A DNA stretch of 60,252 bases from Craspedostauros australis (GCA_030167865.1 JALAGF010006574.1:1-60252), one strand, 5' to 3'; counted from the first letter of the stretch, positions 1 through 60,252 are shown. Numbers and translations: made by a program. Notes: generated from the sequence alone by a model not told the origin.

Positions 1-387
1 ATGTGAGTATGAATGACGATTCTCCTCTGGTAGCATGACCAAAGGTGTCTCATTGACGATAATACCCGCCATGCGCATTTGATGCGGACACAATAGCGGA
101 TGAGGAAGAGTTTCAAAATATAGTGATTGAGGAAAGAAGAGGATGTAAGTGGTGTACGAAACAGGATCGTCATACGCAATCGCTGCTGTGACAATTGGTA
201 CGTTTGTGACGTCCCCCAATGTGTCCAAGAATGGCGATGTTGTGACGGTCTGTGTAGTTCGGTGTACAATGTATGCAGTAGTACCAAAAGCACAAGTGTC
301 AGCATGTGAGTCCAATTCGGCTCTCGGTGTCTCAGATGGAAGGGACTGGCTGATCGCCGTTGCATGGCGTCGCCCTCCCACCTCATG
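1..387 (-). CDS. pol: Pol N-terminus (aspartic protease), partial; in frame with gag after one TGA
   Basis: Manual translation: HEVGGRRHATAISQSLPSETPRAELDSHADTCAFG...VPIVTAAIAYDDP..YILFFPQSLYF..LLCPHQMR..GIIVNETP; open to the window edge; no ATG before the catalytic Asp. Confidence 0.88.
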
Positions 388-1884
388 TCAGGATTGGCCT
401 TGTTGATTGCGACGTGTCATGAATGCCCCGATGCCGTTCTTACGCTGGTCGGCAGAGGCACTTCCCGAGGCAACAGGAGTCGTCGCGTCCTGACTATCTG
501 TTCGCTGACGTTTGTTCTGTCCTTGCGTATCAAGTGATGCAACTCCTCTTCTCGCATCTCGTTCTTGTCGAAGTGCAATGGCACGTGCACGCTGAGCGGC
601 AGACATGACTGCCCATTCTTCTCGGTCGTAATATCTGTCGGTCACGTTCATGTTGGCATTGTATTGTGGTTTGCCTTTGTCGCCGCCTTTACCACGTCCG
701 CCCCTGCCACCCCGGCCTTGGCCTCCACCGCCACCTGAGCGGCCTCGGTTCTTCCTGTTATTGCCTTGCATCCCTGCAATACGTCGACTTGTTGTTGTGT
801 CAGTGCGCTGATCAAGAGACTCTGCAAGATAGTTCATCGTTCGATGAAAGCTGGTCTTGTACGTTTTTGTTGCTCGTACGACTTCGCATGCTGGGAACAG
901 ACGTTGGTCTCTGATTCCTCGCATAAGGCGTCTGACTTTTGCTTCTTCCATCTGCGGTTCACCTCCCTGCGCAAGATCTTCAAAGGCTGCATTCAATCGC
1001 TGCGCGTACATCTCAAACGTGAAGTTTCGTGCTCTTCCGTCGAAATATGTTTCTGCGATCGTTTTGTCAGCCAATGCTTTCGTGCGTGCTTGAAATGAGT
1101 CTCCACGATAGTGTTGTTCAAGCGCCTGATGAGCTGCTCGTCCGTCTTTCGATCTCTCGAATCCCTGTACCCAATTCCACGCAGGACCACCGTGTGTTGC
1201 AGCTCGAACGACTTGCCAAACTGCTGCTCTGTCTGCTTTGTAAATGGAACCGGAATGGGGTGCACGGTCAATCAGCTCGTCCAACATGGTTGGTTCTCCA
1301 AATGATGTTGTGACAGCGGGAATTCTGTCCTCTGGCTTCTCTGAGTCTGGTCGAACAACGTATGCAAGTGGAATGTCTTGACTCCCAAGTGTGTTGTCCA
1401 AGTAATTGCGGATGTCCTCGAGTGTCTCTCTGACTGAGTCCACCTTGGTGAGTAGCTCGGGTGTTGGTAGAGGATCACTGCTCTTGATTCGTTTCTCGTC
1501 TTTAAATAAGGTCCAAGCTGCGTTGAGTCGGGGTAGTGTGGCACCTGATGATGTAAATGATCGTTGAATGCGGCTGTAGTGAAAGCGAAGGTAGCGAAGC
1601 TTCCGCAATCGCATCTCATATACCCATCCAAGAGGCACTCCTGGGTTGCGGATCATTACCGGTGTCCCAGAGACTGGCTTTGAGGGTACGTATGATGGAT
1701 TTGCGATGTAACCACTGCCTTTCCGAATGCGTTCACACAACGCTTGTATGTCGTCGTCGTCGAATGAAAGCAGGTCGTCAAATGAAGATATTCCCTGCTC
1801 CTTGATCGCTTCACCAATTGTATCATCCGGAAACAGTAGCACATTGCGAAAGTAATTCTGGATTTCGGCTGCTGCTCCTGCCAT
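388..1884 (-). CDS. gag: Gag protein of the copia element (498 aa)
   Basis: IPLAYVVR, VWQVVR..GPAWNWV..DGRAAHQAL..HY.G and YFDGRARNFTFE.Y motifs, an RGG-rich tail and Y...EW..MS..QR; typical of diatom CoDi Gag; no CCHC knuckle. Confidence 0.9.
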   Translation of the reverse strand: MAGAAAEIQNYFRNVLLFPDDTIGEAIKEQGISSFDDLLSFDDDDIQALCERIRKGSGYIANPSYVPSKPVSGTPVMIRNPGVPLGWVYEMRLRKLRYLRFHYSRIQRSFTSSGATLPRLNAAWTLFKDEKRIKSSDPLPTPELLTKVDSVRETLEDIRNYLDNTLGSQDIPLAYVVRPDSEKPEDRIPAVTTSFGEPTMLDELIDRAPHSGSIYKADRAAVWQVVRAATHGGPAWNWVQGFERSKDGRAAHQALEQHYRGDSFQARTKALADKTIAETYFDGRARNFTFEMYAQRLNAAFEDLAQGGEPQMEEAKVRRLMRGIRDQRLFPACEVVRATKTYKTSFHRTMNYLAESLDQRTDTTTSRRIAGMQGNNRKNRGRSGGGGGQGRGGRGGRGKGGDKGKPQYNANMNVTDRYYDREEWAVMSAAQRARAIALRQERDARRGVASLDTQGQNKRQRTDSQDATTPVASGSASADQRKNGIGAFMTRRNQQGQS

Positions 1885-2180
1885 CGTGGATGTCTTTGGA
1901 TGTTGCGATATCGTCTTGTTTGATGCTGTTGATGTCTGTGTTTGTGTTTAATCGTGTTTCAATCGTGCGAGATTTGGAAATTGTGAGCAAAGCGAATGCA
2001 TTCCGTGATGCATGGGAAACAACAGACCAACAAGCGCAACATAGCAGATCATATGCTGGAACAAGGCTGTCTGCTCTAATACTCGTCATGCCCTAATCCC
2101 ACAAGTAGCTGCGTGCTACTGCGCATTCCTTCCATATCTGGTGAAGTCGAGAAGCGGGAATTTTGTATATACCCAGGATC

Positions 2181-2330
2181 TGTTCCGTCACAGCGGACGG
2201 GTTGACTCAAGGAATCACATGTTGGTCTCATGGTCGATGCGTCCATCGATGCCACTCAATCGCGCAANTGCGTCACATTGAGTTGACGTCCCTCTGATGT
2301 TGACCAATATACATCAGCACATGATTGTCA
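2181..2330 (-). repeat. Candidate 5' LTR (inner end ...GACGGAACA at 2181; outer end uncertain)
   Basis: TGTT terminus on the plus strand at 2181, about 300 bp upstream of gag. The second LTR is outside the window, so this cannot be confirmed. Confidence 0.4.
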
Positions 2331-2980
2331 TAGGAGACGCCGCACTACGCAGGCTGTGCCGGCCATGGCGGATACTACACGATTCTGCAGCTCCAGTATT
2401 ATCGTAGCCTCCTCAGGCTGTTCCTCTCATGTTGCTCAGAAAGAGCGACGAGTCAATGATAAACCAAACTCTCCTACTGGGAAAAGGCATGGAATTGGAA
2501 GTAAACAACGGATTATGAGCTCAAGGCACGAGCCATTTACCTCTGATGCGGTCTCTACTCTGCTGCGTACGATTCAGCTGCAAGTGCCCAGTCTAACGCT
2601 CAAATAACCGGTAATAACGTCCGTATCTGNNNNNNNNNNNNNNNNNNNNNNNNNNNNNNNNNNNNNNNNNNNNNNNNNNTCATAGGAGACGCCGCACTAC
2701 GCAGGCTGTGCCGGCCATGGCGGATACTACACGATTCTGCAGCTCCAGTATTATCGTAGCCTCCTCAGGCTGTTCCTCTCATGTTGCTCAGAAAGAGCGA
2801 CGAGTCAGTGATAAACCAAACTCTCCTACTGGGAAAAGGCATGGAATTGAAAGTAAACAACGGATTATGAGCTCAAGGCACGAGCCATTTACCTCTCACG
2901 TGGTCTCTACTCTGCTGCGTACGATTCAGCTGCAAGTGCCCAGTCTAACGCTCAAATAACCGGTAATAACGTCCGTATCT
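2328..2980. repeat. ~300 bp direct duplication (2328-2629 / 2680-2980) flanking an N gap; probably an unmerged allelic contig overlap
   Basis: Near-identical copies (about 5 substitutions) directly either side of the Ns. Confidence 0.8.
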
Positions 2981-4432
2981 GCTTGCCACGATGTTTGGAT
3001 CGGTTCGCGAGTTCGTGAAACTGATCTTGATGGGTCGGAGGCAAAAAATGATGATGTTTGCCGCACAGACGGGCAGACGACACAATTTCGCAGTATTGGC
3101 GATGCGATCTACCTGCGGCGTTAACATGGACAGCCGTCCACCCCCCGCAGCTCTCCTAGCGCCCCTCCGTGTTTCATTACGCGCAGCACAATAATAGCAA
3201 TGGCGGTACTTACAACGGTCTATGTGCATTCCAGTTGAACGTCTTTAACAACAGCGAGACGAAGATGGAGAGTGGTGTCTGCCTTACCTACCTAGTTCGG
3301 ATTTGCCCAGATTTGTCCGGATTTGTCCTCATGTTCAACTTTGTCCGATGGAGTCCGTTAAGACGTTGCTCGCCATTGTTGAATTCATCTCTCAACAGGT
3401 CGGCTTCGAAGAAAACGATGCCAAACTTGATCGAAACTGTGGTTCTGTCCTTTTTCATTCTTGCAAGACTAGAAAATATGTCAACACCCAAATTCTGGAC
3501 AAATTATTTGGGTTGTGTGAATTCTTGTGGTCGTGATGTCGACAGTGCTTGGTGGGGTGACCTTCGGCATCAACAGCCAATTCAGGTCCTATGATTCGGT
3601 TTTTCCTCGCTGTCGTACTCGTACACTCGTTGCCATCTTCGCGGACCGACGACAAAGCAAAGTGCTCGGATTGGTGATAGTCACTTGTGTTCCTCTTCTC
3701 GTTGATCTCTCCGAAGTCCTCCCTCACAGTTTCATCGACATCGACTCGAGAATGAAGATCTCACACGCGTGTAATAAATCTCAGGATCCTCTCCCCATCG
3801 TCTTGGCCGGACGGCGACAGGATACGGCCAAGAGTACTGCCTTCACCGAATCTCGCGAAAACGGGAAAGATCCGAAGGATCTATGCATATGATCCCAAGG
3901 CAGCTTCTCCGGCGCGTTTCTGTGTATATATATACATCGTCGGATACAATACTTGCCAACATTTGGATTTATATCCTCGGTGATGTCGTCTGGATTCATC
4001 CTCGTTGTCCTCCTGGCAAGGCGACACTGGACGGAACTTCGCAAATGCTGACCCAGTCGGTGACACCTCAAAACCACATTCTGGTTCATCGTTTCTGATT
4101 CCTTCCCTCCTTTCTCACTTGCGATGGTTGGGAATTATTGGAGATGAAATACAGGCAGTTGTCAGCATCTCGGCGACAGATTCGCAGTAGGACACCTACC
4201 GCAATGGCTGTAGAATCGTATCCAAAACCAATCCAGCCTCCAACGTCCGGCCCTTGGGCGTCGTTTGCATGTTGCGGCGCCTGTGTGCTCGCATCGTTTG
4301 TGCGCTCACATCGCTCGTATCTCCGGCAATGAATGGAAACAATGTCTCCACATCCTCACAAAAAGCAAAACTTGGACTGATTCACCCATCAAACGCCAAA
4401 GGCCAACAACAAACTATCAAACAAACAACACC

Positions 4433-5047
4433 ATGAAGCTCTCCGTCTCCTCCACCATCGCTGCCACCCTCATGGGCATGTTCTCCGCCGCCAACGCCGA
4501 CGTCCTCTTGCAGAACTTCCCCCCTGGCAGCGGCTGGGAGGTGAAGACCGACGACGTCATCCCAGGTGGATCATCCTCAGGCTCCCTCTTTCCGGCAGGC
4601 GATCGTTCCTACTTTGATGGGTTTGTCCAGTACCAGCCATTCATCGGCGGACCAGGATTCGTCAAGGCCGTTGGCACCAAGTCCTTCCCCAGCATCGCTG
4701 GCTGTGGTGCCATCGAGATCACAATGGACTCCATCATCGGCTACAATGGATACTACATAGCCTTCGGAGATACTCCTCCAAGTGACAATATGCCAATTCC
4801 ATTCGAGTGGCGCGCTGCCATCCCCATCTCTGGATCAGGTCAGAATGGATACACCATCCCACTCACCGAGTTCAGCAGCTCCTGGGACTTTGCCACCGGC
4901 AAGATCATCACCCCTTGCTCTACCGACCCAAGCGTCTGTCCAACCCCAGCTGTGCTGTCCAATATCCAGTTCATTGAGGTCTGGGCCCAAGGAGTCGAGG
5001 GACAGTTCGTCACTGATCTCTTCAGCATCAAGGCAGTCGGTTGCTAA
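4433..5047 (+). CDS. Secreted CIA30-family / carbohydrate-binding-like protein
   Basis: Signal peptide MKLSVSSTIAATLMGMFSAANA; W...DDVIPGG.SSG...FDG.V...PGF; IPLTEF...W...TG; C-terminal W.QGVEG.F...I.A. Confidence 0.7.
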   Translation: MKLSVSSTIAATLMGMFSAANADVLLQNFPPGSGWEVKTDDVIPGGSSSGSLFPAGDRSYFDGFVQYQPFIGGPGFVKAVGTKSFPSIAGCGAIEITMDSIIGYNGYYIAFGDTPPSDNMPIPFEWRAAIPISGSGQNGYTIPLTEFSSSWDFATGKIITPCSTDPSVCPTPAVLSNIQFIEVWAQGVEGQFVTDLFSIKAVGC

Positions 5048-5700
5048 GGTAGCAGTCGCGGCCTGCGGCCTCTTGGAGTAGGGTTGTGGACGTGGATCCC
5101 GGTGCGCGAATTGAAGCAGATCCTGCCAATGCCAACTGTAATATTCTATTATATAATAGAATAGATGATGATTGCAAATCTACCACATCATGACACAGAA
5201 TCGGTTGCTATCATGCGGACCTATGAACAGCAGCAGCAATACTCGTACCCCTCGCGTGTCTACGCTCCTTCTCAATAAAAGTATAAAGATCGAGTCTTTC
5301 ACCACGCAAATAGCGTAGCGTCGAGTGCACGCATTAGTAGAGTGGAGTATGACCCCATTCAGCGAAGTCGAATAGTAGTTGTCTAATAATAACGCGTTTC
5401 AATATGTCAAATCTGCAGAATAACATTCTAGTAAACTTTTTAAATACAAGGACCAGGAGCTTGTAACTTCACACATACACTCCACACCATGATATGACGA
5501 TCTATTATTGTTGCAGATCTTAAAAATTCGGAAATCACTACATGAGAACCCTGAATGGGGTATTTGTAGACAAGTACCTGAAGCCTGCGTTTGCAAAGTA
5601 TTCGCTATGCGGATAGCCTCTTCATTTACTCGTACCTAAGGGCGTCACGCTCTCTTAATTTTTCGAGAGTACCTGGTATTTGTGCACAGAGTGAACACAC

Positions 5701-8640
5701 TCAACAGCGATTCAATGGACAACCCGAAGTCACGTTGGTGCCCCACGTCGTCAACGTCCGCAGCGTTCTGATTCTGCTCACCTCTATCGGAACTCTCCCC
5801 GTTAGTTGGGTGTACTGCAACGCCAGCACCCGCAGCCTCCGCATGCCGCCGAGCTGCGACGGGATCTCCCCCCGCAGCGCATTGTAGCTCAAGTCGAGCA
5901 ATGTCATACTCGTCATTGTACCCAATTGGGTCGGGATGGGGCCGGTCAGCTCATTTTCCTGCATCTGAAGCAAGCTCAGTTCCGCGAGATTGCCGAATGT
6001 GGTTGGGATCGTCCCGTTCAGATCGTTGCCATACAGCCACATGTGAAGCAGAGCCGTGGCGTCGCCCAGCTCCTCAGGGATTTGTCCTGTCAAGTCATTG
6101 CTACGTATTGACAATCGCGTCATGGCAGTCAAAAACCCAATTTCGGATGGGATTTGGCCAGTCAGATCATTCAGAAACAGCATGACGGTCTTCGCCGAAG
6201 TAAGGTTGCCGATCTGCGTGGGAATCGTTCCGTTCAGTTGATTGCGTTGCAGCCAGAACTTCGTCAGCTTGTCTAGTCCCCCGATCGTTGTCGGGACGGG
6301 TCCTGTCATGTTGGTGTCAGTGATTTCGAGTTCGACCAGCGAGGTGCAGTTGCCGATCTCCGGTGGCAGAGTCCCACCCACCGATGTTCTGGCCAGGTTC
6401 AAGTGGCGAAGCTCGTTCAACAAGCCGATCTCTGACGGAATCTTGCCAGATATGTCCATTGTGTGCAACCGCAGAGTTTGGAGCTTGTCCAAGTCACCAA
6501 TGTGCGTGGAGATGGATCCATCAATAGAGTTCGTGTGGAGATCTAGCACCTCCAGGTTGGCCAGGAAGGACAGTGCCGGGTTCAAGCTTCCGCTGAGCTT
6601 GTTCTCAGACAACACCAGTCTGATGACACTTCGACCGTTGGCTTCCGTCTCGAGCTGAGGACTGTCGCAGGTCACACCCTTCGTGCCGTTGCCCCACAGA
6701 CAGATATCCGCATCGGAGAGGAAGGAATACTGACTGGACCAAGATGGACCATCCATCGAGATGTACGTGCTGACGAGAGCGTAGTACTCCAGGAGGCGTC
6801 TCTTGGCGTCTGGGGTGTCCTGTTCGAGCAGCTGCGAAGGGTTGAAATTGTTCCCGTTCGCCATCCAGTCCAATGTTTGGTATGCGATGGTGTCGTTGCT
6901 CTTGAGCATCAATCTTGTGATGGACACTGGCGGTTGCTCAAGAGTGGGTAAAAGGAGATTCGCCATGGCATCGAATGTCTCGATTTGCTTGAATTCGTTG
7001 GTCGGTTGTATTGATGGTGCAAATGATGGTGTGCGTGATGGTGACAGCGATGGCAGCGATGTTGGTGCCGTGGTCGGGAGATGTGTTGGTTGCGATGTGA
7101 CAACGGTGGCACCGTCTATCGTTTTTGTTGGATTGCCGCCGCTGCTGCTTTGCGAAAGTACAACCACAGCGACTACAATAGCGACAGCGATCGATACGAG
7201 AATGCAGGCCGCGATGACGATGGCCCGGGTCCTCTTGCGAGATCGTGTCCCCTTGTCGCTGTCGTCACCGCCGTTGGTGTCAACGTCGCCATGGTCCAAC
7301 TCAGAACCCAAGGCATCGCCAACTCCCGTTTGAGATGGAACAGGTTCCGCAACGACCGCAGCGATGGGAACCATGCTCATCTGCTGGTTGTATCGCTCCA
7401 TTTCGTGACGAATGGTATCGCGAATGTCAGCAGCCGTCATGCCATTGTCGATGGCAACGGCAGACGTGACATCGTTCATGCTATCGGTGGAGCCTGCGAT
7501 GGTGTTGGCTGTTGGTAGTTCCCCAGATTGCGATGTTCCCTGTGTATTAGATTCGCCACTGCCAGCGGTTGCCTCATGCGTGATACCGAACGCGGAAATT
7601 CGACCGTCGGCGGCTGTTTCGGCTTGGTTGTTACCGCCATCAAAACGCACATTCGATGTCGTCAGCGAGGATCTCGCCGTTCTTTCACGAGATACAACCA
7701 TATCGCTATCGGTAGCTACATCGAGAAGCTCCGGACCATTATCCTCGTCGTCAGTGCTATGAAGCTCATCTTTTCTCGAAATCGGAGTCATTGCATCAAC
7801 TGCGGTGTGGTTGTTATTGTTGACCTCCTTCAAGACGGTAATGTCTTCGTCAGGCCCCGCATGTACTGCTTTCATATTCAAGAGCGATGCTTCATCCGTT
7901 TGCAGCCCCCGCCTGCTGATGATGCTGTTGCGCTGCACGGTCGTCGATGGCCCTTCTGCCACGAATCGCTTTATGAGCTGATCGTACCGATGTTGCGATG
8001 ACTCTTCGCGTGATCCCTTGTGGGAATGCGGCCTAAAAGAACTTGGCCCCGACATGGATCTCACCAGCATGGATCGATGGGAGTCATCTGGTTTTTGTGG
8101 AGATGGTTCTGTCGAACTGACAGCCCCGCTGGTCGTTGCACCGTCTCCGGTTGGGCTGGATGCGGAAGCACCGCGACGCGGGCCATGCAACGCCGCAAAC
8201 CGATGGCTATAGCGCTCGCTTCGTCGGCCGCGGCGCGTTGTGGGTGCCATGGACAGAGCTCGTCTTGTGGGTGCTGTTGGTATTGGTGTTGGCGGTGCCG
8301 GCGGTGGTGGCTGTGGCTGTGCTGTCGGCTCTGGTGTTTGATTGGCTACGACCATTTCTGTGACTATAGTATCCGGCATGACATCAACGCTGCTCTTCTT
8401 GTCGCCATCGTTGGCTCCCTCGTTAGCATCCATGTTGCCGCCAGCTTCACCGACCGCCTCATTCAGCTCCCCTGTTGACTCGTTCGGCTTTCGGTCTTCA
8501 TTTTCCCCCTTTGATGCATTCTCAGTCGCGCTGTGTTCTGCATCGTCGCCCTGCTCCGCGGATCGGTCATCTTCGCTGCCCCTGTCGCTGCTCATGCTTC
8601 CTTGCTTGTTTGATTGCGTCTCTTCGCTTGATCTCCACAT
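5701..8640 (-). CDS. Type II single-pass LRR receptor-like protein (979 aa)
   Basis: Disordered N-terminus, TM AIVIAACILVSIAVAIVVAVVVL, PT/PS stalk, C.W..GVTC cap and about 11-12 plant-type LxxLxLxxNxLxGxIPxxIG repeats; no kinase domain. Confidence 0.92.
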   Translation of the reverse strand: MWRSSEETQSNKQGSMSSDRGSEDDRSAEQGDDAEHSATENASKGENEDRKPNESTGELNEAVGEAGGNMDANEGANDGDKKSSVDVMPDTIVTEMVVANQTPEPTAQPQPPPPAPPTPIPTAPTRRALSMAPTTRRGRRSERYSHRFAALHGPRRGASASSPTGDGATTSGAVSSTEPSPQKPDDSHRSMLVRSMSGPSSFRPHSHKGSREESSQHRYDQLIKRFVAEGPSTTVQRNSIISRRGLQTDEASLLNMKAVHAGPDEDITVLKEVNNNNHTAVDAMTPISRKDELHSTDDEDNGPELLDVATDSDMVVSRERTARSSLTTSNVRFDGGNNQAETAADGRISAFGITHEATAGSGESNTQGTSQSGELPTANTIAGSTDSMNDVTSAVAIDNGMTAADIRDTIRHEMERYNQQMSMVPIAAVVAEPVPSQTGVGDALGSELDHGDVDTNGGDDSDKGTRSRKRTRAIVIAACILVSIAVAIVVAVVVLSQSSSGGNPTKTIDGATVVTSQPTHLPTTAPTSLPSLSPSRTPSFAPSIQPTNEFKQIETFDAMANLLLPTLEQPPVSITRLMLKSNDTIAYQTLDWMANGNNFNPSQLLEQDTPDAKRRLLEYYALVSTYISMDGPSWSSQYSFLSDADICLWGNGTKGVTCDSPQLETEANGRSVIRLVLSENKLSGSLNPALSFLANLEVLDLHTNSIDGSISTHIGDLDKLQTLRLHTMDISGKIPSEIGLLNELRHLNLARTSVGGTLPPEIGNCTSLVELEITDTNMTGPVPTTIGGLDKLTKFWLQRNQLNGTIPTQIGNLTSAKTVMLFLNDLTGQIPSEIGFLTAMTRLSIRSNDLTGQIPEELGDATALLHMWLYGNDLNGTIPTTFGNLAELSLLQMQENELTGPIPTQLGTMTSMTLLDLSYNALRGEIPSQLGGMRRLRVLALQYTQLTGRVPIEVSRIRTLRTLTTWGTNVTSGCPLNRC

Positions 8641-9211
8641 GTGTGTTGTGAGCCTCCGTGTCCTTGGCTGTCAAGTGTGGTTGTATCAAAGCAAAGTGCA
8701 AACAGTGTGCGCCTTTCCTTCTCGTGTTGTCGCAGTTGCTGCCGGTCTTTGATGTTTGATGTGAAGGTGACCTCAACACCTTTGGCTCGCCACGTGTGTG
8801 GGGTGAACATTCGCCCAATTCGTGACTTCTGCTTGATGTGGACGGAATCACCCGTTAACGTCAAGGAGAAATCGTGTTGGGATTCGCCGAAAATGGGCCT
8901 GACTTGGCGGACAAGTTGCAACATTCCAATGTTCTTCGAACTTCACCGAATGTTGTATAATAAATCATTTATTTAGTATGTACGTCGCACGCTGATCAAA
9001 TTCTGGACGTACAAAATGGCTGACTCCAAACAACCGTTAACAAGATGTTAACATCGCCATCTCAAAATTGTGTGGTTCGGGCAAATCGCAACCAACCAAT
9101 TCTGCCCGCACCGGTCTCACCACCTGACGAATGGGAAGGTGAGATGGGTCGGTGTAGTATTGACGAGCACAAGTCTCATTGGACAAAGCCTGTGCCATCA
9201 CAAACACGAAG

Positions 9212-9961
9212 ATGACGACAGATCCTGCATCCACCAGCACCGATCTGCGAGTATTGCCACCGCACTTCGCTGCACCGCTGCATCACAGCAACGACACAAA
9301 GCACGACGACGATGACGATGACGACATCACGCGCATGTTCCTGGCCTGCCGCACGTTGGAATTCGACATCGAAACGCGGTTCGTCGCCATCGTGCTGCTG
9401 CATCGGTGGCGCGCCACATCCCCCAACACGCCCTTCGTCACGGCGGCTTGTCTCTTGTTGGCCAGCAAGCAATGCGAGCAGCCACGGCGATTGCGCGACA
9501 TGATCAACATGTCGCAAATGATCTTTGCGCAGTGCGTCGTGCCACCCAAGTTGGATGATCGGTATTGGCAGCACAAGACGGAGCTCGTCAAGACGGAGCA
9601 ACGCGTGCTGCGTCAGATTGGATTCGATACGAGCGTGTCGTATCCGTATCGTGCCATCGCGCTGATTCTGCGCAGTTGGGATGCCAGTTGGACGGCGACG
9701 ATTCGGCGCGCAGCATTTCAACGCATTCATGATGCGCTGTATTCGACCGCGGCGTTGCGGCGCACCGCATTGGAATTGGCGTGCGCTTCCATCGCGATGA
9801 GTGTCGAGGATGACGGCGTATCGCCCGTCAAGGTGATTCTGCCCGATCAGTGGTGGCATGAGTACGAGGTGACGGATGCCGGCGTCGAGGAAACGAAGGC
9901 GTTGCTGTTGGAAGCATCGCAAGTGGCGAGGACAGCGCGGCGGGTCAGTGAAGAAGATTGA
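9212..9961 (+). CDS. Transcriptional cyclin (cyclin L/T/K-like)
   Basis: AACLLLASKQCEQPRRLRDMIN and ELVKTEQRVLRQIGFD...YPY cyclin-box motifs; first ATG at 9212. Confidence 0.85.
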   Translation: MTTDPASTSTDLRVLPPHFAAPLHHSNDTKHDDDDDDDITRMFLACRTLEFDIETRFVAIVLLHRWRATSPNTPFVTAACLLLASKQCEQPRRLRDMINMSQMIFAQCVVPPKLDDRYWQHKTELVKTEQRVLRQIGFDTSVSYPYRAIALILRSWDASWTATIRRAAFQRIHDALYSTAALRRTALELACASIAMSVEDDGVSPVKVILPDQWWHEYEVTDAGVEETKALLLEASQVARTARRVSEED

Positions 9962-10054
9962 ATCGTCAATGCGGTGAAAATCAATACCTACTGACGACAT
10001 GGTACATCCACTGCGTGCATGCTTGCACGGATATGATCGCGCGTCGCATGTGGA

Positions 10055-10215
10055 CGTGGGCATGTGGCGGTGGCCGTCCGCAAACTGCCAACTATCTTGT
10101 CCAATCCTGCAATGCCGACATCATCGAACGTTCTACCCAAACATGAACGAATCTCCGGCTGCGTTTGCTTCACGGCACGGGCACAAGCAGATCGTGAATT
10201 TTCTTGCGGCTCCGC
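10055..10215 (+). pseudogene. Frameshifted two-repeat ankyrin fragment
   Basis: WACGGGRPQTANYLVQSCNADI in one frame, then NESPAAFASRHGHKQIVNFL in another. Confidence 0.55.
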
Positions 10216-10616
10216 GTGCGGATCACAGATGGCGTACGTATGCATTCCAATATATTATAATATATTGTATTCTACATCGCATGAACACGAGAAAAGTACA
10301 CTATTTGTTGCTGACAGTTGCTGGAGGTTGTGCGATGTGTTGAATCAGCTCGGAGACACCACGTCTGAACGAAGCTCTCCTCGCAAGCGTTCCCCAAATG
10401 TAGACTTCGCATCCTTCGACATCTGAAAGCGACGTCTACTTGTCAATAAACATTCCAGCTGTGTGGTTCGTACTCCATACATTTCACTGAGACGACATCG
10501 AGTTGAACAACCGTGATCGCTACTCCTGTTATTGCTGTTGTCTTGCGACGTTGCTTCATCTCCACATTTAGTTCCACAATGCTCGTACCATTCATACGTC
10601 GAGCAGCATGCCACAT

Positions 10617-12017
10617 TCAATCTCTCCACCCTTCATCCGTGTTGGGATACTGATACTCCCCCGTCGTCTTGTTCCACACCATCCCCGGCTGCGCCTCCGT
10701 CTGCTTCTGCATGGCCAACGCCATGAACTCCTGACGTTCGCGCTCCTCCCGCTGCTCGCGCTTGCGTTCCTCCTCCTGCTGCTGACGTTTCTGCTCCTGC
10801 TGCAGCCGCTTGTCGCGCGCCGTCTGGATCTGCCGATGCGCCGCCTTGTAAAACAGAAGGTCGGTCTCGAGCTTGTTGAGGAATTGCAGATCGTCCTGGT
10901 CCTGCTTCAGCGCCTGTTCGAGCCACGGCAGGTAGGGCAGGCCTCGCACTTCGAGCGCGCGCCGTTGCTGCGAGATGCGATGGAAGGCCTGCCGCGCCTC
11001 TTCGATGCGCCTTTCTTCTTGCAGCACGGATTTGTAGGCGTCGAGGAGTTCCGCGCCGACAGGTGCGTTGGCCTTCTGGTCCTCCTCCTGGTGCTGCAGT
11101 TTGCTGATCGTGTTGGAAACGATCGTCGTGGCGTGATCAAAGTCCTGCTGCAACGAATCGACCTGGTTCCACAGCTCGAGCAAGGAGTTGGTGGTGAGGA
11201 TGGTGGGTCGTTTGCGTTGCTTGGCACCCGTCTTTGCTTTGCTGCCGCCATTAATGCCAGTTCCCTCATTCGAGCCCCGTCGACGCTTTGTGCCTTTGCT
11301 AGTGTCAACATGCTGCTCAGTCGCTGCTGTGGCAGCATCGAGGTCGACATTGATGTTGAGGCTGATGCCTCCGGACGTATCCCCGAACAGACTGCCATCA
11401 TCGTCGTCGTCGTCGTCGTCATCGGAGGACATTCCAATGCCAACGCTGTTGGAGCTTCTATCCGTCATGGAGGCATCGTGCGACAATGCCGGCGATGTTA
11501 TCGACGACCTGCGCGAACTGGGTGGCGGCGATTCGGGGATCTCCGTCTGCGGCGAAAAGTTGAGACCGCCAGGCAAGGAGGACGCATCCGGCGACGACGG
11601 CATCGCCGAACCGCCATTGCGATGCGGCTCCAACCCGCGAAGCAGCTCGTTGACGTACCGCACCGAGAACACGCGACGATCGGCCCAGATCTTGACCGTG
11701 CGGCGGATCTTCTCGACGACCGGCGACGCCGATCCTTGGGCCATGAAGATGAGCGATTGTCCCAGGATGGGCGAAAAGGCCTCCAGGAACTTGTTGCCGC
11801 GGTTGCGCTTCGAGTTCTGCAGCACCTCGTTGGCCACGTAGAGCAGCGGCAGGCGTTGGTCGGGACGCGACTGGTGCAGGGCGTTGCGCCATTCCGAAAC
11901 GGCGACGGTCGACGTGTGATCGTAATGCCGCATCATGGCTGCGGCGGCGCCGTGGATGCCGGGGGCGGTGGCATCGGCCTTGCGCAGTTTGGCGCGCAGC
12001 GCTGCGGCGTCGGCCAT
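10617..12017 (-). CDS. CID-domain protein (RPRD1/RTT103-like) with C-terminal coiled coil
   Basis: RLPLLYVANEVLQNSKR...FLEAF and KIRRTVKIWADRRVF: RNA Pol II CTD-interacting domain. Confidence 0.9.
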   Translation of the reverse strand: MADAAALRAKLRKADATAPGIHGAAAAMMRHYDHTSTVAVSEWRNALHQSRPDQRLPLLYVANEVLQNSKRNRGNKFLEAFSPILGQSLIFMAQGSASPVVEKIRRTVKIWADRRVFSVRYVNELLRGLEPHRNGGSAMPSSPDASSLPGGLNFSPQTEIPESPPPSSRRSSITSPALSHDASMTDRSSNSVGIGMSSDDDDDDDDDGSLFGDTSGGISLNINVDLDAATAATEQHVDTSKGTKRRRGSNEGTGINGGSKAKTGAKQRKRPTILTTNSLLELWNQVDSLQQDFDHATTIVSNTISKLQHQEEDQKANAPVGAELLDAYKSVLQEERRIEEARQAFHRISQQRRALEVRGLPYLPWLEQALKQDQDDLQFLNKLETDLLFYKAAHRQIQTARDKRLQQEQKRQQQEEERKREQREERERQEFMALAMQKQTEAQPGMVWNKTTGEYQYPNTDEGWRD

Positions 12018-12700
12018 GTTGTGAGTAATAGAATACTAATTATAGAATATATTGATCGTATTATTGATCGTATAATAGATTAGTTGGCTAGAGTGATCTT
12101 GCGAGTGCTCGCGTGGCTGATCTTGAGCTTGTTGGAGCCACGATGACGGATGGCCAGGGACAGGGTGCTTTGTGGGTACGACCTTTGACAGTAATTGTGA
12201 CAGAGAGGTGCAAAACGGTCCAACGACGGCACCAGCAAACAAAAAGTGTCATGGTCAGTCCTCGTTTGGTGTTGTCGTGCACAATCGTATTATCGATTTG
12301 GTTGGGTGGGTCATACTGACAGACCGTTGACATGTCCTTTTGTGTTTTCAAACTTTTGGCATAGAAACGGGGATTGGCGAGAGACGAAGAAGTTCACATT
12401 TGGACTTCTGGCTTCGACCGCAACAGAGGTTGCAACCTCTAGTTTATTATACGTACTCCACTGAACTCCACTCTAACTATTTGTATCATGCTGTCGATAA
12501 GAACAAATGTGCAAGCAGTAACAGCATTGGCAATGGTTTGAGATGTCTATGGTTACGTATTCATCATTCTCCAAAGCATGTCTGCGCTGTCCACCCGAGT
12601 TGGGAATCGGTATGATGGAATCAATGCCTGCCTACTCAAACAAGATGCCAGTGGCAATGACCTTCCCGCAGACTATATGGTGCTCGTGCAACATCGTGCT

Positions 12701-13393
12701 TTACTCCACACCCAAAGCAGCGGAGAAGTTGGGCCACGTCAATCCCTGCTCGCCGTCGGAAAGCTCCTGCAACCGCCGGCTCATCTTGCGCCGCGCCAAC
12801 TTTTCCGACCCGTCCGCCAGAACATCAAAGAGAACGGCCGCGGCCGCCGTATCCTCCATCTTGCCGGCCGACTTCGACACGAACGGCCCTCCCAACGGCG
12901 TGGCGAAATCCATCTCGAGGATGGCCGCGACGAATTCGTCCTGCGTCACGGCCGTAACGTCGTCGCTGTAGATCGACGTGCGCCACTTGGCCTCGTGCTC
13001 TTTGCCCAGATTCTCGAATTTGCGCTGCTCGTACGTGGGGATCCACTTGGGTCGGCTGGCCGATTGGTCGGCCATCTTGTATCCGCCATCGGGCAGACGG
13101 TATTCGCAGTCCTTGCAGGCCGAGTAGCAGCACATGCCGCCGGAATCATCGAGCATGATGTACTTTTCGGCCAGACGTCCGAACAGCTTGACGGCTTCCT
13201 TGGGTTCGATGGATGGCACAACGGCTGCTGCTGTTGTCTCTTCATCGGTCTCCGTCGAGGACAGAGCGGACGTGGCCGGAGCACGTGCGACGTTGGACGC
13301 GAATCGGCATTGACCCGCGGATGGTTGGAATGCCTCGACGTGGACGATGCCGACGATGGCGACGGCGGAAAGCAATGATTGGAATGTCTTCAT
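12701..13393 (-). CDS. Plastid-targeted protein with a CCxxxCxxC (oxidoreductase-like) motif
   Basis: Signal peptide ending VEA-FQP (ASAFAP-like) plus transit peptide; GMCCYSACKDCEY motif. Confidence 0.8.
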   Translation of the reverse strand: MKTFQSLLSAVAIVGIVHVEAFQPSAGQCRFASNVARAPATSALSSTETDEETTAAAVVPSIEPKEAVKLFGRLAEKYIMLDDSGGMCCYSACKDCEYRLPDGGYKMADQSASRPKWIPTYEQRKFENLGKEHEAKWRTSIYSDDVTAVTQDEFVAAILEMDFATPLGGPFVSKSAGKMEDTAAAAVLFDVLADGSEKLARRKMSRRLQELSDGEQGLTWPNFSAALGVE

Positions 13394-14033
13394 GGTCGTG
13401 TTTGTAGGTCTGGAGTGTGATCTGTATTGTGTGAGGAGTGGGTGTTATTGTCTTTGCCTGTATCGAGTAGGAGTGAGAGTATGCCATGGTAGCGCAGACA
13501 TTCGTTGTCACATCAATTGGATGGCGACGTGTGTGGTGGAAGCGTCAGAACAGTGGGTGATTTGCGTGATCGAAATTGGAACTTCGTGCGTTGTTTTGTG
13601 GAGCGATTCACTTTTTCTCCTTTGTTTTCGTTGTTCCGCGCAAAACACGTCATTGTGGGGGTTGCGATCAAGTGAGTCATTGCGACTGGATCGACTTCAC
13701 ACAATTCGGTCGGCGTGGTCAAACACACCGAAAAAACAGAAGAAACATCGTTTTTGTTCGTTGGTTTGATTGTGATCTTGTGGCGGAAGATCTGCGTCCT
13801 CGCTTCTGCGCACATCATCCACATCACAAACAACACGATCGAAGGCATCAACCACATCAAACACATCAAAGGCATCAACCAATTCATCCATCATTTGAGA
13901 GAACTATTCTACCATAGATAGTACACCCCGTCTTCCGTCTTCTATCATATAATACCCATTGCTTTTCCAAGAACAACACTTCACTGCACCACACTGCACC
14001 ATACTTCAGAAACATTCATTTATTGGAATCACA

Positions 14034-14989
14034 ATGAACAGAGCACTCCTTTCCACACTGCAACGATCGTCTTGGACGACTGCGGCAGTGCGCAGCACGG
14101 CGGTTCGCAGCACATCGATCGCTGGCGCATGGACGACGCGCAACTTCCACAGCTCGACGCCCGCAAGTGCCGGCTACCCTGACTACCACGGCACCACAAT
14201 CCTCTGCGTGCGCAAGAACGGCCAAGTCTGCATGATGGGCGACGGCATGGTCTCGATGGGCAGCATGATCGTCAAGCCCGACGCCGTCAAGATCCGCCGC
14301 ATCTTGCCGAAAGGCACGACGGACACGCAGAAGGGAACGCTCGTGGGCTTTGCCGGCACGACCGCGGATGCCTTCACGTTGTTGGAGCGGTTGGAAGGGA
14401 AGCTGGATGAATATCCGGGTCAGTTGGCGCGTTCGGCCGTGGAATTGGCCAAGGGCTGGCGCACCGACAAGTATCTGCGACGTTTGGAAGCTGCCTTGAT
14501 CGTGGCCGATGCGCAGGTGTCGTTGGAGATCACGGGCAACGGGGATGTGTTGGAAATGACGGACGGCGTCGTTTCGGTTGGCAGCGGGAGTCCGTATGCG
14601 CTAGGTGAGTTTGGCCGTCTCATGTTCCAACCAATCCATGCATGAAGAGCACTGCTGAATTGGCCTCATCGAGTGAAACTGCGATCTGATACTCGTCGCA
14701 TGTCTCTCCTGCCCATTCCCTTCTGTTTCCTGTTTCTCCTCTCTGATCCACTCTCTCTCTTTCGCTCATCAAATCCGTACGCGCGCATACTTGTCCAGCC
14801 GCTGCAAGAGCACTCATGAGTGTCGAAGATCTCTCGGCGGAGGATGTCGCATCACGCGCAATGAACGTCGCTGCCGATCTCTGTTGCAACACCAACCATA
14901 ACTTTATCAAGCATACCCTGGTGGATGAAGCCTTTGGGGTCGAGAAGAGCGACGGTGACAAGGAGGGAAGCAATCCTGATCAGTTGTAG
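14034..14989 (+). CDS. hslV: Mitochondrial HslV (ClpQ) protease subunit; exons 14034-14604 and 14799-14989
   Basis: R/S/T-rich presequence; [46 protein letters not shown]. Intron GTGAGT(14605)..CAG(14798) restores AAARAL...AADLC.NTNHNF. Confidence 0.95.
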
Positions 14990-15179
14990 AACTATCGTCA
15001 CTGGGCATCGAGGTAGATGTTTTCGTCGGTTGATCTGGTGTTGTACCATTCTACTCGTACGAGTGTAAAACTGAGTTAGTTGCAATCAACCGTATTGTTG
15101 GAATTGTGAAATGCTGTCTCTGTATGGTTACCCTCGTCCTGCCTGTGACACAATCTGGAGATCATCATACCCGACACCA

Positions 15180-17168
15180 TTACAGCTGAAGGAATTTCGA
15201 CGATTGTGTCGATGTCGATGATGTCTTTCGTCTGCTACCGCCTCTCTTCCTCCTTTGCGTGGCTGTTTTCACATGCTCCTTGTTGCCACCACACCCAAAC
15301 GTGACTCTGGTCTTCATCTCCTCCATCAACATGCTGCGCGCCAACTTTCTCCCCTTCGAGGTTCGTAGCACGTCCTTCAGCACCTGCCTCTGCGTGTACC
15401 CCGTCAGCGCCGCAGAATCTCGCACGATCTTGCGAATGCGCCGGCGTGACAAGCGCCCCGTGGTGGGATTGCGAATGAGCTGCTGCAACGATCGGTCCAC
15501 GATTTCCGACCCGGATGGATTCTCCAGCATCACCGACAGCGCGTACGGGTACATGATCTGCAGCACGTTGAACTCCGGATCCAAAGTCCTGGCGATTCCC
15601 TCCAACGTCGACAAACCTCTCGCGTTGTTGATGAAGTAGGGTGGCAGCTGGAATTGGAACTGCGGAATCATGCGCACCATGGCTTCCAACAGTTGATCAA
15701 ACAGCAGCACGGGAACGTTCATCTCCTCGTTTCCCGTTGACGTCGGATAGTGCAACGCCGCTGTCAACGTCCGTTCCATCGCCTCGTACAGCTCCTTGCG
15801 TTGATCCTGCATGACACGCGGTGGCAACAGCTGCAGCTCCCCCATCAGATCGGCCACGGCACGATAATCCTTGTGAAACACCAACTGCGTCACGGCGCAC
15901 ACCAACGCGTCGCGCACTTGCGCATCGATGCGCGCCACGATACCGAAATCGAGATATCCCAACCGCACGCCGCCATCGTCTTGTCGCACCTTGAGCAGAT
16001 TGCCGGCATGCGGATCGGCGTGAAAGACGCCGTCGACCAGGAGCTGGCGCAACGTACAGCGGATACCCTGCTGCACGACGTCCAGGAACTCGGCCCTGTC
16101 GGTCGGTGTCGTCATGGCGGACTGCGTCAACGTCTCGCCGTCCATCCATTGCATGACGAGGATATTCTGCGTGCAGTAGTCGGTGTAAATCTGCGGCACG
16201 ACGACGCGGAATTCTTCCGGCAAGGATGTTTGCTGCATGCCGTACATTTCTCCGAACAACTGCGCGTTGTTTGCTTCGTTGCGATAATCCAGCTCTTCGA
16301 CGATGCGCGTCATGAATTCATCGACGGCGTTGACGAGATCCGTTTGGATGAGCCGGCGATCCGATGACAATTTGAGCGATTCCAAGAATTCGGCAACGCC
16401 GCGCAATACCTTGGCATCCTGTTCCACCATGGCACGAATGCCAGGTCGTTGGATCTTGATGGCCACGGTGCCCAACTCGGGCAGTTCGGCCTTGTACACT
16501 TGCCCGATACTGGCCGCCGCGACGGGCATTGCCGATAACTTCGGTACATCATCGCTGCTGCCGCGCCATTCGCGTCGCAAGATGGCTTCCGCTTCCGACG
16601 AATGAAAGGGCTTCATGCTGTCCTGCAACATTTCCAACTCGTGCGCCAACGCCGGCGGCACAATATCGGGACGACTGGCCAAGGCCTGACCGAACTTGAC
16701 ATACGTTGGTCCCAATTCTTCCAAGGCCTGTGCGACGCGTTGCGCGTTCGTGGATCCGTCGTCGTGAGAGCGATTCCAGAATTCACACCAGTCGGTGGGT
16801 TTGCCTTCGCGCAGCAACGAGAGGAAGAGCGGCAGGATGAGCTGATTCGAAAAGACGGCGATCAAATCCGCGGCGCGTTCGTACGCATTGTCCGAAATGA
16901 ATTTGTAATTGTAGGTCGATGATTGGGGATTGTATCCGCGTGAGTTGTCCGTGTTGCGTTGGGACGTCGTGGCTGTGGATGTCGTCAATGTGGTGGTGGA
17001 CTGTAGCTCAGTGGTGGTGATGGTGGTTGTTCCATGATTGATCGCCTGCTGGTGCTGTGGATGCAGACGCAATCGAGAGCCAATGCCAGCAGGTTGGAAG
17101 GCATCCACTCGTGCCAGACATGCGATTGCCAGCAATGCGCTAGTTCTTCCTTTTGTCGGAAGCTTCAT
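15180..17168 (-). CDS. Plastid-targeted ABC1/UbiB atypical kinase
   Basis: LGPTYVKFGQ, AAASIGQVY, VAIKIQRP, FHADPHAGN and YLDFG motifs; presequence VDA-FQP. Confidence 0.95.
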   Translation of the reverse strand: MKLPTKGRTSALLAIACLARVDAFQPAGIGSRLRLHPQHQQAINHGTTTITTTELQSTTTLTTSTATTSQRNTDNSRGYNPQSSTYNYKFISDNAYERAADLIAVFSNQLILPLFLSLLREGKPTDWCEFWNRSHDDGSTNAQRVAQALEELGPTYVKFGQALASRPDIVPPALAHELEMLQDSMKPFHSSEAEAILRREWRGSSDDVPKLSAMPVAAASIGQVYKAELPELGTVAIKIQRPGIRAMVEQDAKVLRGVAEFLESLKLSSDRRLIQTDLVNAVDEFMTRIVEELDYRNEANNAQLFGEMYGMQQTSLPEEFRVVVPQIYTDYCTQNILVMQWMDGETLTQSAMTTPTDRAEFLDVVQQGIRCTLRQLLVDGVFHADPHAGNLLKVRQDDGGVRLGYLDFGIVARIDAQVRDALVCAVTQLVFHKDYRAVADLMGELQLLPPRVMQDQRKELYEAMERTLTAALHYPTSTGNEEMNVPVLLFDQLLEAMVRMIPQFQFQLPPYFINNARGLSTLEGIARTLDPEFNVLQIMYPYALSVMLENPSGSEIVDRSLQQLIRNPTTGRLSRRRIRKIVRDSAALTGYTQRQVLKDVLRTSKGRKLARSMLMEEMKTRVTFGCGGNKEHVKTATQRRKRGGSRRKTSSTSTQSSKFLQL

Positions 17169-17976
17169 CTTCAAAATGCTGTTGCGGAGTAAGCGACTTG
17201 ATGGTGGTAGAAGAGAGAGAGAGAGAGAGTGTGTGTGTGAGAGTGGGAAGGATAATGCCGCCGATGAAGATGCAGACTCTCAGGAGAGAGTTGAGGAGAG
17301 TGTCTCGATCGAGACCAGGTTCTCTCTCGAGATGGATGGATGGATGGATGACGTTGGTGGTGTCACGCGAGATGTTGTTGCTTTCTCTCTCTTGCGTTGG
17401 ATGGAGGCGTCATTGAAATTCACTTTCGTGCCCACGTGTCGGCGATTGTTTGGTTTGTTTTGGTTTTTGCCGATGACGCCAACGTCACTTCAACTTTCCG
17501 TCTATGCATTCGAATTAGTCATTCCGGTCTTGTTTCTTTCCACAAAATGGCGAATGCTGGTCAGCACAAATGCACAGAAAGAGAAGGCGATCCTGCACAA
17601 CATGGATCGCAACCCAGTGCACAGAAGCGGAGGCTGCAACAAACGAACAATCGATCACTGTGCTGGACCAACGGAACTATTGCTCGTGTGTAATGTGTGT
17701 AATGTGTGTAGTGTGTGTACAGCGTGCACTGCTGCCTCTCTCTCTCTTTCGTCTTCTGTTGTGCTCGTACCTCTGGAGCGCGCCCATTGCCTCATCGATC
17801 GTATTGCCCCCGCTCTGTCTCTCCCTCTCGCTCGCCAGACATGAGCGCCAACATGTGGACTAGTATGATACTTGCATGTATTGGTATGTGCTAAAGTCAT
17901 GTGTTATTTGAAAGTACATGCTGCGGACAAGCTAACTACTTTCATAGAATGCTATCGTTCCCATCGCCCTGCATCA

Positions 17977-19269
17977 TCAAATGCTTCTGAACTGAGCGAC
18001 CTTGATCGGGATGGGATCGTGGCAGTCGGCGTTGTTGATGTCGACGTCCCCATGCAGATTGATCAGATCGTCGATGTACCTCGTGAAGACTGCATCTTGG
18101 AACTTGCCGACGCCATTGTGTCCTTGCGTGGAATCGGCTGGCGTTGTGTCCAGCGGAGTGTTGTGGTGCATGAACCATGAGAAATAGTCCTGCTGCTTTT
18201 TGCAAACCGAAGGGTCGATCTCTTCGGCGGCCATGTGCTTTTGTCGTCGGTGCTGATTAGTGTGGTTGTGCTGATGTTGTTGATGGTGCTGTTGGTTGTG
18301 TTGTTGGGGAGCAGTGGTGGTGGTGGAGGAGGATGTTGAGTGCGTGGGGGTCGTGTTCTTGCTCCTGCTCCTGCTCCTGCTCCTCGGCGTGCTCTTACCC
18401 TTCGCAGAGGATCGGGACTTCGATCGGGAGGACGAATACAATCGCTTCAATCGCTCCTCCATTGTTTCCATCGCATGAGGCTGCTTCTTGGTCTTCTTGG
18501 TGTGCTTCGTCTGATGCTTCGTGGTGGTCATGACGGACAGATCTCGCAGGGCGTGGCCCACCTTCTCTCGGATCTTGGTGTCGTCCAGTTCGACGTACTC
18601 CCCGCTGCGGTCGCGCTTGAGGAATCGACCGCCTTGTTCACGGATGGTGCGGATGACGGAATGGATGATGACGGTCTTGTCCGCCTTCGTCTTGGCGACG
18701 ATGTAGGCTGGGACATTGCTCGTGATGGTCACGCGGAATCGGCGGTTGCCAATGTTGTTGAAGGACTTGGAGGTGCGGCCGCAGAGGATGTCGTGCGGGC
18801 CCAAACCATCCTGCGCGGATGCGTTGTCGTCGCTGTCGCCGGTGTTGTTGAGCTGCACAACGGCCGACGAGGATGCGTTGCTGTTCTTCGAATGAGAGGA
18901 GTTGTTGTTCAACGTGGATGCATCCTGTCCGGCGTGGGTGATCTCCATCTGGTGCTGTTGGTTGGTGTTCGTAGTGATGGTGGTAGTGGTTGCCGAAGGA
19001 CCAAACTGGCAGTTGCTGTTAGCAGTGTTCATGCTGTGGTTGCAATGGGCATTCATGTTTGCGTATCCGGAGGTCGCCATGTTGATTTGAGGCATCGTGA
19101 TGTCAATCATGCCGTTGTTCCCGTTGCTGCAGTTGTTGATGTTGCCGTAGTTGTTGTTGTTGTTGAGATTGCTGCTGAGGTTGTTGCTGAGGTTGTTATT
19201 GTTGCTGGTAGTGGTGGTGTTGTCAAACATGTCCAAGTCGAACATTGCGAGTGGTGCCAGGGAACGCAT
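17977..19269 (-). CDS. DUF6824-domain protein with Asn-rich N-terminus
   Basis: HDILCGR...NIGNRRFR...GGRFLK...REKVGHALRD. Start placed at MRSLAP (inferred); the upstream part of the listed ORF looks non-coding. Confidence 0.85.
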   Translation of the reverse strand: MRSLAPLAMFDLDMFDNTTTTSNNNNLSNNLSSNLNNNNNYGNINNCSNGNNGMIDITMPQINMATSGYANMNAHCNHSMNTANSNCQFGPSATTTTITTNTNQQHQMEITHAGQDASTLNNNSSHSKNSNASSSAVVQLNNTGDSDDNASAQDGLGPHDILCGRTSKSFNNIGNRRFRVTITSNVPAYIVAKTKADKTVIIHSVIRTIREQGGRFLKRDRSGEYVELDDTKIREKVGHALRDLSVMTTTKHQTKHTKKTKKQPHAMETMEERLKRLYSSSRSKSRSSAKGKSTPRSRSRSRSKNTTPTHSTSSSTTTTAPQQHNQQHHQQHQHNHTNQHRRQKHMAAEEIDPSVCKKQQDYFSWFMHHNTPLDTTPADSTQGHNGVGKFQDAVFTRYIDDLINLHGDVDINNADCHDPIPIKVAQFRSI

Positions 19270-20873
19270 TTTGTGGTTGTTGTTGGTGATGAAGTCGTTT
19301 GGGTTGGCTGTAATGGTGGTTCCAGAGAGTGGTGGAGTGCGGTGTAGTGTGTATGTGAACTTGTTGGAGGAAGTGTAAGGAAGTGTAATACGTTGTGTGT
19401 GGACTGCTGTGAAGTTGCCGATTTTGCTTTTGTGTGGATGATGATCTGCTCTTTTGATGTTTTGAATTTGTGAGAGCATGAGATTGATGAACGAAGTAAG
19501 GATCGCAGGCAATTGGCTTCCTCCACAACATGTCGTACCAAGATAGGATGTGGAAGGGGTCTTGCCTTCGCTCTGTGTTGGCCAAGACCGGACAGCACAA
19601 AATACAGCACAGATCTGTGGAGAGACAAGATCAAGACCGTGGTCTTGGTTGTGTTTTGACGGCGAGATCACGCCGCGGGCATACAAGTTATGTCGTGCTT
19701 CCATCACAGCGATGTCGCAAATCTGTCTACGCTTCCCCCTATTTATGAATGGCGACACGTCAATGGTGGCGCCTCTTAATTGACGGATGCGTTGTTCTGT
19801 CATTTCTGCACACGACGAAAAAGCCGCTATCACCGAGATGGGCACAGAGTTAAGTAAAATGTGCCTTCGCATTCGTTTAGAGGACAGGAGCACTCGTGCA
19901 AAACTCGTCACAAGGACATCGCCGAGGAGAGATCACATCTTGCGCCGACCATGCCCACAGAATCACAACACAACACAAAATCGGACGATCACAATCATGA
20001 TGGATGCTCTGTTGTCGAATGACGATCTTGCATACGATCAGGATCTCTTGCGTGCAGCTGGACAGCATCAGCGTGAGTATCCTCGTTGGAGTTGGAGTTC
20101 ACGCAGTGTTGTGCCGCTCGTTCGCTCGATCGTTCGAAACAGAGAGAGCTCAGCAGCAGTGTCGGCGAGGTCACCGAATCGGTGAGGCAATCATTCTCAT
20201 CTCGTCTCAGACCACAACGCCAATCGCTGACTACACACAGAACCAAATCACCACTCTATGTTCTATTCTATGCTCCATGCCATCTCTTTCAAATCGCAGC
20301 TGCAGACACGCACAATTGTTGGATCGATCTCTTCTCTCTCGTCTGCTCGCGCAACAGCAAACGGCGATGACGGCGGCGATGTTGACGACAACAAACGATG
20401 ATCCGTTGTTGAAAAGAGCCTACGTGTCTGGCGGGAACAAACAAGCCACCGATTGTCATGACGATTTGTTGCATGTCTCATTCCATGCGATTTCGCCGAC
20501 ATCAGCCTGGGCGTTGTGCGGACCCGAACGGGAAGAAAGGAGAGAGAAACAGTATTATCTAGACTTGTTGTGAAGCCTTCAATGACAGAATGGAAGAGTC
20601 GCTTTGATCGACTGCTTCTTGCATTCACGAATGCGATTGGAACACGAAATGACTTCATGTTCGATTTTGTGTCGTGTTGTGGTCATGGTCGACCATGGCG
20701 GAATCGACAGAGACGGTTTCTGTCGTGCCGTTGGGTCAAACTACGCTGAGTTGTGCCTCCTTCTCAGTTCCCACACTCGCAACACGAGCAACAAATGGAA
20801 CACTCGAGCTCGTCCACGACGTCAAACAGCCGCATCATCCACAAGAGCGCTAATCAGTCCAGCACACGATACG

Positions 20874-22218
20874 ATGGCATCACGAGACCTTACAGCGGCC
20901 TTCTTGGAGAAGCGATCCGCGGCGTCTTTGCGCCGTCGATCGGAATCGGCGAATGGCGGCGAATCCACTTTGACGAAGCTCACAGCAGGCGGCAGCGATG
21001 ACGGCCATGCTCTCATGCTCATGGAGGTGAGCGGCGTCGTGTCTTTCGTTTGTTTGTGGCAACAGCAACAGCGACGGCGATGCAAGTGATCGATGTGTTC
21101 CTCCATGAAGCAATCAGTCAAGCAATGAAGCAATGAGATAGCAGTGCGCACCGACAATGACCGAACGGCAGAATCGGAGGCGTGCCTTGATGCATGCTCC
21201 AGGCTGCTTCGACGAACATGCTGCGCTGTGCTGCATCATTCCATGCCATGCCATGCTTCGCCGAATCACTTCCAAAATGATGACACGTTGGCGGCATCAT
21301 GATTGGTGTCAATAGCTCTAACCCATCGAAATCCATTGCCGTCCTCGTCCAAATCCAACACTAATGATGCGACATCGCATTGCGCACGCCAAACCAACCA
21401 TCATGTTCCAGGACGGGGAAGGCATCCAGATGAGCAACTTGGGCGGCGGAAACGGCTTGCACACATCGGCCCCGCCGATCTGGGTCGACACGGTCGATGC
21501 CATCCACAACGAGATATCCGAAATCCAACGCTTCATGGACAAGCTCACCAGCCTGCACGCCAGCCGCGTCGGCAGCGTCTTCGGCAAGGACCTGCAGGAC
21601 ATGGAAGGACAGATCGAGCATCTCACGCAGGACATCACCGACAAATTCCGCACCGTCGAACGCATGCTGACGAAGGTCGGTGCCGCGACGAAACGCGCCG
21701 GCGGTCAGGAGGCGACCATCGGCGCCAACGTGCAACGCAACCTGGCCAAGCAACTGCAGCAGCTCAGCGTCACGTTCCGACAGTCGCAGCGCAAGTACCT
21801 GGCCGAGGTGCAGGCGCAGAAGCAGGGCGGCGACGACAAGTTCGGCATCGATCTCAACGCGGCCGCCGATGGCGATTTCTTCACGACGCAGCAGGTGCAG
21901 GTCGTCGACAATCTGCAGGAGGCCATCCAATCGCGGGATCAGGAGATTGCCAAGATCGCGCAGTCCATCGAGGAGCTCGGGACCATCTTCAAGGAACTCG
22001 CGGTGCTCGTCATCGATCAGGGCACCATCTTGGATCGTATCGATTACAACATGGAGGCGGTCGTGGAGCATACCAAGACGGGCATTCAGCAATTGGAGAA
22101 GGCGGAGAAGTCCCAGAAGAATGCAAGGCCCCAAAAGTGCATATTCTGTCTCGTCGCGTTGATCTGCGCTCTGCTGCTCATCCTCATCTTCAAGCACAAG
22201 ATGCGGCGGTGGGTCTAG
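20874..22218 (+). CDS. STX16: Syntaxin-16/Tlg2-like Qa-SNARE; exons 20874-21026 and 21412-22218
   Basis: N-peptide MASRDLTAAF; PPIWVD; SNARE motif IFKELAVLVIDQGTILDRIDYNME; C-terminal TM. Phase-0 intron 21027-21411 with CTAAT branch site at 21361. Confidence 0.93.
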
Positions 22219-22424
22219 TGTCTCAAAGACCCTTGTGGAGTCCTCGAGTACTCTCTCTGGAGTTTGGTTTTTACAATAGGTACATCTGCAGCATTCCTGT
22301 TGTTGTTGAGCGAAGTCTGTGCTTGAAGGCACCCCTGGGTGTTTTGCGCACGTTCGCACACAATCGACAGGTACGTCACGTGCACAGATTGCGATGATGA
22401 ATGTGGCAATGTAGTCGTAGTGAT

Positions 22425-24612
22425 GCAATACACCAGGATTATGAGCACACGGCAGCATGACAAGACGAGGACAAAGGACATCGTTGCTGATACTCTTCTT
22501 CTTTCTGCGATTACCGATGTATTCTTGTGCACCATACGTAAGCACTTGTCCAATGTAGACCATTGTCATGCCACCATAACACAATGCATGCTCTCGACTG
22601 GTCTTTCATAACAGTTGCGACCTTGTCTCCCTCGCGTAGATGCTCGCGCGACCATGGTGGACACTTCGCGGACTTTCCACGACAGGCCATTCTGCTTGTT
22701 TTCGACCGTGAGGCTCTTCGCGCACCTAATTTCTATAATTTGGCCGTTGGTTCGTACAGCCGTTGAGTTCTGACGAAAACGCGTGAGACTTGTACCGTTA
22801 CAACAACAAGAAAAACAGGGTTGTGCGCTGGCAGAAAAAGACGCGCACCTCAAATCTTTCGGCCAGGAGACAACTCGACTCTCCTCGACTCAGCTGGACT
22901 CAACCCGATTGCATCGCATTGCATCTCATCACACTGTATTCGGCCACTCCTCTTGGACAGCTGCATTCTATAATCACATAATCGCACACAATCGCACACA
23001 ATCGCACACAACCACCAAATCAAGGCAACATCATGGCGAAACTTGGACAATCAACACAGAAGGACGGGCAGAAGTGCACAATGCTCCTGCCGACGATCCT
23101 GCTCGCTGCCATGTTCGTCATTCAACTCCAATCCACCAACTTCACACGCACCATATCCGAAAGCAAGAAGGACACTTCCAACAACTCCTCCGCTCAATCT
23201 GTTCTGAGTTCGGCTACAGTCGTCAAGACGCAAGCGACCCCATGTCGACGACAGCTGGCACCAAAACTCCACAAGTCGCAGTTCGAAGAAGACAAGAACC
23301 TCCTGAATTGGTTCAGCAACCTCTGCGGTGGCACCTACATCGAAATGGGCGCCCTCGACGGCCTTCAGTACAGCAATTCCTACGTCTTCAACACAGGTTT
23401 GGACTGGAAGGGCGTCCTGATCGAGGCTGACCCCATCAGCTACGAGAAAGTGCTGGTGAATCGCCCCAACGAGCTCGCCAGGATCCACGCAGGTGTCTGC
23501 ATGGAAGAGCAGGACTTGCATTGGGTGCAGGTCAAGAACACTCCTGCCGTGTCTGGATTCTTTGAATTCGCCGCGGAACAATTCAAGGCCAAATGGTGGA
23601 ATAAGGAGCTCATCGACAACGCCATTGTCGTGAAATGCCGTCGGTTGGACAAGATTCTGCAGGAGGCTGTGGGCGATTCGTTCCACTTCGACTTCTTCTC
23701 CCTGGATGTCGAGGGTGCCGAGCTGCTGGCGGTGGAGTCGCTCAATTTCGACCAGTACCAATTCGGTGCCATCCTCGTCGAAGCCGACGGAAGGAATGGG
23801 CGCAAGGATCAATCCATCAAGGCCATCCTGGAACGTGCTGGGTACGAATACTTCGGCAAAATCAATCGATCGAACTGGTTCGTCAACAAGAACTTTGATC
23901 GGATCTACAAAGATGTTGTCTACGCCACGAACTAGGGAGCAAGGAAGGACCGGTAGCAACCACAGTAGTATATAACATTACGCAAGATCTATACAATGGA
24001 GTGCGCTGAATCATCTTTACAGTTGCAAACAATCTGCAGGACATGGAGTGGGGCAATCCTTTCTGAAGCACGGCTATTGTTCGAGAGTGCAGAATAGAGC
24101 AGGCTGCTTTACTCTATGTACAAATAATGATAAAATACTGAGAGAATCCACTAACCAGGTCTTTTTTTTAGACCAAAGTTCACTCACCAGGTCGTTTTGG
24201 TGCCTGGCCAATCACAATGGCCGAACTGTTGACAGGCGTGTCCTTGCGACAACGACGAAAATATTAATTTAGCTGCGAAACACCATGAAACCGTATGAAG
24301 ATCAGCAGCATGTTGGTGGCATTTTGTAGTCTATTTTTGAAGGCAAACAATCGCCCACAAAACTCGACAACTGGTGTTATCGTGAGTGCATCGAATGTGA
24401 TCTGCAGGATCATGGGGGAGCAATACATCATGATCCTGAGCGCATGGCAGCATGGCAATACGAGGACAAAGGACATCGTTGCTGATACTCTTCTTCTTTC
24501 TGCGATTACCGATGTATTCTTGTGCACCATACGTATGCACTTGTCCAATGTAGACGATTGTCGTACCACCATAAACCATTGCGTGCTCAACTGGCGTTTC
24601 ATGTCAGCTGCA
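22425..24612. repeat. Dispersed direct repeat, ~190 bp (22425-22620 / 24420-24612), with a 76-bp identical core (22465-22540 / 24460-24535)
   Basis: ACGAGGACAAAGGACATCGTTGCTGATACTCTTC...CACCATACGTA occurs twice and brackets the FkbM gene. Confidence 0.9.
23033..23935 (+). CDS. FkbM-family (Methyltransf_21) methyltransferase with N-terminal membrane anchor
   Basis: GTYIEMGALDG..YSNS, WKGVLIEA and FDFFSLDVEGAEL motifs; hydrophobic anchor LLPTILLAAMFVI. Confidence 0.93.
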   Translation: MAKLGQSTQKDGQKCTMLLPTILLAAMFVIQLQSTNFTRTISESKKDTSNNSSAQSVLSSATVVKTQATPCRRQLAPKLHKSQFEEDKNLLNWFSNLCGGTYIEMGALDGLQYSNSYVFNTGLDWKGVLIEADPISYEKVLVNRPNELARIHAGVCMEEQDLHWVQVKNTPAVSGFFEFAAEQFKAKWWNKELIDNAIVVKCRRLDKILQEAVGDSFHFDFFSLDVEGAELLAVESLNFDQYQFGAILVEADGRNGRKDQSIKAILERAGYEYFGKINRSNWFVNKNFDRIYKDVVYATN

Positions 24613-26919
24613 ATGACTCCTGTAGCTGCAATCCATTATCTTGTCCGCGGCGGACATCGAGATCACGGATCAGCAAGCGTTGATGCTGCAACCTTGCCTG
24701 TTTCACGTACCACCACAATCCGACAAGAGCAACCAGCGCACCGACGATGAGAATGGGGATAGTGTCCACAAGTTCTCGCATAAAATCGCTGTCGTCCGAT
24801 TCATTGTCCAAGTCACAGTCAACGTCAAAGTCAAAGCCAAAATCATCATTCTCAACGCAATGGTTGGTGGCCGCAAAGCGCCGCCATTCCCGAATCACAA
24901 GGTAGATGGCGGTAAATGCCATCAAGATGAAGTCGTAGCTGCCATGCAGCCACCATGCCGGGCGGATGATGCGCCCCGTTTGCATCGTGCGATCCTTCTC
25001 CAAGTCACGACGGCACACGCCGATGGATTGCATCGCGGCGCACAGCGGATGCACCGGCAGCAGCGATCGCAGCACCAGCGTGATGATTTCAACCGACGCG
25101 TCCGGTTTGGAGTAGAGGAAAACGTAGAGGAGGTTCTCGGCACACGCAAAGCCGACAGCCGTGGAGACCATGGCGATGGTGATGGCGGATCCCTTGGAGA
25201 TGTTGCTTTTGCGTTTGCCAACGACTGCGCCTTCGCCGTGACTGGTTGTCGCAGAATCGGCGGAATCCACCATGTCGGGATGTTCGACCATCCAAAAGCA
25301 GAGATACTTGGAGAGCTCTTCCACCAGGGCTGCCACGATGAAGGCATTCAGGAGGGCCTTGAAGACGATTTGGAAAATGATGAAGACAAGAATGTCTGCC
25401 CCAACTCTGCCTCCTCCGCTCCCTGCGTTGCTTGCTACCGAAGCATCCGCGAAGATGAAGAGCGCACCAATCGCTCCTGTCAACAGAACGATGGTGGAGG
25501 TGATGATGGATGCAATGGTCTCGTATGCAAGTGAAATTCCGCTGCAGATGACGAAGCCGGATGCGAAGTACTTAATGACGGCATCCAGCGAGATGTCGAA
25601 GCGGTGGTTGGTCCAGTACACGAAGTACATGATCACAGCTGGTTGCAGGAGCGCGGCAATGAGCTGTGTATTGTCGTAATTCAATGGATGTGATGTGCGG
25701 AACGAGCGGGTGGGTGAGAAGGCGAGTGAGTGAGTGAAGTGGAAGGAGAGGAGCGCCGCTGCACCGACGGCAAGTAGCGCGATTCAGGTCAACTTACGAT
25801 AGGGAATTGCCAAATGGGCATGTAGAGGAATGGCAGAACTGCCAGGACCATGACGATGACGACCAGGATCATCGTCACCTTGATGATGTTGCGAGACAGC
25901 TGAGACAAGGCACCGTAGTGTGCCGACCACGACGAGTCCGCCGAATCTCGCACACGTCGGATCTGCGTGTCGTACTCGGACCAAGGCTGGATGGTGACGT
26001 AGTCGTGTTCCCAACGGGGTTGGCCTTCGCTGCTGCTTTCGGGCAGAGTGATGGCCAAGTGACGGTGCTCCTGTGCGATGGCGCACATTCCGCAGCACAT
26101 GCACCAGGAGTTGCAGCACCCCCCGCAGCACGAGGCCGCGATGAATCTCCAAAGCCTTGTGCAGAAGTCGTACACCTCATCCTCCGAAGACCCCCCACTA
26201 GCATGAGCAGCACTAGGTGGTCCGACAGAGTCCTTCGAAAAGCACGCGCAGCACATGTGCGCTCGGCTGATCTCCATTTGATGTTGGTACAGATAATACT
26301 GCAGATCCCGATTCTCGTGCTCCGGAATAGTCTCGGGGTTTTGGTGTGGATGCTCGCGATAGTACTGCGCCTTGGCCAGTTTCAAGCGGAGGCTGCGGCG
26401 ATCGCCCTGGAACTTGCAAAGGACGACGATCATGCCAAATACGATACCCGCGAAGCAGATGAGTCCCACCCTCTGCGACCTGATGTCGAACTGGGAGTAG
26501 ATGAAACCCACCAGCGCAAGCGCCGTGACCATGGCAATGGCGTGAGGACGTTCCTTCCAGGGCTTGGGCATGGTGCCGTCGAACATGAACTGGTTGCGTT
26601 CCCACAGCCACACCCCGCAGCATGCCATGGCACACGCATCCGTGCGCGAGAAGCGGTGGGATTGGAACATGCCGCAGATGGACGAAGAGAAGATGCCGAG
26701 ATACGATACGTCGTTGGTGTTGCCTGCTGCGTCATAGGTTGTGGCACTTGTAGCCGAATCGCTGTACGCACGCTGGTTGGGGCTCGCATCCCCATCAATG
26801 GCGAGAGTCACCGGAGTGCCAGTCGCCTGAGGCAAGGCCTGAGGCGGATACTTGTTGTTGGTATCCTCGACGTCGGCAGCCGGTGGCTCGAGGTTGGCTG
26901 GCACGTAGCCTCCTTTCAT
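24599..26919 (-). CDS. PLAC8-like domain fused to a PrsW-family intramembrane metalloprotease (~728 aa); exons 26919-25798 and 25663-24599
   Basis: Phase-0 intron 25797-25664 (GTAAGT..ACACAG) joins the two ORFs. Exon 1: CAMACCG.W and CCG.CAIAQEHRHL. Exon 2: AALVEELSKY, GFACAENLLY, HPLCAA, LHGSYD. Confidence 0.85.
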
Positions 26920-27803
26920 CGTGTTGGCTTGTTTGTTCCTTCAACCTTTCTTGATTGTGTTGCTTGTCCAGACTATTTGGATGATGTCGCGTTTTGTGTG
27001 ATGAATCTCAATTTGGGGCAATGAGAGCTGCGGGGATTGGTGTTCTGATCGAAGCCTGTGGTGGCGGCTGTCGCCTCTGCTACAGACCTCCACAAGGACG
27101 GCCCATCGCTTGCCACGCACCACTTCGGCTTCTGTTGGTTGCACGAACCAGCCATTTCAAACACAACTTGATGCCAAGTGATGCTCGTCTGTGCAGAACT
27201 TCACAGTTCTCGTAGCGTTTGATGTCACAAGATCTTTTCGCATCGCGTGTTCGCGTTCGTTTTTGTTGCTGAGTCGATTCAGTCGGTTTGCGCAGGTTGT
27301 CCCAACCGCGTTCTTTGCGGCACCCAGCTGGAATTCAGTCAGGGACACACTATCTCTAAACGTCTCATGTCCCACTTCGATGCTAAAGAAATAGCATCAC
27401 ACAATCCGTTCCGACTCCGACGACTCCGATGGTCTCCTTCTCCTCTGCTTTCCATCAGCGTATCTTTACCTGATCGATCGGATTCAAACCCTCTGGAACT
27501 ATGCTCTTCAGATCCTTTGGACTGCAAACCTTCTCGATTCCTTAGTGTACTACAACACCTACATCATCATGACGGCAATGTCTTGGAGATCCAACCTGTT
27601 TCAATGACAGCAGGGAATCCAACAGCGAATTCTGACAACAACGGCTGCACCCACTTGATTGCAGCTTGAACAGAATGCTGAGTGTTGCGATCTATTCTAT
27701 TATACAATCCTAACGAATATTCTGATGACTATTTTTATCCATCAACTCAATTCCGCCATGCGTCCACTTCTGGAAGACTGCTGTTATGGTATGATATGAT
27801 ATG

Positions 27804-29555
27804 CTATGGTCTGGTACTCCACTCCTCTTGTTCAGCAGCACCATCCGTCTCAATCATTTTGGATGATTTGGTACTCATGGAGCGGGCGAAGTCCACCAAT
27901 GTCACCCGATCCATGCATAAATCCACTTGTGCTGTACCCTCATCCTCATCTACAACCTTGTACAGCTCCACCATGGACATACGACTGTACTCATCATCAA
28001 TACCATCACTCTCTGCTCCCCCACTGCAGAGGACATCAATGTCTCTCATCAGTTGGGGTTGTAGAATCTGCTTGCTGAAACCTGGATGAGTGAACATATC
28101 TTTCTCACATTCAGGTGCCATTCTCATTGCTGCATCCTTCAACACCACGCCGTTGTATTGATGAGCGAATATCAACATATCTATCATGGTGTCTTCTGTG
28201 AGATGCTTGTGGGCCAACTCCACTTCAAGAACAAGCTTGAGTCGCCAGAAGCCGAACTCGTTGGCCACAAGGATCAGCTGTTGCAGATCATCCTGTCCAG
28301 TGAGGATGGGAGTTGGCTGGTGAGAGGCATCTGCATCGTGGTGAGCGTCGGCGGAAGCGCCAACATGAGCGCCGATGTGAGCAGCAGCTTTGTCACGAGT
28401 GCTGTCATCAAGGATATCTCACCTGTGTAGATGTATTGGAGGACGTGTCGGACGTGTTTTGGTTGAAGGTTGGGAAGAGGGACAGTTACTTGCATGGGGC
28501 CGCGCCGTCTTCGGTGCCATCATTCGCGCATTGATTTTGGACTCCAGAGTTGATCAGTGAATGGATGGAACAGTGACCATGAGGACTCTGGAGTTTGCCT
28601 TGATTGCTTGTTGTTGGCTGCCTTGTCCACACAAGAGGATGGTGGCTGTCCTGTTCTCAATTTAAAAGGATCTGAGCCAGTCTTCTCAAATGCTGATGTT
28701 GGTCCTCTTGTGGCTACTGTGTTTGTGTTGATTCTCTTGCTTCTTCCGTTTCAACTGCTGTCCCAACTGTTTTTGTGGTTGTTCATTCTCTTGTTTGTTT
28801 TGTTGTAAGCATTGTTACAGTTGTGGGTGAACTGAAGGCGAAAGTCCTCTAATGAGGGACTCAATACACTCCAGCTTGCCATAGCGGCATGCGAAATGAA
28901 GGGGAGTGTAACCATTGTTGTTATTGCAGTTGATGTTCGCTCCAGCTGATTCGACGAGGTACTCCACACACTCCAGCCGGCCAGAGCGGCATGCCATATG
29001 AAGGGGAGTGTCACTATCGTTGTTGTTGCAGTTGATGTTCGCCTCGCATGATTCGATGAGGTACTTGACACACTCCAGGTGGCTCTTCATGCATGCGCAA
29101 TGAAGGGGAGTGGAACCATGGCTGGTTTCGCAGTTGATGTCTGCCTCACATGATTCGATGAGGTACTTGACACACTCCAGGTGGCCATCGAAGCATGCCT
29201 CATGAAGGGGGGTGGCACTATCGCTGGTTTCGCAGTTGGCATTGGCCCCGCATGATTCGATGAGGTACTTCACACACTCCAGTTGGCCCTCGAGGCATGC
29301 CTCATGAAGGGGAGTGGCACCACAGTAGTTTTTGCAGTTGATGTTCGCCTCGCAAGATTCGATGAGGTACTTCACACACTCCAGGTGGCCCCAGCAGCAT
29401 GCATCATGAAGGGGAGTGAAACCCACCATGTCTGCAATCTTGTTGATATCAACTTGTTTGTTCTGCGCCTTGTTCTGTTTCTTCCATTCCTTCAACACCG
29501 ACAAGTCACCTGCCCTGGCTGCATCAATGAGTTGGTCGTCTGTGATATTCGGCAT
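27804..29555 (-). pseudogene. Ankyrin repeat-coiled coil-BTB gene, copy A (disrupted; ANK part open 28815-29555)
   Basis: Six TPLH ankyrin repeats; in-frame stops at 28815, 28686 and 28662, then frameshifts; BTB/BACK-like remnants HVLQYIYTGEI and ANEFGFWRLKLVLE...LKDAAM. Confidence 0.85.
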
Positions 29556-31764
29556 TTTGAGAGGATGGTCGATTGATGCTGGACGATTGGCGTTGGACGA
29601 TGGACGTTGGACTGGCTGTCGAAGAAGTGTGTAGTCTGAGCTGTCGATGGTAGAGATATCGATGGTGTGTCTTCAATAGCTTGTATTAGTATGAGTACCA
29701 TGCACTGTGTGATGAATATGAGTGGCAATTCGATGTCTGATGTTGATGTGCTCGAGTATGGTGTTGAGTGGTGTAGTCGTATGTTGTTGTCCTGTCCGCA
29801 TGGTCTCCTCCTTCTGTTTTTCTGTGTTTGCCTCCTTCTCTTGATCGCGCCCGTCTGGTTCGTGTGGTTTGGATCCTCCTGTTCGCATGCATGAAGGAAA
29901 CGCACACAGACAACAACACGAAAGAAGCACCACAACAGAGTTCTCTTTTGCGATCTTCGAAAACCCGAATCTTCGACTGATTCGACTACGATCAAGACCA
30001 TCGAAGAAGATCAACGAATGCGAGAGATCATTGATGGTGACACGCCAATGGTTCGAAATGGTCGTTGGGTGTTTCCATTGGTCTGAACGGTGTTGCGGCG
30101 TGGGTCTGCCTCCGACAACTTGACTTCGGTCACAATCAACACCACATCAATTCGAAGCAAACAACGCGGAAGTCTCCGGAGACTGAGAGACAGAGAGACA
30201 GAGAGAGAGAGGGAGCTGCCATCACCACCACCATGTACACCATGACCCACGCTTGCTTGTGTTATGGTGGCATCTGCAAGACCGCTGACGCTTGTCCGCC
30301 TGTCATCACAAGCACCAACTTGAGGTTCGAACCAATGCTTCGAACAACGATGAAGCCACTGATGTGACTGCGTTTGTTGGTTGCCTTTGTTGGTTGCCTT
30401 TGGTGGTCGCGACCCATCTCATTTGGATTTGGCTGGTTGCCATCCCATCGTTTTGCAACCATCACCATCCGCACAGGCAACAAGAGTCCCCAACATCCAA
30501 CCAACACCAAACCAACACCACATTGCGCATTGGGATGGGTTGGCACCTTCAGCAATCAATAGGCGGAGTGATACCGTGACGCCTCCACTGTTCCTGCCGC
30601 ACGGACCACCAACATACAATACCATGCGCATTCTATCAATAGGCATGAGTGCCGCCGTCTTGGCTCGTGACTTCCAGAGCATTGATGCCCAACCGAGCTG
30701 ATTGACAGGAACATCCACCTCATCAACGAAGTTGGGAGCACCACAAAGGAGGATATGTGGGTGTACAGTGCGAATGGGCCATTGATCGCTGGCCACGTGC
30801 TTCGTGTGCCATATGGAACTCTGTGTCAACCATGATCCGCAATACAATACTCGCACTCTGCATGGGGTTGCTCGTTGGTTGGTTGGTTCGTTGGTTCCTT
30901 CTTTTGCTCGTCAAGATCTCTGGATGTTTGGACTGGGCTAGCTCGTCGGTTCTTGTCTTTCCGCCACGCTGGCACTGCTCGCTTCGAAGATTGGAATGGA
31001 TGGTAATCCCAGTATTTGTTGCTTCAACAGTGAATGGTCACTCCTCCTGGGACTTGGCGAGGGTCTCGACTGCAGTTTTGGCACAATGGCAAGAGTGCAA
31101 CTCATGGAGAGATGAGGACAATAGCGCGATACGGGACGGTCGATGGAGACGCACAGCAACCATGCCCCTCGCGGCTTCCCATCATTTCCCTCTGCCTTGT
31201 TCGTCATGTGCTCTTCGTAGATCGCCTCTTCCAGAAACTTGGATCGGCTGGCGTCGGCACTGTCGCTTTCAATCTGCTTGGCAGTGTGACTTGGAGTGGA
31301 GTGTTCTGTGTGTGAATCTGGCTGCACGGCGACGACCGCACAGCTTGTGAAAATGGTGCTGCCATGCATCCTTTGTCTGCGCAACGAACCAACAACGATG
31401 CTGATGGCAGAGTGCGGATGGAACCACAGATGTCCAATCTGCTCGTGAATGACATCAACAACATCCCTGTGTGTATGTACCGCAGAGAGCGGGCCAGACA
31501 AGTCGTAGACAAGGCGGAGGCAGCGTGGGAGCAGTACCCAGCCCTTCAATCTCTTGGAACATCCGGTGCCTTCGTCACAGCATTCTATTGTACAAGTAGA
31601 TACAGTGCATGCGGTACTGTTCCAATCATACAGATTATAGAGCATTACAGTCTATTCGTAGGTGTATTAAATTACAGCGACGTGAGTCTACCACATCTCA
31701 AGCAGTATGATACGAGTACGGAGCGGCCCCTCCATCTCATTCCATCCCATCGTGTCGTGATGCA

Positions 31765-34240
31765 TCACAGGGTGGGAGTGTTGGTACCATTCATCGAGCG
31801 ATCGTTGTACTGAGACGCGCTCTTGCTCCTGACCGCTTTCTTTGGTGCGAGTTGCGGTGGCTTTGTGCCAGACAGCTTCTCATGGTAGACAGCATCCCGA
31901 GTCGACGATCTGCTTCGTCCACGATGATTTGATTGAAGGGCCCCGCGTGATGACGAATATTTGTTGCCATGTTGTTGTTTGCCACGTCGTCCATTGTCAT
32001 CTCTCTCATTGCTGTGCCGCTCGACCCTGTAATTTCGATATCCTCTTGATCTGCTTCGTTGTCGCGCCGATGGTGATCGTTCATGGGAGGACTTCCTTCG
32101 ACAATCTTCGCCCATCTTCGGCACGTGGTGTCGATTGGCTACAGCCACGTTGATTTGGTCTCCGCGGACTTCCTCGGGCGTGCTTTCGGGGAAGGTGAAC
32201 CCTTGCGCCATTGCAAACCAGTACCAGTGGAGTGCGCATTTGAGTTGGTTTCGCGTGAACGTGAGGCTGTGTTCATGTCATCCGAGCTGCCAGCTGTTCG
32301 TTGTCGCCGCGATGATGGCGATGAGTCCATCGATGCTTGCGCAGTTCTTCTGTGGTCGCGATCGGACGGGCTTCAACGACTCCGCGCCGATGGGGAGCGG
32401 CGGCTTCTTTCAGAGGAGGAAGTGTGAATTGCTCCGTCGCGACGATGACGCAATGATGACGAACGCTCCAGACTCTTTGATCATGACGATGTCGCGTGCG
32501 GCTTGCCACTGGCGTGCTGTGCGCTTCTACGCCGATGCCGTGGCGACGGTGATCTCGATGGTAATATCAATGGTGATGACACACCTCTTGTTTTGCTGAA
32601 GTGGTGACGTCGGGGCCCATTGCCAAGCACCTTGGAGATACTTTCCTTGATCGCCTCGCGCAGAGCACCCGTGCTTCGTCCGCGTGAACGTCGTTGCTTT
32701 GAGTCTTCACTTGGGCACAACGAACTGCATGCGGATCTGTTGCGAGAAGGAGTCACCTGGTCCTTCTTGCTCGATTGCAATTCGATTCCCAAACTCAAGG
32801 CTCCAGGACTGGATGGGGCTTGGGGTTGTGGCCGAGACACCTCCGTGGTTGCGGTCGAACTGTTGAAGATTGAGTTTGGATTTGGACTGTGATGATGATG
32901 ATGACGGTGGCGACGATGATGGCGCCTTTGCGGATGCTTTGGTCAAGGCAAGGTCAGCCAATTGCGATGGTCGGGATTCGAGAGATGGTCGTTGCTTCGA
33001 TTTGGGAAGATTGGTCAACGACACTCCACGTAATGATGATCGTTTGGCCTTGAGGATGCTGTCCAACGTCGACCTGCGCTTGTTCAACGACCAAGACTGT
33101 TGTCTCTATTCATGTATGTGGCTGAACGGGGCTGGTGTAGATGCCGCACTCCGACCTCCAGGCGTGACAGGGGCCGCGGAGCTTCTCCCACCATTCGTTA
33201 CGGCAGCACTTGTCGCAACGTCGACGCTGCCATCGTCGTCGTCGTAGAGACTTGGCAGATTGGAGAGTGACTCCAGGCTCTCACTGCGTGACTTCTTCGT
33301 TGTTGCAACTCGAGGTAGAGCCAGCGTGCTGGCTGTACTCATCGCACCTGTTGTGCTGATGTGCCTGGAATGTTGTGTCCATCCTTCGAGAAATCCAAGA
33401 ATTCCAAACTCTTGCTCCTCGATTTGGCGCTGCTGGTCGTTCTGTTGGAATTCGTTGTTGGCCTTGGCCTGCGTCTCTGACTCTGCGCAAGCATCATCTT
33501 GTCTTGGCTGCTCCGTTCGCGGGTCGCGCCGAGTGCTGGGGCTGTGGCGAAGCTGAGTCCACCTGGGGTGTTTGGCACCGGCATCGATTCGTTGTTGTTG
33601 AACTTGCTGGGATCAAGGGAGCTGAATGACATCTCATGAGTTTGCATGTCGAGCATGTCCAGACTCTTCGCACGTGATGGTTTCACAGCCGAAGCTTTCG
33701 CATCTTGTGCTGTACTTCTATTGGCCCTGCTTGGTGTATCTGTGCTGACACTCGCACGACCACCTGATTTTGTAGTTGTGTCGGCCTCTTTGGCGATGCT
33801 GGTGGGCTCGCTCGCCTTCGATTTCGTGTCGGCCTGCTGCGGTTGCTTGGTCTCCGTTTGCTTCTCCGCTATCAGTCTGACACCCTCCTCTTCCAGCAAC
33901 TTCAATCGTCATGATCACATGACCGCACGGGCTGGACGAAGGTTCGAACAGAGTGTCAGGCTGGACGCTTTGCTATGGCAACTCCCAGAGTAGATCATAC
34001 TCATGGGAGGTTCCATACTCATAGTTGTACAACGGGTGGGTCAAGATGCGGAGCAACTGGCGAGCCTTCCCACAGTTCCTCTTGGATGTCGATGACTCAT
34101 CATCTTGTCTGATTGTCTGATTGTTTGTGTTGTTGGTGGTGGTACCAATGTGAAGGGATGCGGCGTCATTGGAGTGGTTGCCATCGTCATCGTCATCGTC
34201 ATCGTCATTGCCGAACAGAGTTGCGTTGCACGAAGACAAC
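31765..34240 (-). pseudogene. Disrupted gene for a long Ser/Arg-rich disordered protein
   Basis: Consecutive minus-strand ORFs of similar composition joined across stops (33106, 32481, 32373) and frameshifts; recurring SRxKSL[ED] motif. Ends are approximate. Confidence 0.55.
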
Positions 34241-35729
34241 GCATTGGTGATGTTGGTTGTGAGTGCGTGTGTGCGTCACTGGTTGAATGAACAACGGATG
34301 ACAGACAGACAAGTACTCAACAAACGCGCCAAAAATTCTTGACACCACCCGAAACAACGAATCTTCGATTTTGCACATGATCCATCAAACAACACCAACA
34401 CAACAAGAGAGAGAGAAAGATGAAATGGCATGACTATGTTTGCATTGATGGAGGTATCAGCCAACACTGAGACGTTGTCCGTCAAGCAACAAAGCAATGA
34501 AGTAATCAAGCAAGCGGCGGCTGCGCAAAATATGGTACGCCAACCAGAATCAACGAAGGCGGCCATGGCAAGAGACGATGATGATGCCGATGATGATGAT
34601 GATGATGAATGACGAGCAGTGATGAACAGCGATCTCCAACGTGCCACATCACTCAGAAACATCAGAAAGGAAGATATCACACCAACTGCTCCGGAGTAGA
34701 GAAGATCTTGGGACATAGTCAATCGCAGCGCCAACAACAGAACCAACAGCCATGGCAAGACATGTCATGGCCCATGGTGTGGTCTGGATTCAAGTCATCA
34801 GCAGCCGCGCCCACCCACATAAACGTCCAATGCGCTGTCGGCAACGGAGATTCAGCACATGTTGGATGGGTGCATCTGTGAGATCGGACTCAGCGACTTC
34901 TTCCGACACCAACAGAGCCTGTTGTTCGGAGGTGTTCCTCAGTCCCCACTACACGTACCACAACCAGCCACGCCTGTTCATACCGATGCTCGAAGCGATA
35001 CGTTGCCACCACAAACCGCAAACGGTGAGACAGAGGCACTGTCTCGCCGGATCCACCATTACTGAAATCGTGTGCAATGACATCGGCAACTTCTCCCATG
35101 GCTCGTCATCTTTGTCGGCCATACCTATCGAAAACCATGCAGCTGTTGGCATGCGCTTGTGCCCTGCGCGACATCATGCACGAACTGCAGCACCACTACC
35201 ACCAACAAGCTGACAGCCGTAGCACATCCCGCTCCGTCACGTTGGATTCGATTCCTACAAGCCATGCATGACGCCAACAGGGTCCACCATCGTTTCCCAC
35301 GCACCTCCTTCCACACCCACGAAACCAACGAACGCGGAAACCAAATGATCGGCAATGACGACTATGACGATGACAGCGGTGGCTGAACCATCTTCTTCAT
35401 GTCGCATTGGCCAATGACGCTGCACACCAACGTGCCTTACGCCAACCAGGATCATCTGCAATTCATGCACAGAAGATTATGCGCATCTCGCGGCCCAACC
35501 AAACCGTGCTGCGAACGATACGGTAGTGCATGGAGCAGCATGCTGTGCACATCACCAAAGGCGACGGTGAAGGAATGCCGGACGCACCATTGAATGAATG
35601 GATTACGAATTGCTCCAGCTCCTTTCACATCGTTACTATCCTAATGACTATCCTGACGACTATTTTTATCCGTCGACTCAATTCTGTCATGCGTCCACTT
35701 GTGGAAGATTTCTGTTATGATTTGGTATG

Positions 35730-37364
35730 GTCTGACACTTCACTCCTCTTCCTCGGCAGCGCCGTCCATTTCAATTACTTCGGATCAATTGGTACTCATA
35801 GAGCTGGTTCTCATGGAACGGACGAGGTCCACCAATGTTGCCCGATCCATGTATGAATTCACTTGTGCCGTACCCTCATCCTGATCCGTAACCTTGTACA
35901 GCTCCACCATGGACAAGTGGCTGTACTCACCATCAACTCCATCACTCTCCGCTCCCCCACTGCAAAGCACCTTGATCTCTGTCATCAGTTGCCGGCGTGG
36001 ACTCAGCTTGCTGAAATCTGGATGAGTGAACATATCATTCTCATTGCTGCATCCTTCAACACCACGCCGTTGTGTTGATGGGTGAATAGCAATGCGTCTA
36101 GCATGTTTTCCTCCGTGAGATGCTTGCGGGTCAACTCCGCTTCAAGAACAAGCTTGAGTCGCCAGAAGCCGAACTCGTTGGCCACAAGGATCAGCTGTTG
36201 CAGATCGTGCCGTCTAGTGAGGATGGGAGTTGGCTGGTGAGAGGCATCTGCATCGTGGTGAGCGCCGACATGAGCGCCGACATCAGCAGCAGCATTGTCA
36301 CGAGCGCTGTCATTGAAGGATATCTCACCTGTGTAGATGCATTGGAGGAAGTATCGGACGTGTTTTGGTTGAAGGTTGGGAAGAGGGATGGTTGTTTGGA
36401 TGGGGGCCACGCCGTCTTGGGTGCCATCATTCGCCTGCTGATGTTAGATTCCTTTGTCAATCAGTGTCTCAATGGATGGGACGGCGATGATGAGGGCTTC
36501 AGCGTTTGTCTTGATTGGTTGTTGTTGGTTGCCTTGTCCACACAAGAAGATGGTGTCTGCCCTGTTCTCGGTTTAGAAGGATCTGAACCGGTCTTCTCCA
36601 ATGCTGATGTTGGTCCTCTTGTGGCTACTAGGTTTGTGTTCAATCTCTTGCTCCTTTCGCTTCAACTGCTGTCTCAACTGTTCTTGTGGCTGCTTATTCT
36701 CTTGCTCGTTTTGTTGTAAGCGTTGTTGCAGTTGTGGGTGAGTTGAAGGCGAAAGTCCTCTAATGAGGGACTCCATACACTCCAGCTTGCCATTGCGGCA
36801 GGCCCAATGAAGGGGAGTGGAACCATCGTTGTTTTGGCAGTTGATGTCCGCCTCACATGATTTCATGAGGTACTCCACACACTCCAGGTGGTCGAACATG
36901 CATGCGTAACGAAGGGGAGTGAAACCAAAGTTGTTTTTGCAATTGATGTTTGCCTCACCTGATTCGATGAGGTACTTCATACACTCCAGGTGGTCTCTGC
37001 AGCATGCATCATGAAGGGGAGTGTCACCATTGTTGTTTTTGTAGTTGATGTTCGCCTCACATGATTCGATGAGGTACTTCACACACTCCAGCTGGCTGTT
37101 GCGACATGCCCAATGGAGGGGTGTGTGACCATCGATGTCTTGGCAGTTGATGTCCACCTCACATGATTTGATGAGGTACTTCACGCACTCCAGCTGGCCG
37201 CTGTGACATGCCAAATGAAGGGGAGTGATACGTCCCCTGCCTGTAACCATGTTGACATCAACTCCTTCATTCTGCGTCTTGTTCTGCTTCTTCCATTTCT
37301 TCAACACCGACAAGTCGCCTCTGTTGGCAGCATCAAGGAGTTGTTCGTTCGTAACATTCGGCAT
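35730..37364 (-). pseudogene. Ankyrin repeat-coiled coil-BTB gene, copy B (disrupted; ANK+CC open 36573-37364)
   Basis: Five TPLH repeats; in-frame TAA at 36573 and 36444; BTB RADTIFLCG...FLQCIYTGEI; 19-bp deletion relative to copy A near 36035. Confidence 0.85.
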
Positions 37365-38024
37365 GTTGAGAGGATGGTTGATGGTTGGTGGTCTTTTGGC
37401 GTTGGATTGGCTGTCGAGGAAGTGTGTGGTCTGAGCTATCTACTATGAGGCAGAGATATCGATGGTGTGTCTTCAATAGCTTGTAGTAGTACGCGTACCA
37501 TGCACTGTGTGATGAATGTGAGAGGCAATTCGATGTCTGTTGTTGATGTGCTCGAGTATGGGGTTGAGTGGTGTGTGTTGTTGTCTGTGTTTGCCTCCTC
37601 TTGATCGTCCTCTGGTTTGGATCCTTCTGTTCCCACCAGCCGCGGTTCTCGTCGTCTTCGACGCCACAAGGTGTTCTCGTTCGTTTCTGTTGCTGGGTCG
37701 ATTTAGTCGGTTTTCGTAGCATGTCGCAATAGCGTTCTTTGCGGCAGCTCAAACATCGAACTCCACCATCTCTTCTCCACTCGATGCAGGAAGATGACAA
37801 TCCTCGCACGACGCCATTGGAACATGAAGATGATGTCGCATTTGAACTATACTTGTACTGTTATATTATGTGATACTTTTGAATCACCACATATTCCATC
37901 AGCAACAGAAACTCTCTCGGTCTCAATGCAATTGAGGCAGCGCATTCCGATGCGGCTTCTTGCCACTGGGATAACTTTCTCTCTCTCTCTCTCCTTCCAC
38001 CTCACCATCCGTCTATGTATCCGT

Positions 38025-38669
38025 CTACGCTCTCGTCATCGTGTGCCGCTCGGGCGCGTTGATACGCTCGCGCAGCTTGATTTCGTGATGCGTCTGCGCC
38101 GTCATGCACCCGCTGACGCAGCAGAAGACAACATCGGCAAGGATATTGCACACTTGCGCGACCTGATCGTCGCCCTCGCATTCGGTGCAACGTGCGACGC
38201 AGCTGAGACATAAGGCGAAGATCATGAGGCAATTCGTGCAGCGAATGAGGCGGATATCGTCGTTGTCGAGCCCCAGACCGTACTCATTGCGCATGATGAT
38301 GGACGTCGCGCTGACGGCGGGTCCCGTGCAGCAGAATGCCTCGAGGCACATGCAGCAATGGGGGCAGGTGCTTTCGCACATGTTGCCGGGCTGCAGGCAG
38401 CAGCAGCCGCCGTAATAGCCCTGGCAGCATATGTAATGGGACCACCCGGAACCTGGATGGACGTGATTCAAGGCCCTGTGGCGCATGTAGATCTGCACGG
38501 GGCAGAGGCACATCATGCTCCCCAGCCAGCAGCATGGAGCGCGGCATGGAGCCTGGCACATCGTGATGTCGAACTTGTTCTCATTGTTGGCGAACTGAGC
38601 GTAGCTGCTGCCGTATTTCCCGTTCATTTCGCTCTGGGACAGCGGCGTGGTGGGGCAGAGGAGGCACAT
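38025..38669 (-). CDS. Cys-rich PLAC8-family protein
   Basis: Tandem PLAC8-like units: C.CPVQIYMR..AL, YICCQGY, CLEAFCC.G.AVSAT...R.EYGL, GCMTAQ...EI. Confidence 0.85.
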   Translation of the reverse strand: MCLLCPTTPLSQSEMNGKYGSSYAQFANNENKFDITMCQAPCRAPCCWLGSMMCLCPVQIYMRHRALNHVHPGSGWSHYICCQGYYGGCCCLQPGNMCESTCPHCCMCLEAFCCTGPAVSATSIIMRNEYGLGLDNDDIRLIRCTNCLMIFALCLSCVARCTECEGDDQVAQVCNILADVVFCCVSGCMTAQTHHEIKLRERINAPERHTMTRA

Positions 38670-39342
38670 GATGGCGGTTGTTTACGAGGAGGTTGGAGCG
38701 CAGGGAGTACAAGGAGAGAGGGTTGGTCTGGACTTGGGATTGATCCTGGTGCAAGTGATATGTTGTTGATGATGGTGCTGCTGATGATGTTGTGGAAATC
38801 TTTGCGAATGGCTTTGCGGATGGTATTGTTGATGATGCTTCGCAGTTGTGTGGGCGTTTGGCACGATTGTGCAGGCACAGATGTGGATCTTGCGTTGTGT
38901 TTGTCGCGAGTGCAAGGAGAAACGCGAAGGAAACATGGCAGCAAAACGAACCGTACGCCTCTCCCGCCAACAACAGGCAGCGCCAGAATGTGATGGATTT
39001 CGTCGGCGAAGATATCCTTGTCTCGTGAATGTCCTCCTCGTGTCACAGAGGGAACGGCTTCGGTTGGACTTGTCACCAACAACCATTTCTCGACTCATTA
39101 ACAATCAAAGAAGGACACACTACTCATCACTGCAATGTTGCCTTGTGCGCAACGTTTACGACGAGACCGGTCAACCAAGCAGAGGAGCGTCCACATTTAC
39201 TTTGCGGATTGATCTCGACTCCATGCTATTCTGTTATATGCTGGGAGTGACAACAATGCGGCGCCATCCAGTACCTTTGTTGAAACGCATAAACGCGCAG
39301 ACGAAATCTCAGCTGCCGCCATACCGCCGTCCCTGTATCATT

Positions 39343-40308
39343 CTATGAGTATTCCGAAGGGACTCCACTGCCGATCGTGCGCATGTATGTTGATCGCAGC
39401 AGATCTTCCACTAGATCATCGAGGTCCTCGTCAATAGCGACAGCAAGCGGAGTGAATCCTTCATCCGTGTCTGGGATATGGAGACCGATTTTGCGGCTTC
39501 CTTTGTCACCCAAATCGCTGTGCCCAAGCAGGCAATCGACGGCTTCCGTGTTGCCATGAAAGCACGCACAATGAAGAGGCGTGTATCCATCTCCATTTTT
39601 AATGTCGAGATCAATGTTCGTGTTGTCATGCGTGCAGCAGAAGTGGAGGAGACATTCGACCGCTGCCGCGGACGTGTTCTCACAGGCAATATGCAGCGGT
39701 GTGCGGCCGAAAATGTCCGGCATGTTGATGTCGAGATCGATGCTGTCATCAATGTAGCTTTCTTCGAGAAGGCAATTCACCACGTCCGCGGAATCGTCCT
39801 CGCAAGCGCAGTGCAGTGGAGTTAAGCCGTACCTGGTTTGGATATTGACGTTGATGCGGATGTCGTCGTTCATACGAACGGACTCCAGCAGGCACTTCAC
39901 CATTTGTTTTCGGCCAGTCTGGCAAGCGTAATGCAGCGGTGCGTACCCTTCCCCGTCTTGGACGTTCACGTTGATGCTGATGCCGTCAGTTGCACCGCCG
40001 AATTGAAGCAGGCGCTGCATCACATCCTCCTTGCCACGACTGCAGGCATAATGCAGCGGCGTCTTGTGGCGCATACTTCGAACGTTGAGATCGAGGTTGA
40101 TGTTATTGTTGGCGTGGCTTGATCGAAGGAAGCACGCGACAACATCTGCGCTGCCCTTAGCACAGGCAACATGGAGCGGGGTTTCGCCAGCTGAGTTTTG
40201 TGCCAAGATGTCCGCGTCTTCGCCCTCTTCTATCAAGCGACGGACCCTTGTCAGATCACTTTCTCTGCACGCGGAGTGCAGCGGCGTGTCACCTTTGATG
40301 ACCGCCAT
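39343..40308 (-). CDS. Ankyrin repeat protein (about 8 repeats with long loops)
   Basis: Repeated G.TPLH.AC motifs throughout the 321-aa ORF. Confidence 0.9.
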   Translation of the reverse strand: MAVIKGDTPLHSACRESDLTRVRRLIEEGEDADILAQNSAGETPLHVACAKGSADVVACFLRSSHANNNINLDLNVRSMRHKTPLHYACSRGKEDVMQRLLQFGGATDGISINVNVQDGEGYAPLHYACQTGRKQMVKCLLESVRMNDDIRINVNIQTRYGLTPLHCACEDDSADVVNCLLEESYIDDSIDLDINMPDIFGRTPLHIACENTSAAAVECLLHFCCTHDNTNIDLDIKNGDGYTPLHCACFHGNTEAVDCLLGHSDLGDKGSRKIGLHIPDTDEGFTPLAVAIDEDLDDLVEDLLRSTYMRTIGSGVPSEYS

Positions 40309-42910
40309 GCTGATGAGTGCTGTCTAACGCAGTGACCTGCGATGTGAAAAGTGGAATGATGGATGAGCACAATGATGGCAGTCACAGCATCATCCGAAAG
40401 ATCCGGCAACTATAATTCCGTGCTTTCGCGATGGGCTGAAAGGAACAGGCTGACAACCGCCGAAAAGATCGTACAAGGTGCACTCCACCAATCCTAACAG
40501 GTTTACCATCACACAAGCGTCACTCACTGCTTCCTTGCTCTCCTGACTTGGCTACTTGTCTCATAAGCGATGCAATGAAGATGTATGATTTTGTACTTGT
40601 TTGGATTCGCGACGCTCTTTGGAGTTTTGTGTTGTTGTGTCGTTGTGTTGTTCTGTGTTTAGGTCATTGCGTGACCGAGACGTTGTTGGGAGATACGGTA
40701 TATTATTGTTCATTCTTCAATTAGGATGAATCAGACAACGACCAGAAATCGGAACAGTTTCTCGATCTGTGATGTCAGCCCTGACCTGCACTGTTCTGGA
40801 ATCCACTAAATTGCGATCTTCCAAAGAGGATGTTTCACACCACCAGAGGCAGCGACAACGATCAATTAATTGAAGGTGCCCTGTCTGAGATCTTGTGGCA
40901 GAAAGGAGTCAGACACGCATGTTACCTGGAGGGATTTATTGGTATACACTACATGCTGAAATGCCCTCAGCAACCAATACACTCCTGCAGAAGAGAGATG
41001 CTTCTCATCACAAAGCAACAAGAATGCCAACAGTTGCAGGTGGAAAGTCCTCAGTGTGCCGATCGTTTCATTTCCAAGTTTGGCAAGCGCTTTGGCATGG
41101 GGAACAGGATCGAACAGTGTAAACCACAATGGTGTATGGTATTAGAATTATACTTATTCCACACAGCTCCCTCTCTCTCTTGTGTTCTAGCTTGGTGGTG
41201 CAGTTGAGTTGATAGGACAAAGACAATAATTGTTGGAAATATGGGGTAGTAGTACTGTAGTCTAATGCTTATTAAACTGTACTGCTGTAGAACTGTGAGA
41301 ACAACATCTTCATTTCTTGCTTCTTCGAATCGATTGCCCATGATGATAGCAGTAGCATCCTGTTGTTGCTCCTGTATTCATCATTACAGATCTCCTCCAT
41401 TGTTCACATCTCATCATGTATCTCAGGCACATTTCACCATGCTCATCCATGATGATTCCCTTCTACACTCCTGCAGTACATGCGTGCTGATGTCGAGTTC
41501 CACTCTCTTCCGATCTGACATCAATCACCCATTCAGTGCACTCTTTCATGTTGTTCACTCACTCTTCTCACATGCTGACCAATGATAACACTTGGGTCAG
41601 GACATGATGTTCTGGCATGATCGATACGATCGTTCGACGATGTTCCAGTCCGCGCTTTATTCTCCTTCGTGGTTCTCCCTCATTCATGGGATCAAGTTCT
41701 GAGTTCCGAGCGACTCAATATTGTTAGCGCTTTCCCATAGATGTTTGGTCTGTCGGGATGTACATGCGTGTGTAGGTCAAGGTGTACGTGTATATGTGCA
41801 TCGTTCACCCGTTATTCTCTTATACATGTTCAGACGGTATAACTACATTCGTGTCAATAGTATGCTGTGATTTGTCAGAATCACAGTGGAAATGGAACAC
41901 GCAAAAATGAGCAGAATTCCTGGAGGAAATTTGCAATCAACGATTTCTGAGAATCAGGAATATCGTCCGTCCATCCATCAATGGAAAACGTATGGTATCG
42001 AGCGAAGCTCGATGCACCTCCCAACTGAACCTCAGATGACAATATCATCTGACAGACCATCGCATCATTGATGGAATGTGGAATCAGAAGGACCGTGGAA
42101 CCAACAGCTGACGTTGACAAGATGTCAAGGTGTCACCACGTCGACATCTGTCTCAACATCAGATCACGAAGGCGAAGATTCGATGACCAAGGGACATCGA
42201 GATCGTAAGTATGCAAGGAGGATTGCAGTGTGGGAGTAATGGCGACTACTCATGGAGTAATGGGCCAGTGGAGCACGAAACAATGGAGTATGCAATGCAT
42301 GCGGAGTACATGTCGAGTACGGAATATTGCGTGGAGTGAACATGCAACATTGAGAGAGAGAGAGAGAGAGAGAGAGAGTAAGAGCAACAGCAAGAGAGGA
42401 TCTCGCGCACCGACTCATAGTCGGACCAACGAGAGAGATGCGCCGAGAGCATTGGGCAAGAGAACAAGAGACACCAAGAGGATCGGAGTGTCTACGGAAT
42501 GAAATAGCAAACAGAATACCAAACAACAACACCATCTACCACGATCGCAAGGTATCCGTCCACGGAACTTGCCAACATTATTCTGAGTTAGCTAGTGGTC
42601 TTCGTAGGATGAAGAAACGATGTCACACAGCTTGATAGGGCCCTGCACTGATTTACTTGGTTCAGTGCTTGAGGGCAGACGTTGATTTTTGCTCCTTGCT
42701 CTCTTCACACGTAGTCACACTGCAGCATAGATCATGACAATTCAGTTGAAATGGTCATACAGCAATGGCTGTGGTTGGAGTTGACTCTCGGATTCCTTTG
42801 CTTGAGTTGAAGCAAGCTGGATATGCGTGCCATGACTACGACAATGGCGTAGTAGTCATTTGCATGGAGAGAATCGAGGTATGTTGTAGTGACCGTTTTT
42901 GAGGAGCATA

Positions 42911-43508
42911 TCTCTTAACGACCCAACGCCCATATTATGGGCAATAAAAATTTCATAATCAGTTATTCCAACTTTCGACCCCAACGCCTACGAGTGGGAA
43001 CCTCTTTTCTTTACATATTCTGAATCCTCTCGAGCTCCTCTTTCCAACCATGCTATTACATTTATATGTCTTCTACTGTTGTTAGGTTGATATCGTCGCC
43101 TAAAGTACTCGTGAATAAATGGTTTTTCTCAGTCCCGATACAGAAACGCTTGACGGGACCTGTTGTAATTTTTTCCGAAAACAACAAGGAGGAACCACGT
43201 GAAAACCGTTGTTGATGTTCGAGCGCCAAAACGACAAGCTTCCCCAATGGAAGCAACCGACCCTGATGGGGTAACCAGGATCCGCAGTTCTTGTAGATTC
43301 GGAATCTGTGAAGCAACCTTGAACACTGGTGGCGGAAAGAGATGAACACACCAACAACACGAATTCAGCGCATTCACACGATATCACTAGTTGTGAGAGG
43401 TACAAACTTAGTTTTTACGTAAACCTTGGTAGGGAAATTGCGTTCAAAAAACAACTAGTGTCATTATATCGCCCATAATATGGGCGTTAAGCTTGGGTCG
43501 TTAAGGGA
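42911..43508. mobile_element. ~600 bp element with imperfect terminal inverted repeats (MITE-like)
   Basis: Left TCTCTTAACGACCCAA-CGCCCATATTATGGGC; right GCCCATAATATGGGCGTTAAGCTTGGGTCGTTAAGGGA; TA on both flanks; AT-rich interior. Confidence 0.7.
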
Positions 43509-45485
43509 TAGTTCCCAAAGTAAAGCCGAGTCAGATCGGTCATGGCATGAGTTAGGACTGATTCGTGAATGGAAGAGAGAAAGGGGAGAAAAGATGTGGT
43601 GGTCGATCAGGTCGGAAGATTTCGCGCCAAAACGAGAATTTCTCCCATCGAATGAAGACATCGTGTTCGGTGATAGTCTGTCCCTAATTGAATCTCAACT
43701 ACATCCATAATTAATTGAAAAGAGTCGATTTCCTCAGTGCTTCTCTGGGTGCATCACACCCAGAATGAATTGAAAAAGAGGAGATTTTTGCCCGGGCAAA
43801 CAACAAAGAAGTGCGTATTTTAATAGAGCCCAAACGTAATGGCTGTTGTCTTGTTGGCTGTTCTTTAGCTGTAGGCAGAGGCTTGACTGGCAAGCGATCC
43901 GGACGAGAGTCTTCTGTTCCACAAGTAGTCAATTGAGAATACTGGTAGATGGTGAAGAAACGTGCGGATTATGAGATTAGTGCAATTATTCTTGTTCATG
44001 TGACACCCTGTGTGGGTTGCCCTGGAAAAGGGTCGTAGGGTTTGCGTAGCCCAAGTACCACAGGAGGGGGCCCTTTTGTTGGGTTGCTGTCAGAAANNNN
44101 NNNNNNNNNNNNNNNNNNNNNAGTACCAGGGGAAAGTTTCCCTCCATCAAGTTGGAAGCTGGGCGAAGGTCATCTTGCGTGTATTCCCACGTGGAACTGT
44201 ACCGTGGATCCAGCAGTCTTGTATCGGCATCAAGTTTTCGGTGGGGAGGGGTTCTGATGACACAGTCATTGGGACCCTTTTTCCACGGGTCCTGGATTTC
44301 AAAGAGTTTCTTCGAAGACTTGTGCCTGCTCCAACCATGGTTATGTCCGAAACGTGGTTCAGATCGATTCGTGGGAAAACGAGTCATGTGTTCCAGGAAA
44401 TCCTTCCTTAGCCTAACTGCTAGTTTAGCTCTATTATATTTATCGTATCATATGACATGGTGGGTATCGTGTCCTACACTATGGTGTAATATATACCACG
44501 CAAATGGAAGTGTCGTTCCCGTCGCCACATGATAGCATTAAATCTGAACCTTTCTTCGCATCCCCACCCAGGAATGTTCAGGTTCGTCGGCAGCTGAGGA
44601 AGCAAAATACAGGTTCGTCGGCAGCTGGGGAAGCCATGATACCACACGACCCAAGCGTCGAAGGTCAGCCGATTCAGCAAGGAACACACGCACGAGCTAT
44701 ACAAAGAGGTACCACATCCACAATTGGATGGCATTGGACTTTCTCATGCTGCTGGAGAGCTTGCGGTAGAATTCTACCCTTTCACATCGCCAACTCGGAG
44801 GAGGCAACCTTCGATGCGGAGAATCAAAGTGGAGCCTTCCAAGCAGCAAACCCGAGTTACAACAGAGAGGTGGTCAACCACCAAGCAAACATCCGTAACA
44901 AGGTTTGCAATGCGATGCGCACCAGTATTCGACTCTGATACGACCACAACTGGCGCAGGAGGACGGTGGAAGCCTTCAGCCATTTACGGCATTGCATGAA
45001 CGCACGTCGCGGTGTTCATCGCTTGTCGGCCCGCCCCGCCCCTCGAGAAATCACTTATCTTCCTCCCAAACCGATCCTATCAGTCTTATAACACCAATCG
45101 ACCACCAGATTACAAGACATCAAATCACAAGACAACAACCAACATCCGACAGTCAACAGCCGGAATCCAAAAACTATCGCAAGGTGAGCACACGTCAATC
45201 CGAGGCTGAAGCGACGACGAGCTATCCAAAGACACCATGCATCCTCACCCTGCTTTCCCATAGCAATACCAGACTCGCACTAGTCGACATCTTGCTGTCG
45301 AACCCTCCACCTCTGCCAGCCTTCATTAACTCACGCTTTTCCTTTCCATATCGTCGTTCCTTTCGCATGCACACCTCGTCGAATCGTCGCAACGCCCTGC
45401 TGATTGCACAGTCGATCTGTGCTCTATTCGGATTCAACGCGAACTTGGCGCACGCACAATTGATCCAACCGCTCTCGTTACGGCA

Positions 45486-48479
45486 ATGGCAACGACAACG
45501 ACAGCAAGCATGATCTACACCAAGGCAGCCTTCGTGGCCTTTCTTGTTCTCGCCGACACGGCAACGGTCCATGCCGTGCTCCGCGGCAACAGGACTCCCG
45601 TGGATCCAACCAAGGAACTCCGCACGGCGATGAACAAGATTCGCGCCCTCAAGGTCGGCACTGATGACAACGCGAAGGCGGCGAAACAAAACAAGGCCGA
45701 ACGAGAGCCTCCCACAGACAACCCGGATACTCCCGAGACCTCTGCGCCAACTGCGTTGCCGACTGGATCGCCTACAGGCTTGATTTCGGAGATGCCCTCG
45801 ATGACACCTGTGGCCCAGCCAACCTCTTCACCAACCTCTCAACCGACTCTCCTGCCAACATCAGAGCCAACAACCGCTCCAGCCATCTTCGATTCCACCA
45901 TCGAAGTTTTTTGCAAGCCCGATGGAATCACCGCCCTCTCATCACAAGAGGTAAGCGCCAAGACCATCATCTGCAATGCGAACAAGCCATCCTGCCGCGA
46001 AGCCATCAGCGCCGTCAGGGAATCCGAGCAGCTGCAGAACTTCTTCGGATGCGCTGGAGACCTTGGCGAAGGAGCCGCACGCAAGCTCTTCAATAAGTAC
46101 GCATCTAGCGACATCCTTGCTGGCCAATTGGCCCTGGGTGCTGCCACCAACGCGATCCTCGTCACCGAACGTCCGGATGCCATGAAGACAGCATGCGCGG
46201 CCATCGCTGCAATGCAATCACCTGTCGTCGCAGATCCATGCTGCCAAGGACCCTCGGGATGCACTTCAGTCACCAGTTCCGCCTCCAACTCCCCTCCATT
46301 CATGACCATCGCCATCACTGCATGCACTGGCGACAGCGCCTGCAAGGATATGGGACCCAACCCCCTCATCCTCGATTCCTCCTGCATTGGCGCGAGTGCA
46401 TGCGAGTTGATGAATGAGAACGAGATCAACCCGTCCATCACAGGAGTCACCTTCGTCGGTGAGATGGCATGCACCACCTCTCAATCTTGCGAGGGAGTGG
46501 GACGTCGTTCTCATGGTGATGTGACCATCCAGACCGGTGCATGTGTTGGGTCAGACGCATGCAATGCAGCTGGCCGCCGTGTGGAGCAAGCAGCACCATC
46601 ATATCGCTTCCGCAGCCACATCGACATCGGGGCGAATGCGTGCGTCGGCAGCAATGCCTGCAAGGATACCCATTCCACTGTCAATTATGGTACTGCTGGC
46701 AAGCGTGCAGGCAGCCTAACCATTGGTGCTGGTGGCTGTGCTGCCAATGGGTCATGCGAGAAGATGGGCTTCAGTGACAGGATGAGAACCGACATCGTCG
46801 TTCCTCCTGGTGGATGCGGCAGTTTCGAAGGCTGCAGGGGATGCATGACGAAGACGGAGTGCACCCCTGATGAATTCTATTTCGTCAACGATGTCGATGG
46901 AGCCTGTCCAAAGGGAGGCAGCAGCTCCGGTGGCAATCCCACTGGTGATAAGGTGGATGAGTACTGCATTGGCAAGGACACCTTGCCCACAGAATCTCCG
47001 ACCTTTTCTCCCACCCCTTTCCCAACACCTCTCACGTCCAGTCCAACTGGCGCCCCGACCAATTCGCCGTCTCGGACGCCCTCATATCCTCCGTCAGACG
47101 CTCCATCCCAAATCCCGTCTGAGATGCCGTCAGATATCCCGAGCCCACTCCCGTCGAGCAGTCCATCGCAAGTCCCGTCTGAGGTGCCGTCCGCACAGCC
47201 TTCCGACCTTCCGTCCGAGGACCCGTCGCAAGTCCCATCTGAGGTGCCGTCCGCACAGCCCTCTGATCACCCGTCCGAGGAGCCGTCGCAAGTCCCGTCT
47301 GAGGTGCCATCCGCACAGCCTTCCGATCGTCCGTCCGAGGAGCCGTCGGTACAGCCCTCCGACCTTCCGTCTGAGGAGCCGTCAGTTGGACCAAGCTCAC
47401 AGCCTTCGCAAGATCCCACAACAACAAGTAGTCCAACTCTCCCCCCATCCTTCACCATAGGATGTCTCTCAAAACCAGGTGACGACACATCAATGTTCAA
47501 TCTCATCCTGGGTGACGTATTGTGCGATGATGCTGCAGGCACATGCGCTAACTTTGTCGCTGCGCTCGACGCCCTCGGTGACAAGGGCAAGATGGTCAAG
47601 AGCATCTTTGGATGCAATGATGCAGACACTCCACAGCCCGTGACGTTGGATGTGGCGCAGGAACGCTTTGACAAGATCAAGAACGACGAAAGTGTGACCA
47701 GCGCATTGTTGGCGATCGCGAACGAGAACACGAAGCTCTTCACTGGCAGTGCGTCTGTGGTGACGACTGCCTGCAATGGCTCATGCTGCAGCGGTACCAA
47801 TGCTTGCTTCATTGACTCTGCTGGTGGTGGTGTCATGACGGTGAGTTCAGGGTCATGTATGGGGACTAACGCCTGCCGCCATGCACGTCCCAACTCGATC
47901 ATACTTGACAGTTGCAAGGGAGCATCTTCTTGCTTCCGGATTGGCGATTTCTCCGACGGTCAGCCAGCTGCTGGTGCCGAAGTCGGGTTCAGGGTGATCG
48001 GACCGAGAGCTTGTGAGGTATCAGCGAGTTGCAATGTTATTGGACGTAACATCTTTGGCAACATTCGAATTGAAGAAGGATCATGCAATGGAACAGATGC
48101 ATGCACTGGCATAGCGCAGCGCAGCAACCAAGGATCTGCAACCACGACACCGATCGTGGCAAGTGTCTTCGTCGGAAAGAAGGCGTGCCAGGGGCGTTCC
48201 TCTTGCTACAGATTGCATCGCTATTCATCGACCAAATTTGCAGGAAGCGTGATCATCGAAACCGGTGCCTGCTCGGGCACGAACACGTGCAATCGTCTTG
48301 GCCAGATTGACAGCGCAACCAATGACATCATCATAAAAACAGGAGTCTGCACGCCAACCGCCACCTGCTTGGCATGCGCCCAAGGACCATTGTGTGCGTC
48401 ACCTACAGACACATACGTAATCGACGACGCATCCGCGGATTGCCCTGGGCCAGAGGAAACTGCCTGCAAAGAACTCTAG
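45486..48479 (+). CDS. Large secreted Cys-rich protein with PT/PS-rich stalks (997 aa; may start at 45510)
   Basis: Signal peptide ..AAFVAFLVLADTATVHA|VLRG; two blocks of [SA]CxGxx[AS]C repeats, each preceded by a P/S/T-rich linker; no TM segment. Confidence 0.9.
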   Translation: MATTTTASMIYTKAAFVAFLVLADTATVHAVLRGNRTPVDPTKELRTAMNKIRALKVGTDDNAKAAKQNKAEREPPTDNPDTPETSAPTALPTGSPTGLISEMPSMTPVAQPTSSPTSQPTLLPTSEPTTAPAIFDSTIEVFCKPDGITALSSQEVSAKTIICNANKPSCREAISAVRESEQLQNFFGCAGDLGEGAARKLFNKYASSDILAGQLALGAATNAILVTERPDAMKTACAAIAAMQSPVVADPCCQGPSGCTSVTSSASNSPPFMTIAITACTGDSACKDMGPNPLILDSSCIGASACELMNENEINPSITGVTFVGEMACTTSQSCEGVGRRSHGDVTIQTGACVGSDACNAAGRRVEQAAPSYRFRSHIDIGANACVGSNACKDTHSTVNYGTAGKRAGSLTIGAGGCAANGSCEKMGFSDRMRTDIVVPPGGCGSFEGCRGCMTKTECTPDEFYFVNDVDGACPKGGSSSGGNPTGDKVDEYCIGKDTLPTESPTFSPTPFPTPLTSSPTGAPTNSPSRTPSYPPSDAPSQIPSEMPSDIPSPLPSSSPSQVPSEVPSAQPSDLPSEDPSQVPSEVPSAQPSDHPSEEPSQVPSEVPSAQPSDRPSEEPSVQPSDLPSEEPSVGPSSQPSQDPTTTSSPTLPPSFTIGCLSKPGDDTSMFNLILGDVLCDDAAGTCANFVAALDALGDKGKMVKSIFGCNDADTPQPVTLDVAQERFDKIKNDESVTSALLAIANENTKLFTGSASVVTTACNGSCCSGTNACFIDSAGGGVMTVSSGSCMGTNACRHARPNSIILDSCKGASSCFRIGDFSDGQPAAGAEVGFRVIGPRACEVSASCNVIGRNIFGNIRIEEGSCNGTDACTGIAQRSNQGSATTTPIVASVFVGKKACQGRSSCYRLHRYSSTKFAGSVIIETGACSGTNTCNRLGQIDSATNDIIIKTGVCTPTATCLACAQGPLCASPTDTYVIDDASADCPGPEETACKEL
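47163..47384 (+). repeat. Coding 60-bp tandem repeat (3 units plus partial), PSQVPSEVPSAQPSDxPSEx
   Basis: Units align at 60-bp period in lines 47161, 47221 and 47281. Confidence 0.95.
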
Positions 48480-48859
48480 TCATCGTATACACAGCCACAC
48501 ATTATAGTATGCTCTAGTTCGTACTCTATCTCCATTTTCCTATTTGTGCCGGCAAAGCAGAGCACTCTGTGACGATGATGTAGACTCTAGCTTTGCTTGC
48601 GTCTCCTATGTTGAAAATCCGGGGTTATAACCCCGATCAGCGAAAAGGTTTGACCCCAGTCGGCGCTGCATCTGCGATCCTGCTACAAACTTCATGAGGC
48701 CTTTATACATCCTTCCTGTAGATATTCGTTGAAGCACTGCATTCTTAAACCTTGTCCCTTTATGACCCAGACGATATAATATATCGTTTATCGTTTTCAG
48801 TTTCAGTTATGTTATTTTTTGACGACAACATCTACGTGTACAATACCACTTTCTTTGCG

Positions 48860-49320
48860 TCTTTAGAAAGCTGTTGAGCACAGATTTCCAATGATTCTGT
48901 TTAAGTTTTATGTTTCTTACTGCCATCTTATCGCTAATCGAGCCTGAAGTACTCGTGAATTAACTCTGGACTGCGGGACTGGAGTGAAATTGCTCAGTGA
49001 CACGCGGATTGTGGGCGACATACATTGCTGTCCCCTTCCGGAGGCTGTCATCTCCCAGAACGAACAGAAAGATGAGGAGCACTCACTCAGAGTTGAGCGA
49101 GGAAAGGTTCATGGGCGTGTATGAAGACCACAGACAGATCATGGAAGACGATGGAACGCAACGACGCTGCCGACAGTGCTGCTACTTGAAGGCCACAAAA
49201 TAAAATACAGGCCTAGACAGAAACACTCCAAAGAGGTTCAACCGGATCTGTAGCTTATGAAGATTCCATATCTGCAAAGAACATTGGGTATCTACCATGG
49301 AAGATGATGAAGTATGGTGA
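48860..49320 (+). mobile_element. Degenerate piggyBac-like transposase C-terminal fragment
   Basis: H.....QRRCRQCCYLK..*..RICSL*RFHICKEHW resembles the piggyBac Cys-rich domain, with a TGA at an expected Cys; AT-rich context. Confidence 0.55.
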
Positions 49321-49886
49321 AACATAAATCCAGTGATTTCCAACGATAGCGCTAGTAGTGAAGGTACCTATTTAGTGTTTATGTAGACCGTGGCGGGAGA
49401 ATGTGGCGTTCGCGATGCCGCCTTTTCTTCAGAGTGTCCGTTATTTTGCTTCCGTGGTATCCATGTTTCGATCCGTGTTCGATCAATTGGCGTGAACATG
49501 GCGAAAGGCGTTGGAATGACGTTAATGTTGATTCGTGTAAAGCGAGAAGCTCCTCCGTTGTGGTTGGAGCCACGACTTGCAAACACGATTGTCGCTCTCA
49601 CAACTGCGTGAGATTTGGCGGGACCGTGATGCGTCAACAACTTCGGCGAAAACAAGCACCACAACATGATCCCATCGTTGACCATCGCGGTTTCACGAGA
49701 CCAAGAACACCAAGAGAGGTTGGCTTCGACGTTGCGGCTACATTCATGCGAACATACAAATAGCTACTACGGATAGAGTGCCATCGAAAGAGATTGAGAG
49801 AGAGATTGAGAGAGAGAGAGAGAGAGAGAGAGATACCAATCGAGAGACATAGACAGACTTGACAAATCCACCATCAAGACAATTGA

Positions 49887-52227
49887 ATGGCAGGAGAAAA
49901 GAAGAGAAGAAACAGACTGATCGGCAGACTCAGATGCAAGAGGAAGGGCAATCGATCGACCAGCAATAGCAGTAGCAATAGCAATAGCAAGACAGCGGCG
50001 AAGGCATCGACCAAGACAACAGTCACTCTTCTGCCTCTCATTGTGGAAGCATCGTCGGAAGAGACTCAGGAATCCAGAGGAGCCGAAGATCAGGCCGAAG
50101 TCGAGATCGAACTGCTTTTGCGAGGGCAGCGCATCACGACATTCACTGCAGTCAGTTCAGCTTCCGCAAGAATAGCAACTGCAACAGGTTCCGCAATGGC
50201 TCCGCGTCCACGCGATGATGTCGTGGGCAGCGACGCGCGCATTCCGAATGCCATGCTGACCACGGCCAACGACGGCAACAACAAGACGAACCATGGTGCG
50301 CAGCATGTGCCTCTTCATGATGCACAAGAGCATGACACCATGGAGGTCTCCATCGAGAATTCGTTCTCCGCAACAGGCTTGAATGCGCCCGTCGAAGTCT
50401 TCCTGCACAACTTTCGCAAGAACGGTTCCGACGTCATTCGCAATGCCTATCTGTGAGTTCATTGCGATGCTTCACTTCTTTCTATTGTGTACTGTATTCT
50501 GCACTTTATTCTGTTGTGCCATGGTCTGCGCTCACATCATTGACGGGCCAGATACTGCTGTTGCATGATGTTCTGCCGTCTAATCCCCAGGATATTCACT
50601 CACAGTTAGGTTCCTCTTTTCTATAATACCTTTCATTCAACCCCATTTACCCACATCGATTATATATTCCTCCATATCTATTCTATGATATTCAACTCTA
50701 TACCATTTCAGGATGAAGCAGGATGTGCGCCAGAATTCCATCACGACCGCGCTCACGACGTCACTGCCGGAGGACCTCTTCACCATCGTCGACACCGAGC
50801 TCTCGCTCCTCGATGAATACCTGCAGCGGTCCAACCTCGTGCGCTCGGAGCAGGGCGATGAAGTCTTGATCGACGGCGTGCTGTCCATCTTCCGCAGCCT
50901 CTGGTACACGCAGACGCGCTTCCGCAACACCTTCCTGGTGGGTCTGGAGGAGTGCGTGGCAGCATCCAACGACTTCCTCCGCATGACCCACAAGGTGGAG
51001 CAGGTTCTGCTGCAGTGCCATCACAAGTACCCGCATCTGGCCTGGCTGGACACTCCGCTGCGAACGTCCAACGACAAGCTCATCAAGACCTTCGATCAGG
51101 CATCCATGTCGGTCCTGCGTCGTGAGGCCAACGACCTCATCACCCTCTACGGAGACGACTCCATCCTCGCGGCGCAGAAGGCAAGCACCTACGTCGTCAG
51201 GAAGCTCGAGGAGTCGTCCATCCCGGAGGAGCTCTTCTGCAAGGAGTGGGAGGACACCTGGACGCAGAACCAGGTCGTGGTCAGCATCATCCGCACCTTC
51301 GAGGACTTCCTCACCGACATCCACAACTGGTACGACCAGGAGTATCTCTACCACAAGACCATTGTCGCCCTGGTCCAATCCACGGTCTGCTTCTACATCA
51401 AGTACCTCGTTCAGAAGGCCGACACGATACGTCACAGCCACCGCAGGCGGGCATTCCGCCCTCGCCAACCCAACGGGCCCAGCACCAGCTCCGCCACCTT
51501 CCTCAGCTCCACGCGCGCCATCACGCGCATCATGTACGACATCGAGGTCCTGCGCGACTACTTCGGCAGCATCGCCAAGGAGAGCATCCCGCTGTCCAGG
51601 GCCGTCAGCAGCGAGCTCTCCATCCTGCCCGTCATCCTCGAATGTCTCTGGCTGGCGGTCGGCGGCGTCGACTGCGGCTACCATTCCTCCCTCGAGGAGT
51701 TCATCGTCGTCATCCACAAGCGCACGGGGGGCAACGTCAACATCACCAACAAGTTCCTCTCGGACATCTGGCTGCTGGCCAGCGGCACCACGAGAAGCGC
51801 CGAGGGCGAAAAGATCATCAAGAATGCCATCGACGACATGCACACCGAACTCATGATGGTCACAGAACGCCTCAACTACGAAGAAGCGCGCGTCACATCC
51901 TGGAGCGGCGCGACATCGCGCAACGGCGACATCGACAGCTTCCTTCTGACCCTGCAGGGCTTCCTCAAGCGCCATTACGACGACGACGATCAGTTCTTCC
52001 AGAGGCAGGCCGGATGCGGCAGCATCTGGAACAACGTGCGTCGACCGGCGGCCGCGTGTCTGCCATCGTCATCCAGCTTTGATGATTCCACCATCTCGCA
52101 AGGCAGCCGAACGTGCACATCCAAGAAGACGCCGGGCGTCCTGCATCTATCCAAGAAGGGGACCAAGGATCTGATGCAGCGCGTGCAGGCCTTTCAGAAG
52201 CATCTGTTTTCGGGTGGCAGCGAGTAG
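49887..52227 (+). CDS. Exocyst Sec6/EXOC3 C-terminal-domain-like protein; exons 49887-50452 and 50712-52227
   Basis: Phase-2 intron 50453-50711 (GTGAGT..TTCAG) joins the frames. T.LPEDLF.IV, A.SNDFLR, LF..EW, TFEDFL.D and RI..DI..LRDYF resemble Sec6. Confidence 0.7.
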
Positions 52228-52529
52228 CGGGGGAGAGTAGCAACAGATCTGTACGAATATCAACTATTACATAGACTATTACACATTTTTCAATTGCAAC
52301 GATCATGAAATACATTTTACAAGTCACATGCGAGGATGGTATCCATGAGCTATTGCATACATAGTAGTACGGGTATGGACGATGCAAGGACGACCTGTGC
52401 AACCCACCATCCCCAAAGCCAAGCGCGCAGATTCGCCATAGCACTGCGATCCGACAATGCGTGACGCAGAAGATACCGTATCTTTCTTTCCTTCTGCACC
52501 CACAACGCACAACAAATGACATACCGACC

Positions 52530-53012
52530 ATGTCCACCCAACAGCAGCAACACTTCAATCACGTCATCTTCTTGGACATCGACGGCGTCCTGCTGCCATT
52601 CCAACACCAGCAACGAGACCCCCTCTTCCCCAAACGCACGACCGACGCCTTCTTCAAGCTGCTGCAACACGCGCAAGACGCCCAGCTCGTGCTGTCGTCG
52701 ACATGGCGCACGCGCTTCGTGCAGGACATCGTCGATGCGTTGCACGTCGAGTTCGTCGATATGACGGACCCCAACCTGCATTCGGAACGGCAGTGGGAGA
52801 TCCAGGAATGGTTGCATCGGCATCCCGAGTGCGACGTGTGGTTGGTGCTGGACGATGAGGAGCTGCTGTTGGGTGACAAGAACGCCAAGTACCGAGCCAA
52901 CTTCGAGGGGCACGTCGTCAAGACCGACAGCGAGGTCGGACTGACCATGGAGGATGTGCAATACGGATTGTACTTGTGGTCGAAGCAGCTGAAGAAGTGC
53001 AACACGAGTTAG
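52530..53012 (+). CDS. Stand-alone HAD-superfamily protein (HAD_SAK_2 type)
   Basis: VIFLDIDGVL, LVLSSTWR, R..EI.EWL, WLVLDD and GLT..D motifs. Confidence 0.85.
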   Translation: MSTQQQQHFNHVIFLDIDGVLLPFQHQQRDPLFPKRTTDAFFKLLQHAQDAQLVLSSTWRTRFVQDIVDALHVEFVDMTDPNLHSERQWEIQEWLHRHPECDVWLVLDDEELLLGDKNAKYRANFEGHVVKTDSEVGLTMEDVQYGLYLWSKQLKKCNTS

Positions 53013-53174
53013 AGCAGCAACAGTGAGAGCCAGAGCCAGAGTGCATGCTAGAGTACGATACATGTGTTGCAGCAAGTATTCTACCATATAGTACATATTA
53101 CAATATAATACTAATACACGTACGTACTGATACTCTATTACTACAACAGTACACAACGAGCATCGCCCCACGCG

Positions 53175-56087
53175 TCACGCCGCCAGCTCCTTGATGATCT
53201 TCGCCAAATCTTCAGCCTGCGCCAACGCCAGTTGCTTCAACGTAAACACTTCCTTGCTGGGTTCCACGATGGTGGGATCATTGGTCTTCGTGACGCGCAC
53301 GTGATACGGAATCTCGACGAGCATCTGCGCCAGCTGCCGTTCTTCCGGCACGACGGCATTCTCGTACATGCTCATGAGCTCCAGCTCTCCCACCGTGTGC
53401 TCAGCGGCGCAGTGCGATTTGCCCAGCGTCATGCAGCAGCGCGCGGCCAGTTGCGTGGCATTGCGATCGCGCGCCGTGATCTCGGCATTGGCCCATCCAT
53501 TCTGGGGCGCTTGCAGCTTGTCCTGATGCAGCTTGATATGAAACAGAAAGAAATCCAGGATGCCTTCATTGAGAAAGAAACGCGACAGGCGCCTGTCCTT
53601 GGCGAGGATGGCGATCTCCTCCATGGCCTCGATTTTGTTGTCCAACGACGTGTGGGCGCTGGCCAGGACATCGAGCCACTTTTCGGGTTGCACGCTGGGA
53701 TCTAGACTGTGGATCTGACCGACGGGCGTGATGCGGACATTGCGCAGGCAGGCCACCTTGCGGTTGCGGAATCGCAGATGGAATGGCAGGGATGCGGTGT
53801 CGGCACCTTCCCCGTTGCCGTCGTCGAGCGTCGTGGTGGGATGCGACGGGCCCGGCAGCACCTGCTCCGGCGATGACGGCGAACCGTTGTGATGATGATT
53901 GCCGTTGTGATAATTCTGCTGGTTGCCGTTGACGCTGTTGCCATTCGACGCCGACATCGGGTGCTGCTTCTGCGTATTTTGCTGCTGCTCGGCATGCACG
54001 ATGGATCCTCCGTTGGACGGCGACTCCTTGATGGGAAAGCACGGATCGAAGTGCTCCGCCATGCCCGATTCTTGGTACCGCGCCGAGCAGCTCGTGCCGA
54101 GCCGTTCGCTGGCATCGACGGCCTTGTCATGAATCTCGTTGATCTTCTTCTGCGCCTTCCTCTGCAGCTTCTGACGTTCTTCCTCCGGCATTTGCGTTGC
54201 CACGACACCGGCACCGACCGCCGCCGCGCCGATCACCATACCCACCGGCCCCAGCATGATGATGGTACCGACCGTGGCGACGCTGGCCACGCCCAACCCC
54301 GCCAGCGCCATGGGCGTATCCATCGACTTGTTCAAGTTGCCGTCGTCTTCGGCCGGTGATTGCGACGCGGCGTCGTCCTGCGGCTTGGAATCCGCGATGC
54401 TGCCTTTGGCCGAGGCGACCGTCGCCGATGCGCGGATGACGTTGGCACGTTTGCCATCGTAGCGCGGTGGACGCGATTCGCTCGTGCCGTAGGTCCATTC
54501 GTCATCGTCGCCGCGTTCCAATCTCTCATCGCGGTCGCCGTAATCAAAGGTGCGATCGTCATCATCCTGCCAGGGGCCGTTGCGCCCGCGCACGCTGCCA
54601 CTGCCTTGATAAGGATTCTGGTATTGATAATGTTGCTGATGATGGTTGTGATGGTTGTGATGATGGTTGTGATTGTTGTTGCCGCTGTGGTCCATGTTGT
54701 CGGGATGATGGGCGTACTTGACGGACGATGGGCCCTCCATGGACTGCATGCCGTCGCTGGCTTCGAAGGTGCTGTAGGATCCCGTCCGCATGACGCGACT
54801 TCCCATGGAATTGGAGCTGGACATGTTGGCGTTGTGCTGTTGCTGATAGCCGTTGTAGGCCTTTTCGGACTTCTCTTCGCCGTACCATTCGTGACGTGGG
54901 ACGTTCCTTCGTTTCAGCTGCGGCAGGTTGCCATTGTTGCCATCGGACGCGTACATGTTGTTGCTGCTGTTGTTGTTGTTGTTGCTGTTGTTGGAATGTT
55001 TGAAGCTCGCCCGCGGTTGCAGACCAAAACGCTTGTTGGGACCGCTGCCTTTGGGAAACTGTTCGGCACGTTGCTGATTCGACGATTCGGGACGCTGTTG
55101 ACTGCCGGAACTCTTCTTGCTGCGGTTGCTGTTGTTGCTGTGGTTGCTGGAGCGTGTCATGATCCCTCGCACCGACGTGAGCGTCGCATCATCATCGGAG
55201 ACGGTCGGATCGCGGCCGTGAGTTTCTGCCGTGTAGTTGCTCTCGCTGGCGCTGTGGACCTCCGTGCCTGCCTGGGATTGCGGCGATGCGGTGTGCATGC
55301 TGTTGGCCGTCGTTGCGTGGTGCGCATTCTGGCCGTTCGATGCCGTTGCCGTCGGGCTGTTGTACGATTCCGCCATCTCCCGGTTCGCGGCCGGCACAGG
55401 CGACAGGGTGGCATCGTTGTGATTGTTGTTGGTGCTGCTGTGCTTGCTGCGCCCGCCGAAGGGACGCTTCCATGACTTCCTCGCCGAGATGCGCTCCTGC
55501 CGTGTGGGTACTGACGATTGCCGCGAACCCGCGATCGCAGTTGTGGCGGAGCTTCCCACGGTGGACGCCGCGGCGGACGTGCTGCCAACCGAGACGCGAG
55601 GTGATGCGGACGCCGCGTTCCTGCCGGCATTGCGCACCTGCTTCATGCGCTGTCGCTTGTCCATCGCTCTCGCATTGATGGAGGCTGCCCGCGTTGGCGA
55701 CGATTCGCCCGCAGAGGCGGGAGCAGCGGCAGAAGCAGCAGAACTGTTCCTTTCAAAGCGAGATATCTTGGAAGCAACGGACGACGGAGTCCCAGTCGCA
55801 GACGTCGCAGCATTGCTGGATGGCGACAATCTGTGCGACGACCGACTGCCCCTGCTCTGTCCGCTCGAAAGCAGCTGCGTCGACGACGATGGCTGGGCAT
55901 GCGAGGCCGCAGGAGCCGCGTCTGCTGGACGCTGCACGCGACGCTCCTTCGTCAGCCGCCGGCGCTCCGACAGACTCAGGGGGTGCTTCTGCGTCGAAGC
56001 CTCCTTCTGATCATGCTCCTGCCTCAGACGGCTCTTTCGGCTTTCCGAGGCTGTCGTGGATTGCGATGAGCCGCGGAATCGTCTCAT
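53175..56087 (-). CDS. Large low-complexity protein with a glycine-zipper membrane segment and a folded helical C-terminal domain
   Basis: 970-codon ORF from MRRFRG; hydrophobic LAGLGVASVATVGTIIMLGPVGMVIGAAAVGAGVV; about 190-aa globular C-terminus. Confidence 0.8.
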   Translation of the reverse strand: MRRFRGSSQSTTASESRKSRLRQEHDQKEASTQKHPLSLSERRRLTKERRVQRPADAAPAASHAQPSSSTQLLSSGQSRGSRSSHRLSPSSNAATSATGTPSSVASKISRFERNSSAASAAAPASAGESSPTRAASINARAMDKRQRMKQVRNAGRNAASASPRVSVGSTSAAASTVGSSATTAIAGSRQSSVPTRQERISARKSWKRPFGGRSKHSSTNNNHNDATLSPVPAANREMAESYNSPTATASNGQNAHHATTANSMHTASPQSQAGTEVHSASESNYTAETHGRDPTVSDDDATLTSVRGIMTRSSNHSNNSNRSKKSSGSQQRPESSNQQRAEQFPKGSGPNKRFGLQPRASFKHSNNSNNNNNSSNNMYASDGNNGNLPQLKRRNVPRHEWYGEEKSEKAYNGYQQQHNANMSSSNSMGSRVMRTGSYSTFEASDGMQSMEGPSSVKYAHHPDNMDHSGNNNHNHHHNHHNHHQQHYQYQNPYQGSGSVRGRNGPWQDDDDRTFDYGDRDERLERGDDDEWTYGTSESRPPRYDGKRANVIRASATVASAKGSIADSKPQDDAASQSPAEDDGNLNKSMDTPMALAGLGVASVATVGTIIMLGPVGMVIGAAAVGAGVVATQMPEEERQKLQRKAQKKINEIHDKAVDASERLGTSCSARYQESGMAEHFDPCFPIKESPSNGGSIVHAEQQQNTQKQHPMSASNGNSVNGNQQNYHNGNHHHNGSPSSPEQVLPGPSHPTTTLDDGNGEGADTASLPFHLRFRNRKVACLRNVRITPVGQIHSLDPSVQPEKWLDVLASAHTSLDNKIEAMEEIAILAKDRRLSRFFLNEGILDFFLFHIKLHQDKLQAPQNGWANAEITARDRNATQLAARCCMTLGKSHCAAEHTVGELELMSMYENAVVPEERQLAQMLVEIPYHVRVTKTNDPTIVEPSKEVFTLKQLALAQAEDLAKIIKELAA

Positions 56088-57301
56088 GCTGTCCGCTCTA
56101 TGTTCTATATTCTGTTCTGTGTTGAGCTGCGTGTTGAGCTGTGCTCTTTGTTCTATGATGTGGATGATGTGGACGATGGCCACCACTGAAGCAATCAAAG
56201 GCCGAACGCTTCTTCTCTCGCAGCGCTTCCTGGCACGATCTTTTGCTGCTTTGTCTCCAATTGAACCACCAACTTCACCACAAACTGGACCACCAATTCA
56301 GCCTCAACTTTCAATCGACAATCCGTTCTGATCCAGCGCAAGGCACGCTCCGACGTCAACAGAGTCTCAATGGGCAGGTATGCTGGCAAATATAATCGTG
56401 GCTGAGTGTATAGTAGCGGCGAAGCCAACCATCCCAACACTAACTGTAGTGACAGTATCGAAGAGGAACACTTCACACACTTCCCGATGTGCTCCTTGCT
56501 CAACAACACATTCACACGATTCTCCATCACTCGCCGCAGTTTTCGCCATGGTCAGTTCTTCTCATCGTTTTCAAATAACGGCTATGCGCCTTAATTGGCG
56601 TGACATTGGAGGACACACAGGGCAAACGGGTCGTGTTGACATGTGAACGTTGAGGAAACGTTTGAAGACGTTAACTTGGAACAACAACGAGACAATCGAT
56701 TCGCTCTGGCTACTACAACAGATGTAGAGCGGCTGCATGTGACACTCTCGCAGCGAAGTGGGTCACGAAGTTCGCGTCACAGACACATGTACTAATCAAC
56801 AACCAAGAGACACAAAGAATAGTCAAATGAAACAACTATCCATTCCTCTCTTCTCTTCTCTCCTTTCCAGCTTCGACTTGTATCCTCTGATCCGGTCTGA
56901 TTGTTTCCAATTCCTTGACAAATGACATGCTCGCATGGAAGGTCAAGGGCCACGCAAACTACCATGCCTTGCAGGTGGAAGATGCACCATTACACAGTGA
57001 ATGATTGGAAGAAAGCAATTGACACACCCTACTCTCTCTACGGAGAGCTGAGTCTTGATGGGTGCGACGCTCATGTACGACTACTCTACTTCCATTGCGA
57101 CCACGAGGAAGACGAGTCTCCGTGATGATTGTATTTGCATTTGTATTCTGTTCTATTCTATTAGTATAGTATCTCAATACAGTGCATGGCAATTTAGTGT
57201 TGCGAACCACTCTTTGTGACTGCCGTTGCCTCTCTTTTGTCTTGGGGCTGCTTCTAGCGATTCTATTCAGATCAGTCGGCCGCGTAGTCAACAGATGGGA
57301 C

Positions 57302-58249
57302 CTACGTGGGACAGTTTCCCACCTCGATCTGTTGACTCATGCGGCGCAAGGCGGTACCGAAACTCGAAACGGAGCCGCCCTGAACGATGGACGCGCTGGC
57401 GAGCACCCTTCTTCCTGGATAGTGCTGCACCATGGCATGGTAGCAACGGCTTACGTCGATCTCAAAGTTCTGGGAAAATGTCTCTCCGTTGTTGATCCTG
57501 CGATTGAGCACAATGATAGGATCGGGTCCCTGCTCCACAAAGAGGGCCCTGAGCCAGTGCCTCATTGCCATCCGACCTCCGACCACGTTGAAGGTGACCG
57601 TTTCGCACTTGCCCACGTAGACGATGGTTTCGCCGCGGAGCTTGGGCGTGCTGTCACGCGCGCTCATCATGGTGAAGCCGTTGTTCACGACGTCGAATCC
57701 ATAGGCGTCGGAATAGGATCCGTCTTTGCCAGTATCGACGAACGTGAGCTTGTAGCATTTGTCAGCATCGAGGCATTCGTTGTAATCGAAGGTGGACCCG
57801 GGTTGTCCGCCCTTCTGCGCAAAGATGAGGTCACCAACCCCGTTTTCGGTTCTTTCTTGGATCTTCCCATCGAACCCGCGACCGTTGGCGTCTGTTGAGA
57901 CTGTCACGCGGAGATCACTCCCTGTTTCAGCATCGCAATTCTCTTGGTTTTCTTCGACGAGCAGACGCTCATCATGATTGGCATCCACATGCCCATGATG
58001 GCCTCTGAGGAGCCCACGTTGGCGGTGCTCGTCACCTTCGTCCTCACGGTCCGAGGTCGAGGCTGTGATCGGAATGCGAGGCTCGACGACGTGGATATCC
58101 ACCATGTTTTCGATAACGGACTTGATCTCAGCATCGGCATCGGCATCGAGCTGGCCGAGGTTGAGGTGTGTTGCGTCTTTGTTGGCAAGTGCAGCTGGTA
58201 GGAATGCCGCGGCAAAGATGGTGGCGGATGTGAAGAAGGAGAACTTCAT
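57302..58249 (-). CDS. Secreted protein with RxL-type propeptide and two beta-rich Cys-containing repeats
   Basis: Signal peptide MKFSFFTSATIFAAAFLPAALA; QRGLLRG and ERLL; LRVTVSTD...CL...CYKLTFVD.GKDG followed by a degenerate second unit. Confidence 0.8.
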   Translation of the reverse strand: MKFSFFTSATIFAAAFLPAALANKDATHLNLGQLDADADAEIKSVIENMVDIHVVEPRIPITASTSDREDEGDEHRQRGLLRGHHGHVDANHDERLLVEENQENCDAETGSDLRVTVSTDANGRGFDGKIQERTENGVGDLIFAQKGGQPGSTFDYNECLDADKCYKLTFVDTGKDGSYSDAYGFDVVNNGFTMMSARDSTPKLRGETIVYVGKCETVTFNVVGGRMAMRHWLRALFVEQGPDPIIVLNRRINNGETFSQNFEIDVSRCYHAMVQHYPGRRVLASASIVQGGSVSSFGTALRRMSQQIEVGNCPT

Positions 58250-59197
58250 GTTGGCGTTGATAGTGCGTTGATGGTTCGTTGATGGTTCGTTGGTTGTTGT
58301 TGTTGTTGTTGTTGTTGATCGATCCTATTGTTTGGATTGAGATTTTGTGAGAGGTTGAGGATGAGCCAAGAGGGTCTTGATCTTGATTTCCCTCGCAGAA
58401 GAAGAGATGCACTGATGCGATCGCGTGTATGACTATCGTTCCAACTGCGTGTGCAAGTATGTGCGTGTACCATACTCATACATCTGTGAATAGTCACTCC
58501 CCGGTATTCCGTAGACTGCAGCAGCAAAGGGTATTTCGCATCCACAATCGCTTGTGCAATAGCACCGAGTAGAGCGTTTGTGTGTGAATGAGTATCGTGC
58601 CTGTGTCTGTAATAGAACAGTTGTTGTAGCGGTTTGATTGTGGAGCGAAAGATTGGGTGTGAATCGACGCGAGTGACTCAAGAGGTGGGTGGTTTTGGCT
58701 CACGTGAAGAGATTGCGGGTGGGATGAGACACACATCGCCGGAATGGGGTCCGAAAAACGCACAACGCAGCTTCGTGGTTTGCGTTTATTGGCGTTCCTC
58801 ACTGTCATGCAACATTCCGACTTCTCTGTTTTTGTTCGGTGTGACATCCGTGCAGTATTCGCTTGTTCCCATGGGCGTATGTCATGTACCGTGCATCTCT
58901 GTCCCTTGCGACATTCACATGCGATCTGGATGACTGCATTGACCGCATGGTCATCATCATTCAGTTCACGCTTGACATCCGCAACACGCCACAGAACAAT
59001 CCTCGCTTCGTGACGCACCTCACATGTTGGTGCTCACCAAGATCCAACAGGAGGTGCGGCAATCCAGTGTTTCACAACATCCGATTCCTGACACAATCCT
59101 CCTGCGCCACTCTGCTCTACTCTAGTCTGCTCCATCCCACTCTGATCCATTCTTTTGCTCATTCCAACAACAACAACAACATCATCGAGAGCGATGG

Positions 59198-59262
59198 AGA
59201 CACAGACACAGACACAGATAGAGACACAGATAGAGACACAGATAGAGACAGAGACAGAGACA
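59198..59262. repeat. Compound microsatellite (GACACA / GATAGAGACACA / GACAGA)
   Basis: Directly visible tandem units. Confidence 0.9.
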
Positions 59263-59973
59263 AAGGCACCAAGACAACGGAAGCAACAACAGTTGTCTGT
59301 CTCGTGGAATCTGCAACGCAGAGTGCTTGCCCACCTGTCGGTCATTACGGTGACGGCACACATGCGCATTGGATCATGGGTGCCATGCCCTCCATGCAAG
59401 TTGTGACACAAGTCGTCGTACTTTAGTTCCCAGCGCACAGTAAGATGTAGTATCATGAAGGAATTGTAGACAGAGCACATGGCGAGTGCAAATCATCCAT
59501 CTCTCGGTCGGGTACCAGTCAGTCATTTCACGATGCAATAAGATGAGCTTTCGAGCACCACGGAGGAGATTGAAAATGACACGATGTCACCATGTCACAA
59601 TCTGGGTACAAGTACGCAGGCAAGTGTGTGAGAGAGAGAGGGTTGGTGGAGAAGGCGGAGCAGGTGAATTTGGCTGAATCATGAGCATCTGTCTCATTGA
59701 ATGTCTGTCTATCTTGACTGTCTGCTTGCTTTGCACCTTTGCGATGGTCAAATCGATTGTCTGTCTGTTCCAAGTTGATGTTCTGAAACCTGCGGCAATA
59801 ATGACAATACTGAAAATAAACGTGATCCCAAAGTTTCCAAACACAAATCGAACACCAACCAGTCGTTGCTTGTTTCACAAAGATCCAACAACAACAACAA
59901 CGATGTGTCATTCTGCGAACGTCACATCACGTCATATCCCTAATGATTTTGGCCTGGTACTGGCCTACGTACC

Positions 59974-60046
59974 TTGCGTCCGGACGCAAATTGGAGGTGC
60001 AGTTTGCGTCCCCACGCAAATTGGGCCAATTTGCGTCCGGACGCAA
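59974..60046. repeat. Array of palindromic TTGCGTCCGGACGCAA units running into an N gap
   Basis: Units at 59974, 60004 (variant) and 60031. Confidence 0.9.
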
Positions 60047-60252
60047 NNNNNNNNNNNNNNNNNNNGCCCAAATACGCTTTACGAGAAGCCGTTTTTTTTT
60101 CAAACCCTTTTTCGCTGGCCATCTCGACTCACGACATGACTCATGTCTTACATCGATAATAATCGCTACAGTTGCGGTAATTGAACAAACAATAATCATG
60201 ATTCGTGCTCCACCCTCCTTGTTGTGTTACACCCTTGCCAGGATTTTGGTGT

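Follow-up and report, generated by a model that had tools for sequence, protein, structure and literature searches.

MATH-BTB adaptors form lineage-specific expansions with positive selection in their substrate-binding domain, and poxvirus ANK/F-box proteins are among the cullin-ligase receptors that carry ankyrin arrays. In fungi, repeats count as highly internally conserved when their amino-acid identity exceeds 85% across 100 residues or more, according to the available portion of Dyrka et al. 2014 (PMC4986451). The locus described here, from the raphid diatom Craspedostauros australis, can be compared with these systems. The window, which is the whole stretch of 60,252 nucleotides that was analysed, probably holds two tandemly duplicated and decayed members of a lineage-specific gene family. 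As an overall explanation we favour, on balance, a family of ANK-BTB adaptors with diversifying ankyrin contact positions and birth-and-death turnover.

The two paralogues are neighbors on the minus strand, on which all of the features given below for them also lie. Copy A (27700-29775) has six tandem 102-bp ankyrin units and copy B (35634-37575) has five. Both duplicated units were delimited by alignment with each other, by direct repeats (families D1-D4, D6-D8 and D10 for copy A) and by tblastn of P0001, a 366-residue UniRef protein from C. australis. Copy A consists of a 5' flank, an N-terminal cap, the ankyrin units, a linker, a BTB/BACK-like part and a tail. Its open frame of 246 codons (28815-29555; ORF, Pfam) covers the cap (29555-29430) and units A1-A6 (29429-28818), and a remnant at 27804-28661, recognized from a BTB match and the alignment with copy B, holds the end of the linker, the BTB, the BACK-like helices and an acidic tail. 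The open frame of copy B has 263 codons (36573-37364; ORF, Pfam) and comprises the cap, units B1-B5 (37238-36729) and a Q/K/E-rich linker; alignment with copy A and P0001 places its BTB/BACK-like part and tail at 35785-36572. The standard genetic code applies, because other frames in the window run free of stops for 699-1049 codons. The best-conserved segment of the duplication is the 5' flank (29649-29774 in copy A and 37449-37574 in copy B; direct-repeat family D6), with 94% identity.

An earlier note on this DNA had counted 11 ankyrin units of about 102 bp, six in copy A and five in copy B, and the layout bears this out: each unit is exactly 34 codons long and in frame. With Tandem Repeats Finder, arrays of period 102 are called at 28852-29423 (5.6 copies, 81% matches) and at 36763-37227 (4.6 copies, 79%). 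The Pfam ankyrin matches of the two copies have E values of 1e-67 and 5e-74; above the cut-offs, copy A matches Ank_4 with 222.6 bits and Ank with 203.8 bits (six stretches), and copy B matches Ank_2 with 245.4 bits and Ank with 174.3 bits (five stretches). The scaffold is rich in Cys (ACxxGxLECVKYLIESCEANINC), and a 29-nt scaffold word occurs nine times at three mismatches or fewer, with none expected from 100 shuffles. The residues that had been read off at the variable positions are exactly those found, both after PLH (D,E,E,C,M,F in copy A and L,W,D,Y,W in copy B) and after AC (CW,LE,FD,MK,RS,RY and HS,RN,CR,MF,RN). Whole internal units share 78% DNA identity and a mean of 63.5% protein identity (range 50-79%, 36 pairs).

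The variation is concentrated in codons 1, 2, 4, 9, 12 and 13 of the unit, hereafter the hypervariable codons, which were chosen after inspection of the data and are near saturation. The remaining 28 of the 34 codons, the scaffold, have 81-95% DNA identity among internal units (mean 86%), so that the scaffold is indeed conserved, but calling it nearly invariant even at the DNA level was somewhat overstated. Several fourfold-degenerate scaffold sites are identical across all units, and replacement differences at the six hypervariable positions average 1.2-1.8 per codon between pairs. Across 19 units from seven gene copies, the entropy at these positions is 2.75-3.26 bits versus at most 1.8 bits elsewhere.

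Among the nine internal units, mean pN at the hypervariable codons is 0.64 versus a mean pS of 0.21 at the scaffold codons, and the former exceeds the latter in all 36 pairs. When copy A is compared with copy B, the hypervariable codons have a pN of 0.541 and a dN of 0.96, with a scaffold dS of 0.205, and the non-ankyrin parts have a dS of 0.236 and a dN of 0.145. Codon site models also favor selection (M2a versus M1a, 2dlnL = 37.4, p = 8e-9, with omega 16.5 in 15% of the sites), and on a tree built from the scaffold only, 2dlnL is 56.2 and 64.7 with posteriors above 0.9 at sites 1, 2, 4, 9, 12 and 13. These models were run with our own implementation on 9 x 34 codons with a single tree assumed, and the statistic may be too high, since the units have probably recombined here and tests of this kind are inflated by recombination. 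Pairwise counts and site models thus both place dN far above dS at the variable codons, rather than at a ratio of one or below.

The variable positions had been equated with the target-binding positions of DARPins. Positions 1, 2, 4, 12 and 13 do align where the modules of the solved DARPin 6mol_A differ from each other, but position 9 is a fixed Leu there, so that the claim stands for five of the six. The residues predicted to bind the target have thus diverged far faster than silent sites have, and this is the pattern found in recognition systems. That the change was adaptive is what we infer from it.

One could instead suppose that the hypervariable codons are simply unconstrained ankyrin surface positions, and that the scaffold looks young through gene conversion or a recent burst of copying. 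This would explain why the same positions vary in an ordinary ankyrin gene at 39343-40323, which lacks the DNA-level repeat, and in the distant relatives P0011 and P0018, and it could also draw on the inflation of site models by recombination and on the star-like unit tree (bootstrap support 15-57). However, neutral sites cannot outpace neighboring silent sites, and at the six codons replacement divergence exceeds silent divergence by a factor of 4-6. Nor would DNA identity between the copies fall to 52% at these codons while it is 81-88% in each other coding part and 83-94% in the non-coding flanks. The differences lie mainly at codon positions 1 and 2 (15 and 20 of the 30 hypervariable codons, versus 8 of 30 at position 3). 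The excess is also present in the terminal units A6 and B5, which are clearly orthologous and require no assumption about shuffling; here five of 18 hypervariable bases differ, all of them replacements, versus four of 84 scaffold bases (Fisher p = 0.008). Finally, conversion would homogenize the hypervariable codons as well, which alternate with invariant codons at distances of 3-10 bases. After these results a non-adaptive origin is disfavored, and we consider it very improbable.

The internal units do not cluster by position between the copies. The number of units differs too, not only between copies A and B, as had been observed before, but elsewhere in the family: P0123 has at least three (the third is incomplete), P0126 has two and P0001 has one. 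P0011 and P0018 are separated by a 34-residue gap, equal to one unit, inside their arrays, and are nearly identical after them. All of these differences in unit number are between paralogues or near-identical database entries.

The proposed BTB partner of the array is supported by phmmer relatives, by Pfam matches of those relatives and by Foldseek: the tail holds what is probably a divergent BTB/BACK module of the SPOP type, homologous to that of the MATH-BTB proteins. Against the Pfam BTB (PF00651) gathering cut-off of 20.5 bits, the window fragments are borderline, with 24.4 bits for copy A (28274-28495, profile positions 52-106) and 20.3 for copy B; P0001 (20.0) and P0124 (19.5) fall just under it, and P0018 (24.0) and P0011 (25.1) are over it. 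The family thus has the domain, although both window copies carry it in disrupted form. The BTB holds a low-complexity insert of about 40 residues. A phmmer search with P0124 returned 117 representatives at E <= 1e-3, 19 of them at E <= 1e-10. We examined 14 relatives, namely the best 13 longer than 110 residues plus P0260 (8e-10), leaving out P0018 and the short pieces P0249, P0252, P0255 and P0259. Seven of the 14 have ankyrin and BTB together and five have MATH; 13 pass the BTB cut-off (22.3-66.2 bits), and matches to BACK_BPM_SPOP (19.1-26.1 bits) stay under its cut-off of 27.4. The AF2 model of P0124, which is without the first part of the BTB, has a pLDDT of 79 and a pTM of 0.72, and its Foldseek PDB ranks 1-10 are all SPOP BTB/BACK chains, although these matches are marginal (best E 1.1e-3, TMq 0.46-0.51). 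Because relatives of the module bear ankyrin or MATH in front of it, a role as a cullin-3 adaptor is a reasonable inference by homology. Pfam found no MATH match in the window copies, P0001, P0011 or P0018, all of which carry ankyrin units.

Neither copy encodes a working receptor. By comparison with P0001 and with its paralogue, each is broken by stops and frameshifts and is a pseudogene. The open frame of copy A is closed by a TAA at 28815-28817 (CAA, for Q, in copy B); a TGA follows at 28686-28688 (GGA in copy B, G in P0001), and gaps of 4, 1 and 1 nt relative to copy B, near 28559, 28499 and 28409, throw the BTB core out of frame. Copy B has a second in-frame stop, TAA, at 36444-36446 (CAA in copy A, Q in P0001), a frame-shifting 19-nt deletion at about 36036 and two TGA codons in the tail, within 35785-36572. 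A further TAA, after the residues RSF, is common to both copies (28662-28664 in A and 36573-36575 in B, where it closes the open frame; Q in P0001) and is flanked by A/B differences. If this stop is older than the duplication, all of the divergence between the copies would have accrued in dead genes, and the differences at the hypervariable codons could not be explained by selection. The overall omega of 0.61 between the copies outside the array speaks against so early a death, without settling the point.

The lesions are not evenly placed. All of the stops and frameshifting indels (six in copy A and at least four in copy B) are downstream of the arrays, and none is within the 640-740 nt of cap and units. 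Together with the conservation of the 5' flank, this would fit loci that are still alive but have been cut back to the ankyrin part (proteins of 246 and 263 residues), which might, for instance, act as decoys or compete with full-length adaptors, with decay restricted to the BTB. However, the placement could be due to chance (rough estimates of p are about 0.03 for copy A and 0.08 for copy B), and the omega values between the copies, 0.54 for the scaffold and 0.68 for the cap, indicate only weak constraint. At the A-specific letters 28730, 27879 and 27916 and the B-specific letter 37042, all of the covering contigs of run X1 read the letter of the paralogue, although contigs can drop rare variants. 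Neither frame has a close protein match in the databases, and the database matches returned for copy B do not exceed 83% identity. That these loci are alive therefore seems highly unlikely, and we continue to treat both as decayed family members.

The named proteins closest to the window copies are from C. australis itself. P0001 is 76-77% identical, is uninterrupted where copies A and B break, and runs from its single unit into an intact BTB. Records labelled Craspedostauros contain at least five different intact N-terminal paralogue fragments, four of them labelled MMETSP1442. The expectation that the genome has intact, expressed members is therefore upheld in part, by these fragments from records labelled as a transcriptome and from UniRef (P0001, which is one of the five); no transcript of the subfamily joins a multi-unit array to an intact BTB, and transcript assemblies can collapse repeats. 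Run X1 yields error-free contigs over the neighboring genes and many differing contigs over the ANK-BTB parts, where its 1968 pieces divide into 280 with a likeness of 99% or more, 502 at 95-99%, 738 at 90-95% and 448 under 90%.

In an intact member, we predict, the N-terminal cap is followed by 34-residue ankyrin units in variable number, then by the Q/K/E-rich linker, the divergent SPOP-type BTB with BACK-like helices and the acidic tail. The concave face of the array would bind a target protein, the BTB/BACK module would dimerize and presumably dock on cullin-3, and the bound target would then be ubiquitinated. The family would diversify by gene duplication and by acquiring and losing entire 102-bp units, and fast replacement at the six contact positions of each unit would produce paralogues of different specificity. 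Birth-and-death turnover would leave pseudogenes such as copies A and B.

A role in innate defense, which the earlier note had raised as possible, is speculative: variable-specificity adaptors could recognize viral, parasite or bacterial proteins and send them to cullin-3 ubiquitination. The family has the signature of recognition genes, in that omega at the contact positions is well over 1, the number of units changes and turnover by birth and death leaves pseudogenes; the fungal NLR ankyrin repeats have the same concave-face signature in the accessible text of PMC4986451, and a 989-codon LRR frame is present in the same window. However, gamete recognition or intragenomic conflict would fit this signature, a reproductive or other role would do so equally well, and both window copies are dead. 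No NOD (NACHT or NB-ARC) Pfam match was found in either copy, P0001, P0011 or P0018, nor is another signaling domain present. In the benthic diatom Seminavis robusta, BTB/POZ families are reproduction-biased and among the diversifying genes, and ankyrin is not mentioned in the available part of that paper (PMC7335047). We therefore consider a defense role doubtful. A more specific proposal, which we regard as quite improbable, is a germline repertoire of natural 'DARPin degraders', in which unit gain and loss, exchange between paralogues and positive selection at the six contact residues of each unit would let the adaptors direct fast-evolving foreign proteins, for example from diatom viruses or parasites, to cullin-3 for destruction; decayed tandem copies might then store variant units that working genes could acquire by exchange.

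Several known systems resemble the adaptor family that we favor. Plant proteins of the NPR1/BOP type also have both BTB and ankyrin, and NPR1 chains are at Foldseek ranks 43-46, but their order is reversed, with the BTB first, and the fold matches are weak (E 0.15-0.19, rmsd 17-19 A). We know of no tandem DNA-level repeats or hypervariable sites in these proteins. ASB9 and ASB11 (ANK-SOCS box) and FEM1C are cullin-RING ligase receptors whose ankyrin array binds the substrate, and they are among the PDB sequence matches of the ankyrin query 28815-29555 only, a query without the tail. Unlike the BTB here, these and the F-box types have a SOCS box, VHL-box or F-box for CUL5, CUL2 or CUL1.

The DARPins (6mol_A) have a similar consensus-like scaffold, with variation in the beta-turn (positions 1, 2 and 4) and at the end of helix 1 (12 and 13). 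However, their modules have 33 residues instead of 34, the residue after the His (position 9) is constant in them and hypervariable here, and the diatom proteins are natural, with a Cys-rich scaffold and a BTB fusion.

The ANK, TPR and WD repeats of fungal NLRs have DNA-level similarity of tandem units, varying unit number and no positional homology, in the accessible part of PMC4986451. They also have positive selection at a handful of concave-face positions, here 1, 2, 4, 9, 12 and 13 as estimated with our own code from few sequences that may recombine. The likeness that had been drawn to these receptors holds for such selection but not for internal identity, which is 63.5% here versus the more than 85% of the fungal definition (PMC4986451, same part). 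In addition, the partner is a BTB without NACHT or NB-ARC, and the host is a diatom and not a fungus.

The MATH-BTB adaptors of the SPOP/BPM type differ in having MATH where this family has an ankyrin array of variable length, and the BTB here contains the low-complexity insert. On the other hand, the BTB/BACK-like module is homologous, MATH is present in five of the 14 relatives, and SPOP chains are the best structural matches. In both, a variable N-terminal recognition domain is followed by a constant BTB, and fast evolution is confined to the recognition domain.

Copies A and B, the two ankyrin-BTB paralogues on the minus strand, lie in paralogous units of about 2.1 kb at 27700-29775 and 35634-37575, about 7.9 kb apart, and they are 81-94% identical outside of their arrays; no further copy of this unit was found within the window. 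Tandem Repeats Finder reports a period-102 array in each copy (28852-29423 in copy A and 36763-37227 in copy B), and Pfam finds ankyrin repeats in both open frames with a borderline BTB match downstream of each, and so, the tandem ankyrin arrays described in the earlier note are present in the sequence. Read on the minus strand, the arrays consist of six units, A1-A6 (29429-28818), and five units, B1-B5 (37238-36729), of exactly 34 codons each, and the variable residues listed in that note agree exactly with this reading. A 29-nt scaffold word occurs nine times with three or fewer mismatches versus none in 100 shuffles. A 76-nt segment close to the 3' side of copy A (27247-27322) is 86% identical to one close to the 5' side of copy B (37671-37746), at a spacing of 10424; this pair may be left over from a third copy or an earlier tandem arrangement.

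Six codons of the unit (1, 2, 4, 9, 12 and 13, the hypervariable codons) display 1.2-1.8 replacement differences per pairwise comparison, and several fourfold-degenerate sites in the scaffold, i.e., the other 28 codons, carry the same base in all of the units. Among the nine internal units, which exclude the terminal A6 and B5, the mean pN is 0.64 at the hypervariable codons versus a mean pS of 0.21 in the scaffold, and the former exceeds the latter in all 36 pairs. Between copies A and B, the dN is 0.96 at the hypervariable codons; the dS is 0.205 in the scaffold and 0.236 outside the array. DNA identity between the copies is 52% in the hypervariable codons, 81-88% in every other coding part and 83-94% in the non-coding flanks, and most of the changes in the hypervariable codons affect the first or second codon position. 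The terminal units A6 and B5 are clear orthologues (scaffold identity of 95%); they differ at five of 18 hypervariable bases, all of them replacements, and at four of 84 scaffold bases (Fisher p = 0.008). These pairwise and orthologue comparisons are independent of any tree.

Codon site models (M1a against M2a) were compared with our own GY94-type code on a small data set, in which the hypervariable sites had been picked post hoc. The 2dlnL was 37.4 on the all-site tree and 56.2 and 64.7 on the scaffold-only tree under two frequency models, values that recombination between units can inflate. On the scaffold-only tree, omega is 14-25 in 15-17% of the sites, and the posterior exceeds 0.9 at exactly the six hypervariable positions. 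When five database fragments are added, giving 19 units from seven gene copies, the entropy is 2.75-3.26 bits at the hypervariable positions and at most 1.8 elsewhere. The rate comparisons disfavor a purely neutral reading of these positions, which we regard as very unlikely.

In a HMMER alignment of units B1-B4 to the solved DARPin 6mol_A, positions 1, 2, 4, 12 and 13 (and 33) fall where the DARPin modules differ from each other, and position 9 falls on a constant Leu; the window unit is longer by one residue, located after helix 2. Variation at the same positions is also seen in an ordinary ankyrin gene of the window, which has no DNA-level repeat and which served as the internal control for ordinary ankyrin variability. 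This third ankyrin gene (39343-40323, minus strand) has at least seven units with the TPLHxAC motif and irregular unit lengths. Therefore, position-specific variability alone is generic, and the unusual feature of the A and B arrays is the rate at the hypervariable codons relative to silent sites.

In the scaffold, the positional pairs A1/B1 to A4/B4 have a mean identity of 86.3%, the same value as the 32 non-positional internal pairs. A scaffold-only tree of the units is star-like, with support of 15-57 and without any A_i/B_i pair. The earlier note had proposed a tree of individual repeats and named strict clustering by position as a refutation; the internal units turned out to be unpaired, and only the terminal units pair up. 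These results imply that the internal units were either exchanged or arose in a burst at about the point when the gene was duplicated, a comparison of two arrays being compatible with both.

Among database proteins, P0001 (366 amino acids, 76-77% identity) is the closest; UniRef lists it as a BTB domain-containing protein of Craspedostauros australis, and its sequence runs uninterrupted and colinear with both copies. Scored against P0001 and copy B, copy A has in-frame TAA codons at 28815-28817 and 28662-28664 and a TGA at 28686-28688 (all on the minus strand), together with three gaps (4, 1 and 1 nt) through which the BTB core loses its reading frame. Copy B has in-frame TAA codons at 36573-36575 and 36444-36446 (minus strand), a 19-nt frameshifting deletion near 36036 and two TGA codons in the tail. 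Both copies contain a perfect-looking GTGAGA donor after "YTG" with indels downstream, but an intron was ruled out because the colinear P0001 translates straight through the stretch. Reading TAA as Gln was also considered: CAA is present in the other copy opposite three of the four distinct TAA positions, and P0001 has Q opposite the TAA common to both copies. This was dropped because, with the standard code, other parts of the window have many stop-free frames of 699-1049 codons, and stops arise most commonly by a change from CAA to TAA; a TAA=X translation was applied only for reading copy B through.

Copies A and B are therefore pseudogenes, or at best what is left of them are frames that encode ankyrin units without a BTB, of 246 codons in copy A (28815-29555) and 263 codons in copy B (36573-37364). 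Every lesion in both copies sits downstream of the arrays, a suggestive placement that may nevertheless be due to chance. This placement favors functional ankyrin-only remnants, an explanation to which we give little credence. The shared TAA, which has A/B differences on its flanks, may be ancestral, parallel or converted. The dS between the copies is uneven: it is 0.126 in the BTB part (28100-28650 in copy A and 36040-36560 in copy B), 0.30 in the N-cap and about 0.40 in both the linker and the tail. A possible cause is gene conversion between them, which would then matter for the shared TAA as well.

Other family members are present in the databases. Five different fragments from records labelled Craspedostauros start at an initiator Met, namely P0001 from UniRef and P0123, P0126, P0138 and P0168 from MMETSP1442 in EukProt (MMETSP is a transcriptome project). 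They have one to three units before the contig end, and P0001 runs on into an intact BTB and tail. In a sister subfamily (P0018 from C. australis and P0011), four or five units are accompanied by a BTB and, at the C-terminus, a hydrophobic tail. Within the ankyrin array, P0011 and P0018 are distinguished by a gap of 34 residues, the length of one unit; beyond the array, their sequences are nearly identical. By eye, both proteins close with a hydrophobic stretch and then basic residues, in the manner of a tail anchor; P0124, an ankyrin-free BTB/BACK fragment, and the window copies have an acidic tail without this stretch. Metagenome scans with P0001 and with a sequence alignment gave 192 and 30 pattern matches, respectively, and zero confirmed relatives.

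Contigs of the public run X1, which we can only guess to be RNA and in which 0.13 of the sampled words are present, have no differences from the window over neighboring genes at 25001-25663 and 37825-38792 and one difference at 39219-40336; therefore, the source of X1 is this organism or one nearly identical to it. The 1968 aligned pieces (280, 502, 738 and 448 at 99% or more, 95-99%, 90-95% and under 90% likeness) leave four of 30 bins without cover (26135-27268 and 40877-42000). Many differing contigs cover the ANK-BTB parts, and at sites private to copy A or B (e.g., 28730 and 37042), every covering contig has the letter of the paralogue among the 40 of 818 difference rows listed. The family thus has many sequence variants, and these contigs give no firm indication about the expression of copies A and B.

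The spacer at 30104-32371 between the copies also draws many X1 contigs, all of which differ from the window at many sites (e.g., 30579, 31005-31013 and 31323), and so, another multi-copy element is located there; its frames at 30938-31645, 31765-32211 and 30757-31350 have no Pfam match. Elsewhere, Pfam identifies a leucine-rich-repeat protein of 989 codons (5701-8670), an ABC1 atypical kinase (15180-17279), a DUF6824 protein (17977-19932) and a PrsW-like protease (24599-25783), all on the minus strand and uninterrupted under the standard code. A local direct repeat of 169 nt (22425-22593 and 24420-24588) is 91% identical at a spacing of 1995. Runs of N at 2268, 2630-2679, 44097-44121 and 60047-60065 (95 N in total, none in or near A or B) are presumably assembly gaps.

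A phmmer search with P0124 against 1.84 billion representatives gave 117 matches at E <= 1e-3 and 19 at E <= 1e-10. We examined 14 relatives, the 13 best longer than 110 amino acids plus P0260 (8e-10), leaving out P0018 and the short pieces P0249, P0252, P0255 and P0259. Seven have ANK and BTB, five have a MATH domain and two have neither; 13 of the 14 pass the Pfam BTB cut-off. The AF2 model of P0124 has a pLDDT of 79 and a pTM of 0.72, and SPOP BTB/BACK chains fill the first ten places among its Foldseek matches in the PDB, with KEAP1, KBTBD and NPR1 coming next; the scores are marginal (best E of 1.1e-3, TM of about 0.5). The phmmer relatives and the SPOP matches thus suggest that the module is a divergent relative of the BTB/BACK of MATH-BTB cullin-3 adaptors, in which an ankyrin array would replace MATH. 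Cullin-3 binding by the module is a prediction from homology.

With moderate confidence, we interpret copies A and B as relics of a birth-and-death family of ANK-BTB adaptors, in which the array provides the specificity and its contact residues have been under diversifying selection. A role of the family in defence, suggested by the evolutionary signature, seems to us rather doubtful; sexual reproduction fits the signature equally well. Passages of the Seminavis robusta genome paper tie BTB/POZ families to sexual reproduction and amino-acid diversification (PMC7335047).

Among the papers listed by a full-text literature search, none describes such an ankyrin-BTB family in diatoms; passages of an Ectocarpus subulatus preprint do no more than mention expanded ankyrin families. 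The window locus is a pair of relics, and its direct value is thereby limited. To our knowledge, almost nothing is known about how intracellular recognition of viruses, parasites, bacteria or mating partners works in diatoms. The adaptor family is a concrete, testable candidate for such recognition because it has a constant ligase-docking module, a modular binding domain and contact residues that outpace silent sites several-fold.

Like the fungal NLRs, as described in parts of PMC4986451, the family has repeats with a conserved scaffold and hypervariable sites, and like the known BTB adaptors, it has a rapidly evolving recognition domain. However, the window copies lack the NOD domain of the fungal class and the MATH domain of the SPOP class, and the amino-acid identity of the units is 63.5%, versus a criterion of above 85% in those parts of the fungal paper (PMC4986451). 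The family thus joins two known principles, fast-evolving recognition on BTB adaptors and repeats with hypervariable sites. If it does serve in recognition, the principle of a conserved scaffold with hypervariable contacts, known from fungal NLRs and MATH-BTB proteins, would be extended to a stramenopile and to a ubiquitin-ligase adaptor.
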